A stretch of DNA of 64,000 bases, taken from positions 118,978,001 through 119,042,000 of the forward strand of contig NW_027362765.1 of the NCBI RefSeq assembly GCF_046119375.1, given 5' to 3'. Source of the stretch: Phyllobates terribilis. Taxonomy: Eukaryota. The position numbers and the translations under genes were made by a program. A model generated the notes under the pieces. The model was not told where the DNA came from, ran no database searches, and saw nothing but the letters and a program-made list of their open reading frames with translations. This document shows positions 1 through 64,000 of the stretch, piece by piece; within the stretch, counting starts at the first letter, position 1, and each line of letters starts with the position of its first letter.

Positions 1-48
1 TAAGAACATCCAGTGTTCATATTTGCTTGGGTTTTTGCAACACCCTTA

Positions 49-436
49 GGCTATGTGCCCACGTTGCATTTATGAAGCAGAAAATTTCTGCTGCATAAAT
101 GCAAGTCCTCTCCCGGAAAAACGCATGCGGAATTCCGCACGCGTTTATCGCGCTTTTTTCGCGCGTTTATCACGCGTTTTCCACATGCGGAATTGCCTTG
201 CGTTTTTTATGCATTGAACAAAGGCAATTCTGCTTGCGGAAACGCAAAATTAAATGACATGCTGCGGATTTTTGAACGCAGCATAAACGCTGCGGAAAAA
301 TCCGCAGCATGTGCATAGAACTTGCGGAATCCCATTGGGGACCATGGGGTGCGTGTTACCAAGCGTTTTTCAAGCGTTTACGCTGCGGAAATTCCGCATC
401 AAAAACGCTTGAAAAATGCTACGTGGGCACACAGCC
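49..436. mobile_element. PIF/Harbinger (Tourist-like) MITE
   Basis: TIR GGCTATGTGCCCACGT (49-) vs ACGTGGGCACACAGCC (-436); TTA on both flanks (46-48, 437-439); internally palindromic; no ORF. Confidence 0.7.
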
Positions 437-2973
437 TTAAAGAGAACCTATATTTTATTTGATTAATATGTGTTTATGATTAAGCATTTGTTCTTTTTTT
501 TTTTCTTTTATTAGGGTGCTTTCACATTACCTTCAGGCACCTGTTTGATGGTCCATTCTGGGTTTACGTCCGGGCCCCCCTGCAAAACGGGATTCGGGCG
601 TATGCTCCAAAGCATAATGGTGCCGGCAGAGCGAACGTGCGCTCTGACATATATAATTTTCGGAGGTGGACAACCAGACTTAGACTCATGGTTTGTCCGA
701 ATGAAGGAGTGTGTCACTTCGAAATGCGTTGACAAACCGCATTTCCACGGATCTTGTCACCTGCTCATCATTGGACCACCGGCAGCGCAGATTTTGATCC
801 ACTTTCCTCCAGTTTTTGACATGTTTATCCAGAGCGTAGATCTGCATCAGCCTCTTCCTAAGCTTTTACAAGAGTTGTGATTTCACAACCCCAGCAGGTG
901 AGCAAAACTGTTATTGTCTCCTCTTTTTTCTCGGATAAGATCCTATTGCGCTTATTGTCTTTCCAGTCCCTTTGTCTATCTCTATCTGTTGATGCATATG
1001 GCAGAGGATTATCTTCTGCCATATGCATCAAGAAAGCAGCAATTGCAGTTTCACATCACCAATCTGTCACCCAACAGGCAACAAACACAGCCCAGGGTGC
1101 TGTAAAACAGCACACAGTGCAAAAGGCATGAAGTGTATTTTAAAGGTCAAATACATTCTATGTCAGAGGTTGAGGTGCAGCAGAGCTATGCTGGCAGGAT
1201 GGCAACTGCACTGCGCATGATCAACCAGAAGCCGTAAAACTACACTTGATTGTAAAGTGCAGCAGAATAAGTTGGTGCTATATATATAAAAAATCATTAT
1301 TATACTTTCTTTCATCCTGGGCAAAGGTTCAACTCATCGTTTTGGCCCAGTGTCAAAATACCATGGCCAAGCTCCCAGCTGCTGGGGTGCATGCTCCCCC
1401 AACCCCCTAGCTATGTTATCTAGCTCTCTATCATGATAATGATGGCATTTCTGATATGGCCCATAACCAGAAGCCATCTGTCAGTGACCAGTGCTCTCGT
1501 CATGATAGATGTGGGGTGACAGAACACAGGAATGAGGAACGTGACAATATGGGGATGTGATGGCGGAGGTTGTCAGTGTAATTGATGGCAGAGCTTGTAT
1601 GTGAAACATTTTTACTAGTGTAGGTGCCATTCGGTTTCTGAGAAGGTGGTCACTCAGATTTTTCAATTTTTTATTTTAACAATCCAAATCCACAGACTCA
1701 TGTACAGATATCAAACCTAATTTTACTGACTCCATTTAGAGGCGTATAACAGATCAGTATGGTGACATATTGGACAATATAAAGGAGCATGATACAGAAT
1801 TGACAGGTTTATCATCTGTTCACTGAAAGGAAAGTGTCACCCCCAATTTTTTTTTTTCAACAATTGGTAAAATTTAAAGTAATGCACACACAGACTTCTG
1901 ATGCGCCCTGCAGGTGCAGCAGTAAAGCCCCATTTTGACGTCCCTGTACATACAGACATCTGAATAAGGCAAGAGCAGAGTCGAGTCAGGGATCAGAGGA
2001 CAGCATCCAGATGACTACACTGCTGTGCACTGTACACTGTAGGGGTGACAGCGGTGGTGAGTGCAGGTTGGGCAGCAGCGGTGATAGGATAATAATAATA
2101 ATAGTTTTTATTTTTATAGCGCCAACATATTCCGCAGCACTTTACAAATTTTAGGGGGGATATATACAGACAATACAGAATAAGCATATCTCATATCGAA
2201 AGGAGTGAGGGCCCTGCTCGCAAGCTTACAGTCTATGAGGAAATGGGGGAGACACAAAAGGTAAAAAGTACATATATTGTATAATGCAGCCTTGATATAC
2301 TAAATAGGATAAATAATAATACATGGACTGGTCGCCAGCCAGTATGTGTACCGTCCTGACAGAGGCTATTAAGTGCATGGTTGGTATGAACCTGAAGTTG
2401 AAGAAGATTTTAATATGGGGGAAAACTGGGACGGACAGAGTGTGGTTAGGCGATACGCCAGTCTAAAGAAATGTGTTTTTAGGGTTCGCTTGAAACTGTG
2501 GGTATTGGGAATTAATCGAACTGTCCTGGGTAGTGCATTCCAAAGAATTGGCGCAGCACGCGAGAAATATTGGAGACGGGAGTGGGAAGTTCGGATTATG
2601 GAGAATTTTAGTTTTAAGTCATTTGCAGAACGGAGGGCACGTGTAGGGTGGTAGACTGAGACAAGAGAGGAGATGTAGGGGGGTACTGAAGCATGGAGAG
2701 CTTTGTGGGTAAGCGTGATAATAAGTTTAAATTGAACTCTATATTGGATGGGCAACCAATGCAATGACTGGCACAGGGAAGAGGCATCGGTGTAGCGATT
2801 GGCGAGGAATATGATCCTGGCTGCTGCGTTAAGGACGGATTGGAGAGGGGAGAGTTTAGTAAGAGGGAGACCGATTAGTAGAGCGTTGCAATAGTCTAGA
2901 CCAGGGGTCTCAAACACGCGGCCCGCGGGCCGCATGCGGCCCCTGAGGCTGCTTTATGCGGCCCGCAGGCACA

Positions 2974-3280
2974 GACCCCTTGACGATCCCGACCTGGTCC
3001 AGGATGAGCCACCGACAGCAGCGCTGAATTGCCACACAGAGACTGTTTCCCAGCACTGCATTTCCAATGCCAGCCGCTGGCCAATCAGAGGCCAGCAGCT
3101 GATATCTGCGTGTCGGCGCAGCGAGTATGACGTCATTGCCATATGCAGATGTCAGCTGCTGGCCTCTGATTGGCCGGCGGCTGACATTGAAAATGCTGTG
3201 CTGGGAGACAGTCTCTGTGCGGCAATGCAGCGCTGCTGTCGGCGGCTCCTCCTGGACCAGGTCGGGATCGTCAAGGGGTC
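2974..3280. repeat. Internal inverted repeat (~140-bp arms) of the hAT element
   Basis: GACCCCTTGACGATCCCGACCTGGTCCAGG... vs ...CCTGGACCAGGTCGGGATCGTCAAGGGGTC. Confidence 0.9.
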
Positions 3281-3394
3281 GGACTCTGTGGTGCCTGCGG
3301 GCCACATCTGCAGGAAGGCCGCCGAGGGAACGGAGGACAGGTGAGAATCATCTTTTTTTTTTTCTATTTTATGTGTGTGAAGAACAGCACAGAG

Positions 3395-4460
3395 GGCACA
3401 GAGCCACAACATGGGGACCGGGATGGTGCACAGAGCCACAAGAGGGGACCTGGATGGGGCACATAGCCACAGGATGGGGACCTGGATGGGGCACATAGCC
3501 ACAAGAGGGGACCTGGATGGGGCACAGAGCCACAACATGGGGACCGGGATGGGGCACATAGCCACAAGAGGGGACCTGGATGGGGCACATAGCCACAAGA
3601 GGGGACCTGGATGGGGCACAGAGCCTCAAGATGTGGACCTGGATGGGGCACATAGCCTCAAGATGTGGACCTGGATGGGGCACATAGCCTCAAGATGTGG
3701 ACCTGGATGGGGCACAGAGCCACAAGATGGGGACCAGAGCCACAAGATAGGGACCTGGATGGGGAACATTGCCACAGGATGGGGACCTGGATGGGGCACA
3801 TAGCCCCAAGATGGGGACCTGGATGAGGCACATTAGTACAAGATGGGCGCCAGGATGGGGAACGTTGCCACAGGATGGGGACCTGGATGGGGCACATAGC
3901 CTCAAGATGTGGACCTGGATGGGGCACATAGCCTCAAGATGTGGACCTGGATGGGGCACAGAGCCACAAGATGTGGACCTGGATGGGGCACATAGCCTCA
4001 AGATGTGGACCTGGATGGGGCACATAGCCTCAAGATGTGGACCTGGATGGGGCACATAGCCTCAAGATGTGGACCTGGATGGGGCACATAGCCTCAAGAT
4101 GTGGACCTGGATGGGGCACAGAGCCACAAGATGGGGACCAGAGCCACAAGATGGGGACCTGGATGGGGAACATTGCCACAGGATGGGGACCTGGATGGGG
4201 CACATAGCCCCAAGATGGGGACCTGGATGAGGCACATTAGTACAAGATGGGCGCCAGGATGGGGATTGTTGCCACAGGATGGGGACCTGTATGGGGCACA
4301 TAGCCACAGGATGGGGACCTGGATGGGGCACATAGCCACAGGATGGGGACCTGGATGGGGCACATAGCCACAGGATGGGGACCTGGATGGGGCACATAGC
4401 CACAGGATGGGGACCTGGATGGGGCACATTAGTACAAGATGGGGACTTGGATGGGGAACA
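3395..4460. repeat. 32-bp minisatellite inside the hAT element
   Basis: Unit GGACCTGGATGGGGCACATAGCC(T/A)CAAGATG(T/G); period 32 (e.g. 3901/3933). Confidence 0.95.
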
Positions 4461-7400
4461 TTACTACAAGATGTTTTCCATTATTACTATATGATGCTAA
4501 TTGTAAGACAATATTACTGTATGTGGCCAATTGGGGGAAATAAAATTGTAAAAAAAATAAAAAATAAAATAAAGCATGAAAAAATATTGGGCACTAAAAA
4601 TGCTGTTTTATATGTAAACTAAAGTAAACACAAAAAAGTGCATGTTTATTATCGCCACATCCATAACGACCCAAGCCATAAAAAAAATAAACACGGCAAA
4701 AATGTTCAAAAGGTGTATACAAAAAAAATGGTATCACTAAAAATGTCACATTGAACAAAGAATGCGGCCCCCCAAATTCAAATTTTTTCCATGTGCGGCC
4801 CATATACCCAGCCGAGTTTGAGACCCCTGGTCTAGACGAGAATGAATAAGAGCTACAGTAAGAGTTTTTGCCGAGTCAAAGGTGAGAAAAGTCCTGATTC
4901 TTGAGATGTTTTTGAGGTGTAAATGACATGAACGAGCAAGTGATTTGATGTGAGGAGTGAAGGAAAGATTTGAATCAAAAATGACCCCAAGACAGCGGGC
5001 TTGTTGCTGGGGAGTAATGGTTGAGCCACAAACAGAAATGGCAATATCGGGCACAGGTAGGTTAGTGGAGGGAGGGAAGACGAGTAGTTCAGTTTTTGAC
5101 AGATTCAGTTTTAGGTAGAGGGAGGACATAATGTTAGACACGGCAGAAAGACAATCGCTGGTCTTTTGTAGTAATGCAGGGGTGATGTCCGGAGCAGAGG
5201 TGTATAATTGGGTGTCATCAGCATAGAGATGGTACTGAAAACCGAATCTACTGATTGTTTGTCCAATAGGAGCGGTGTATAAGGAGAAAAGAAGGGGGCC
5301 TAGGACTGATCCTTGAGGAACCCCGACAGTAAGGGGAAGGAGAGAGGAGGAGGAGCCGGCAAAAGACACAGAGAAGGAGCGGTCAGAGAGATAGGAGGAG
5401 AACCAGGAGAGAACAGTGTCCTTGAGGCCAATAGTGCGGAGCATAGTGAGGAGGAGCTGGTGATCCACAGTGTCGAATGCTGCGGAGAGATCCAGGAGAA
5501 TCAGCAGGGAGTAGTGACCATTAGATTTAGCTGTTAATAAATCATTAGAGACTTTAGTGAGGGCAGTTTCAGTAGAATGTAAAGAGCGGAAACCAGATTG
5601 TAAAGGGTCAAGAAGAGAGTTGTCTGAGAAATAGCGGATTAGACAGGAATGGACCAGGCGTTCCAGGAGTTTAGAGATAAAGGGAAGATTGGAAACTGGT
5701 CTGTAGTTGGCCGTGCAGTTCTGGTCAAGGGATGGTTTTTTAAGTAATAGTTGTATGCTGGCGTGTTTAAAAGAAGAGGGAAAGATACCAGATGAGAGGG
5801 AAAGGTTGAAAATTTTTGTTAGGTGAGTGGTGACAGCTGGAGCAAGGGACTGAAGGAGATGTGAGGGAATAGGGTCACTGGTGCAGGTGGTAGGGCGAGA
5901 AGATGCAAGGAGCCTGATCACTTCATCTTCTGTGACTGGTTTGAAGTCAGAAAGTGAGCAAGATACAATGTGGCGGGGGAGAGCATGCATAACATTTGGG
6001 GATTGGGAGAAAATTTCCTGTCGGATATGGTCAATTTTTTCTTTGAAATAATTGGCCAGATCGTCAGCGCTGAGGTCGGTGGTCGGGGCCTGTGTTGTTT
6101 GATTGAGGAGAGAATGAAACGTGTCAAAGAGTCGTTTAGGATTATTGGAAAGTGAGATGATGAGGTTGTTAAAGTAGGTTTGTTTGGAGAGGTGAAGGGC
6201 AGAGTTATATGTTTTCAGCATAAATTTATAGTGGAGGAAATCTTCGGGCAGATTAGATTTTCTCCACAGCCGTTCAGCGCACCTGGAGTACCTCTGGAGA
6301 AGACGTGTTTGAGGCGTGTGCCAGGGTTGTCGCTGTCTATGCTGAATTGTTCTTTGTGTAGGAGGTGCGGCTTCATCCAGGGCGCATAGCATTATTTTGT
6401 TATAGTGCTTCAATGCAGAGTCGGGACATGAGAGGGAGGAGATTGGGGCCAATGATGATTGCAACCTTTTTATAAATTTCTGGGTGTTAATGGCACGTAC
6501 ATTTCTATAAGTGTGGACGGTGGGAGTGTCTTGAGTAGAGTCGCAGTTCTTGACAGATAATGAAAGAAGATTATGGTCAGAGAGTGGAAGGGGAGAGTTA
6601 GTAAAGTCATGTACTGAGCAAAGCTGGGAGAAGATCAGGTCCAATATGTTCCCGTCCTCATGTGTAGGAGAATTAGCAAGCTGTGAAAGGCCGAAGGAGG
6701 AGGTTAGTGATAAAAGATGCGTGGCAGATGGGGAAAGAGGATCGCCAATTAGGATGTTAAAATCTCCCATGATTATCGTGGGGATGTCGCAGGATAGAAA
6801 ATTTGGAAGCCAGGCGGCAAAGTGATCCAGGAATTGACGGGGGGACCTGGAGGGCGATAGACAACCGCCACTCGCAGGGCGAAGGGCCGGTAGAGTCTGA
6901 CTGTGTGGGCCTCAAAAGACGGGAAGATAAGGGAGGGTACAGGGGGGATAACCTGAAAAGTACATTTTGTTGAAAGAAGCAAACCAACACCTCCACCTGA
7001 TCTGTTGTCAGGTCGCGGGGTATGAGAGAAATGTAGGCCACCATAGGAGAGAGCTGCCGCGGCGGTGGTGTCCGACTGCTGAATCCAGGTTTCAGTGAGA
7101 GCCAGAAGGTTGAGGGAATTAGAGAGGAAAAAGTCATGGATGTAAGAGAGTTTATTACAAGCTGAGCGCGCATTCCAAAGGGCACAGTTGAATGAGACAG
7201 AAGATATGCAGGGAATATTAATGAGATTAGCAGGGTTTCTGAATGTAACAGGGAAAGAGTTAGTGTTATTATTACTGGAGGGTCCTGGGTTGGGAGAAAT
7301 ATCACCTGCGACTAATAGAAGGAAGATACAGAGAGTGAGCAGATGATTGAGTGATTTGTGAGAGAGTTTCCTGTGTTGTATGGTGGGAATGAATGGATCT

Positions 7401-8638
7401 GTGTGGTATAACGTTGTGAAGAGAGCATGACAACTGTACATAGGAGAAGAGAGGAGAGAGGGGTTAATATGGATGAAGTGTGCAGAATTTGTGGGAGAAC
7501 GGTGAATGTGGATGATTGTAGCAGCCAGAATATAAATTGCACAGATACAAATGGTGAATACTGTTTGCCCAAAAGATGACATGGAAGCAAGTTTGTTTAA
7601 TTGTCTTGCATGTCTTACCTGTCTCCTGCCCTGTCCAACTGCCATCTTCTAACTGCCGGGGCACTTTGATAAATTATGGCACTTCGATAAAGTATGCTTA
7701 AATGCTATATGCATAAATGCCTCCGCATAAAATAGGAGCTCCAGGGCAGTGGTGGTGAGTGCAGGTTGGGCAGCGGCAGTGATAGAAACTCCAGGGCAGC
7801 GTTGGTGAGTACAGATCAGCAGCCTGATATTGTACTGCTAATACCAGGCTACCGACCTGTTCTCACCACTGAAGAAAGTTACTGCAGCTGAAGAAAGTTC
7901 TCACGGCTCAGAGCAGCCCTGCAGTGGTAACTTCTTCCATCGGTGAGAACAGAGCGGTAGCCTGGGCTTAGCAGTACAATGTCAGGCTGCCGACTTGTAT
8001 TCACCTACGCTGCCCTGGAGCTCCTATCACCGCCGCTGCCCGACATGCGCTCACCACCGCTTCCTTGGAGCTACTGTCACCGTCGATGCCAAACCTAACT
8101 CACTGCTGGAGAAAGTTACTGCTGCAGCCCTGCGGTCGTAACTTCTAGCAGTGAGAACAGGTCGGTAGCACGGGATTAGCAGTACAATGTCAGGCTGCCG
8201 ACTTATATTCACTACCGCTGCCCTGAAGCTCCTGTCACCTCCGCTGCCCGTCCTGTACTCGTAGGCTCTGCACCATCGCCCCTCCTGTCACTGCAGAATA
8301 CTATGAGCGGTGATAGGGGGAATTGTAGTTCAGAGCACATCTCTGGACTACAAGAAAATGGCGTCCAAATCCTCCCACAGCTGTGACCTGGACAGCTCAG
8401 GGGGTGTGCCCACTGACCTCCGTCTCCTATGCCCATGGGCTGCCGTATTTGAGGTGTGTAGGTGTTGTGCTCAGACACTTACACATCAGCAAATAAACAT
8501 GTCAGCCCCCAGCAGCTGCAGAAGAAAATTAATAAGTAAATACATGTTAAAAAACACAACATGCCATTTTGTATTAGAGATAATTGTATAATCAATAATT
8601 ATTACTACAATAAAAAAAATTGCAACACATTCCCTTTA

Positions 8639-10967
8639 AGACTATGTGCTCATGTTGAGTATTTTCTGCAGATTTCTCCAGCGCGTTGGCAGGAAAAATG
8701 CAGAGTAAAATATACGTGTTTTTATGCGATTTTTGTTACACGTGTTTTTACTTGTGGCTTTTTCCCATTTATTTGAATAGGTGAAAATGCTGAAAGAACT
8801 GACCCGCTGCAGAGCCGAAAAACGCTGAAAAGACTGACCCGCTGCAGAGCCGAAAAACGCTGAAAGAACTGACCCGCTGCAGAGCCGAAAAACGCTGAAA
8901 GAACTGACCCGCTGCAGAGCCGAAAAACGCTGAAAGAACTGACCCGCTGCTGAGCCGAAAAACGCTGAAAGAACTGACCCGCTGCAGAGCCGAAAAACGC
9001 TGAAAGAACTGACCCGCTGCAGAGCCGAAAAACGCTGAAAGAATTGACCCGCTGCAGAGCCGAAAAACGCTGAAAGAACTGACCCGCTGCAGAGCCGAAA
9101 AACGCTGAAAGAACTGACCCGCTGCAGAGCCGAAAAATGCTGAAAGAACTGACCCGCTGCAGAGCCGAAAAACGCTGAAAGAACTGACCCGCTGCAGAGC
9201 CAAAAAACGCTGAAAGAACTGACCCGCCGCAGAGCCGAAAAACGCTGAAAGAACTGACCCGCTGCAGAGCCGAAAAACGCTGAAAGAACTGACCCGCTGC
9301 AGAGCCAAAAAACGCTGAAAGAACTGAACCGCTGCAGAGCCGAAAAATGCTGAAAGAACTGACCCGCTGCAGAGCCAAAAAACGCTGAAAGAACTGAACC
9401 GCTGCAGAGCCGAAAAACGCTGAAAGAACTGACCTGCTGCAGAGCCGAAAAACGCTCAAAGAACTGAACCGCTGCAGAGCCGAAAAACGCTGAAAGAACT
9501 GACCCGCTGCAGAGCCGAAAAATGCTGAAAGAACTGACCCGCTGCAGAGCCGAAAAACGCTGAAAGAACTAACCCGCTGCAGAGCCGAAAAACGCTGAAA
9601 GAACTGACCTGCTGCAGAGCCGAAAAACGCTGAAAGAACTGACCCTCTGCTGAGCCGAAAAACGCTGAAAGAACTGACCCGCTGCAGAGCCGAAAAACGC
9701 TGAAAGAACTGACCTGCTGCAGAGCCGAAAAACGCTGAAAGAACTGACCCTCTGCTGAGCCGAAAAACGCTGAAAGAACTGACCCTCTGCTGAGCCGAAA
9801 AACGCTGAAAGAACTGACCCGCTGCAGAGCCGAAAAACGCTGAAAGAACTGACCCGCTGCAGAGCCGAAAAACGCTGAAAGAACTGACCCTCTGCTGAGC
9901 CGAAAAACGCTGAAAGAACTGACCCGCTGCAGAGCCGAAAAACGCTGAAAGAACTGACCCGCTGCAGAGCCGAAAAATGCTGAAAGAACTGACCCTCTGC
10001 TGAGCCGAAAAACGCTGAAAGAACTGACCCGCTGCAGAGCCGAAAAACGCTGAAAGAACTGACCCGCTGCAGAGCCGAAAAACGCTGAAAGAACTGACCC
10101 TCTGCTGAGCCGAAAAACGCTGAAAGAACTGACCCGCTGCAGAGCCGAAAAACGCTGAAAGAACTGACCCGCTGCAGAGCCGAAAAACGCTGAAAGAACT
10201 GACCCTCTGCTGAGCTGAAAAACGCTGAAAGAACTGACCCGCTGCAGAGCCGAAAAACGCTGAAAGAACTGACCCGCTGCAGAGCCGAAAAATGCTGAAA
10301 GAACTGACCCTCTGCTGAGCCGAAAAACGCTGAAAGAACTGACCCGCTGCAGAGCCGAAAAACGCTGAAAGAACTGACCCGCTGCAGAGCCGAAAAACGC
10401 TGAAAGAACTGACCCTCTGCTGAGCCGAAAAACGCTGAAAGAACTGACCCGCTGCAGAGCCGAAAAACGCTGAAAGAACTGACCCTCTGCTGAGCCGAAA
10501 AACGCTGAAAGAACTGACCCTCTGCTGAGCCGAAAAACGCTGAAAGAACTGACCCTCTGCTGAGCCGAAAAATGCTGAAAGAACTGACCCTCTGCTGAGC
10601 CGAAAAACGCTGAAAGAACTGACCCGCTGCAGAGCCGAAAAATGCTGAAAGAACTGACCCTCTGCTGAGCCAAAAAACGCTGAAAGAACTGACCCGCTGC
10701 AGAGCCGAAAAATGCTGAAAGAACTGACCCTCTGCAGAGCCGAAAAATGCTGAAAGAACTGACCCTCTGCTGAGCCGAAAAACGCTGAAAGAACTGACCC
10801 TCTGCTGAGCCGAAAAACGCTGCACCGCTGTGATGGGTCAAATCCGTAAAGGAAAAATAAGCAGCGCGTTCAGATTTCAGAAATCTCATTCACTTTGCTG
10901 GTACGCTAAAACGCTGAGATTCTTACCCGTGAAAAACGTGGACAAAACGCAGCAAGCGAACAAGCCC
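8639..10967. mobile_element. Harbinger-like MITE shell around the 35-bp array
   Basis: Left end TTAAGACTATGTGCTCATGTTG resembles the terminus of the 49-436 MITE; right end GCAAGCGAACAAGCCCTTA; degenerate. Confidence 0.45.
8785..10822. repeat. Homogeneous 35-bp minisatellite (~58 copies)
   Basis: Unit CGCTGAAAGAACTGACCCGCTGCAGAGCCGAAAAA; period 35 (8861/8896). Confidence 0.97.
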
Positions 10968-11409
10968 TTACTGTGCTAGTGGATGACATCTATTGCTCTC
11001 TGTTATCAGCCATTTCTGAGCGTTAGTAGTGACATATTTGTGTGAATGACAGCAGCGGCTCTTCCTATTACCCTGCTGGTCCTATAACTCTGTCAGACTT
11101 TCCTCATCCTGAAATGGCTGAGAAAAGGGAGCAGTAGATTGTATTAAGCTACACAGAAGACAGCCTATGATTTACTAGGTACATAACACGTTCACTTCAG
11201 ACCGCCCCTCTCCCCGTAGTGAGGGCCTGTGTGACATCACAGGAATATCAGGGAAGGAGCAGTAATTCGGTAATTGGCCTGTGTGTGTGGATCCCTGCAG
11301 CCCGGCACAATGACTGTAATTATCATCTTACTCGCTCCATTGTGTTTTGAGGAGAAGCAGACTGGTAATAATGAGGAGCCAGACAAAGCATCGGGCCACG
11401 TGCTCCAAT

Positions 11410-13240
11410 ATTACGTCTCCCCCGATATTACTGCATAATTAGTGTGCCCCCCGACATTACTGTACAGTGTGCCCCCAATATTACTGTACAGGCATTGTCG
11501 TCCCCCCATCATTACTGTTTGATATGCCCCCCCTATGTTACTGTACAGTCAGCGTCTCCCTCTATATTACTGTATAATCAGTGTGCCCCCCCGATATTAC
11601 TGTACAGTGTGCCCCCAGCATCACTGTATAATATGCCCCCCTATGTTACTGTACAGTCAGCGTCTCCCCCATATTACTGTATAATCAGCATGCTCCCCAA
11701 CATTACTGTATAATATGCCCCTCTATGTTACTGTACAGTCAGCGTCTCCCCCTATATTACTGTATAATCAGTGTGCCCCTGACATTACTGTACAGTGTGC
11801 CCCCAATATTACTGTACAGGCATTGTCCCCCCCAACATTACTGTATAATCCCTCCTATTTTACTGTACAGTCAGCACCTCCCCCTATATTATTGTATAAT
11901 CAGTGTGCTCCCCAATATTACTGTACAGGCATTGTCTTCCCCCCAACATTACTGTATAATATGCCCCCCTATGTTACTGTACAGTCAGCGTCTCCCCCTA
12001 TATTACAATATAATCAGTGTGCCCCCTGACATTACTGTACAGTGTGCCCCCAATATTACTGTACAGGCATTGTCGTCCCCCCAACATAACTGTATAATAT
12101 GCCCCCCTATGTTACTGTACAGTCAGCGTCTCCCCCTATATTACTGTATAATCAGCGTGCCCCCCGATATTACTTTACAGCGTGCCCCCCAACATTACTG
12201 TATAATATGCCCCCCTATGTTACTGTACAGTCAGCGTCTCCCCCTATATTACAATATAATCAGTGTGCCCCCTGACATTACTGTACAGTGGGCCCCCAAT
12301 ATTACTGTACAGGCATTGTCCCTCCCCCTAACATAACTGTATAATATGCCCCCCTATGTTACTGTACAGTCAGCATCTCCCCCCTATATTACTGTATAAT
12401 CAGTGTGCCCCCCAATATTACTGTACAGGCATTTTGTTCCCCCCCAACATTACTGTATAATATGCCCCCCCTCTATGTTACTGTACAGACAATGTGCCCC
12501 TCAACATGTCCCCCAATATTACTGTACAGTGTGCCCCCCGACATTACTGTACAATGTGTCCCCTTATATAACTGTACAGCCACTGCCCCTCCCAACATTA
12601 CTGTATAATATACACCTCTATGTTACTGTAAAATCAGTATGCCCCCTATATTATTGTATAATTGTGGCCTCTATACTACTGTATAATCTGTGTGCCCCCC
12701 TATATTACTGCACAGTCAGTGTACCTCCCTATATTACTGCATAATGAGTGTGCCCCTATATTACTGTACGGTCAGTGTGCCCCCTATATTACTATACGGT
12801 CAGTGTGCTCCCTATATTATTGTATTATGTGCCCCACCCCACCACCCTATATTACAATATAGTTAGTGTGTCCCCTTATATTACTGTACAGTCATCATGC
12901 CCCCTTTATGGCTGAACAATCTGTGTGCCCCCCTATATTACTGTATAATGTGCCCCTTATATTTCTGTACTGTCAGTGTACCCCCTATATTTCTGTATGG
13001 TCAGTGTGTCCCCTATATTACAGTATAACGTGCCCCTTATATTTTTCAATATATTGTATCCCCTATAGTACTGTATAATGTGCCCCCTTATATTACTATA
13101 TATTGTGCCCCTATACTATTATATAATGTGCCCCCTATATTACTGTATATTGTGCCCACCTATATTACTGTACAGTGTGCCCCCTATATTACTGTACAGT
13201 GTGCCCCCTATATTACTATATATTGTGCACCATATATTTT
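11410..13240. repeat. C-rich/G-poor ~20-25-bp minisatellite with a ~246-bp higher-order unit
   Basis: Core CCCCTATATTACTGTA(C/T)A; marker CAGTCAGC(G/A) at 11982, 12120, 12228, 12367. Confidence 0.93.
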
Positions 13241-15500
13241 TACATAGTTACATACAGTTACATAGGTTGAATAAAGACCTAGGTCCATTAAGTTCAACCT
13301 TCTTCCAGAAATTGTACATTTTGTCACTAATTTAACTGTAACCCATAATGTCATGTGAATTGAGGAAATCATCCAGCCCAGTTTTGAACGCTGTTATAGT
13401 GTTGGCCATCACTACCTCTTGTGGTCGGCATTCCACAGTCTGACTGCTCTGACCGTAAAGAACCCTTTCCTGTTTATGTGCCGGAATCGCCTTTCTTCCA
13501 CCCGTAATGAGTGCCCCTGGTCCTTAGTATAGTCTTTGGAAGGAATAAGTCATGTGCTAGTCCTTTGTACTGACCACACATATATTTATACATGCAAGTT
13601 AGATCTCCTCTGAGACATTTTTTTCTAAGCTAAACTTTTTCAACCTCTCATCATATGAGAGGCCTTCCATCCCTTGTAATAATCTAGTTGCCCGCCTTTG
13701 AACTGACTCTAACTTCTGAATATCCTTTTTAAAATGTGGAGCCCAAAACTGGATCCTATATTCCAGATGTTGCCTCACCAGTGATTTATAAAGGGTAACA
13801 ATATGTTGGGATTGCGGGATTTTATTTCTCTTTTTATACATCCTAAAATCTTGTTTGCTTTTGCGGCTGCTACTTGACATTGAGTACTGATGCTCAGCTT
13901 ACTTGTAACCAGAATACCCAAATCCTTCTCCTGTTCTGTAATCCCGAGTATACTCCCATTTAATGTTTATTCTATTTTCTTCAATATATTTTGCATTTTT
14001 TTAGAAGCTGGACACATTTTTTTCTACATATATCCTAACTACAAGTTGGTCCTTTGATTTCCGGGCTTCAGCATGTCCAGAGCCTAGGTGAGTGGTACAT
14101 TTTCTATATACTTGTTATCTTGATCCACATTCTTACCTTTCTTAAATATCGGTACCACATGAGCCATCCTCCAATCCTGTGGCACTACCCCTGTTACAAG
14201 AGAGTCTAAGAATATGAAATACAACGGTCTGTCAATTACTGAGCTCAGCTCCCTCAGTATCCGTGGATGAATGTAATCTGGGCCGGGGGATTTGTCAATA
14301 TTTAATTTGCTCAGACACAGGTGTATTTGTTTTTGTGTTATACTAGTTATATCAGGTGGTGAACTTTGATTTTTGCCCTGTTAAAAGATCCCTGGAACAG
14401 ACGGTTCATTGGTGAACATGGATGAAAAGTGCCTGTTTAATATCTCAGCCTTTTCTTTGTCCTCTATAATTATCTCGTTATCATCGTCTTTTAAGAGGCC
14501 CATACTATCTGTTTTTTTCTTTTTGACATTGATGTATTTTTAAAAAATTTGGGGATTTAGTTTAATGTACCTGGCGATTTGTTGCACTGTAGATAATTTT
14601 GCTAGCTTGATTTCTTTTTTACATTTCTTATTTAGATCTTTATACTCTTGAAATGCTATTTCTGTATTTTTGGCCTTCAAGATTTTGAATGCCCTTTGTT
14701 TTTGTCTTATTAAAGTTTGTACTGTCTTATTTATCCATAATGGTTTCTTTTTATTCCTGGACATCTTATTACCAGAGGGTATCAATTTTCTACAGGATTC
14801 TGGTAGTATTTACTTAAACATGCCCTATTTATGTTGGTATCCCAGTTGCCATGACACAGCTTTCCTAAAGTTCCAGGTTTTTGCATTTCTTTTTTGAAAT
14901 GTTTTATTGAATATTACATTGAAACTTACCATATTATGATCACTGTTTCCCAAAATGCTCCCGGACCTGTAGATCTGAAATTGTATCTTGTCTATTTGAC
15001 AGAACCAGATTCAGCAGATTACCTCCCCTGGTTGGTTCATAATTGTCCTGAACTGTGGATAAGAACGTGCAGCTTTTAGCACAACTGGAAGATTCTATGT
15101 CCCATTGAATATCTGGATAGGTAAAATCCCCCATAATAAGGACCCTATTATTATTTGCTGCCTTTTTAATTTGTTGCAGCATTTCATCCCCTACCTGTTC
15201 AGCTATATTTGGAGGCTGGTAATAAAATCTCCAATTAGCAGCTTTCCATTATTGCCATCTCCATGTACATTAACCCAGAGTGACTCTACATTGTCATAGC
15301 TTCCTTCAATGTTGTCATTGAGCACAGGTTTTAAGTTTGATTTAATGAAAATAAACACTCCTCCACCTTTTTTGGTCTTTCCTGTCCTTTCTAAATGTAG
15401 TGTATGCCTCTATGTTTGTCACCCAGTCATGGCTTTCATCCAGCCAGGTTTCCATAATGACCACCACATCGTATTCGGTGATCGGCATAAGAGTCTCCAG
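13241..15500 (-). mobile_element. CR1 LINE remnant, degenerate and internally deleted
   Basis: RT C-terminus [19 protein letters not shown]...[12 protein letters not shown] (13599-13880); APE VLIMGDFTYPDIQW (14940-15182); CR1-type (TACATAGT)-like tail at ~13241. Confidence 0.88.
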
Positions 15501-15509
15501 TTTATTCAT

Positions 15510-16295
15510 TATTATATACTATATATTGTGCCCCCTATATTGCTGTATAATGTGCCCCCTATATTACTGTATAATGTGCCCCTATATTACTATATATTGT
15601 GTCCCTCTATATTACAGAATAATGTGCCCCTATATTACTATATATTTTGCCCCCTATATTACTGTACAGTCAGTGTGCCCCCTATATTACTGTATAATGT
15701 TCCCCCATATATTGTGCCTCCTATATTACTGTATATTATGCCTCCCTATATTACTGTATATTGTGCCCCTATATTACTGTATATTGTGCCCCTATATTAC
15801 TGTACATTGTATCTCTATATTACTGTATAATGTGCCCCTATATTACTATATATATTGACCTCTATATTACAATATATTGTACCCCCTATATTACTGTATA
15901 TTGTGCCTCTATATTACTGTATATTGTGCCCCCCATATATTGTGCCCCCTATATTACTATATATTGTGCCTCCCCTATATTACTGTATCTTGTGCCCCCT
16001 ATATTACTGTACAGCGTGCCTCATATATTACTATATATTGTGCCCCCATATTACTGTATAATGGTCCCAATATATTACTGTATATTGTGCCCTCTATATT
16101 ACTGTATATTGTGCCCTCTGTATTACTGTATATTGTGTCCTCTATATTACTGTATAATGGTCCCCTTATTACTGTATATTGCGCCCTCTATATTACTGTA
16201 TAGTGTGCCCCCTATTTTACTGTATATTATGCCCCTCTATATTACTATATACTGTGCCCCCTATATTACTGTATATTGTGCTCCCCTATATTACC
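15510..16295. repeat. Continuation of the CCCCTATATTACTGTATATTGTG minisatellite
   Basis: Same core and orientation as 11410-13240. Confidence 0.93.
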
Positions 16296-17902
16296 CCAAA
16301 GGGGAATCAGGCTAGTGCAGACCATATAGGGAATGATGGGGCAGAATCGGATGCCATTCCCTAGATATCTGCAGGAAACTACCTGAGATGCCCCTTGTGA
16401 CAGACCATCAGCAACTCATCATCAATGGGAGAGGACGCTCCAATTTTACATCGACTTTATAGATAAACGTTCTTAATCCACTACTGTGGTCAAATCAAGT
16501 ACAACTGTTTGAGTCATTAGTGCTCCTTGTGTTCACTTTTTGAGCACTGGATATATACAGACTCATATTTCTTAGCACCTAATACCGGGATCAATTTTGT
16601 TCATTGCCCTAATCTTCATGGGTGTTTTACGGGTGCTTAATTACTACTTTATATATGTCCACTTGAACTGAGTTATTCGACACAGAGAGAGGTCACCAGC
16701 TTACCAACTGATCATTTACCCAACAATCTAATGATCACGTTTTGCCGTCCAACTGTCACATTGGGGGGGAACAATGCACTAATCATCTCCACTCATAACT
16801 AGTGTTGAGCGATACCTTCCGTTATCAGGAAATATCATATCGGATTGGATCGGGCCGATACCCAAAAAGTATCGGATATCGCCGATTCCGATACCGGAAA
16901 CCAATGCAAGTCAATGGGACACAAATATCGGAATGAAAATAAACCCTTTCTTTCCTTGTAGGTTAATTCTACATGAACTAAAACAACTAAGAATAATGTA
17001 GAATGACATGAAAAGCCGGCAATTCATCAGCGGCATTCACCGGTACCCGACAATTTACAACAGAAAGAATAGAGCTTCACACATAGATTAGATAGATAGA
17101 ACCATGTCAGTCACATATATATGAAGTACAGTGACAGTGGTGGTTACTGTACTTGTCATTTAGTGTAAAGGATTTATTTAAAAAAATATTAGTGTTTTCG
17201 TGCACCGTCTCTTTAAAAAAGCCGGCCGGCAATTCAGCATCTGTACCCGACAATTTAGAATAGAAAGAATAGAGAATCATACATAGATTAGATAGATAGA
17301 AACATGTCAGTCACATATATATGAAGTACAGTGACAGTGTTGATTACTGTACTTGTCATTTAGTGTTAAAATAAAGGATTTATTTAAAAAAAAATTGGCG
17401 TGGGGTTCCCCTTAATTTTAGGCTCTAGCGGAGGTTAAGCAGACAGCTGGGGCAAATGTTTGAAGCCTGGGAAGGGGGTAATACCCACGGAGCTTCCCAG
17501 GCTACTAATATCAGCCCCCAGCTGAATACCTAGCCTTTACTAGCTATTAAAATGGGGGAACCCCCCCAAAAAATAACGTGGGGTCCCCCCTAATTTAATA
17601 GCTAGCAAAGGCTAGGCAGACAGCTGGGGGCTGATTTTAATAGCCCAGGAAGGGAGCCATGAATATTGACCCCCTCCCAGGCTAGAAACACCAGCCGTCA
17701 GCCGCCCCAGAAATGGCGCATCCATAGGATGCGCCAATTCTGGCACTTAGCCTCGCTCTTCCCACTGCCCTGTAGCGGTGGCAGTGGGGTAATAGGGCTG
17801 GGGTTGATGTCAGCTTATAATGCCAGCTGACATCAAGCCCAGGTTAGTAATGGAGAGGCGTCTATAAGACACCCCCATTACTAACCCCATAGTCAAAGTT
17901 AA

Positions 17903-18690
17903 AAAAAAAAACACAAACACCCAGAATAAAGTCCTTTAATTGAAATAAAGACACAATTCTTTATTGTTCTAAATTAAACCATACTTACCATCACGCCCAT
18001 TCCAGCTGAAGCCAACGATCCCCTGCAATAAAAGAAAAATAATAAAGCAACATCATCCTTACCTTTCGATGGTTCCCAGGACAGCTCCAGCTCTGCTACA
18101 TCGAGATGACAGGCTGGACCGCAGCAGAACGCTGCCATCCAGCCTGTCATCCCGCAGACACTGAGAAGCGCAGGCATGCTTGCGCTCCTCAGTGTCTCTC
18201 TGTGACGTCATCCAGATGAGCCGAGTTCATGTCCAATGAACTCAGCTCACCTCATGCACGTCACTGACAGCGTGGGAAAATTCTCACGCTGAAGTGCTGA
18301 GTGCAGGAGAATTTTCCCACGCTGTCAGTGACGTGCATGAGGTGAGCTGAGTTCATTGGACATGACCTCGGCTCATCTGGATACCGTCACAGCGAGACAC
18401 TGAGGAGCACAAGCATGCCTGCGCTTCTCAGTGTCTGCGGGATGACAGGCTGGATGGCAGCGTTCTCCTGCGGTCCAGCCTGTCATCTCGATGTAGCAGA
18501 GCTGAAGCTGTCGTGGGAACCATGGAAAGGTAAGGATGAGGTTGCTTTATTATTTTACTTTTATTGCAGGAGATCGTTGGCTTCAGCTGGAATGGGCATG
18601 ATGGTAAGTATGGTTTAATTTAGAACAATAAAGAATTGTGTGTTTATTTCAATTAATGGACTTTATTCTGGGTGTTGTGTTTTTTTAAAT
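17903..18690. repeat. Palindrome P1 (~380-bp arms, ~20-bp loop)
   Basis: Mirror ORFs 17974-18177(-) and 18415-18618(+) translate almost identically; centre CAGCGTGGGAAAATTCTC...GAGAATTTTCCCACGCTG. Confidence 0.92.
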
Positions 18691-19339
18691 ACTTTAATAG
18701 AAATTCATGGTGGTCATGTCTAATATTGGCGTGACCCCATGAATTTCGGGCTTAGGGCCAGCTGATAATGCCAAGCTGGCCTTAACCCCTTTATTACCCA
18801 GTGAGCCACCGCACCAGGGCCCTGGATGAGTTGGGTACAGCGCCAGAAGATGGCGCTTCTATGAACGCGCCATTTTCTGGGGCGGCTGCGGACTGCAATT
18901 TGCAGCGGGGGTGGCCCAGAAAGCTTGGGTCTCCCTGCGCTGCGGATTCCAGCCCCCAGCTGCCTAGTTGTACCTGGCTGGACACAAAAATAGGGCGAAG
19001 CCCCCCGCATTTTTTTTTTTAATTATTTCATGAAATTCATGGAATAATTAAGAAAAAAAGGGCTTCCCTATATTGTTGTGTCCAACCAGGTACAAAGAGG
19101 CAGCTGGTGGTTGGGGGCAGCCCATTCCTGCCTGCTGTACCTGGCTGGACACAAATATAGTGCGAAGCCCCACGTCAATTTTTTTTTAATTATTTCATGA
19201 AATAATTTTTTTAAAAAAGGGCTTCCCTATATTGTTGTGTCCGGCCAGGTACAAATAGGCAGCTGGTGGTTGGGGGCAGCCTGTTCCTGCCTGCTGTACC
19301 TGGCTGGACACAAATATAGGGCGAAGCCCCACATCAATT

Positions 19340-22300
19340 TTTTTTAAAATAAATCCTTTATTTTAACACTAAATGACATTTGAGGAGTTAATAAAGATGC
19401 AGTCCCTAAATTATTATTTATTTTTTAATTAATTTTTCCCAAAACTTTTGACGTGGGCTTCGCCATATTTTTGTATGCCAGCCAGGTACAGCATCCAGCT
19501 TCTATGAACGCGTCATTTTCCGGGGTGGCTGCGGACTGCAATTTTCAGCGGGGGGGGGGGGCAGAAAGCTTGGGCCTCCCTGCGCTGCAGATTCCATCCC
19601 CCAGCTGCCTAGTTGTACCTGGCTGGACACAAAAATAGAGAGAAGCTTCACGTATTTTTTTTTTTTAATTATTTCATGAAATTCATGAAATAATTAAGAA
19701 AAAAAGGGCTTCCCTATATTGTTGTGTCCAACCAGGTACAAATAGGCAGCTGGTGGTTGGGGGCAGCCCGTTCCTGCCTGCTGCACCTGACTGGACACAA
19801 ATATAGTGCGAAGCCCCACGTCAATTTTTTTTAAATCATTTCAGGAAATTCATGAATTTAAAAAAAAAATACGTGGAGCTTCGCCCTATTTTTGTGTCCA
19901 GCCAGGTACAGCAGGCAGGAACAGGCTGCCCCCAACCACCAGCTGCCTATTTGTACCTGGCCGGACACAACAATATAGGGAAGCCCTTTTTTAAAAAAAT
20001 TATTTCATGAAATAATTAAAAAAAAATTGACGTGGGGCTTCGCTCTGTTTTTGTGTCCAGCCAGGTACAACTAGGCAGCTGGGGGCTGGAATCTGCAGCG
20101 CAGGGAGGCCCAAGCTTTCTGGGCCCCACCCGCTGCAAATTGCAGTCCGCAGCCGCCCCGGAAAATGGCGCGTTCATAGAAGCGCCATCTTCTGGCGCTG
20201 TACCCAACTCATCCAGGGCCCTGGTGCGGTGGCTCACTGGGTAATAAAGGGGTTAAGGCCAGCTTGGCATTATCAGCTGGCCCTAAGCCCGAAATTCATG
20301 GGGTCACACCAATATTAGACATGACCACCATGAATTTCTAGTAAAGTATTTAAAAAAAACACAAACACCCAGAAAAAAGTCCTTTAATTGAAATAAACAC
20401 ACAATTCTTTATTGTTCTAAATTAAACCATACTTACAGTCACGCCCATTCCAGCTGAAGCCAACGATCTCCTTCAATAAAAGAAAAATAATAAAGCAACC
20501 TCATCCTTACCTTTCCATGGCTCCCGCGACGGCTCCAGCTCTGCTACATCGAGATGACAGGCTGGACCGCAGCAGAACGCTGCCATCCAGCCTGTCATCC
20601 CGCAGACACTGAGAAGCGCAGGCATGCTTGCGCTCCTCAGTGTCTCTCTGTGACGGCATAAAGATGAGCCGAGGTCATGTCCAATGAACTCAGCTCACCT
20701 CATGCACGTCACTGACAGCGTGGGAAAATTCTCCTGCACTCAGCGCTTCAGCGTGAGACTTCTCCCACGCTGTCAGTGACATACATGAGGTGAGGTCATG
20801 TCCAATGAACTCGGCGCACCTCATGCACGTCACTGACAGCGTGGGAAAATTCTCACGCTGAAGCGCTGAGTGCAGGAGAATTTTCCCACGCTGTCAGTGA
20901 CGTGCATGAGGTGAGCCGAGTTCATTGGACATGACCTTCGCTCATCTGGATGCCGTCACAGCCAGACACTGAGGAGCGCAAGCATGCCTGCGCTTCTCAG
21001 TGTCTGCGGGATGACAGGCTGGATGGCAGCGTTCTGCTACGGTCCAGCCTGTCATCTCGATGTAGCAGAGCTGAAGCTGTCGTGGGAACCATGGAAAAGT
21101 AAGGATGAGGTTGGTTTATTATTTTACTTTTATTGCAGGAGATCGTTGGCTTCAGCTGGAATGGGCGTGACTGTAAGTATGGTTTAATTTAGAACAATAA
21201 AGAATTGTGTCTTTATTTCAATTAAAGGACTTTTTTCTGGGTGTTTGTGTTTTTTTTAAATACTTTACTAGAAATTCATGGCGGTCATGTCTAATATTGG
21301 CGTGACCCCATGAATTTCGGGCTTAGGGCCAGCTGATAATGCCAAGCTGGCCTTAACCCCTTTATTACCCAGTGAGCCACCGCACCAGGGCCCTGGATGA
21401 GTTGGGTACAGCGCCAGAAGATGGCGCTTCTATGAACGCGCCATTTTCCGGGGCGGCTGCGGACTGCAATTTGCAGCGGGTGGGGCCCAGAAAGCTTGGG
21501 CCTCCCTGCGCTGCAGATTCCAGCCCCCAGCTGCCTAGTTGTACCTGGCTGGACACAAAAATAGAGAGAAGCTTCACGTATTTTTTTTTTTTAATTATTT
21601 CATGAAATTCATGGAATAATTAAGAAAAAAAGGGCTTCCCTATATTGTTGTGTCCGGCTAGGTACAAATAGGCAGCTGGTGGTTGGGGGCAGCCCGTTCC
21701 TGCCTGCTGTACCTGACTGGACACAAATATAGGGCGAAGCCCCACGTCAATTTTTTTTTAACTATTTCATGAAATAATTTAAAAAAAAAAGGGCTTCCCT
21801 ATATTGTTGTGTCCGGCCAGGTACAAATAGGCAGCTGGTGGTTGGGGGCAGCCCGTTCCTGCCTGCTGTACCTGACTGGACACAAATATAGGGCGAAGCC
21901 CCACATAATTTTTTTTTAATTATTTCATGAATTTCCTGAAATAATTAAAAAAAAATTGACGTGGGGCTTCACACTATATTTGTGTCCAGCCAGGTACAGC
22001 AGGCAGGAACGGGCTGCCCCCAACCACCAGCTGCCTATTTGTACCTGGCCAGACACAACAATATAGGGAAGCCCTTTTTTTCTTAATTATTCCATGAATT
22101 TCATGAAATAATAAAAAAAAAAAAAACGTGGAGCTTCTCCCTATTTTTGTGTCCAGCCAGGTACAACTAGGCAGCTGGGGGATGGAATCTGCAGCGCAGG
22201 GAGGCCCAAGCTTTCTGCCCCCCCCCTCTGAAAATTGCAGTCCGCGGCCGCCCCGGAAAATGGCGCGTTCATAGAAGCTGGATGCTGTACCTGGCTGGCA

Positions 22301-22430
22301 TACAAAAATATGGCGAAGCCCACGTCAAAAGTTTTGGGAAAAATTAATTAAAAAATAAATAATAATTTAGGGACTGCATCTTTATTAACTCCTCAAATGT
22401 CATTTAGTGTTAAAATAAAGGATTTATTTA
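19340..22430. repeat. Palindrome P2 (~3.1 kb, ~1.45-kb arms)
   Basis: 19340-19830 inverted at 21940-22430; 20016-20244 inverted at 21365-21605 (mirror ORF pairs); centre near 20800. Confidence 0.88.
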
Positions 22431-22440
22431 AAAAAAAAAT

Positions 22441-22800
22441 GGCGTGGGATCCCCCATAATTTTAGTCTCTAGCGGAGGTTAAGCAGACGGCTGGGGCAGA
22501 TGTTTGAAGCCTGGGAAGGGGGTAAAACCCACGGAGCTTCCCAGACTACTAATATCAGCCCCCAGCTGAATACCTAGCCTTTACTAGCTATTAAAATGGG
22601 GGACCACCCCCCAAAAAAATGGCGTGGGATCCCCCATAATTTTAGTCTCTAGCGGAGGTTAAGCAGACGGCTGGGGCAGATGTTTGAAGCCTGGGAAGGG
22701 GGTAAAACCCACGGAGCTTCCCAGACTACTAATATCAGCCCCCAGCTGAATACCTAGCCTTTACTAGCTATTAAAATGGGGGACCCCCCCAAAAAAAATG
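22441..22800. repeat. Near-perfect 180-bp tandem duplication
   Basis: Sequence lines 22441/22621 and 22501/22681 are identical. Confidence 0.9.
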
Positions 22801-25122
22801 ACGTGGGGTCCCCCCTATTTTAATAGCTAGCAAAGGCTAGGCAGACAGCTGGGGGCTGATATTAATAGCTCAGGAAGGGTGCCATGAATATTGGCCCCCT
22901 CCCAGGCTAGAAACACCAGCCGTCAGCCGCCCCAGAAATGGCGCATCCATAGGATGCGCCAATTCTGGCACTTAGCCTCGCTCTTCCACGCTGCCCTGGT
23001 GCGGTGGCAGGGGGTAATAGTGGTGGGGTTCATGTCAGCGCCAGCTGCCATGAAGCCCAGGTTAGTAATGATGGCCGTCTATATGACACCCCCATTACTA
23101 ACCTACAAAGTGTTAAAAAGAAAAAACACACTACACCCAGAAAAAAATAATTTATTTGAAATAAAACACACCATTTTATTTAATTCTTAGTTTACTAAAA
23201 AAAAATAGTTACCTGTCCACGTTCCTGCGCTGATCTCCCATGCACAGCTGTCACATCTGGAGAAGGTGACAGCTGTGCATGGCTGCTGTAAGCTCACGCT
23301 GCCGGGAACACGTCCGCTCCCGGCAGCGGGAGCCACTGACTGAGGTCACCGGAGTGCATTCAGGCAGCGCAGCTCCGGAGACCTCCTTTACGGCAGTGCT
23401 GTACCGTGGGAATTTCTCACGATACAGCAGTGCCGTAAAGGAGCTAACCGGAGCAGCGCTGCCTGAACTCCGGTGAACCCTTACGGCCCCGTCATTCTAG
23501 CGGCGGCAGCGGTTCAGAGCGGTCACATTCTATGTGGCTGCTCTAAACTGGAGATCATCGTGGGACACTCGTGGACTACTACGGAGGGGTAAGGATAAGG
23601 TTGTGGTTTATTATTTTATATTTTATTACAGGAGATCGATGGCTTCGGGGAATTAGGTGTCTAGGTGAGTATAGGTGTAGTTTTTTATTTTTTACTTTAT
23701 TTTAGGTGGCGATCGGCGGGGACAGGTAATGTATGAACTAATTTCTTTTAGGTAACCACTGGCCACCAATGACATGTATCTAACATTTATTGGGGACACA
23801 GTAGGGCAATTTATATAGCAGGATCAGGCTGATGGGAACTACTGCTCCCATCGAGCTGATCCTGCTGGCACGAGTGGACGGGGGACAGACATAGGCCGAT
23901 GGGAGTAGTAGTGTCACATCGGCCTATGTCTGCCTGCACGCACACACACCCCGCACACACACCCCGCACACACACCCCGCACACACACCCCGCACACACA
24001 CTAATCATGACGGGTCTGGGAGGTGAGGCTGACCTGTGCGGCCGTGGGAAAGTTCATGTGAGTTCATGCAGTCAAGCATGAACTCACATGAACCCTCTGA
24101 GGGCACCGCGGCTACTTCAAATGAACAGCTGATCGGCATCACCTGATACCTCAGCTGTTCATTTGAAATAACCGGCGGGAAAGCGCAGCACAGAACGGGA
24201 AAGCCGGCGGTGAAGTCTTTTCACTGCCGGCTTCCCCGCCCGGGTCCTTCGCTCCTTGGTGCTGCGCTCCCCGCCCGGTCCTAATTTACGATTGGGATTG
24301 GAGGTGGCGAGGGGAGCGGAGGATCGGGGTGGGAGGCTGCGGGGAAGCAGTATGGGGCTGTGCGATTGTTTAAAAGCCAGCGGCTTTTTACCGCCCGCCG
24401 GCTTTTAAACAATCAGGAGAATTCTCCCACGCTGGGATGGCATTCTGATGACAGGCTGGATCTCAGTTGAGCGCTGCCACCCAGCTTGTCATCCTTCACA
24501 GACACTGCAGAGCGCAGGCATTATGGGAATTTCCGATTCCGGTATTCGATATTATAAAAGTATCGGAATTAAGTATCGGAATTCCGATACAGTGAATATC
24601 GGCCGATACCCGATATTTCAGTATCGGAATGCTCAACACTACTCATAACCAAAAATCATATGGCGATACCCATGCACTGTCCCTTCGTTCCTGCCTTTAA
24701 AGTATTAAGTGTTGTAATATTTTTCAACAGTATCTAGATTAAAAGTCATATTTTAACTGCTATTTAACTGCTACTGCTATCCCCTTTTCTATTGGGTATT
24801 ACTGTCTAGTGACAATCACTATTGCTGCACCCCCTATATTGCTGTATATTGTGCCCTGTTTATTACTGTATAATTTGCCCCTATATTACTATATATTGTA
24901 CCCCTTATATTACTGCATAGTGTTCCCCCTATATTACTGTATAATGTGCCCCTATATTACTACAAGTGCTTCTCACTAAATTAAAATATCATCTAAAAGT
25001 TAATTTATTTCAGTTCTTCAATAGAAAAAGTGAAACTCATATATTATATAGAGTCATTACAAACAGAGTGATCTATTTCAAGTGTTTATTTCCGTTAATG
25101 TTTATGATTATGGCTTACAGCT

Positions 25123-26287
25123 TGTAGCGTCGGTGTCTCTGCCTCCTGCTCGGCAGAGACGCCGATCACCTTACCGGCGCGGCCCCGGTCCGGCGTCTGC
25201 CTCTCCTCTGCCCGCCTCCCATGCTGCGCTCGCCCATTATGCACGCACCGCGCACAGATTCCCGGGCACTGTGCTTAGGGCACGCGCGTTCCCTACGTCT
25301 TAAAGTGGCCACGCGCGCTGTTCTAAGATGTCCCCAGCCAGTGGCCAGAGGACATCTGCTATTTAAGGCACCTCCCCCAAAATGGAGGTGTAAAGGACAT
25401 ATTGATATTCATGCTATAGCAACTCCATTTTGTCTGCTTGCTTCAAAATCATGTTATTATACTCTTTGCATAACATACATTCTTTCCTTCTTTCCTCTTG
25501 ATTCACATGCAACTTTCCCACACTAACCTTTTGTCTCAAGAACATTCTATGAGACACCCTGCTCCTGTTATCTAGCTAGTCTGAGCCGGGATGTATAACC
25601 TTGTAACTTTCCATCGTACACCGAACTAACGATAATATGACCATATGTGTATTTCCGTAATAATTGTACTAACATTAGTTCAAGCTTGTAGGATAGCTGT
25701 AGGAGATTGGCTATTGATATACTCAAAACAATATAAAATGCTAAGTAGAAATAAACGGGGTTAGAGATTCTCTGAATCCAACCATACAGAGCTTTGCCTC
25801 CGTCTGGTTTTCTGTTGGATTGCGCAATCAACCTTGAAACATAATAATTTGACACTCACTTGGTCAACCGTGAAGGGTCATTACTGCCCTCCCTCAACAG
25901 AGGTGCCTGTGCAAAGTTGTTGTTTGTGTGCTGAACAATCTCTCCAGCCCTTAGGTCCCAGTACTGCCTGCCAGCTTGTCTATCAGCCGAGCCCGCCAGT
26001 CAGCCTGCCAGCCGAGCCTGCCAGTCTACCAGCGCCGCCTGCCTGCCTACCAGCTGTACTCCTCTGCCGTGCCTGTCTGCTTCGGCTGTCAGTCCTGTGG
26101 GAGTCGCCTTCTCTTACACAAGGTTGGTCCCAGAGTGGCACCTGGACCCCCTTCCCGATCCCTCCTTGGTTCACGGAGTTGACTAAGCTGCCGTGTAGCC
26201 AGGGTCGGTCCGGGTAGGCTCTTAGTTACGCCCCTCTGGTCCTTCCTTGTACCACGGCACAGTGGTTCCACCATCGGATCCGTAACA
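25123..26287 (+). mobile_element. Solo LTR (Gypsy-like)
   Basis: TGTAGCG...CGTAACA termini; 5-bp TSD CAGCT/CAGCC; the intact right TIR shows the pre-insertion site TTACAGCCAATG. Confidence 0.8.
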
Positions 26288-26408
26288 CAGCCAATGAAAA
26301 CACAAAAGTCATTACCTCAGTAAATTAGAATAATTAACAAAAAACACCTGCAAAGGCTTCCGAAGCATTAAAAAGGTCCCATAGTCTGTTTCGGTAGGCT
26401 CCACAATC

Positions 26409-27410
26409 ATGGGGAAGACTGCTGAGTTGACAGATGTACAGAAGGCAGTCATTGACACACTCCACAAGGAGGGTAAGCCAAAAAAGGTCATGCTAAAGAA
26501 GCTGGCTGTTCTCAGAGTGCTGTATCCAAGCATATTAATGGGAAGTTGAGTGGAAGGAAAAAGTGTGGTAGAAAAAAGTGCACAAGCAACCGGGATAACC
26601 ACAGCCTTGAAAGGATTGTTAAGAAAAGACCATTCAAAAATTTGGGGGAAATTCACAAGGAGTGGACTGCTGCTGGGGTCATTGCTTCAAGAGCCACCCC
26701 ACACAGACGTATCCAGGACATGGGCTACAAGTGTCACATTCCTTGTGTCGAGCCACTCATGACCAATACACAACGCCAGAAGCGTCTTACCTGGGCCAAG
26801 GAGAAAAAGACCTGGACTCTTGCTCAGTGGTCCAAGGTGTTGTTTTCAGATGAAAGTAAATTTTGCATTTCTTTCGGAAATCAAGGTCCCAGAGTCTGGA
26901 GGAAGAGTGGAGAGGCCACAATCCAAGCTGCTTGAGGTCTCGTGTGGAGTTTCCACAATCAGTGATGGTTTGGGGAGCCATGTCATCTGCTGGTGTAGGT
27001 CCACTGAGTTTTATCAAGACCAAAGTCAGCGCAGCCGTCTACCAGGACATTTTAGAGCACTTCATGCTTCCCTCTGCCGACAAGCTTTTTGGAGATGGAA
27101 ATGTCATTCTCCAGCAGGACTTGGCCCCTGTCCACACTGGCAAAAGTACCAATACCTGGTTTACAAACAACAGTATCACTGTGCTCGATTGGCCAGCAAC
27201 TCGCCTGACCTTAACCCCATAGAGAATCTATGGGGTATTGTCAAGAGGAAGATGAGAGACACCAGACCCAACAATGCAGACGAGCTGAAGGCTGCTATCA
27301 AAGCAACCTGGGCTTCCATAACACCTCAGCAGTGCCACAGGCTGATCGCCTCCATGCCACGCTGCATTGATGCAGTACTTGATGCAAAAAGAGCCCCGAC
27401 CAAGTATTGA
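26409..27410 (+). pseudogene. Tc1 transposase with several frameshifts
   Basis: MGKTAELTDVQK..., [30 protein letters not shown]...KY spread over three frames. Confidence 0.9.
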
Positions 27411-27689
27411 GTGCAATTACTGAACATACATTTCAGTAGGCCAACATTTCAGATTTTAAAATCATTTTTCAAGCTGTTGTTATAAAGTATTCTAATTTAC
27501 TGGGATAATGGCTTTTGTGTTTTCATTGGCTGTAAGCCATAATCATCAACATTAACAGAAATAAACACTTGAAATACATCACTCTGTTTGTAATGACTCT
27601 ATATAATATAGGAGTTTCACTTTTTGGATTGAAGAACTGAAATAAATTTACTTTTTGATGATATTCTAATTTAGTGAGAAGCACTTGTA

Positions 27690-30615
27690 TATATTGCCCC
27701 ACCCTCTATTACTATATATTGTGCCCCCTATATTACTGTACAATGTGAACCCCTATATTACTGTATAATGTGCCCCTATATTACTATATATTGTGCCCCC
27801 TATATTACTGTATATTGTGCCCCCTATATTATTGTATAATGTCCCCCGTGTATAATGTGCCTCCAATATTACTATATATTGTACTCCCTATATTACTGTA
27901 CAGAAGTATGCCCCCTATATTACTGTATAATGTGTCCCCATATGACTGTATATTGTGCCCCTTATATTACTGTATACTGTGCCCCACTATATTACTGTAC
28001 AGTGTGCCCCTATATTACTGTATAATGTGTTCCCTATATTACTGTATATCGCGCCTCCTATATTACTGTACAGTCAGTGTACCCCCATATTACTGTATAT
28101 TGTGCCCCCTATATTGCTGTATATTGTGCCCCCTATATTACTGTATACTGTGCCCCACTATATTACTGTACAGTGTGCCCCTATATTACTGTATAATGTG
28201 TCCCCTATATTATTGTATATCGTGCCTCCTATATTACTGTACAGTGTACCCCCATATTACTGTATATTGTGCCCCCTATATTACTGTATAATGTGCCCAT
28301 ATATTACTGTATAATGTGTCCCCTATATTATTGTATATTGTGCCTCCTATATTACTGTACAGTCAGTGTACCCCCATATTACTGTATATTGTGCCCCCTA
28401 TATTACTGTATATTGTGCCCCCTATATTACTGTAGTCAGTGTGCCCCTATATTACTGTACAATCAGTGTGCCCCCTATATTACTGTATATTGTGCCCCCT
28501 ATATTACTGTATATTGTACCCCTATATTACTGTATATTGTGCCCCCTATATTACTAAGTGTCCCCTATGTTACTCTCTATTGTGCTCTATATTACTGTAG
28601 TCAGTGTGCCCCTATATTACTGTACAATCAGTGTGCCCCCTATATTACTGTATATTGTGCCCCATATATTACTGTATATTGTGCCCGCTATATTACTGTA
28701 TAATGTGCCCCTATATCACTGTATATTGTGCCCCCTATATCACTGTGCCCCCTATATTACTGTATAGTTAATGTGCGCCCCTATATTACTGTATAATGTG
28801 TCCCCTATATTACTGTATATTATGCCCCTGTATAATGTGATCCCTATATTACTGTATATTGTGCCCTCTATATTATTGTATAGTCAGTGTGCTCCCAATA
28901 TTACTGTATAATGTGCCCCATATATTACTTTTATTGCGCTCCCTATATCACTGTATAATGTGACCTCTATATTACTGTATAATGTGCCCCCTATATTACT
29001 GTATATTGTGCCCTATCTCACTGTATATTGTGCCCCCTATATTACTGTATACTGTGTCCCCTATATCACTGTACAGTCAGTGTGCTTCCTATATAAATGT
29101 ATTTTGTGCCCCCTATATCACTGTACATTGTCTTCAATATTACTGTACAGTCAGTGTGCCCCTATATTACTGAATATTGTGCCCCTATATTACTGTATAT
29201 TGTGCCCCCTATATTGCTGTATAATGTGCCAATATCACTGTATAATGTGCCCCTATATTACTGTTTATTGTACCCCTATATTACTGTACAGTGTGCCCCC
29301 TACGTTACTGTATATTGTGCCCCTATATCACTGTAGAGCCAGTGTGCCCCTATATTACTGTATATTGTGCCCCCTATATTACTGTAGTCAGTGTGCCCTC
29401 TATATTACTGTACAGTCAGTGTGCCCCCTATATCACTGTACAGTGTGCCCTATATTATTGTATATTGTGCCCCCTATATTACTGTAGTCAGTGTGCCCCC
29501 TATATTACTTTATATTGTGCCCCCTATATTACTGTACAGTCAGTGTGCCCCTATATTACTGTATATTGTGCCCCCTATATTACTGTAGTCAGTGTGCCCC
29601 CTATATTACTGTACAGTCAGTGTGCCCCTATATTACTGTATATTGTGCCCCCTATATTACTGTACAGTCAGTGTGCCCCCTATATGACTGTATATTGTGC
29701 CCCTATATTACTGTATACTGTGCCCCCTATATTACTGTACAGTCAGTGTGCCCCTATATTACTGTATATTGTGCCCCCTATATTACTGTAGTCAGTGTGC
29801 CCCCTATATTACTGTACAGTCAGTGTGCCCCTATATTACTGTATATTGTGCCCCTATATTACTGTACAGTCAGTGTGCCCCCTATATGACTGTATATTGT
29901 GCCCCTATATTACTGTATACTGTGCCCCCTATATTACTGTAGTCAGTGTGCCCCCTATATTACTGTACAGTCAGTGTGCCCCTATATTACTGTATATTGT
30001 GCCCCTATATTACTGTACAGTCAGTGTGCTCCCTATATGACTGTATATTGTGCCCCTATATTACTGTATACTGTGCCCCCTATATTACTGTACAGTCAGT
30101 GTGCCACTATATTACTGTATATTGTGCCCCCTATATTACTGTTTATTGTGCCCATATTACTGTACAGTCAGTGTGCCCCCTATATTACTGTATATTGTGC
30201 TCCCTATATTACTGTACAGTCAGTGTGCCCCTATATTACTGTATACTGTGCCCCCTATATTACTGTACAGTCAGTGTGCCACTATATTACTGTATATTGT
30301 GCCCCCTATATTACTGTTTATTGTGCCCATATTACTGTACAGTCAGTGGGCCCCCTATATTATTTTATTGTGCCCCCTATATTACTGTACAGTCAGTGTG
30401 CCACTATATTACTGTATATTGTGCCCCCTATATTACTGTACAGTCAGTGTGCCCCTATATTACTGTTTATTGTGCCCCTATATCACTGTACAGTCAGTGT
30501 GCCCCCTATATTACTGTATATTGTGCCCCCTATATTACTGCACAGTCAGTGTGCCCCCTATATTACTGTATATTGTGCCCCTATATTACTGTACAGTCAG
30601 TGTGCCCCCTATGTG
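27690..30615. repeat. 2.9-kb CCCCTATATTACTGTA(TATTGTG/CAGTCAGTGTG) minisatellite
   Basis: Direct tandem units; ends abruptly at the GC-rich xkr7 promoter region. Confidence 0.96.
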
Positions 30616-30729
30616 CCCGGTACTGTTGTATGGGGGGCAGTGCATGGTGGATGGGGGGCACATGAGGGTCCGCCATGGCTCAGTATTGGAGCTCAGCACC
30701 GCGGACGGCAGCTCGGTCCGCAAGTTGCT

Positions 30730-30905
30730 CGGGCTGATGCGGGCACCGGGCTGGTGGGGGCTCGGGGCTGATGCGGGCACCGGGCTGGTGGGGGCTCGGG
30801 GCTGATGCGGGCACCGGGCTGGTGGGGGCTCGGGGCTGATGCGGGCACCGGGCTGGTGGGGGTTCGGGGCTGATGCGGGCACCGGGTTGGTGGGGGCTCG
30901 GGGCT
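30730..30905. repeat. 34-bp G-rich VNTR (~5 copies)
   Basis: GCTGATGCGGGCACCGGGCTGGTGGGGGCTCGGG at 30733, 30767, 30801. Confidence 0.92.
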
Positions 30906-31289
30906 GGTGGGGGCTCTGGGAGGAGGGTATTGGGGGCAGATTACAAGATGTGGGCGCTACCCCCGGATTACAAGGACGGCGGGGTTATAACTGGGTGGAG
31001 GGCTGGAAGGGGTTAATGCCGGGGGCGGGGCCACAGACAGATACATTGTGATACATTGTTGCAATTCTCGGATTCCGTGTAACGGTCATATGACAGCAGC
31101 TCCCCCGATACCGTCCCCGGCGCCCCCGGAAGAGCCCGAGCGTCCTGCCCAGGGTAGCGATGGCTGCCGGCGCCTGTGCCCGGTTGGTGCCCGGTTGTGA
31201 TGCCCTCTTCTCCGGTGGATGGATGTGTCGCCCTCCGGTAGAGGTGTAGTCAGCCCCGGGTGTGTCCCCGGAAGTCGGCTCCTCCCATC

Positions 31290-31627
31290 ATGGCGGCAGA
31301 GTCGGACGGTACCCGGGTGGCTCCCCGGTGCCCCCGTTACTCTCTCCGGGACGGCCTGTGGGTGGTGGCCGCGCTGCTCGTCTTCTTCTCGGACGGAGCG
31401 TCGGACCTGTGGCTGGCGGCGGATTACCTGCAGCGGCACCGGCTCAGCTGCTTCTGGCCCACGGTGCTGCTGGTGCTGCTGCCCTCCCTGCTCACCCAGA
31501 GCCTGAGCTTCAGCTGGGCGGTCACCGACAGGGGCTCCTCACCGGCCGCCACCCGCCCCTGCTGCCGCCTCTGCGCCTGGTTCGTGCAGGGCTCCATCCA
31601 CCTGCTGCAGCTCGGACAGGTGTGGAG
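31290..31627 (+). CDS. xkr7: XK-related protein 7, coding exon 1
   Basis: MAAESDG...[17 protein letters not shown]...[10 protein letters not shown] matches the XKR7 N-terminus as recalled; good Kozak context ATCATGG; donor GTGAGA at 31628. Confidence 0.93.
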
Positions 31628-31644
31628 GTGAGAGGGTTAAACTG

Positions 31645-32640
31645 GGCATCACGGGTCATACTGGATATCACTTGTCATACTGGATATCACTTGTCATACT
31701 TGGGTCATCACGGGTCATACTGGATATCACTTGTCATACTGAGGTGATCACTTGTCAAACTGGGGTCATCACGGGTCATACTGGGGTCATCACTGGTCAC
31801 ACTGGATATCACTTGTCATACTGGGGTCATCACGGGTCATACTGGGGTCATCACTGGTCACACTGGATATCACTTGTCATACTGGGGTCATCACGGGTCA
31901 TACTGGGGTCATCACGGGTCACACTGGATATCACTTGTCATACTGGATATCACTTGTCATACTGGGGTCATCACTTGTCATACTGGGGTCATCACTCGTC
32001 ATACTGGATATCACTGGTCACACTTGGGTCATCACTGGTCACACTGGGTTCATCACTGATCACATTGGAGGATATACTGGGGGAATTACTGGTCACACTG
32101 GGTATAAGAGATCACTCTGGCCATCACTGGGGTTGTCACTGGTCTCACTGGATATCAGTGGTCGTACTGGTCATTAGCATCTCTGCTCATACTGGGTATA
32201 AGAGATAACACTGGGCATCACTGGTCATACTGGTTGCAGCAGCTCACTTTGGGCGTCATTAGTTATACTGGGTGCAAAAGATTATGTTGGGCATCACTGG
32301 TCAAACTTGGTCCAACAGATCACACTGGGCATCACTGGTTATACTGGTTGCAAGAGATCTCACAGACTATACAAGTGATCACCCTATGTGTTGCATATTG
32401 GGTGCAGCAGATCCCACTGGTCATACTGGGTAAACCAGATCCTATTGGGGAGCACTGGTCATTACTTGAGTCGTCCCCTTGGGTATCACTGGTTACAGTC
32501 AGAATCATTGGTTATACTGGGTACAGATTACACCTGGGATGACCTGTCACTAGTGGGTGCAAGTATTACTGGTTACACTGGGCAGCACTGGCCACATACT
32601 GGTTATACTGGGCACTGACGCTGGTCTCTTACACTGGTGG
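31645..32640. repeat. 19-21-bp intronic tandem repeat, decaying toward 3'
   Basis: ATACTGGATATCACTTGTC / ATACTGGGGTCATCACGGGTC units. Confidence 0.85.
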
Positions 32641-35600
32641 TTACTGGTGACTTCTCTGATTGCAACATCTCCATTATTATTGGGTTCATTATATTTTTAC
32701 TGAAACCGCAGAAGATGAGAGTAATAATGATTTCTGGTTGCTATGGATGATGGAATATTCACAATCCTCCATATGCTGCTACAACACACAACCCACTCTG
32801 CTACATCACCATCTGGTGCAATATACAGGTCACTGTACTATCAGTATATACCACATGTAATATGCAGTAACTGTACTATTAGTATATATCACATGTAATA
32901 TATCCAGACACTGTACTATTAGTATATATCTCATGTAATATACAGTCACTGTGTATTATTAGTATATATCACATCACATGTAATATAGTCACTGTGTATT
33001 ATTTGTATATATCACATGTAATATACAGTCACTGTGTACTATTAGTATATATCACATGTAATATACAGTCACTGTGTACTATTAGTATTCAACACATCTA
33101 ATATACAGACACTGTACTATTAGTATATAACATGTAATATACAGTCACTGTGTACTATTAGTATACTGTATAACACATGTAATATTCAGACACTGTACTA
33201 TTAGTTTATATCACATGTAATATACAGTCACTGTGTACTTTTAGTATATATCACATGTAATATATCCAGACACTGTACTATTAGTATATATCACATGTAA
33301 TATACAGTCACTGTGTACTATTAGTATATAACACATGTAATATACAGTCACTGTACTATTAGTTTATATCACATGTAATATACAGTCACTGTGTACTTTT
33401 AGTATATATCACATGTAATATACAGTCACTGTACTATTAGTATATATTACATGTAATATACTGATCACTGTGTACTATTAGTATATATCACATGTAATAT
33501 ACAGTCACTGTGTACTATTAGTATATATTACATGTAATATACAGTCACTGTGTATTATTAGTATATACCACATGTAATATACTGGTCACTGTACTATTAG
33601 TATATATCACATGTAATATACAGTCACTGTGTACTATTAGTATATATCACATGTAATATACTGGTCACTGTACTATTAGTATATATCACATGTAATATAC
33701 AGTCACTGTGTACTATTAGTATATTTGACATGTAATATACAGTCACTGTGTACTCTTAGTATATATTACATGTAATATACAGTCACTGTGTATTATTAGT
33801 ATATATCACATCACATGTAATATAGTCACTGTGTATTATTTGTATATATCACATGTAATATACAGTCACTGTGTACTATTAGTATATATTACATGTAATA
33901 TACAGTCACTGTGTACTATTAGTATTCAACACATCTAATATACAGACACTGTACTATTAGTATATATTACATGTAATATACAGTCACTGTGTACTATTAG
34001 TATGTATCACATGTAATATACAGTCACTGTGTACTATTAGTTTATATCACATGTAATATACAGTCACTGTGTACTTTTAGTATATATCACATGTAATATA
34101 TCCAGACACTGTACTAGTAGTATATATCACATGTAATATACAGTCACTGTGTACTATTAGTATATATCACATGTAATATACAGTCACTGTGTGCTATTAG
34201 TATATATCACATGTAATATACAGTCACTGTGTACTATTAGTATTCAACACATCTAATATACAGACACTGTACTATTAGTATATATTACATGTAATATACA
34301 GTCACTGTGTACTATTAGTATGTATCACATGTAATATACAGTCACTGTGTACTATTAGTATATAACACATGTAATATTCAGTCACTGTACTATTAGTTTA
34401 TATCACATGTAATATACAGTCACTGTGTACTTTTAGTATATATCACATGTAATATATCCAGACACTGTACTATTAGTATATATCACATGTAATATACAGT
34501 CACTGTGTACTATTAGTATATAACACATGTAATATACAGTCACTGTACTATTAGTATATATCACATGTAATATACAGTCACTGTGTACTATTAGTATATA
34601 ACACATGTAATATACAGTCACTGTACTATTAGTTTATATCACCTGTAATATACAGTCACTGTGTACTATTAGTATATATCACATGTAATATATTGGTCAC
34701 TGTGTACTATTAGTTTATACCACATGTAATATACAGTCACTGTGTACTATTAGTAGATATCACCTGTAATATACAGTCACTGTGTACTATTAGTATATAT
34801 CACATGTAATATACAGTCACTGTGTACTATTAGTATATACCACATGTAATATACAGTCACTGTGTACTATTAGTATATATCACATGTAATATACAGTCAC
34901 TCTGTACTATTAGTATATATTACATGTAATATACCGTCACTGTGTACTATTAGTATATACCATATGTAATATACAGGTCACTGTGTACTATTAGTATATA
35001 CCATATTACATATGGTATATATACTGTGTACTATTAGTATATACCACATGTAATATACAGTCACTGTGTACTATTAGTTTATATCACATGTAATATACTG
35101 TTCACTGTGCACTGTTAGTATATATTACATGTAATATACAGTCATTGTGTACTGTTAGTATATATTACATGTAATATACAGTCACTGTACTATTAGTATA
35201 TATCACATGTAATATACAGTCACTGTGTACTATTAGTATATATTACATGTAATATACAATCACTGTATTATTAGTATATATCACATGTAATATATTGGTC
35301 ACTGTGTATTATTAGTATATACCACATGTAATATACAGTCACTGTGTACTATTAGTATATATTACATGTAATATACCGGTACTGTGTACTATTAGTATAT
35401 ATTACATGTAATATATAGTCACTCTGTACTATTAGTATATATTACATGTAATATACAGGTCACTGTGCACTATTAGTATATACCACATGTAATATGGTAT
35501 ATATACTGTGTACTATTAGTATATATCACATGTAATATACAGTCACTGTGTACTATTAGTTTATATCACATGTAATATACTGGTCACTGTGTATTGTTAG

Positions 35601-37074
35601 TATATATTACATGTAATATACAGTCATTGTGTACTGTTAGTATATATTAGATGCAATATACAGTCACTGTGTACTATTAGTATATATCACATGTAATATA
35701 CAGTCACTGTGTACTATTAGTATATATTACATGTAATATATAGTCACTCTGTACTATTAGTATATATTACATGTAATATACAGGTCACTGTGCACTATTA
35801 GTATATACCACATGTAATATGGTATATATACTGTGTACTATTAGTATATATCACATGTAATATACAGTCACTGTGTACTATTAGTTTATATCACATGTAA
35901 TATACTGGTCACTGTGTATTGTTAGTATATATTACATGTAATATACAGTCATTGTGTACTGTTAGTATATATTAGATGCAATATACAGTCACTGTGTACT
36001 ATTAGTATATATTACATGTAATATACAGTCACTGTGTACTATTAGTATATATTACATGTAATATACAGTCACTGTGTACTATTAGTATATATTACATGTA
36101 ATATACAATCATTGTGTATTATTAGTATATATCACATGTAATATATTGGTCACTGTGTATTATTAGTATATATCACATGTAATATACAGTCACTGTGTAC
36201 TATTAGTAGATAAAACCTGTAATATACAGTCACTGTGTACTATTAGTATATACCACATGTAATATACAGTCATTGTGTATTATTAGTATATATCACATGT
36301 AATATGCAGTCACTGTGTACTATTAGTAGATAAAACCTGTAATATACAGTCACTGTGTACTATTAGTATATACCACATGTAATATACAGTCACTGTGTAT
36401 TATTAGTATATATCACATGTAATATACTGTCACTGTGTACTATTAGTAGATAAAACCTGTAATATACAGTCACTGTGTACTATTAGTATATGCCACATGT
36501 AATATACAGTCACTGTATTATTAGTATATATCACATGTAATATACAGTCACTGTGTACTATTAGTATATGCCACATGTAATATACAGTCACTGTATTATT
36601 AGTATATATCACATGTAATATACAGTCACTGTGTACTATTAGTAGATAAAACCTGTAATAGACAGTCACTGTGTACTATTAGTATATACCACATGTAATA
36701 TAGTCACTGTGAATTATTAGTATATATCACATGTAATATACTGTCACTGTATACTATTAGTAGATAAAACCTGTAATAGACAGTCACTGTGTACTATTAG
36801 TATATACCACATGTAATATACAGACACTGTACTATTAGTATATACAGTGGGTACGGAAAGTATTCAGACCCCGTTAAATGTTTCACTCTTTGTTTCATTG
36901 CAGCCATTTGGTAAATTCTAAAAAGTTCATTTTTTCTCATTAAAGTACACTCTGTACCCCATCTTGACTGAAGAAAAAGAAATGTAGACATTTTTGCAAA
37001 TTTATTAAAAAAGAAAAACTGAAATATCACATGGTCATAAGTATTCAGACCCTTTGCTTATACACTCATATTTA

Positions 37075-37728
37075 CAGTATTTTTCGGACTATAAGACGCA
37101 TCGGACAATAAGACGCACACCGGTTTCAGAGGTGGAAATATGGAGAAAAAAAGCTCCTATGGCATGCTGGGAGTTATAGTTCCCCACATTTATGTGTATG
37201 CCCTGAGAACTTTACCTCCCAGCATGTCCTTCAGCTATTATGCCATGCTGGGAGTTATAGTTCACCACAGGAGTGGTACAGTGTTTAATGACATGTGCTT
37301 TTTCACTTTATACTTTACTTCTACCTTATAATGCTTGCCTCTCATTCTGGATAGGCAGGGAGTGGGGTCACACTGGCTGGGGGCTGTGGCTGCAGAGGAG
37401 GCTGTGGCTGTGGAGGGGACTGTGACTGCGGAGAGGGCTGTGGTAGCTGGGGCAGCGATGGAGCGGTGTTACCCAGTGGGCGCCGCCATGAATTCACTAT
37501 GGCCACGCGAGACATCAGGAGGTGGGTGGTCTCCCATCCACAGAACAGCACAGCACGCAGTCATCCCCAGCCCTGCCTCTTAATAACGTCACTGTAGCGT
37601 GCGATCTGGTTAGGAGACCGCCCACCTCCGCTGCCACAGCCCCAGCCGCCCCCCACATCACAAAAACGGTACATTCGGACCATAAGACGCACCCTCCTTT
37701 TCCCTCAAAATTTCTCATGGTCCGAAAA
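37075..37728. mobile_element. pogo/Tc1-mariner-type MITE, right end truncated
   Basis: TA|CAGTATTTTTCGGACTATAAGACGCA; the ATAAGACGCA motif recurs at 37682; Tc1 sequence resumes at GATCCTCCTTGAG. Confidence 0.55.
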
Positions 37729-37870
37729 GTGATCCTCCTTGAGATGGTTCTACTCCTTCATTGGAGTCCAGCTGTGTTTAATTAAACTGATAGGACTTGA
37801 TTTGGAAAAGCACACACCTGTCTATATAAGACCTCACAGCTCATAGTGCATGTCAGACCAAATGAGAATC

Positions 37871-39052
37871 ATGAGCTCAAAGGAACTGCCCAAGGAGCTC
37901 AGAGACAGAATTGTGGCAAGGCACAGATCTGGCCAATGTTATAAAAGAATTTCTGCATTACTCAAGGTTCCTAAGAGAACAGTGGCCTCCATAATCCTTA
38001 AATGGAAAAAGTTTGGGACCACTAGAAGTCTTCCTAGACGTGGCCGTCCAACCAAACTGAGCAATTGTGGGAGAAGAGTCTTGGTGAGAGAAGTAAAGAA
38101 GAACCCTAAGATCACTGTGGCTGAGCTCCAGAGATGCAGTAGGGAGATGGGAGAAAGTTCCACAAAGTCAACTATCGCTGCAGCCCTCCACCAGTCTGGC
38201 CTTTATGGCAGAGTGGCCCGACGGAAGCCTCTCCTCAGTGCAAGACATATGAAAGCCCGCATAGAGTTTGCTCAAAAACACATGAAGGACTCCCAGACTA
38301 TGAGAAATAAGATTCTCTCGTAGATTGTGAGCCCTCGCGGGCAGGGTCCTCGCACCTCCTGTACCAGTCGCTGTCACATTGTGTTCAAGATTATTGTAAT
38401 TGTTCTTGTATTATACCCCTTTTTTCACATGTAAAGCGCCATGGAATAAATGGCGCTATAATAATAAATAATAATAATAATTCTCTGGTCTGATGAGACG
38501 AAGATAGAACTTTTTGGTGATAATTCTAAGCGGTATGTGTGGAGAAAACCAGGCACTGCTCATCACCTGCTCAATACAATCCCAACAGTGAAACATGGTG
38601 GTGGCAGCATCATGCTATGGGGGTGTTTTTCAGCTGTAGGGACATGACGACTGGTTGCAATTGAAGGAAACATGAATGCGGCCAAGTATAGAGATATCCT
38701 GGATGAAAACCTCTTCCAGAGTGCTCTGCACCTCAGACTTGGCCGAAGGTTCACCTTCCAACAAGACAATGACCCTAAGCACACAGCTAAAATAAAGGAG
38801 TGGCTTCATAACTCTGTGACCATTCTTGACTGGCCCAGCCAGAGCCCTGACCTAAACCCAATTGAGCATCTCTGGAGAGACCTGAAAATGGCTGTCCATC
38901 AACGTTCACCATCCAACCTGACTGAACTGGAGAGGATCTGCAAGGAAGAATGGCAGAGGATCCTTAAATCCAGCTGTGAAAAACTTGTTGCATCATTCCC
39001 AAGAAGACTCATGGCTGTACTAGCTCAAAAGGGTGCTTCTACTCAATACTGA
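37871..39052 (+). pseudogene. Tc1 transposase (MSSKELPKELRDRIV...), interrupted
   Basis: ORFs 37850-38323 and 38672-39052 ([20 protein letters not shown]); insertion between NKIL and WSDE. Confidence 0.9.
38319..38479 (+). mobile_element. 5'-truncated L2-type 3' end with (TAA)n tail
   Basis: GTAAAGCGCCATGGAATAAATGGCGCTATAATAATAAATAATAAT; TSD ATTCTCT at 38312-38318 and 38480-38486. Confidence 0.8.
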
Positions 39053-39303
39053 GCAAAGGGTCTGAATACTTATGACCATGTGATATTTCAGTTTTTCTTT
39101 TTTAATTTGCAAAAATTTCTACATTTCTGTTTTTTTTTTTTCAGTCAAGATGGGGTGCAGAGTGTACTTTAATGAGAAAAAAAATGAACTTTTTAGAATT
39201 TACCAAATGGCTGCAATGAAACAAAGAGTGAAACATTTAAAGGGGTCTGAATACTTTCTGTACCCACTGTATCACATGTAATATACAGTTTCTGTGTTAT
39301 TAG

Positions 39304-39651
<348 letters not shown>

Positions 39652-41745
39652 TGACTTATGTACTTATCCGTCTGCTGGGCATGATGAGCCCTGCAGTTCT
39701 CTTTTAGCATTTAAGTTGGAATTTCCCCCAGAAGAACCTGACTCTGTGAATGTGCTGCGCATTCAGATATGGGCGATGGCAGCGGTAGACGGGCGCTGAT
39801 CTCTTACATAACTGACCTTTTATTGTCTGGGAATCAATAATTTACTGCAGTCAGTTGGAGGTGCTGCCATGGAGGTGGCGGTGAGAGGAGCGAGGCTCTC
39901 TCTTCTCAGGAAGTCCTGCGTCGCACGCTGACCCCTCCTCACTGTGACCTATTTGTTCTCCATGGGTCGTCTCTTGGTTGTGATATTTTGTTACTTGTAT
40001 ATATGTGGAATTAATAAACGATGGATGAAAGATTGATCACTGACTTACAATATATGGCCAACAGTATGTGACCTCTAACATCACTGTATGGGCTTAAATT
40101 ATGAAGACTAGCGTCAACAGATTATTGTTCCTCCACCTCTGGACTCTATAGTTGGCCTCACACATTGGGGTAGTAGGTGTCCTTCAGACATTTCCCAAAA
40201 TCAGATTCCTCCACCAGACTATTACATGGTGAAATTTAATTCATGACCCCAGTGAATGTATTACACTTTCCAAAGACCATTTGTGGTGGCTTTACATTTT
40301 CCCAGCTGATACCTGGCATTGAGCACTCAAGCCTTTGTTCAAATGCTCTGACGAAGAAACCCCAATCTATAAAGCTCTCGATGAACAGTCCTTGCGCTGG
40401 CATTTCTTCCAGATGTTCAGGACCCTACAGTAAATTCTGCAACTAAAGGCAGGCAATATTTAGGCTACATTCACACATCCAAGTGACGTGTCCTAGTGCT
40501 GTTGTTTTTTTTCTCGGACACCACATGGATCCATTGAGTTCCATTGATCCAAACACACAGTTGTTTTAAAAAAAGGTCTGTGTCTGTGAGGGGTTGTCCA
40601 CTTATTAGACAAGTCCTTTTTAAATAAAGTTGACCCCCTTAAAAAATAAAAATAAAAGATTCTCACTTACCGTACCGTTGCTGTTGCAGCTATGGCGGCC
40701 TGGTCTCTCGAGACTCACTTGACAGTGCTATGCCACGTGAGCTCTTCAGCCAATCAACAGCCGCTGTTGCGCTCTGACTACTTCTCCGCTGTTGCGCTCT
40801 CACTACTTCTGTTTGTCCGATGTTCGGACAAAGGAAGGGAACGCTCAGCAGCCTAATACCAGACGATGATTGTCTACAGGGCTCGCGTGAGACCCGGGAG
40901 ACTCGGTGCCGGTACGGGAGGTGAGTATCTCTTATTATTTAATTTTAATTTGCACTGCAGTTTTGCATCCAAGTTTCATCCATTTTTAACTCGTACTTTG
41001 CTAAGAGTCAATGGATAAAAAAGTTCAGGCAGCATAACTGCTTCAGTGAAAATGAAGGGATGAGGAAAAAAAGGATGCAAATAGGATGACAACTGAAAAA
41101 AAAGAATTACATTTCTCTTGGATGGTTGACATTGACACAGATGTGCGAATATAGGTTTGCTTTGTAAGCGATTGTCACATCCTCAATGATCATAAATTTG
41201 AGATATTCATTATAACCAATTTTAATGTTAATATATGAAGATTTTATGGTCCTATTCTAAATTTATTTACATATTCTCAATGCATGTAACCTAAATGGCT
41301 AACCATATTGGTTACAAGACAGGATCACATATTTTTGACAGTGGGTTTTAGAACTTTAAGATAAGCTTTTCTCTTAAAAAAATGCTACATTTCCCTGGCA
41401 CTGAGCACCTGCAGGGTGGTTGGGGCCATATGTTTGATTGGAACCATCTGCATAGAACTTGTATGTTCTCCACGTGTTCACATATTCTTACTCCTACAGT
41501 CTGAAAGCTGCCTGATTACCCAGAAATGGGAAAGAGAGAGAGCGATGGCTAGTAGAGTAAGTCACTTCTCACTTTCAGGGTTCTTGAAAAGTTTATTGGC
41601 GACTTCTTGGTTGTCATCCATCCTTCCCAAAAGTTTGTTGGCTTACATTTGTATTATGGACAATGGTGGTGTTCCTCTATATTTTGATGATTTCTTCTTT
41701 TCTCATTCCTTTCTGTTATTTCCCATTGTGTCTCTCTTTTCTCAG

Positions 41746-42698
41746 GTCTTTCTGCCACTGCTTCTCTCCTTTCTCTTGCTTGGATGATTGCCTCTTACCA
41801 AAAGGTCCTAAGAGATTCCCGGGACGATAAGATGCCCATGTCCTACAAAGGGGCTGTAGTGCAAATACTATGGCATCTCTTCACCATTGCTGCCCGAGCC
41901 TTGGCCTTCTCCCTCTTTGCCTCTGTCTTCCACTTATACTTTGGTATCTTCATTGTCACTCACTGGTGTCTCATGACTTTTTGGATTATCCAAGGGGAGA
42001 CAGACTTCTGCATGTCTCGCTGGGAGGAGATCATCTACAACATGGTGCTGGGGATCATCTACATCTTCTGCTGGTTCAATGTTCGTGAGGGTCGGACTCG
42101 CTGTAGAATGAGCACCTACTACATCATTGTACTGTCTGAGAACGCAGTCCTCACCGCTCTGTGGTATTATTATCGGCCAGATTATATGCTCAGTGACTTC
42201 TACGCTCTACTTATTGTTTGTTCGGTGCTCTGCAGCTTTGCTCTTGGTGTCTTCTTCATGCTTATATACTACAGTCTTCTGCATCCCAATGGTCCAATGT
42301 TTGGCCCCTCAAGTAGTAGTTGTGTGTTCACAGAAGGTCCTGAGACTTCTAGGGTCCCTGAATTGGAAGGCGCAGAAAGCCTTCCTTGTACTCTACCACG
42401 GACTACAGAGCAAGAACGGGACATGGTGCCTGGTGACAGGGACAGTTGTGTTCCTGTGTTCCAAGTCCGTTCTAGTGTCCCACCAACCCCTGTGACACGT
42501 GTTCCCCGAGCGCAAGGGCCTGTCATACGTATCGATCTTCCACGAAAGAAATATCCTGCCTGGGATGCCCATTTTATTGACCGCCGCTTGCGGAAGACTA
42601 TTTTGGCCTTGGAATATACTTCCCCAGCAACACCCCGTGTCCAGTACCGAACTTTAGGGACCTCACAGGAAGTTATGGAGTATGAAACAACAGTGTGA
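41746..42698 (+). CDS. xkr7: XK-related protein 7, coding exon 3
   Basis: [14 protein letters not shown]...GETDFCMS...[22 protein letters not shown]...YETTV*; the spliced CDS is 1491 nt (496 aa). Confidence 0.97.
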
Positions 42699-44384
42699 CC
42701 CTCTTCTCAAGCTGTAGGGTGAAGGAGAGACTGGGGGATCACCTGATGGTGAGGAGATGCTCTTCAAAGTCTTGGAGGGTGAGGAGAATAGAGACACTGG
42801 TATGGGTCCAGTGGCAGAAGAGTTGGCCTTCAGAGGAGACCAGTAGTGGCTATGGTTGGCATTCTGCAATATTATAGGTCACGCCGTGAAATGTTTGGTG
42901 TCTTATTGAAGGTTTCTGTGCACACATTGAGCAGAAGGCACTCTCTGGTGTATTGTATGTATGTTATAAGAAGAGAATCTGGAGCAGAAATAGGCATCTG
43001 AAGGTTCTCCAAATATGTCTGGGCAAGACCTTGCCAGTCAGCAATGTCTTAAGAGCAAGCAGTTGACTGGCAAGACCTTTAGGTGGCTTTCAAGTCAATA
43101 GCTGATGCCATTTCACAGGTTTACAAATCTGCTATAAGATCTGAAGTGTGTGGCTGATGTTTAAGAGGTCAAAAATAAAAGAAGCTGGCGTGTGTGTAGA
43201 TCCTGATCAGGAAATGGGAGAAGAGCGGCAGTAAGAGTGGGCAGAGGTACCTTGGATAGTTCTGTAGGACTTGATGACATATGGAAAGACCTCTGTCCTG
43301 TAAAAAAAAAAAGATCACGCTGGCCCGGTGAAATGGGTGTTTTTGGAGTGTGAGTAACACCTACTATGAGCACATGACTGCCTGTATTGTATATAATGGT
43401 GGTGACGTGTATGGTGGTGTTTCTATAGTGGTGTGCAAGCCTATATATCGTGAGCTGGACTTCCAGATTGTTCATTATGGGGAGCCTTACCTATCTACAA
43501 CTACAATGCACAGGGGCATTATCAGCCCTTAAACCCAATGGTCTGCAACATCTGGTGCTTCAGCTGTTTTGAAACTACAACTCTCATCAGGTTTTGGGTC
43601 TGAATTGTAGTTTATTACTAGATGGAGTGTTTAATATCCCATAAACAGCAATGAAAGTAGAGCACAGTCACAGGTATCATGTACCCCATATTAGTCCCTA
43701 ATGTATTCACACCCTCACACATGGTATAGAGATGTATACGGTATAGTAGCGTCATGTGGGGCACATCACACAGCAGTGTATGGGATTACAGGGCAGCAGA
43801 TTGGGAAATATTAGTCTCAGTGGGACCACAGTGTAATGGGATTTCAAATGCCGCCATGTTGTTGTGTTTGGAGCAGAAGTAAAGTGTGTGATCATGGACG
43901 TCTCATATCATATCCCACGAAGGCGGCAATGAATGGGATTTATGGACTATAGCCGGACAATACGGGTATACTAGTTCTACAGCTTCTCTGCTTCATATTA
44001 CACAATTCCCCAGTGTAAGGGAAGTAGCTCTGGCAGGTGCAGGGGTAGAAGTAGCATATGATCCTTGATGCCTAAAGGGCCCAAAATCCCCCCGGCACAT
44101 AAGGAGACACCAATATCATAATGGCACATGGTAAATGTGGGTCTCTGTTGCAGATCTTGAATTGGCTTCACATAATACCTCTACTCAGCACGATACATGC
44201 TACTGGCTAATAAGAGCTTATGTAAAGCTCACAATGGGATCTGGGTTATCTACATCACATTCATACACTGCAATATATGTAAACTATATGCAATATTGCT
44301 GGACTTCATTAACACATGATCCCAGGTCCACAGTGACTTTAAAAAAAAATCTCACAATATTTCATAGAAAATTAATGTCCAAGG

Positions 44385-45695
44385 TACTTTGTAAATACAT
44401 TACATTACTTATCCTGTATTGATCCTGAGTTACATCTTGTATTATACTCCAGAGCTGCATTCAGTATTCTGCTGGTGGAGTCACTGTGTACATACATTAC
44501 ATTACTTATCCTGTATTGATCCTGAGTTACATCTTGTATTATACTCCAGAGCTGCACTCACTATTCTGCTGGTGGAGTCACTGTGTACATACATTACTTA
44601 TCCTGTACTGATCCTGAGTTACATCCTGTATTATACTCCAGAGCTGCACTCACTATTCCGCTGGTGGAGTCACTGTGTACATACATTACTTATCCTGTAT
44701 TGATCCTGAGTTACATCTTGTATTATACTCCAGAGCTGCACTCACTATTCTGCTGGTGGAGTCACTGTGTACATACATTACATTACTTATCCTGTACTGA
44801 TCCTGGGTTACATCTTGTATTATACTCCTGAGCTGCACTCACTGTTCTGCTGGTGGAGTCACTGTATACATACATTACATTACTTATCCTGTACTGATCC
44901 TGAGTTGCATCCTATATTATTATACTCCAGAGCTGCACTCGCTATTCATCAGGTTATTATTAGAAACAGTCTGCAAGCTTTTGATAAGTTACACTAACTA
45001 TTTCACTGTAATGCATGGGGCGTAATGTGTAATGTAATGTTTGTGTACAGTAACTTCACCAGCAGAATAATGAGTGCAGCTCCTGAGTATAATAAAGGAT
45101 GAGGATCGGTACAGAATAAGTAATGTAATTAATGTTTATACACAGTGACTCCATCAGCAGACTAGTGAGTGCAGCTCTGGATTATAACACAAGATGTAAC
45201 TCAGGATCAGTGTAGGATAAGTAATGTAATGTATTTACACAGTGACTCCACCAGCAGAATATTGAGTGCAGCTCTGGAGTATAATACAGGCTGTAACTCA
45301 GGATCAGTACAGGATAAGTAATGTAATGTATGTACACAGTGAATGCACCAGCAGAATAGTGAGTGCAGTTCTGGAGTATAATACAGGATGTAACTCAGGA
45401 TAAGTAATGTAATGTATGTACACAGTAACTCCACCAGTAGAATAGTGAGTGCAGCTCTGGAGTATAATACAGGATGTAACTCAGGATCAGTACAGGATAA
45501 GTAATGTAATGTATGTACACAGTAACTCCACCAGTAGAATAGTGAGTGCAGCTCTGGAGTATAATACAGGATGTAACTCAGGATCAGTACAGGATAAGTA
45601 ATGTAATGTATGTACACAGTGACTCCACCAGTAGAATAGTGAGTGCAGCTCTGGAGTATAATACAGGATGTAACTGAGGATCGGTACAGAATAAG
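44385..45695. repeat. Two ~97-bp tandem arrays in inverted orientation (foldback-like)
   Basis: Unit ATACATTACATTACTTATCCTGTA...GGAGTCACTGTGTAC at 44395/44492; reverse-complement array at ~45010-45695; ~60-bp spacer. Confidence 0.9.
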
Positions 45696-48600
45696 TGTTG
45701 CAATTTATTTAGATCTTTTTCCTATACAAAAAAATGTAAAATAGCATTAAATATTGAACACATGCTTTCATTTATTCTGGCTAGTAGGCTGCATAGCCAA
45801 GAACTTCTTGACAGCCTCATGTTACCTCATATGCATGAATCATAGTTGTTTTCCTTATGGGAAGACCAGACAGATTTGTACAGTTGACAAAAAGCCCCGT
45901 AGAAGTAAAGTGTGTTGTGGTGGAAGGAGCCTGTTTCCATAACTGTGTCTATAAGATGGTGACATCATCTTCCTCCTCCTTTCTGACTTGTATTCCCATT
46001 AGTTGTACTTATCATTTTGGCTCATCATCTTCAGGCGCCCGCTCATGTTAAGCAGTGGTGTCTTCATTGCTCTTCTCATATGTTTCTGGTAATAACCAGG
46101 CAGCCATTTTGTTGTAGCCCTTTTGAGGTAATGCGTATAGTTGTCCTGTATATAGCCCTCAGTGCAGATATGACGTGGTGTCGCTGGGTGGTGGCCACTT
46201 CAGTGCTGTGTAATGTGCCGTTGTTTTGCTCACGACTGGACCACACGTAATTGTGACGCACGGACTGGCTCCTCATGTATTATATCTATAAACTAATCAA
46301 GCTTATATATTGGGAGAGGAGGACTGCTCATAGTCTGTGTCAATTGATTCAGCCTAACCATGATTTTATATACTTTGGCCATGAACGGGAAGAGGTGGGA
46401 CAGTGTCAATAGTCTTCTTAAGTAACATATATTCTATTTCTACGGGAAGTCTGTCGATTTGATGCAATGTTCTGAAGGGAGACGTCTTTTGGAGCGACGC
46501 TTTGCAGGTAAGAATTTGTGCTTTGTATGTTAGTAGATCAGCAATAAGGAAAAGCAATACCCAAGTGGCTAAAAAAAAAGAAAATAAAAAACATTTGGTT
46601 AATATTTTAGGGCTGTTAATTAAGGGTCCAGGCCAAAGATACATTTCATAGATCACCAACCCTAGAGCTCCACCCAAACACATCACAACACGAGTCAGTG
46701 GATCCCATTATGTATACGGATCTGTTGGTTCCCCTCAAACATCCACTCTTCTTAGTAGCCATGTCTGCCTACCCTGTCTCTAAAAAGATTAAACTCTCCA
46801 TTTGGACATACATGGTTAGATGACCCCAAAATTAACTTCACCATTCACCTGGACATAGGGGTCACTAATTTTTCAGTGCATCTGGAACCTTCTCCACTTG
46901 TAGTCACTTCAATATCTGAGGTGGCTTCAAGCCTTTTTATTTGTCTACTTTGGTTACCCGATTCATCATTGATTTCCTAGAACAGAAGATCCTTTTCTCA
47001 AGTCTTCTTCTTATGGAAGGTTGCATACATGGGATTTCCCATCCTAACCTCCAACATCTAATCATCTATCAATGGGTTGCCATGTTGCTTATACTGCTCC
47101 AGCATCTCCAAATGTGCCATTATGGATGGGCATCATCTTGTGGAGATCTCCTTCCCTATCAGTTGAGGTACCTGCATCTCCTCAGTAGCCCTAGGACTAT
47201 GCCCATCTAAAGGTTAGCCAAACGTGTTAGAACTTGAAAGCACACAACTTTGATGAGTTCCAAGGATATAGGATTTTATGGTCAATGTCAACTTTCCTGA
47301 GAGCAATAACCATTGTACGTTCTACCAATTGTGATCATCTACAGCCACCGACTGTTATGAGAACCTCCACATCGTAGCTCTTCATCATTAGTAAGGGGCC
47401 AGATACTCGGTTGCTCAAGTTCTTGGTGTTTACCCCCTTACAATTAAAACAATTTAGAAAAACATGGCTGCTTTGTTTGAGAAACAGCGCTGCTTCATTG
47501 AAGTAAAGGGAGCTTATCTACAATACCACATACAACCATTGTTTCCGAAACAAAGTATCCTTGTCATTACAGAATATACACAGCATTGGACATTTCAGTT
47601 TCAGATCTGGACATCCAGAAGATGACTTTTAACGTTAATGTTGGGTTCCTTTTCCTATACATGACCATTTAGTTGACTTTCCAGTATTTTATGGGGTTCT
47701 GTCCTACTAGATTAAGTATGGGTGTGGAATGGGTGGGAAAGTGTTGCCATTGGCACTTACTATGGTCCTTGTCATGGATGGCAACACACATTGGCTTAGT
47801 TGGGCATCTGCCCTATTGCCCAATCTAATTTGTGGACTGGTCCTGGAGATTGGGGGCGCATGTTCACTTTTCCATATGAGCAGTCTCCGAATGACTGCTG
47901 AATCTCCAGCTGATCGGTGTGTTAGTCAAGTCTGCTAATGTAATGGACAAAAGATATATAATAGATAACTCGATTTCCCATCTCCTGTATTGCCTGATAC
48001 ATTCCTGTGAATCTTATCTGTATATATATGGTGAGTTCTGACGTCAGTGCTTATAATTGATGAGTCTTAATATAATTGCGTAATTTTGAAGTGAATGACC
48101 CTATTAGAAATGGTGGCAGATATCCAGAGTCTCCCTTGATTTCTATGACGTATAAAAACTGACCTGGCTGCAGTTTTGTGCCTTTGTCTTGAAATCTCTT
48201 GGTGACTATTAATAATCTTAAAGGGCACTTCCAGTCGTCTTTCATACTAACATGATTTAATTTTCACTGGTAGAAGATTCATTCTTTTGTACATTGTTAC
48301 CCAGTGATGAGTAACCAGAGCTTCTAAGAGGAGCAGAGGAAGGGAAGAGACTACTGCTCTGTGCACATTCCTGACAAGTGGTTGTCACTTTATATGTCCA
48401 TTCAGCCATTGTCCTGACAAACTGAGCTGTTCTACACCAGCATTAAAGAGGTGTCCTCATCTTTCTTCAGGAGCTCACCGTCCTTCTCCCTCCTGGCTTC
48501 CTTCTTGCAATGGGGGAAGGTGCGCTCCTGATGAATAACAGTTTGAGATGGCGGCACAGTTGAGCTGCTGGACCAAACCGTAGATTCTTCGATACTGCAA

Positions 48601-48769
48601 GCTGAGGCAGCTTTGTTTCTGCAGCATCGGAGGAGCGCTGGGACACTAAAGCTGTTGAGATAACCCCTTTAAGTAATGTAATCTGTTCTTGCTATGAACA
48701 AAAATCTAACTGCTATAATACCGCCACTGATGTACACCAATGTAACGAAGACTCTATTATATTACTGCC

Positions 48770-49290
48770 CCCTTTGAAGAAAAATAGAATTATCATAGTA
48801 CTGCCCCCTCTGTACAAGCATATAACTACTATAATACTGCCCCATATGTACAAGATTATAACTGCTATAATACTGCCCCTTATGTGCAAGAATTTAACTA
48901 CTATAATACTGCCCCATATGTGCAAGAATATAACTACTATAATACTGCTCCTATGTACAAGCATATAACTACTATAATAATGCCCCCTATGTACAGGAAT
49001 ATAACTACTATAATACTGCCCCTATGTACAAGAATATTACTACTATAATACTGCTCCTATGTACAAGCATATAACTACTATAATACTGCCCCTATGTACA
49101 AGAATATAACTACTATAATACTGCCCCTTATGCACAAGAATATAACTACTATAATACTGTCCCCTATGTTCAAGAATATAACTACTATAATACTGCCCCC
49201 TATGTACAAGAATATAACTACTATAATACTGCACCCTATGGGCAATAATAGAACTATTATAGTACTGCCCTCAATATACAAGAATATCAG
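48770..49290. repeat. 35-bp AAGAATATAACTACTATAATACTGCCCCTATGTAC minisatellite
   Basis: Direct tandem units; same family as the array in ccm2l intron 3. Confidence 0.92.
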
Positions 49291-50365
49291 AATAAGTATG
49301 TAAAACAGTGTCCGTATCTGACTGGAATAGCCCTTTAACAATTGGTTGCCCTGTACATTGATGCCCCTACCACTCGGGCAGTAGTTTTTTGTAGAGATTA
49401 TTTGGGATCTGCCCTGGGTGTTGCTTCTGCTGATTGTATGCACATTGCAGATAAGCACATTGATATCATGGAGTGTAACTGGAGATTTCAGACTGTTATT
49501 ACCTGGAGACGATGGAGGGTGTTGAGTTGTAAAATCCCTGGTGTGTCAAGCAATGGATATAGCCTGAACTCCTCTACACAGAGCGACTCATCGATGTATC
49601 CCCTCCTGTATGACGGCAGACGTACAATGAAGCTCCCTGTACTGACAAATGCCACCTCTACGTAGGCCTGTGATTGGTTGGCTCGCTGATTGGGGTGGAC
49701 GTCATTGACTATAAGCTGCTGATTGTATGTCCTGTGTTTATTCCAGTGCCTGGAGTCCTGTATCTCACAGAATTGTCACAGATCCACCCCCCAACGTGCA
49801 CAAAATCCCTTTCATTGGGGGCAAAATCAGGATTCTAGGAATCTTTTTTTGTAAACACCAATTTTTGTATATTTTTCATTTGGTGCTACATGAAATAATA
49901 AACGTAATTTCAGTAACTTGTCTGCTGTTTTCAATTACATAAGAGTCAATGGAAGCATATTTATCTAGAAAGCAATTAAATCTTGCCAGGGGTCCAGGCT
50001 AGGGGTTTATACTGGGGTGGGAGGCCGTCATAGGAAAATTATAATGCTGCCCAGTCCATTTCATTTACAGATTGGCCACCAACATTCAACTTAAATCTGA
50101 CCGATCAATTCTTTTTTTATATATAAGGGACAGGAATATACAATACCTGCCTTCACCAATCCCCTACCACTGCCATTCTGATGCTGATCCATGTGCCTGC
50201 CAAGATCCTATCCCAATATACAGTAGGTGTAATGATAATAGCAAATGGCTCCAATTAGAAATTTAGTATAGTTCTTCTGATAAGCTATGTCGCTTACCCT
50301 ATGTGCAGGGCATTGCAGTAGCTTAGGTATTCATGGTTACGACCACTCATGTAGTGACAGTTCGT

Positions 50366-50462
50366 TGAACATACAAACTTCCTGAAGATATTGTCCTTGG
50401 TGAGATTTGATCCCAGGACCCCACGGTGGCTGCAATTCTAACCACTAAGTCACCGTGCTGCC
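50366..50462 (-). mobile_element. tRNA-derived SINE 5' fragment
   Basis: Minus strand reads GGCAGCACGGTGACTTAGTGGTTAG...GGGTCCTGGGATCAAATCTCACCAAGGACAATATC, with degenerate A and B boxes. Confidence 0.65.
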
Positions 50463-50637
50463 ATATATTTTCACCAGTTTACCCTTCTGCAGGCTTTGTC
50501 TCTAATTTTCAGTTATCTCTGACCTAATGGGTAGAGACTGGCTGCCATGATGTCTACCATACACAGAGACAGAAGGATTCCTGTCTCTTTCTCTGTTTAG
50601 CACATGTTCAAAAGTGGTAGCAGCATGGAATACATTA

Positions 50638-51667
50638 CACTGTGTGCAGAATTATTAGACAAGTGAGTATTTTGACCAGATCATAATTTTTATGCAGATT
50701 TTCCAACTCTGGCGCTGTGTAAACTTGAATGCTTATTGGATGAAGCAGTTCTGGTGATGTGTATTTGTGTAATAGGGGGGTCTAAAGAAACAACACCCTT
50801 TATCAAGGTGAGTAGAATTATTAGGCACATTGTAAATGGGTAAAAAATAATGGGCTAAAAAAGAGATTTATTGGATTCTGAAAAGTGAAAAATTGTTACA
50901 AGTCTTACGGAAAGATGCAGCACTCCTGAAATTCCTAAGTTATTGGAATGCGATCCCAGAACCACTCCAAAAGTTTTGTTGCAAATAGTGTCATGGGGAT
51001 ACTGCGACAGAGAGGGGCCAAAATATTGCAGCGTCTGGTCACACGAAATTCTGCACTGATTAGAACTGCTTCACCATCCTATTAAACAGTGCAGGTTTCC
51101 TTGCTGTCATGTTCAGTTGATCTCTTGGAGCTCGCCTTTCTGAATTGCCTCAGCTGTTCAGTGTTGGCCACTCCCCTCTAATATATATGTTTGACACTGG
51201 CACTTGATAAATGCCAGTGATAGTTCTTACTTCCTGGTTAGGTGTTGGGGGGAGAAATTCAGTGTTTGGAGTAGGCGGTTGGAGAGTTGTTCAAGAGATT
51301 TCTGCGTGGAGTTGGTTTGCATGTTTATCCTCATCCTCTCCTATTTGGTTTCTCCTATCTATGTCTCCCCTGTGTTCCACTCTGTTGTTTTGAGAGTTTA
51401 TTTGTATGATTGTAGTTTTCTTTTATCCCTGTCTGTCTTCCCTTGTCTGTCTGGTAAGTGTAATCCTATACACTTCAGCCTCACAACTCCCTGGGTGGGG
51501 GAGCGAACAGAGAAGGTTTAAGATAGGAGAATAGCAAGGTACATGACCCCAGCGTCTTAACATTCCAGGGGACAGGGATAGACTAGGGTGCCCCCTAGTT
51601 CGAGAGATCAGGTAGGCGCCCACCAACCCTAGTCACTACGTGACACATAGTCAACAGGGTCGCAAAT
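50638..51667 (+). mobile_element. Tc1 5' remnant, split by a solo LTR
   Basis: TA|CACTGTGTGCAGAATTATTAG terminus, with the motif repeated at 50813; sequence continues GCAAATAG|TCAACAGGGTCGCAA across the LTR. Confidence 0.65.
50989..51645. mobile_element. Solo LTR (657 bp)
   Basis: TGTCATG...CGTGACA termini; 5-bp TSD AATAG/CATAG. Confidence 0.75.
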
Positions 51668-51696
51668 AACGTGTTTAGAAATTAGACACACGTTAA

Positions 51697-52400
51697 AGGG
51701 GTGGTCGGGCAACTAAAATGTTCTTTCTAAATATCTGTCTTTACACCTTAACCACTTATGTAATAATACAATACCCTACACTTTTCCTTGTCTATCTAAT
51801 CCCTAAATGTGTTTTTTTTTTACTTAACTTCCTGTGACGTTTAGTTTCAAAGGAGTCTCAAATGTGACGTCACTGGAGGCTAGAGCTGCACATACTCCCC
51901 ATAGCATCCATCGCTCCTTCTGGAACAGGACATCATCAGGGGGTAGCGCTGCAATTATTACAGTTTCTTGCATCGCTGCCCCCTCTGAAGATGTCCTGGA
52001 TCCCAGGTGAAACAAGACAAGGATCAGTGAGTGACACCAGCGATATCCCACAGCTTCTAACACCACCCTCAAAAAAATCATTGGGGCGGTGTTGGAAGCA
52101 GTGTCAGTGAGGCCAGCGCTGCCCCTGATGATGATTAGTTTGCGAGCGCAACTTGTGAACTTACCCATAGGATTCGGCTCTGCTGGCTGGATCGAGCTGT
52201 CGTCGGTATGACATCAAGAGAAGTGAATGAGAATCTAGTCGGCACATGACTGCATGTATACAAATGTCATACTTGTGGGCACATGATGACCTGTCGAACC
52301 AGCTAGCAGAGTTGAATCCTAACAATATATATAGTACACACTGTTAGTATTCGACAAGTTGCACTGCTTTCCATAAGTTTGCCCTGGAATGGAAGACCAC
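51697..52400. mobile_element. T2/Kolobok-like MITE
   Basis: TTAA|AGGGGTGGTC ... GACCAC|TTAA; internal inverted segments. Confidence 0.45.
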
Positions 52401-52591
52401 TTAAATCTGGAGTTACAGAGGATTGTCCAGACTGGGTATGACTGTGACAAAGTGTGTGAGAAGTATTTTGTCTGGAATTTCAGCCTGTGGATGTAAACAA
52501 GAATGATCCCATTCGATGGCCGCAAACAGAGATCTTGAAAATAGTGAAGGCTTGAAAACCAAAGTATACCATGTTCTTTGGTCGCTATCTA

Positions 52592-54052
52592 CAGTAGGGA
52601 AAATAAGTATTTGATACACTGCCAATTTTGCAAGTTTTCCCACCTACAAAGAATGGAGAGGTCTGAAATTTTTATCGTAGTTACATTTCAACTGTGAGAG
52701 ACAGAATCGAAACAAAAAATATTCAGAAAATAACATTGTATGATGTTTAAATAATTAAATTACATTTTATTGCATGAAATAAGTATTTGATCACCTGCCA
52801 ACCAGCAAGAATTCTGTCTCTCACAGTCCTGTTAGTTTTTCTTTAAGAAGCCCTCCTACTCTGCACTCATTACCTGTATTAGTTGCACCTGTTTGAACTT
52901 GTTACCTGTATAAAAGACACCTGCCCCCACAATCAATCACACTCCAACCTCTCCACTATGGCCAAGACCAAAGAGCTGTCTAAGGACACCAGGGACGAAA
53001 TGGATGGGCTACAGGACATTAGGCAAGCAGCTTGTTGAGAAGGCAACAACTGTTGGTGCAATTATTAGAAAATGGAAGAAAAGATGACTGCCAATCTTCC
53101 TCACTCTGGGGCTCCATGCAAGATCTCACCTTCTGGGGTAAGGGTGATTCTGAGAAAGGTCAGGAATCAGCCCAGAACTACACGGGAGGACCTGGTCAAT
53201 TACCTGAAGTGAGCTGGGACCACAGTTTCAAACATTGCCGTTAGTAACACACTATGCCGTCATGGATTAAAATCCTCCAGGGCATGCAAGGTCCCCCTGC
53301 TCATTCCAGCACATGTCCAGGCCCATTTGAAGTGTTTGAAGGAAGAAGAAGGATGAGTCCAACCCCAAGAACCCCGTCCCAACCATTAAGCATGGTGGGG
53401 GAAACATCATACTTTAGGGGTGCTTTTCTGCTAAGGGGACAGGATGACTGCACCATATTGAATGGAGGATTTATGGGGTCATGTATCATGAGATTTTAGC
53501 CAACAACCTCCTTCCCTCAGTAAGAGTATTAAAGATGGGTCATGGCTGGGTCTTCCAGCATGACATTGACCTGAAACACACAGCCAGGACAACTAAGGAG
53601 TGGCTCCGTAAGAAGCTTTTCAAGGTCCTGGAGTGGCCTCGCCAGTCTCCAGACCTGAACCCAATAGAAAATTTTTGGTGGGAGCTGAAACTCAATGTTG
53701 CCCAGCGACAGCCCCGAAAACCTGAAAGATCTGGAGAAGATCTGTATGGAGGAGTGGGCCAAAATCCCTGCTGCAGTGTGTGCAGACTTGGTCAAGAACT
53801 ACAGGAAACGTCTGACCTCTGTAATTGCAAATAAAGGTTTCTGTACCAAATATTACGGTCTGGTTTTCTATTGTATCAAATACTTATTTCATGCAGTAAA
53901 ATTAATTATGTAAAAATCATACAATGTGATTTTCTGTTTTTTTTTCTTTTTAGAGTCTGTCTCTCACAGATGAAGTGTACATAAGATAAAAATTACAGAC
54001 CTCTCCATTCTTCGTAGTTGGGAAAACTTGCAAATACTTATTATCTCCACTG
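52592..54052 (+). mobile_element. Degenerate Tc1 transposon
   Basis: TA|CAGTAGGGAAAATAAGTATTTG ... CAAATACTTATTATCTCCACTG|TA; fragments [31 protein letters not shown]. Confidence 0.88.
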
Positions 54053-54777
54053 TATATTACTAAAGGATCTGGAGCATATATTGGACCAACCTCCAGAACT
54101 GTTGCCCCCTGTAGGGAAAAACGGATTTTGGCCCTGATCCCTTATGCGAGATCTTCATCACTGCAGATCATCCGTCGTTGGCTATGTGAATAGCTACATC
54201 AGTCCTCCCAATGCTTTTAAAGAAAATAAGACAAACCAGACAACTAAGAATAATTTCTACATAGCAGCACAATGCAGAAATGACAATGTGCAGTTCTGAT
54301 GCTGTTTATTATGGAGGTGCCAAGAAGGAATGTGCTGAGGCGTTCAACCATATGGCTGCACATGGGGGGTCCAGGCCCCAGAGAGGAGCATATGGCTGAT
54401 ACCACATTGTATTCTGTGCTGTGAAGCTGCACTAAATATCCATAGGAAAACATATTTATGGAAGATTTAAAGGGGTTGAACAAGATTTAAAAAAACATGG
54501 TTACTTTCTTCCGGAAACAGTGCTCATTGGTCCACAAGTTGCGCCTGGTATTACAGCTTAGCTCCAAAGGGTAACGTTTCTCCTTACGGAGAGTGACATG
54601 CCAGGCTAAGGAGGCTTGTAGGTCGTGCAATGACCCACTGGGAAATAAAATACATACATTTTCTCTTCAGAGAGGAAGAGGACTTGAACTCTAGTGCCAC
54701 CTATTGGATGTCGCAATCCTAGAAGTCAATATAGATAGAGCCTTTAATGAGCCTTGCCATATGACTTAGGATAAAAG

Positions 54778-54856
54778 CCAAACCAGAATCTCAATTTACA
54801 GACACGTGTTTTGGGGTTTTGCCCCTCCTCAGTGCAAAGCATGAGATGTGATTTGG
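54778..54856 (-). ncRNA. Type I hammerhead motif, probably inactivated (GAAA changed to AAAA)
   Basis: Minus strand TTTGCA-CTGAGGA-GGGG CAAAA CCCC-AAAA-CACGTG-TC-TGTAAA; perfect palindromic stem III ACACGTGT. Confidence 0.75.
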
Positions 54857-55006
54857 TTGTATGAGAGGCCTCTTCAAAAACACAATTTCCATATTTAATT
54901 TCCCAGAGGAGCATTGCATGGCTTATAAGTTACCTTACACTGATATAGCACTCTCCATAAGGAGAAACATTAGCCCTTAGACCCCAGTCAGAGGTCGCTT
55001 ATACAG

Positions 55007-55085
55007 CCAAATCCGATCTCATGTTTTGCACTGAGGAGGGGGAAAACACCGAAATACGTGTCTGTAAATTGAGATTCTGGTTCGG
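55007..55085 (+). ncRNA. Type I hammerhead ribozyme motif
   Basis: TTTGCA-CTGAGGA(55031)-stem II with one mismatch-GAAA(55051)-TACGTG-TC(55062)-TGTAAA; extended stem I TCTCA/TGAGA. Confidence 0.78.
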
Positions 55086-55330
55086 CTTTTATCCTAAGTC
55101 ATGTGGCATGGCCTGTTAAAGGGTTCATATTGATTTCTAGGATTGCTACATCCAATAGGTGACACTATTATTCAAGTCCTCTTCCTCTCTGAAGAGGCAA
55201 TTAGCATATTTAATTTCCCAGATGGGCATTGCATAACCTATAAGTCTCCTTATACTGGCAAGTCAGGCATGTCACTTTCCACAAGTAGAAACATTAGCCC
55301 TTAGACCCCAGTCAGAGGCCTCTCATACAG

Positions 55331-55410
55331 CCAAATCAGATCTCTATGCTTTGCACTGAGGAGGGGCAAAACCTCGAAATATGTGTCTGTAAATTGAGAT
55401 TCTGGTTTGG
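55331..55410 (+). ncRNA. Type I hammerhead ribozyme motif (most intact core and stem II)
   Basis: TTTGCA-CTGAGGA(55356)-GGGG CAAAA CCTC-GAAA(55376)-TATGTG-TC(55387)-TGTAAA; CCAAATCAGATCTC pairs with GAGATTCTGGTTTGG. Confidence 0.82.
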
Positions 55411-56087
55411 CTTTTATCCTAAGTCGTGACAAGGCTTGTGAAAGGGTTGCTATTGATTTCTAGGATTGCTACTTCCAATAGGTGGCACTATAGAGTTCAA
55501 GTTCTCTTCTAGGAAGAGTCAATTTGCACGCTTAGTTCCAGTGAAGTTAATGAGCTGTCACATATTACCTTGTGACTGGCGTGGCACTGTTTTTGGAAAG
55601 CAGATGTGATTTTTATTCTTGTACATCCCCATTTAACTTGCAAGTGCACAAGTACTGATCGATATTCACTTTCTATGAAGATGCGGCAGAGCCGAGCTTG
55701 TCGTTGATGCCATCATTTGGTGTCCAATGTATGATAAGACTACAAGTGAAGCTTCTACATTATCACAAGGAGTTACAAGCCCCTTTTCCTCTGCTGCATC
55801 ACATACTGTTGTGTGCTTCCACCTAGAAGCAGTCCAAGGAATTGCATTACACTTTTCATGTCTATATCTGCCCTTATCACATTGGACAGAAGTAGGAACT
55901 AGACTCTCTCCCTCAATCTGGTGGAGTTTCCTCTGTAGGAAAATAACAATGGAAAGGAAGAGGAGGCAGAGCCAGTTCTACAGAGACCAGGGAGCTGGGA
56001 GGGCAGGAATACGCATGAAGTCTGGTAGGACGCAGACATACCCTGGAAGTTTGTGGTAACTGGTGAAGTCATCTGAAAGACAGCAAA

Positions 56088-56117
56088 ATGGAGCAACAAA
56101 CCAAGAAGGGAAAGAAG
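56088..56117 (+). CDS. ccm2l: CCM2-like scaffold protein, coding exon 1 (MEQQTKKGKK)
   Basis: 30-nt exon resembling MEYEVKKGKK of human CCM2L as recalled; GT donor at 56118; phase 0. Confidence 0.85.
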
Positions 56118-56131
56118 GTACCAAGGTGTAA

Positions 56132-56392
<261 letters not shown>

Positions 56393-56553
56393 TGATAATT
56401 GGGGAGTCAAGCCATTTATAGGCAGGAAAGTTGCTTGGTAGATACTCACTGCAGACCCCATGATGCCCGTCTGCTAGGAGGACATGCCAGGATCTCCAGA
56501 GGTGAGGATGCTCGCTGCTATAGTTCATCCAGGAGGTCCCAAATGGGGAATAA

Positions 56554-56988
<435 letters not shown>

Positions 56989-58597
56989 TAACTACTATAA
57001 TACTGCCCCTATGTACAAGAATATAGCTACTATAATACTGCCCCCTATGTACAGGAATATAACTACTATAATACTGCCCCTATGTACAAGAATATAACTA
57101 CTATAATACTGCCCCTATGTACAAGAATATAATTACTATAATATTGCCTCCTATGTACAAGAATTACCTACTATAATACTACTCCTATGTACTAGATTTA
57201 ACTACTATAATACTACCACCTATGTACAAGAATATGACTACGATAATACTGCACCTTCTGTACAAGAATATAACTACTATAATACTGCCTCTATGTACAA
57301 GAATATAATTACTATAATATTGCCTCCTATGTACAAGAATATACCTACTATAATACTACCCCTATGTACTAGATTTAACTACTATAATACTACCCCCTAT
57401 GTACAAGAATATAACTACTATAATACTGCTCCCTATGTACAAGAATAGAACTATAATGCTGCCCCTATGTACAAGAATGTACAAGAATAGACCTACTATA
57501 ATACTGCATCCTATGTACAAGAATATACCTACTCTAATACTATTCCTATATACAAGAATATACCTATTATAATACTGCTCCTATGTACAAGAATATTACT
57601 ACTATAATACTGTCCCCTATGTACAAGAATAGAACTACTATAATACTGCCCCCTATGTACAAGAATAGAACTACTATAATAGTGCCCCTATGTACAAGAA
57701 TATAACTACTATAGTACTGCTCCCTAGGTACAAGAATATACCTACTATAATACTTCTCCTATGTACAAGAATAGAACTACTATAATACTGCCCCTATGTA
57801 CAAGAATATAACTACTATAATACTGCTCCCTATGTACAAGAATAGAACTACTATAATGCTGCCCCTATGTACAAGAATAGATCTACTATAATACTGCCCC
57901 CTATGTACAAGAATAGAACTATAATAGTGCCCCTATGTACAAGAATATAACTACTATAGTACTGCTCCCTATGTACAAGAACAGAACTACTATAGTACTG
58001 CTCCTTATGTACAAGAATAGAACTACTATAATACTGCTCCCTATGTACAAGAATAGAACTACTATAATACTGCCCCTATGTACAAGAATGTACAAGGATA
58101 GAACTACTATAATACTGCATCCTATGTACAAGAATATATCTACTATAATACTGCTCCTATGTACAAGAATATAACTACTATAATACTGCTCCCTATGTAC
58201 AAGAATAGAACTACTATCATCGTGCCCCTATGTACAAGAATATAGCTACTATAATACTGCTCCTATGTACAAGAATATAACTACTATAATACTGCCCCCT
58301 ATATACAAGAATATAACTACTATAATACTGCTCCTATGTACAAGAATATAACTGCTATAATACTGCTCCTATGTACAAGAATATAACTACTATAATACTG
58401 TCCCTATGTACAAGAATATAACTACTATAATACTGCATCCTATGTACAAGAATATAACTACTATAATACTGCTCCTTTGTACAAGAATATAACTACTATA
58501 ATACTGCTCCTATGTACAAGAATAGAACTACTATAATACTGCCCCCTATGTACAAGAATATAACTGCTATAATACTGCTCCTATGTACAAGAATATA

Positions 58598-60248
58598 CAG
58601 TTATATGAAAAAGTTTGGGCACCCCTATTAATCTTAAGCTTAATGTTTTATAAAAATTGGTGTTTTTGCAACAGCTATTTCAGTTTGATATATGTAATAA
58701 CTGTTGGACACAGTAATGTTTCTGCCTTGAAATGAGGTTTATTGTACTAACAGAAAATGTGCAATCTGCATTCAAACAAAATTTGACAGGTGCATAAGTA
58801 TGGGCACCTCACCAGAAAAGTGACATTAATATTTAGTAGATCCTCCTTTTACAAAAATAAAAGCCTCTAGTCGCTTCCTGTAGCTTTTAATGAGTTCCTG
58901 GATCCTGGATGAAGGAATTTTTGACCATTCCTCTTTACAAAACAATTCCAGTTCAGTTAAGTTTGATGGTCGCCGAGCATGGACAGCCCTCTTCAAATGA
59001 TCCCACAGATGTTCAATGATATTCAGGTCTGGGGACTGGGATGGCCATTCCAGAACATTGTAATTGTTCCTCTGCATGAATGCCTGAGTAGATTTGGAGC
59101 GGTGTTTTGGATCATTGTCTTGCTGAAAGATCCATCCCCTGCGTAACTTCAACTTTATCACTGATTCTTGAACATTATTGTCAAGAATCTGCTGATACTG
59201 AGTGGAATCCATGTGTCCCTCAACTTTAACAAGATTCCTGGTGCCAGCATTGGCCACACAGCCCCAAAGCATGATGGAACCTCCACCAAATTTTACTGTG
59301 GGTAGCAAGTGCTTTTCTTGGAATGCTGTGTTTTTTTTGCCGCCATGCATAACGCCTTTTTGTATGACCAAACAACTCAATCTTGGTTTCATCAGTCCAC
59401 AGGACCTTCTTCCAAAAAGAAATTGGCTTCTCCAAATGTGCTTTTGCATACCTCAGCCGACTCTGTTTGTGGCGTGCTTGCAGAAACGACTTCTTTCGCA
59501 TCACTCTCCCATACAGCTTCTCCTTGTGCAAAGTGCGTTGTATAGTTGACCAATGCACAGTGACACCATCTGCAGCAAGTTGATGCTGCAGCTCTCTGGA
59601 GGTGGTCTGAGGATTGTCCTTGACTGATCTCACCATTCTTCTTCTCTGCCTTTCTGATGTTTTTCTTGGCCTGCCACTTCTGGCCTTAACAAGAACTGTT
59701 CCTGTGTTCTTCCATTTCCTTACTATGTTCCTCACAGTGGAAACTGACAGGTTAAATCTCCAAGACAGCTTTTTGTATCCTTCCCCTGAACAACTATGTT
59801 GAATAATCTTTGTTTTCAGATCATTTGACAGTTGTTTTGAGGAGCCCATGATGCCACTCTTCAGAGGAGATTCAAACAGGAGAACAACTTGCAAGTGGCC
59901 ACTTTAAGTAGCTTTTCTCATGATTGCATACACCTGGCTATGAAGTTCAAAGCTCAATGAGGTCACAAAACCAAAAAAAGTGCTTTAGTAAGTCAGTAAA
60001 AAGTAGGTAGGAGTATTTAAAACAAGAAAATGATAAGAGTGCCCATACTTATGCACCTGTCAAATTTTGTTTGAATGCAGATTGCACATTTTCTGTTAGT
60101 ACAATAAACCTCATTTCAAGGCAGAAACATTACTGTGTCCAACAGTTATTACATATATCAAACTGAAATAGCTGTTGCAAAAACGCCAATTTTAAGAAAA
60201 CATTAAGCTTAAGATTAATAGGGGTGCCCAAACTTTTTCATATAACTG
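58598..60248 (-). mobile_element. Young full-length Tc1 transposon (1651 bp)
   Basis: TA|CAGTTATATGAAAAAGTTTGGGCACCCC; near-identical TIRs of ~210 bp; TA duplicated within a minisatellite unit. Confidence 0.96.
58826..59849 (-). pseudogene. DD34E Tc1 transposase, 340 aa after removing one base
   Basis: MGSSKQLSNDL...WTDE...QQDND(34 aa)E...KY*; span 1024 nt = 1023+1; the extra base is in the T8 run at 59331-59338. Confidence 0.92.
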
Positions 60249-60881
60249 TAACTACTATAATACTGCTCCTATGTACAAGAATATAACTACTATAATACTG
60301 CTCCTTTGTACAAGACTATAACTACTATAATACTGCATCCTATGTACAAGAATATAACTACTATAATACTGCTCCTTTGTACAAGAATATAACTACTATA
60401 CTACTGCTCCTATGTACAAGAATAGAACTACTATAATAATGTCCCTATGTACCAGAATAGAACTACTATAATACTGCCCCCTATGTACCAGAATAGAACT
60501 ACTATAATACTGCCCCCTATGTACAAGATTATAACTACTATAATACTGCTCCTATGTACAAGAATATAACTACTATAATACTGCTCCTATGTACAAGAAT
60601 ATAACTACTATAATACTGCTCCCTATGTACAAGAATATAACTACTATAATACTGCCCCCTATGTACAAGAATATAACTACTATAATACTGCTCCTATGTA
60701 CAAGAATATAACTACTATAATACTGCTCCTATGTACAAGAATATAACTACTATAATACTGCTCCTATGTACAAGAATGTACAAGGATAGAACTACTATAA
60801 TACTGCTCCTAAGGATATAACCAATTTCTGAATTATTTCATCCTGATCTTTGTTACTGTATATGTGGAATTTGAGGATTGA

Positions 60882-61115
<234 letters not shown>

Positions 61116-61196
61116 TGAGTGTTCTCATGTACAGTGAACGTTAATAGGTCTTGCATCAGAGTTGGAGTTGCCTCAGTCTCATGGTCTTTCTTTTAG

Positions 61197-61804
61197 GTCT
61201 CGGATTAGATCCTGTTCCAGCCTCTGGTAGCTTGGAAAGAAAACCTCCAGTTGGAAAAGCCGACAGGACTCCAGGAGCAAGTGGAGCTGGTCCTAAACAA
61301 ATAGGGGGTGCCATGGAGAGGCGCCATACTATCTGCAGCTTGGACTGGAAGATGGCTCACAAATCTTCAGATGGACGACCCAAGAATGGAGGGAGTTTGG
61401 AGAGGAGTGGAGAAAAGCAAGAAACTGGAAGCTGGGAGAAGAGTCATAGAGGCCAGGCATGCAATAATTGGGAGCGGAGAATGACATTCAGTGGCAGCTG
61501 GGAGCGACGACAACCTTGTGGGGGTAGCTGGGAAAAAAGACACCCCTGTGGGGGCAGCTGGGAAAGACGTCAGCCCTGTGGGGGCAGCTGGGAGAGAAAA
61601 CAACCTCGTGGGGGCAGCTGGGAGAAACGACAAACTTGTGGGGGCAGCTGGGAAAAACGACAACCTTGTGGGGGCAGCTGGGAGAGACGTCAGCCATGTG
61701 GAGGTAGCTGGGAGAGAAGACCAGGAGGACAGAATCCTTTAGATCCCAAAGAGCCAAGTCCAGATGCCTACTGCAACTTGATCATCTTGGCTGTGGAGAA
61801 CAGA
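61197..61804 (+). CDS. ccm2l: CCM2L exon 5 (GSWERR repeat insert)
   Basis: GLGLDPVPA...ERRHTICSLDW...(GSWERRQPCG)n...NPLDPKEPSPDAYCNLIILAVENR; AG/GT boundaries. Confidence 0.95.
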
Positions 61805-61941
61805 GTGAGTTGATTGTTGAGTTGCTTTACTTTCCCTGCTACTGATCTTCATTCACATATTGTCATACACTCCGGTTGCAACCAAAGCTGCATTCCAAGC
61901 CCTACCAGAGACAGTTCCCATTATGTTCTGCTGCTAAGTAG

Positions 61942-62115
<174 letters not shown>

Positions 62116-62547
62116 TGACACCCCTGCATGCACTATGCCTCAATTATGGCATGGTAGAAAGCCTTGGTTATTGACTTTGTACTTGTGTAGGAACCAAGAT
62201 TGCCAACTTGATTTTTTTTCTGGCCAATATTTTTCTGCCATTGGAGACCCCGGGCAAAATAATTAGGGAATAGTTCCAAAACATCAACCTAATAGCAGTA
62301 CAACAATGTGCCCAAACAGTACCACGTCCAAATAAAAGCATCCTAAATATATTGCCAAAATAATAGCATACCAAGCTCCAACTATTATGCCATGTTGTGC
62401 CCAAATATCTCCGTGACTTGTTCTAATACAAGTGTCCAAAAAAGAATACCTAAATAATACCACCATGATGCCTGTAGTGTCCAGACAGCAATGCCAAAAT
62501 AATAACTGCACACAATGGCCAAATAACAGTCATATTATACTGAAATA

Positions 62548-62901
62548 TAAGGGGAAACATTTCTAATTGTGGAGAGTGACAGTGTAAGGAGACTTATAGG
62601 CCATCCAATGGTCCTCTGCGAAATTAAATATGCAATAATGCCACATACTGGAAGTAGCAATCCTAAAAGTCAATGTCAACTCTTTAATGAGCATTGCCAC
62701 ATGACTTAGGATCTCATGCTTTGCACTGAGGAGGGGTGACAGATCGAAACACAGGTCTGCAAATTGAGATTCTGGTTTGGCTTTTATTCTAAGTCATGTG
62801 ACAAGGCTCGTTAAAGGGTCGATATTGACAATTTTTAGATTGCTATTTTCAGTAATTGGCACCAGAGTTCAAGTCCTCTTCCTCTCTAAAGAGGCAATTT
62901 G
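62548..62901 (+). mobile_element. Second, internally deleted insertion of the hammerhead-bearing element (ccm2l intron 6)
   Basis: Inverted part ~62548-62710 plus forward part 62711-62901; TSD CATATTATACTGAAATA (62531-62547) / CATATTATACTGAAGTA (62902-62918). Confidence 0.78.
62712..62769 (+). ncRNA. Type I hammerhead motif with degenerate stem II, sense to ccm2l
   Basis: TCTCATGC-TTTGCA-CTGAGGA(62726)-GGGGTGACAGATC-GAAA(62746)-CACAGG-TC(62757)-TGCAAA-TTGAGA. Confidence 0.7.
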
Positions 62902-63313
62902 CATATTATACTGAAGTACTACTGCCATATTGTGTCAAAATAATACTAGCTTAGGCTGGTTTCACACATCCGATGTGTCTCCTGACATGACATTGGAAGA
63001 GCAGGAGAACTGCAGCCGGTTTAGACATCGTAGTCGTTACTCGGGTCGTGAATGTTGGATGTGTGATATCGGCCCCACTGTTCCCAATAAAGTGTCATGT
63101 TGAGATTTGCAGCCATGCTGGGGTCCTGATGATGAGCACAGACTCTGCCATATGCCGTGTGCAGTAGAGTCCTGTCCCATTGACCTTAGCATTCCTACAT
63201 TCTCAAACCAGTTATGGTGGCTATAGGGTGTTTTTGATGGAAGAACCAGGACTCTCCTTCCATTTATAGCCTGGCTCTGGACATTGCTTGATTCTTTTCT
63301 CGTCTTTCTGCAG

Positions 63314-63377
63314 GTGACAGTTCACACACAGATGGGACATTTTCATACGATGCCGACTTCAGCTGCTGCAGCTCCTT
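63314..63377 (+). CDS. ccm2l: CCM2L exon 7
   Basis: (C)DSSHTDGTFSYDADFSCCSS(F); phase 1 in, phase 2 out; AG/GT boundaries. Confidence 0.9.
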
Positions 63378-63407
63378 GTAAGTCAACAAATAAACCAGAA
63401 GGGATAG

Positions 63408-63731
<324 letters not shown>

Positions 63732-64000
63732 TAGACTGTGACATATAATAGTCACTTTGGATCTCATATTTATACTCCAATCACACCCAGAGCTGCATAC
63801 GAAAATGTTTTGTTCTCTGTTAACCCTACCCAAACACACAATGACCCTACTAGCTGAAATAAGATAATGGACATTTTTTGTAATTTTCCATTATATAAGG
63901 AGAAAACAGTATGCCCAGTATAAAAGCTACATCTCCCACAGTGCAATACAGTGGAGTGCTCTCTATACACTATGGTCTAGCCTGGTGATTGGGAAAACGT

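What the first reader, a model, noticed from the sequence alone, without database searches (positions are those of the whole stretch)
54567..55529. Tandem ~325-bp non-coding repeat with a type I hammerhead ribozyme in every unit: a candidate retrozyme / circular-RNA replicon
Seen in sequence: each unit contains the hammerhead core. Consensus of four copies: CCAAATCAGATCTCATGC-TTTGCA-CTGAGGA-GGGG CAAAA CCCC-GAAA-CACGTG-TC^-TGYAAA-TTGAGATTCTGGTTTGG. This gives a 6-bp stem I plus a bulge and a long extension, a 4-bp stem II, a palindromic stem III (ACACGTGT) and a GUC cleavage triplet. Two sense copies would cut after 55062 and 55387 and release a 325-nt monomer with no ORF. Established knowledge: newt satellite 2, Penelope-like element pseudo-LTRs and metazoan non-LTR retrozymes carry such type I hammerheads with a palindromic stem III that works as a dimer, and retrozymes yield small circular RNAs. 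Inference: this is a retrozyme-like family. I cannot tell from the sequence whether this particular family has been described.
Basis: partly seen in the sequence, partly recalled or inferred. Interest (0 to 1): 0.92.

Follow-up and report, generated by a model that had tools for sequence, protein, structure and literature searches.

The report
Old frog hammerhead retrozyme insertion
This is a real but old and decayed insertion of a very abundant frog "retrozyme", a small non-coding retroelement whose 325-base unit carries a self-cleaving hammerhead RNA motif; the class is already described in amphibians, so the locus is ordinary, though its layout fits mobilisation by Penelope-like elements.

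Summary
The hammerhead motifs are real. A generic type I descriptor finds two complete motifs in 64 kb and none in 200 shuffles. Rfam Hammerhead_1 aligns full-length to three of the four copies, but below its gathering score. The two sense cleavage sites, after 55062 and 55387, are 325 nt apart, and the unit has no ORF.

The stretch is not a plain tandem array. 54567-55529 is one insertion flanked by an 11-bp target-site duplication. It holds a 307-nt inverted arm head-to-head with a 661-nt direct arm of 2.03 units. A second insertion at about 62545-62904 has the same layout and the same two outer ends. That is the published architecture of Penelope-like element insertions.

The family is huge, with 14,000-21,000 DNA contigs per run, and occurs in four species. 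Its majority letters restore a perfect hammerhead.

This locus has decayed by about 6-8% per unit. The inverted hammerhead has lost G12, and helices II and III of the sense copies are weakened. The two arms would pair into a 275-bp hairpin.

No RNA-only circular junction was seen. Amphibian non-LTR retrozymes derived from Penelope-like elements are already published. The scan has noted this family many times elsewhere in this genome. Verdict: a new member of a known kind, of low interest.

The parts
54556..54566 (.). Left copy of the target-site duplication, GCTTAGCTCCA
   Evidence: Read directly from the sequence. It matches 55530-55540 at 10 of 11 positions.
54567..54873 (-). Inverted arm, 307 nt. 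On the minus strand it runs from unit position 252 through 325 and 1 to about 240, so its 5' end lies at the junction and its 3' end at the left edge of the insertion.
   Evidence: Inverted repeats I1-I7; blastn against a trimer of the reference unit.
54795..54838 (-). Hammerhead of the inverted arm. It is nearest to the family majority but has G12 changed to A (plus-strand T at 54812, where the family majority reads C); the change is at a CpG.
   Evidence: Rfam RF00163 full-length match, 17.9 bits, E 0.024. Family letter at 54812.
54869..55529 (+). Direct arm, 661 nt or 2.03 head-to-tail units: unit positions about 122-325, then 1-325, then 1 to about 144. The junction with the inverted arm lies at about 54869-54883.
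   Evidence: Direct repeats D1-D4 with spacing 315-325; unit mapping.
55007..55085 (+). First sense hammerhead with its extended helix I. The core is 55025-55068 and the predicted cut is after C55062. The catalytic core is complete; helix II has 3 of 4 pairs.
   Evidence: Rfam RF00163, 21.0 bits, E 0.002, model positions 1-45 of 45. The minimum-free-energy fold is no better than shuffles, z +0.17.
55063..55387 (+). The 325-nt monomer that two cleavages would release. It is non-coding.
   Evidence: Coordinates. No ORF above 56 aa. Folded as a circle it is no more stable than shuffles, z -0.13.
55331..55410 (+). Second sense hammerhead with its extended helix I. The core is 55350-55393 and the predicted cut is after C55387. 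The core is complete and helix II has 4 pairs including one G-U. Helix III has decayed to AUAUGUGU.
   Evidence: Fold z -4.0, driven by the long helix I. No Rfam match. Helix III self-duplex is only -2.2 kcal/mol.
55530..55540 (.). Right copy of the target-site duplication, GCTTAGTTCCA
62545..62904 (.). Second, shorter insertion of the same family with the same layout. The inverted arm covers unit positions 29-107 and 142-241, and the direct arm covers 277-325 then 1-148. It is flanked by a perfect 11-14-bp duplication (62531/62534-62544 and 62902/62905-62915).
62720..62763 (+). Hammerhead of the second insertion. The core letters are present, but helix II is destroyed and helix III is no longer palindromic.
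   Evidence: Rfam RF00163, 17.7 bits, E 0.024, with four non-pairs in helix III.

Best explanation
54567-55529 is a single, old insertion of a non-autonomous retroelement that carries a hammerhead ribozyme. It belongs to an anuran 'non-LTR retrozyme' family and was most likely mobilised by the reverse transcriptase-endonuclease of a Penelope-like element (PLE).

Shown here:
- The insertion is bounded by an 11-bp target-site duplication.
- It consists of an inverted, 5'-truncated arm placed head-to-head with a direct arm of 2.03 head-to-tail 325-nt units.
- A second insertion 7 kb away shares both outer ends (unit position about 241 for the inverted arm and about 147 for the direct arm) but has different inner break points.
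- The unit is non-coding.
- Each unit carries a canonical metazoan type I hammerhead: a 6-bp helix I with an internal loop and a long extension, a 4-bp helix II with a 5-nt loop, and a 2-bp helix III with the palindromic tetraloop ACGU.
- The family has on the order of ten thousand copies, is present in four species, and its majority sequence keeps a perfect hammerhead.

Inferred:
- In source copies, a transcript that spans two units folds the two ribozymes into a double hammerhead through an 8-bp intermolecular helix III. [quoted passage not shown] A host RNA ligase can then close that RNA into a circle.
- A PLE protein nicks both target strands and starts reverse transcription at two preferred internal sites of a multimeric or circular template. 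That yields the two arms and the duplication.

This particular copy is a fossil. Its units have diverged by about 6-8% each. One ribozyme has lost G12 at a CpG. The other two have weakened helices II and III. In a read-through transcript the arms would pair into a hairpin of about 275 bp that buries the ribozymes.
For: Motif: the core and helices can be read directly and are parsed. A generic descriptor gives 2 hits against 0 in 200 shuffles. The exact family pattern gives 3 hits against 0 expected. Rfam RF00163 aligns over model positions 1-45 of 45 at exactly the predicted coordinates in 3 of 4 copies, with E 0.002-0.024 on tight slices.

Dimer: the near-consensus copy cofolds into a double hammerhead at -26.5 kcal/mol, against -20.4 for two monomers. 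The consensus helix III duplex is -10.3 kcal/mol.

Architecture: searches give the arms and unit coordinates, and one search gives both duplications. The match to published PLE insertions is as follows. Craig et al. 2021 describe partial tandems, an adjacent inverted 5'-truncated copy, and an extension present at one end only (PMC8557442). Frangieh et al. 2024 show a PLE protein that cleaves and extends both strands and starts reverse transcription at two internal sites (PMC11167929).

Abundance and spread: 14,092-21,307 contigs were laid per DNA run in organisms A, B and C. Summed depth reached 3-6 x 10^5, against 5-30 on the flanks.

Family majority restores the motif: 54812 T>C restores G12; 54798, 55065 and 55390 give UGCAAA; 55370 and 54818 give loop CAACA; 55380 gives GAAAC.

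Conservation: pairwise identity is 0.96 at unit positions 1-23 and 0.84 at 269-325, against 0.71-0.72 elsewhere.

Single-template origin: there are 46 private changes against 13 pair-shared ones, and about 12 pair-shared changes are expected from parallel change alone (the expectation is my estimate).

Class precedent: PMC7229834, PMC7761336 and bioRxiv 10.64898/2026.07.22.740005.
Against: No hammerhead match reaches Rfam's gathering score, and copy 55350 is not matched at all.

The hammerhead fold is 4-6 kcal/mol above the minimum-free-energy fold in every monomer. The 325-nt monomer of this locus does not fold better than shuffles as a circle, unlike the highly self-paired circles described for retrozymes.

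No RNA-specific circular junction or cleavage end was seen. The available runs are assembled contigs, and the 'goes back about 320' joints also exist in DNA. The family-to-flank depth ratio is far lower in RNA (about 10^2) than in DNA (about 10^4).

No PLE reverse transcriptase or GIY-YIG ORF lies in the window, and no homology to a PLE pseudo-LTR could be tested. The distance between the two outer ends is about 95 nt, against the 30-40 bp published for the PLE 'tail'.

Only one of nine Xenopus retrozyme dimers cleaved in vitro in the 2026 preprint.
Confidence: 0.75

Rival explanations
1. The stretch is not an independent retrozyme family. It is the heavily 5'-truncated terminal part (pseudo-LTR region) of an autonomous Penelope-like element, whose terminal repeat happens to be 325 nt and carries the hammerhead.
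For: The insertion architecture is that of PLEs (PMC8557442). Most PLE insertions are 5'-truncated and keep only a terminal repeat. Earlier unchecked notes of this scan report many PLEs with hammerheads in this genome.
Against: The direct arm runs through more than two complete 325-nt units without entering any coding sequence. A truncated autonomous element would run from its terminal repeat into the 3' end of the ORF. The hammerhead is of the canonical type, with helix III and loop, whereas vertebrate PLEs are reported to carry minimal variants (PMC4209133). No reverse transcriptase or GIY-YIG ORF is in the window.
Confidence: 0.12
2. The repeat is a relic minisatellite made by local duplication and inversion. 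The hammerhead is an inherited, non-functional remnant, and the family never makes circular RNA.
For: There is no RNA-only junction, no excess of family RNA over DNA, and no stable monomer fold. Eight of nine Xenopus dimers did not cleave in vitro.
Against: Two independent insertions have clean 11-bp duplications and identical outer ends but different inner break points. The family is dispersed at about 10^4 copies in four species. The family majority keeps every core nucleotide and all three helices, and the ribozyme region is the best conserved part of the unit.
Confidence: 0.08
3. It is a DNA transposon or MITE with terminal inverted repeats, and the hammerhead-like motif arose by chance.
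For: There are long inverted repeats with 146-nt arms at 84% complementarity, and the insertion is flanked by a short duplication.
Against: The two termini are not inverted copies of each other: they sit at unit positions about 241 and about 147. The inner junctions differ between the two insertions, as 5' truncation would produce. The motif is far beyond chance and matches RF00163 end to end.
Confidence: 0.02

Closest known systems
Metazoan non-LTR retrozymes (Cervera and de la Pena 2020, PMC7229834), including the axolotl families Rtz_331 and Rtz_353 and the vertebrate survey of Li, Clavereau and Pollet 2026 (bioRxiv 10.64898/2026.07.22.740005)
   Same: Both have a non-coding head-to-tail unit of 170-400 nt (here 325; the amphibian mean is 316), with one type I hammerhead per unit. 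Helix I has 6 bp, helix II has 4 bp, and helix III has 2 bp capped by a palindromic tetraloop, as in HHR_Amex2. Both are predicted to need a dimer, have very high copy number, and have a proposed dependence on Penelope-like elements.
   Different: Neither circular RNA nor cleavage has been shown for this family. This locus is a dispersed, duplication-bounded insertion with an inverted arm, not a long array. The monomer of this copy shows no rod-like fold. Sequence homology to published families could not be tested with the tools at hand.
Penelope-like element insertions (Craig et al. 2021, PMC8557442; Frangieh et al. 2024, PMC11167929; Cervera and de la Pena 2014, PMC4209133)
   Same: Both show a partial tandem, an adjacent inverted 5'-truncated copy and defined outer ends, with an extra stretch at one end only. 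Both carry a hammerhead in the repeated part and show variable 5' truncation.
   Different: There is no reverse transcriptase or GIY-YIG ORF, so the element is non-autonomous. The hammerhead is canonical rather than minimal. The extra stretch is about 95 nt rather than 30-40 bp.
Newt and salamander satellite 2 (Epstein and Gall 1987, as cited in PMC7229834)
   Same: Both have a unit of about 330 bp in an amphibian, a type I hammerhead with a weak palindromic helix III that is active as a dimer, and transcription into unit-length RNAs.
   Different: Satellite 2 is from urodeles and this family is from an anuran. Homology of the non-ribozyme part was not tested. The copies here are dispersed rather than satellite-like.
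Rfam RF00163 Hammerhead_1
   Same: The alignment is full-length (model positions 1-45 of 45), with the core and the palindromic helix III in register in 3 of 4 copies.
   Different: Scores are 17.7-21.0 bits, below the gathering score of 34, and the decayed copy at 55350 is not matched.

Membership tests
Hammerhead ribozyme, type I (RF00163) | Conserved core: C3 U4 G5 A6 N7 G8 A9, G12 A13 A14, the A15.1-U16.1 pair, and H17 at the cleavage site | tested here: met
   The core is complete in 55025-55068 and 55350-55393. It is not complete in the inverted copy (G12 changed to A). The core letters are present in 62720-62763. Family-majority letters restore G12.
Hammerhead ribozyme, type I (RF00163) | Three helices around the core, with helix I open-ended | tested here: met
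   Helix I has 6 of 6 pairs in all copies. Helix II has 4 of 4 pairs in the 54838 and 55350 copies and 3 of 4 in the 55025 copy; it is lost in the 62720 copy. Helix III has 2 bp plus a tetraloop, or 8 bp as a dimer.
Hammerhead ribozyme, type I (RF00163) | Score at or above Rfam's gathering threshold of 34 bits | tested here: not met
   There are no matches at gathering score. Tight slices give 17.9, 21.0 and 17.7 bits, and the 55350 copy gives none.
Hammerhead ribozyme, type I (RF00163) | Self-cleavage after H17 | not testable with these tools
   This needs in vitro transcription of monomer and dimer templates.
Metazoan non-LTR retrozyme | Head-to-tail repeats of about 170-400 nt, each with a type I hammerhead | tested here: met
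   There are 2.03 direct units of 325 nt with hammerheads 325 nt apart.
Metazoan non-LTR retrozyme | No protein-coding capacity and no LTR, primer-binding site or polypurine tract | tested here: met
   The longest ORF is 56 aa. The repeats are the units themselves and no flanking LTRs are present. A primer-binding site and a polypurine tract were not searched for specifically.
Metazoan non-LTR retrozyme | Expression as unit-length linear and circular RNA | tested here: inconclusive
   Family words are present in four RNA-run assemblies, but the flanks are transcribed too. The joints that would mark another unit or a circle also occur in DNA. Contigs carry no end information.
Metazoan non-LTR retrozyme | Highly self-paired monomer | tested here: not met
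   The circular fold of 55063-55387 has z -0.13 against shuffles. This is a decayed copy, so the result says little about the family.
Penelope-like element insertion (non-autonomous derivative) | Partial tandem plus an adjacent inverted 5'-truncated copy, bounded by a target-site duplication | tested here: met
   Seen in two independent insertions.
Penelope-like element insertion (non-autonomous derivative) | Defined reverse-transcription start sites and an extension ('tail') at one end only | tested here: inconclusive
   Both insertions end at unit positions about 147 (direct arm) and about 241 (inverted arm). Many family contigs end near position 147-152. The extra stretch is about 95 nt, against the 30-40 bp in the literature.
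Penelope-like element insertion (non-autonomous derivative) | Sequence homology of the unit to the pseudo-LTR of an autonomous PLE in the same genome | not testable with these tools
Only unchecked scan notes say that PLEs are present.
Autonomous Penelope-like element | ORF with reverse transcriptase and GIY-YIG endonuclease | tested here: not met
   There is no such ORF in or near the element. The only reverse transcriptase in the window is a LINE with an AP-type endonuclease at 4746-7645.

The most novel reading that the evidence does not exclude
The two duplication-bounded, head-to-head insertions with identical outer ends may be direct genomic footprints of dual-strand, internally initiated reverse transcription by a Penelope-like element acting on retrozyme RNA. 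The star-like divergence of the four unit copies in insertion 1 would then mean that more than two units were copied from one monomer sequence, that is, by rolling-circle reverse transcription of a 325-nt circular RNA. This would supply the mechanistic link that the 2020 review says is missing: no conserved motif there pointed to the mobilising element.
Probability: 0.3. Interest if true: 0.5.

Novelty: new member of a known kind. Interest (0 to 1): 0.25.

Why it matters
The locus adds little on its own, because hammerhead retrozymes in amphibians and their descent from Penelope-like elements are already published.

Its modest value is structural. Two clean insertions in one window show target-site duplications, an inverted-plus-direct layout and two fixed outer ends. 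This is architectural evidence, independent of sequence homology, that these elements are inserted by PLE-type machinery.

A genome-wide tally of ends and duplications in this very abundant family could map the start sites of reverse transcription. It could also test the circular-template model.

The locus also illustrates how such insertions create long double-stranded RNA hairpins inside transcribed regions.

Tried and rejected
Rfam:
- At gathering score on the whole window, and at E up to 10 on 1.3-kb and 91-nt slices, there was no hammerhead hit. Only 58-66-nt slices let RF00163 through the filters.
- The MIR7533 hit is an artefact of the inverted repeat.

Other searches that gave nothing:
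- Tandem Repeats Finder does not report the 325-bp repeat.
- Two metagenome scans for the hammerhead and for the conserved unit positions 4-30 found no external copies. A covariation test on many copies was therefore not possible.
- The held supplement of the 2026 preprint is an oligo order form without family sequences.
- The bacterial promoter and terminator scan is irrelevant for a frog.

Readings rejected:
- A chance motif.
- A MITE or DNA transposon, because the termini are not inverted copies of each other.
- A coding element.

Circularity could not be read from the 'goes back' joints, because the same joints are present in DNA.

I did not build a full-length family consensus.
Full report
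**What is in the sequence**

The stretch 54567-55529 holds three copies of one 44-nt motif:
- 54795-54838 on the minus strand
- 55025-55068 on the plus strand
- 55350-55393 on the plus strand

A fourth copy lies at 62720-62763. The exact family pattern gives 3 matches where shuffles give none.

I also wrote a family-independent type I descriptor. It requires a helix I with at least 5 of 6 pairs, CUGANGA, a helix II with at least 3 of 4 pairs, GAAA, the A15.1...U16.1 pair, and H17. It finds exactly the two plus-strand copies in 64 kb on both strands, and nothing in 200 dinucleotide shuffles.

**Rfam**

At gathering score the window has no match. Slices of 1.3 kb and 91 nt at E up to 10 also show no hammerhead. 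On slices of 58-66 nt the filters let RF00163 Hammerhead_1 through:

| Copy | Strand | Bits | E-value |
|---|---|---|---|
| 55025-55068 | + | 21.0 | 0.002 |
| 54795-54838 | - | 17.9 | 0.024 |
| 62720-62763 | + | 17.7 | 0.024 |

Each match covers model positions 1-45 of 45 and sits exactly at the predicted coordinates. The model's loop-less palindromic helix III aligns to ACACGUGU. All three scores are below the gathering score of 34. The 55350 copy is not matched.

So the motif is a recognisable type I hammerhead, but a sub-threshold one.

**Anatomy of the ribozyme**

Parsed:
- Helix I is UUUGCA paired with UGUAAA. The family majority reads UGCAAA.
- It continues through a 3-nt/1-nt internal loop into an extension of about 14 bp.
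- The core is CUGAGGA.
- Helix II is GGGG paired with CCCC, with a 5-nt loop.
- GAAA follows.
- Helix III is 2 bp capped by the palindromic tetraloop ACGU.
- The cleavage triplet is GUC.

This is the 'canonical metazoan type I' layout described in PMC4209133 and resembles HHR_Amex2 of the axolotl (PMC7229834). A weak palindromic helix III of this kind makes the ribozyme work as a dimer.

The folding results agree with that:
- In every monomer the hammerhead fold is 4-6 kcal/mol above the minimum-free-energy fold.
- Two near-consensus copies cofold into a double hammerhead with an 8-bp intermolecular helix III, at -26.5 kcal/mol against -20.4 for two monomers.

**State of the copies at this locus**

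- The inverted copy has G12 changed to A at a CpG.
- Copy 55025 has a mismatch in helix II.
- Copy 55350 has helix III decayed to AUAUGUGU.
- Helix III duplex energies fall from -10.3 kcal/mol (consensus) to -6.5, -4.7 and -2.2.
- The copy at 62720 has lost helix II and the palindrome.

**The layout is not a plain tandem array**

Repeat analysis and mapping onto a trimer of the reference unit give the following. Unit position 1 is the first base after the cut.
- 54567-54873 is an inverted arm. On the minus strand it runs from position 252 through 325 and 1 to about 240.
- 54869-55529 is a direct arm covering about 122-325, then 1-325, then 1 to about 144. That is 2.03 units.
- The two arms meet head-to-head.
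- The whole is flanked by GCTTAGCTCCA (54556-54566) and GCTTAGTTCCA (55530-55540), an 11-bp duplication matching at 10 of 11 positions.

The second insertion (about 62545-62904) has a perfect 11-14-bp duplication. Its inverted arm ends at position 241 and its direct arm at position 148. Its inner break points differ: 29 and 277, against 252 and 122 in the first insertion.

Shared outer ends with variable inner ends mean two strands of cDNA that each start at a preferred site and are truncated at random at their 5' ends.

In the laid public contigs, hundreds of family copies break off at the letters that correspond to position 147-152. They continue into unrelated A/T-rich sequence. A smaller set breaks off at the position-241 end.

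**Comparison with Penelope-like elements**

- Craig et al. 2021 describe PLE insertions as partial tandems, often with an adjacent inverted 5'-truncated copy and an extension present at one end only (PMC8557442).
- Frangieh et al. 2024 show that a purified PLE protein cleaves and extends both target strands. They also show that reverse transcription starts at two internal sites of the RNA (PMC11167929).

The locus fits this in kind. The stretch between its two ends is about 95 nt rather than 30-40 bp, so I treat that identification as inference.

There is no reverse transcriptase or GIY-YIG ORF in the window. The only reverse transcriptase is a LINE with an AP-type endonuclease at 4746-7645. 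The unit has no ORF above 56 aa. The direct arm runs through more than two units without meeting coding sequence. The element is therefore non-autonomous.

**Family size, spread and conservation**

- In DNA assemblies of organism A and of two other organisms, 14,092-21,307 contigs match at 85% or better. An RNA assembly of a fourth organism gives 1,355.
- Summed depth reaches 3-6 x 10^5, against 5-30 on the single-copy flanks. The flanks are largely absent from the other organisms. The tool warns that depth is not copy number, so 'about 10^4 copies' is a rough reading.
- Where this locus departs from the family majority inside the ribozyme, the majority letter restores the motif. Examples are G12 at 54812, UGCAAA at 54798, 55065 and 55390, GAAAC at 55380, and loop CAACA at 54818 and 55370.
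- Among the copies in the window, pairwise identity is 0.96 at positions 1-23 and 0.84 at 269-325, against 0.71-0.72 in the rest. With four to six sequences this is a hint of constraint on source copies, not proof.

**One template for insertion 1?**

Using the second insertion as outgroup, the four unit copies of insertion 1 show 46 private changes and 13 changes shared by a pair. My estimate of the pair-shared changes expected from parallel and back mutation at these divergences is about 12.

The data are therefore compatible with all units having been identical at insertion. That could be a homogeneous multimeric transcript or rolling-circle copying of a circle. The units have decayed by about 6-8% each since then. 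The one mismatch in the duplication agrees with an old event.

**RNA evidence**

Four RNA-run assemblies of organism A hold family words and also cover both flanks at depth 30-157. The locus therefore lies in transcribed DNA, about 12 kb downstream of the last coding exon of an XK-related gene on the plus strand.

The 'goes back about 320' joints are also present in DNA assemblies, so they are further tandem units rather than circles. Contigs give no information on molecule ends.

The family-to-flank ratio is about 10^2 in RNA and about 10^4 in DNA. There is therefore no sign of strong accumulation in these libraries, whose type is not on record.

**Consequence of the layout**

A plus-strand read-through transcript of the insertion folds at -524 kcal/mol, against -262 for shuffles (z -31). 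It has 275 pairs between the arms, and these cover the sense ribozymes.

RNA contigs at flank-level depth show clustered A>G differences at 54644, 54645, 54647, 54648 and 54656. Their share varies between samples, and they are not the family-majority letters. This looks like A-to-I editing of that hairpin, but it needs DNA of the same animals.

**What is known**

- Type I hammerheads in repeats of about 330 bp have been known in urodeles since 1987. They were shown in 2020 to give linear and circular RNAs (PMC7229834).
- About 9,000 minimal hammerheads were counted in Xenopus tropicalis in 2014 (PMC4209133).
- A 2026 preprint reports non-LTR retrozymes in all seven amphibian genomes sampled, with a mean consensus of 316 bp. 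It reports 57 Xenopus families, most of them sister to PLE pseudo-LTRs, and finds cleavage in only one of nine dimers tested.

Earlier notes of this scan, all unchecked, list the same family of about 325-331 nt many times elsewhere in this genome.

**Verdict**

The family-level interpretation holds. This locus is a decayed, hairpin-forming fossil of a known class. The useful extra is the clean Penelope-type insertion footprint.

Noticed in passing
window 54644-54656: RNA-run contigs at flank-level depth read G instead of A at 54644, 54645, 54647, 54648 and 54656. The share varies between samples (for example 11.5 of 20.7 in X8, and 32 of 32 in X1). These are not the family-majority letters. 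The sites lie in the inverted arm, which pairs with the direct arm, so this may be A-to-I editing of a plus-strand read-through transcript.
   Followed up: partly
window 55200-55210 and 62896-62904: The family-majority 3' end of the direct arm reads CAATTTGCATATTTAA and contains the octamer ATTTGCAT. It is intact in the second insertion and mutated in the copies of the first. From my own knowledge, newt satellite 2 is reported to use an snRNA-type promoter with an octamer. Other unchecked notes of the scan propose such a promoter in this family.
   Followed up: no
window 55067-55167: In two RNA runs a 333-nt contig of high depth (about 1,118 in X12 and 576-694 in X1) joins 228 unrelated letters to the unit four bases after the predicted cleavage site (tables 7 and 8). 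Its origin is unknown. It may be an expressed truncated copy elsewhere in the genome.
   Followed up: no
window 41784-42698 (+): An ORF matches the C-terminal half of Pfam XK-related (E 5e-63). It is probably the last coding exon of an XKR gene. The retrozyme insertion lies about 12 kb downstream on the same strand, in DNA that is covered by RNA contigs.
   Followed up: partly
window 4746-7645 (-): LINE-type ORFs: a reverse transcriptase (RVT_1, E 1e-34) preceded by a weak match to an AP-type endonuclease.
   Followed up: partly
window 37850-38323 (+) and 58826-59894 (-): Tc1/mariner (Sleeping Beauty-like) transposase remnants with HTH and DDE_3 domains.
   Followed up: partly
window 3394-4473, 8784-10822, 27690-30593, 32820-36844, 56867-58597: Several long minisatellite arrays with periods of 24-40 bp and up to about 118 copies. 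Variants of the motif CCCCCTATATTACTGTATA recur at 11.4-13.2, 15.5-16.3, 24.8 and 27.7-30.6 kb.
   Followed up: no

What the first reader, a model, noticed from the sequence alone, without database searches (positions are those of the whole stretch)
62531..62918. Second insertion of the ribozyme element with the same inverted-plus-forward layout and shared endpoints
Seen in sequence: both insertions have a left inverted segment ending at the same unit position (AAGGGTAACGTTTCT at 54567; AAGGGGAAACATTTCT at 62549). Both forward segments stop at GAG(G/T)CAATTTGCA. Each has its own long TSD (11 bp; up to 17 bp, of which CATATT also matches the element's 3' end). Established knowledge: long variable TSDs indicate target-primed retrotransposition, and Penelope-like elements often carry an inverted pseudo-LTR at the 5' end. 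Inference: the fixed ends point to a defined composite template or priming mechanism rather than random twin-priming, and imply an autonomous partner (probably a Penelope-like RT/GIY-YIG element) elsewhere in the genome.
Basis: partly seen in the sequence, partly recalled or inferred. Interest (0 to 1): 0.8.

Follow-up and report, generated by a model that had tools for sequence, protein, structure and literature searches.

The report
Ribozyme retroelement with Penelope-type insertion ends
This is one copy of an abundant small self-cleaving-RNA element of a known kind, and its mirror-image insertions almost always stop at one fixed point on one side and at a second fixed point on the other, a hint at how Penelope-like retrotransposons paste themselves and their parasites into DNA.

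Summary
62531-62918 and 54556-55540 are independent insertions of a 324-bp non-coding unit carrying a type I hammerhead (a non-LTR retrozyme), each with an inverted arm, a forward arm and its own target-site duplication (TSD; 17 and 11 bp). Among 173 sampled copies, all 75 inverted composites point their 3' ends outward. Arm ends cluster at two unit positions (S1 about 145, S2 about 244). Where both ends are at such a site, 38 of 40 composites pair S1 with S2, none S2 with S2; 24 of the 38 keep a TSD. The central junction is random, so there is no pre-built composite template. Five of seven tail-out pairs of endonuclease-bearing Penelope-like elements (PLEs) in this genome show the same short-plus-long ends with TSDs. 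No PLE sharing the unit was found in 100 regions examined. Inverted pseudo-LTR, one-sided 'tail' and TSD are published PLE traits, and retrozymes are already proposed PLE parasites. New are the insertion-level link and the one-site-per-end rule, which suggests two primings per insertion. This scan noted similar PLE-type ends twice in other genomes.

The parts
62531..62547 (.). Left TSD copy of insertion B (17 bp, 1 mismatch to the right copy)
62548..62709 (-). Inverted arm of B: unit about 29-241, 3' end at site S2 facing the left TSD; about 48 nt missing, mostly unit 108-141; no hammerhead
62710..62901 (+). Forward arm of B: unit 277 through the hammerhead to 142 (148 if the 6-nt overlap with the TSD is counted), 3' end at site S1; 3-nt overlap with the inverted arm at the junction
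62720..62763 (+). Type I hammerhead of B: core boxes present, helix II and the helix III loop altered; does not fold as a hammerhead, probably inactive (inference)
62902..62918 (.). Right TSD copy of B; first 6 bases equal unit 143-148 (microhomology)
54556..54566 (.). Left TSD copy of insertion A (11 bp, 1 mismatch)
54567..54873 (-). Inverted arm of A: nearly one full unit (252 round to 239-240), 3' end at S2, one hammerhead
54874..54882 (.). 9 bases at the central junction of A that align to neither arm
54883..55529 (+). Forward arm of A: two tandem units (136 round twice to 145), hammerhead cuts predicted after 55062 and 55387, 3' end at S1
55530..55540 (.). Right TSD copy of A

Best explanation
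A non-autonomous, hammerhead-bearing retroelement (non-LTR retrozyme) copied in trans by a Penelope-like RT/GIY-YIG protein. Inferred cycle: tandem units are transcribed, and the hammerheads may cut them into 324-nt monomers or circles. The PLE endonuclease makes a staggered cut (mostly 8-18 bp) in AT-rich DNA. Each 3'-OH primes reverse transcription inside the RNA, one at S1 and the other at S2, about 99 nt downstream, helped by 1-2 nt of pairing. The two antisense cDNAs stop at random points and are joined head to head, giving a tail-out inverted insertion with a TSD. If only one priming survives, a single arm ending at S1 or S2 results. Shown: anatomy, end clustering, S1+S2 pairing, TSDs, microhomology, same end rule in ORF-bearing PLEs of this genome. 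Inferred: transcription, cleavage, the mobilising protein, and that both ends are priming sites.
For: 75 of 75 inverted composites are tail-out and no '+-' pattern occurs among 173 elements. 38 are S1+S2, 2 S1+S1, 0 S2+S2, 31 have one end elsewhere, 4 both (p about 7e-10 for 38 of 40 against one half). TSDs were found in 24 of the 38, as expected if nearly all had one: a simulation at 9% decay recovers 141 of 260. Mean overlap between TSD and unit continuation is 1.9 nt at S1 (n=34) and 1.5 nt at S2 (n=29), against 1.0 and 0.5 in simulated insertions without pairing. The arms of one insertion share derived letters at 2.1% of sites, as do tandem units within an arm (2.1%), against 1.0% between insertions. 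Five of 7 tail-out PLE pairs from three families have one short and one long end with a 12-18-bp TSD. Literature: PLE insertion with inverted pLTR, 9-bp TSD and a tail on one pLTR, and pLTRs acting in trans (PMC3846280); two internal RT start sites, both strands cut and extended, predicted dimer (PMC11167929).
Against: No PLE with sequence similarity to the unit was found, so the helper is unidentified. 71 of 257 arm ends are at neither site; several are nested TTAA insertions or deletions, but not all were explained. Only 14 of 70 single arms ending at S1 or S2 have a detectable TSD. The anole enzyme started at sites without homology to the target and showed no strand difference in start site, and its tail is 30-40 nt, not 99. 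Expression and cleavage were not shown; only 95 of 182 hammerhead copies keep an intact core. Two of the 7 PLE pairs could not be scored because one arm was interrupted.
Confidence: 0.8

Rival explanations
1. One priming only; the second end is made by fold-back or second-strand synthesis and cut by the endonuclease at a fixed site (the 'tail by EN resolution' or self-priming idea).
For: [quoted passage not shown] It would explain one end at each site and the shared variants between arms.
Against: Junctions are not palindromic: 6 of 59 have both arms starting within 10 nt, against 4.4 expected (p 0.27). Both ends show excess TSD microhomology. Single arms with TSDs end at either site.
Confidence: 0.2
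2. Classical L1-type twin priming on one linear RNA: the downstream cDNA runs up to the upstream primer.
For: Tail-out geometry, TSDs of 8-18 bp and shared variants between arms fit twin priming in general.
Against: Arms do not abut: 8 of 32 composites have one arm starting near the other's end, against 4.7 expected. In 16 of 37 both arms run past the other site. There is no poly(A) end, and the inner priming site is fixed, not random.
Confidence: 0.06
3. A fixed composite RNA or DNA template (inverted plus forward) is copied as a unit.
For: The two window copies share both outer ends.
Against: No recurring central junction is apparent among the 59 listed; arm lengths run from 38 to 771 nt.
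Confidence: 0.02
4. The copies are 5'-truncated stumps of an autonomous PLE with tandem pseudo-LTRs, not a free retrozyme.
For: PLE insertions are mostly 5'-truncated (PMC8557442), and retrozyme units match PLE pLTRs in Xenopus (bioRxiv 10.64898/2026.07.22.740005).
Against: Arms run round the 324-nt unit up to three times with no exit into other shared sequence; flank clustering of 139 elements found only nested transposons; the one endonuclease hit in 158 element-bearing sequences surrounds the insertion as its target.
Confidence: 0.1

Closest known systems
Animal non-LTR retrozymes (Cervera and de la Pena 2020, PMC7229834; Li, Clavereau and Pollet 2026, bioRxiv 10.64898/2026.07.22.740005), including newt satellite 2 and axolotl Rtz331
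   Same: About 330-bp non-coding unit, short tandems, type I hammerhead with a one-pair helix III capped by a palindromic tetraloop, TSDs longer than 4 bp, very high copy number, co-occurrence with PLEs.
   Different: In the parts I read, neither paper describes inverted composites, fixed ends or tails for retrozymes ('inverted' 0 times in the first, once in a reference title in the second). Their PLE link rests on co-occurrence and pLTR similarity; here it rests on insertion anatomy, and no homologous pLTR was found.
Endonuclease-bearing PLE insertions with inverted pLTR and one-sided tail (Arkhipova et al. 2013, PMC3846280; Craig et al. 2021, PMC8557442)
   Same: Head-to-head inverted copy, tail at one end only, TSD of about 8-10 bp, cis-acting ends usable in trans.
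   Different: No ORF; tail 99 nt instead of 30-40 nt; junctions not palindromic; the pairing is here counted (38 of 40) instead of being called optional.
Poseidon PLE of Anolis in vitro (Frangieh et al. 2024, PMC11167929)
   Same: Two internal RT start sites downstream of the hammerhead that match genomic ends; AT-rich targets; both strands cut and extended.
   Different: Sites here are about 99 nt apart and each about 10 nt wide; slight microhomology is seen; pairing of the sites within single insertions was not reported in the main text that I read.
L1 twin priming (recalled; seen only in a search listing)
   Same: Inverted 5' part, forward 3' part, TSD.
   Different: Both ends fixed, arms overlap in template, no poly(A).

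Membership tests
Non-LTR retrozyme | Type I hammerhead in each unit | tested here: met
   Core boxes, helices I-III and cut triplet in the consensus; 182 copies, core letters 94% conserved, 95 intact. Rfam gives no hammerhead match; almost no compensatory changes.
Non-LTR retrozyme | Unit of 150-450 bp in tandem copies | tested here: met
   324-nt consensus; arms of up to three units. No long array among the sampled loci.
Non-LTR retrozyme | Non-coding; no LTR, PBS or PPT | tested here: met
   No ORF of 150 aa over either insertion; no RT or endonuclease joined to the unit; ends are inverted arms, not LTRs. PBS and PPT were judged by eye only.
Non-LTR retrozyme | TSD longer than 4 bp when present | tested here: met
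   41 TSDs, 40 of them 8-18 bp and one 21 bp.
Non-LTR retrozyme | Expressed as self-cleaved linear and circular RNA | not testable with these tools
   No RNA holder listed; only contigs could be laid.
Non-autonomous PLE derivative | PLE-type insertion: tail-out inverted copy, tail at one end, TSD | tested here: met
   same pattern in ORF-bearing PLEs.
Non-autonomous PLE derivative | Sequence similarity to the pLTR of an autonomous PLE | tested here: inconclusive
   None in 100 PLE 3' regions, all from three endonuclease-led searches with 4,370-40,201 first-look candidates each; no Poseidon-type query was run.
Autonomous PLE | ORF with RT and GIY-YIG endonuclease | tested here: not met

The most novel reading that the evidence does not exclude
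PLE integration is an asymmetric double priming: in each event the two ends of the staggered cut start reverse transcription at two different, fixed places of the same source RNA (one per strand, as by an unequal dimer), and this rule is general. It holds here for a ribozyme-only parasite (tail 99 nt) and for three ORF-bearing PLE families (tails of about 40-50, 90 and 325 nt). The 'optional tail' would then be an obligatory mark of one of the two primers, and insertion ends could assign retrozymes to PLE mobilisation without any sequence similarity.
Probability: 0.5. Interest if true: 0.68.

Novelty: new member of a known kind. Interest (0 to 1): 0.45.

Why it matters
How retrozymes move and how PLEs make their inverted, tailed insertions are both called unresolved in the papers read. 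This family gives a large natural record of the products. It links a retrozyme to PLE enzymes through insertion scars, and it yields a sharp prediction for the existing in vitro PLE system: on single target molecules the two strands should start at different sites. The element itself is old (about 90% identical to consensus) and ordinary.

Tried and rejected
Rfam at gathering score: nothing in the window. The MIR7533 match is far below its cut-off and reflects the inverted arms; rejected. The unit does not fold better than shuffles (z -0.05). Partner search: unit against 30+20+20+30+20 PLE loci found only nested retrozyme copies; the two highest z values rest on 8 shuffles and low scores and were not accepted. 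A third end cluster at unit 51-58 looked like an exit into an ORF but is due, in the cases read, to TTAA transposons inserted there. Palindromic junctions and abutting arms were tested and not found; junction overlap was only slightly above the null (25% against 18% at 3 nt or more). The first microhomology null was too lenient and was replaced by a simulation. No RNA holder listed; contigs laid show that a second organism holds the family but say nothing on expression. No solved PLE structure matched. The Rana repeat paper (PMC12054243, passages) is unrelated. An exact copy count was not obtained.

Full report
1. Observation. Both insertions are as described. Insertion B spans 62531-62918: a 17-bp TSD, an inverted arm (62548-62709), a forward arm (62710-62901) and the second TSD copy. 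Insertion A spans 54556-55540 with an 11-bp TSD. The flanks are unrelated. The window lies on contig C5 of a 10.6-Gb assembly; that it is an amphibian is my inference from recalled genome features and was not tested.

2. The unit. A consensus of 324 nt was built from the copies in 92 sequences and numbered from the hammerhead cut. It holds a type I hammerhead with a 6-bp helix I, a 4-bp helix II and a one-pair helix III capped by a palindromic tetraloop, the form described for amphibian retrozymes (PMC7229834, passages). Copies are about 90% identical to the consensus, so the family is old. Of 182 full hammerhead copies 95 keep the core; the one in B is damaged. Three independent copies turned up in at most 0.42 Mb of loci fetched for another reason, which with the two in the window suggests on the order of 100,000 copies (rough inference).

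3. Sample. Five DNA searches of the own genome each scored 40 of 812-6,350 first-look candidates. I analysed the loci returned or fetched; 11 loci that repeated the window or another locus were left out in scripts (8, 1 each), and the window's own hit was skipped. This left 173 elements with 257 arms. It is a sample of the best-scoring copies, not a census. Two queries lay just upstream of S1 or S2 and enrich those ends, but they cannot set the end of the partner arm. The hammerhead-centred query and one copy found by accident show the same pattern.

4. Ends. Arm 3' ends cluster at S1 (99 arms) and S2 (87 arms); 71 are elsewhere. In TSD-defined copies S1 is unit 139-153 (median 145) and S2 is 235-248 (median 244). 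All 75 simple inverted composites are tail-out. Of these 38 are S1+S2, 2 S1+S1, none S2+S2, 31 have one end elsewhere and 4 both. Some stray ends come from later TTAA transposon insertions. TSDs scored in 24 of 38 S1+S2 composites, 14 of 70 single arms at S1 or S2, and 1 of 300 mismatched flank pairs; a simulation at this age recovers 141 of 260. The 41 TSDs are 68% A+T against 60% in flanks.

5. Inside. The 59 central junctions examined are scattered; they are neither palindromic (6 of 59, 4.4 expected) nor abutting as in classical twin priming (8 of 32, 4.7 expected). In 16 of 37 composites both arms run past the other site. The arms of one insertion share derived letters twice as often as arms of different insertions (2.1% against 1.0%), like tandem units within an arm; this points to one source element per event, not necessarily one molecule. 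Both ends overlap the TSD more than a simulation without pairing gives (1.9 against 1.0 nt; 1.5 against 0.5 nt), which favours priming at both.

6. Autonomous PLEs. GIY-YIG searches found many PLE endonuclease copies; I call them Neptune-like from a recalled cysteine motif before the endonuclease, without a tree. Their 3' regions carry hammerhead-like motifs, and three families show two end positions. I examined seven tail-out pairs. Five have one short and one long end with a TSD: L119/L120 (14 bp, tail 89 nt), L182/L183 (up to 18 bp), L267/L268 (15 bp, tail 325 nt), L284/L285 (up to 16 bp, tail 40 nt) and L282/L283 (12 bp or more, read by eye). Two were interrupted and gave no TSD. None of 100 PLE 3' regions resembles the unit, so the helper is not identified.

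7. Mechanism. Best reading: a PLE protein cuts both strands, and each end primes at a different internal site of the retrozyme RNA; the two truncated cDNAs are then joined head to head (confidence 0.8 for PLE mobilisation with two defined ends, about 0.6 for priming at both). The main rival is one priming plus endonuclease resolution of the other end.

8. Known and new. Read: bioRxiv 10.64898/2026.07.22.740005, parts 1-3 of 5 and passages; PMC11167929, parts 1-2 of 4; PMC7229834, passages and Discussion; passages of PMC8557442, PMC4209133, PMC3846280 and PMC12054243. No supplements were read. The anatomy is published for PLEs, and retrozymes are already proposed to be their non-autonomous derivatives. 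Five searches listed no paper, by title and start of abstract, that reports inverted, two-ended insertions of retrozymes or counts the pairing of the two ends; older reviews on the PLE tail cited in these papers were not seen. Two unchecked notes of this scan describe PLE-type ends of small non-coding elements in other genomes; nothing was noted for this sequence or genome.

9. Verdict. Real, and a new member of a known kind. The one-site-per-end rule is the part worth following. Interest 0.45.

Noticed in passing
G000 contigs C12, C73, C190, C214, C315, C562, C592 and others: A PLE-endonuclease-like match in a 555-aa open frame recurs about every 140-150 kb on the same strand, which suggests a giant tandem repeat.
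   Followed up: no
L148:3892-4324 and L242:1500-2000: Retrozyme composites (S1+S2, TSD 12-13 bp) inserted inside or just upstream of PLE endonuclease coding sequence; the L148 and L223 copies look like a second subfamily with a changed hammerhead helix II.
   Followed up: partly
L008, L056, L099 at unit 54-57: Non-coding transposons with TTAA target sites and short terminal repeats have inserted at the same TTAA of the unit in three copies.
   Followed up: partly
L104, L110, L119, L127, L193, L268 3' ends: In several PLE families the long end lies shortly after a splice-donor-like motif (read by eye), so the tail may be the first exon plus the start of an intron.
   Followed up: no
window 16798-16962 (-): Fragment of a PLE RT, 84% identical at protein level to L133.
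   Followed up: no
window 41691-42698 (+): 335-aa frame that looks like the last exon of an XK-related gene (recalled, not searched); both insertions lie downstream of it.
   Followed up: no
window 4746-7648 (-): LINE with endonuclease-like and RT-like frames, L2/CR1 type by eye.
   Followed up: no
window 58596-60250; 24961-27689; 8679 to about 10900; 17895-22473: Two Tc1-like transposons with long terminal inverted repeats, a 35-bp minisatellite of 57 matched copies, and a block of nested long inverted repeats.
   Followed up: no
run X5: A second organism holds the same repeat family (1,506 contigs laid) but its contigs do not cover the outer flanks of insertion A.
   Followed up: no
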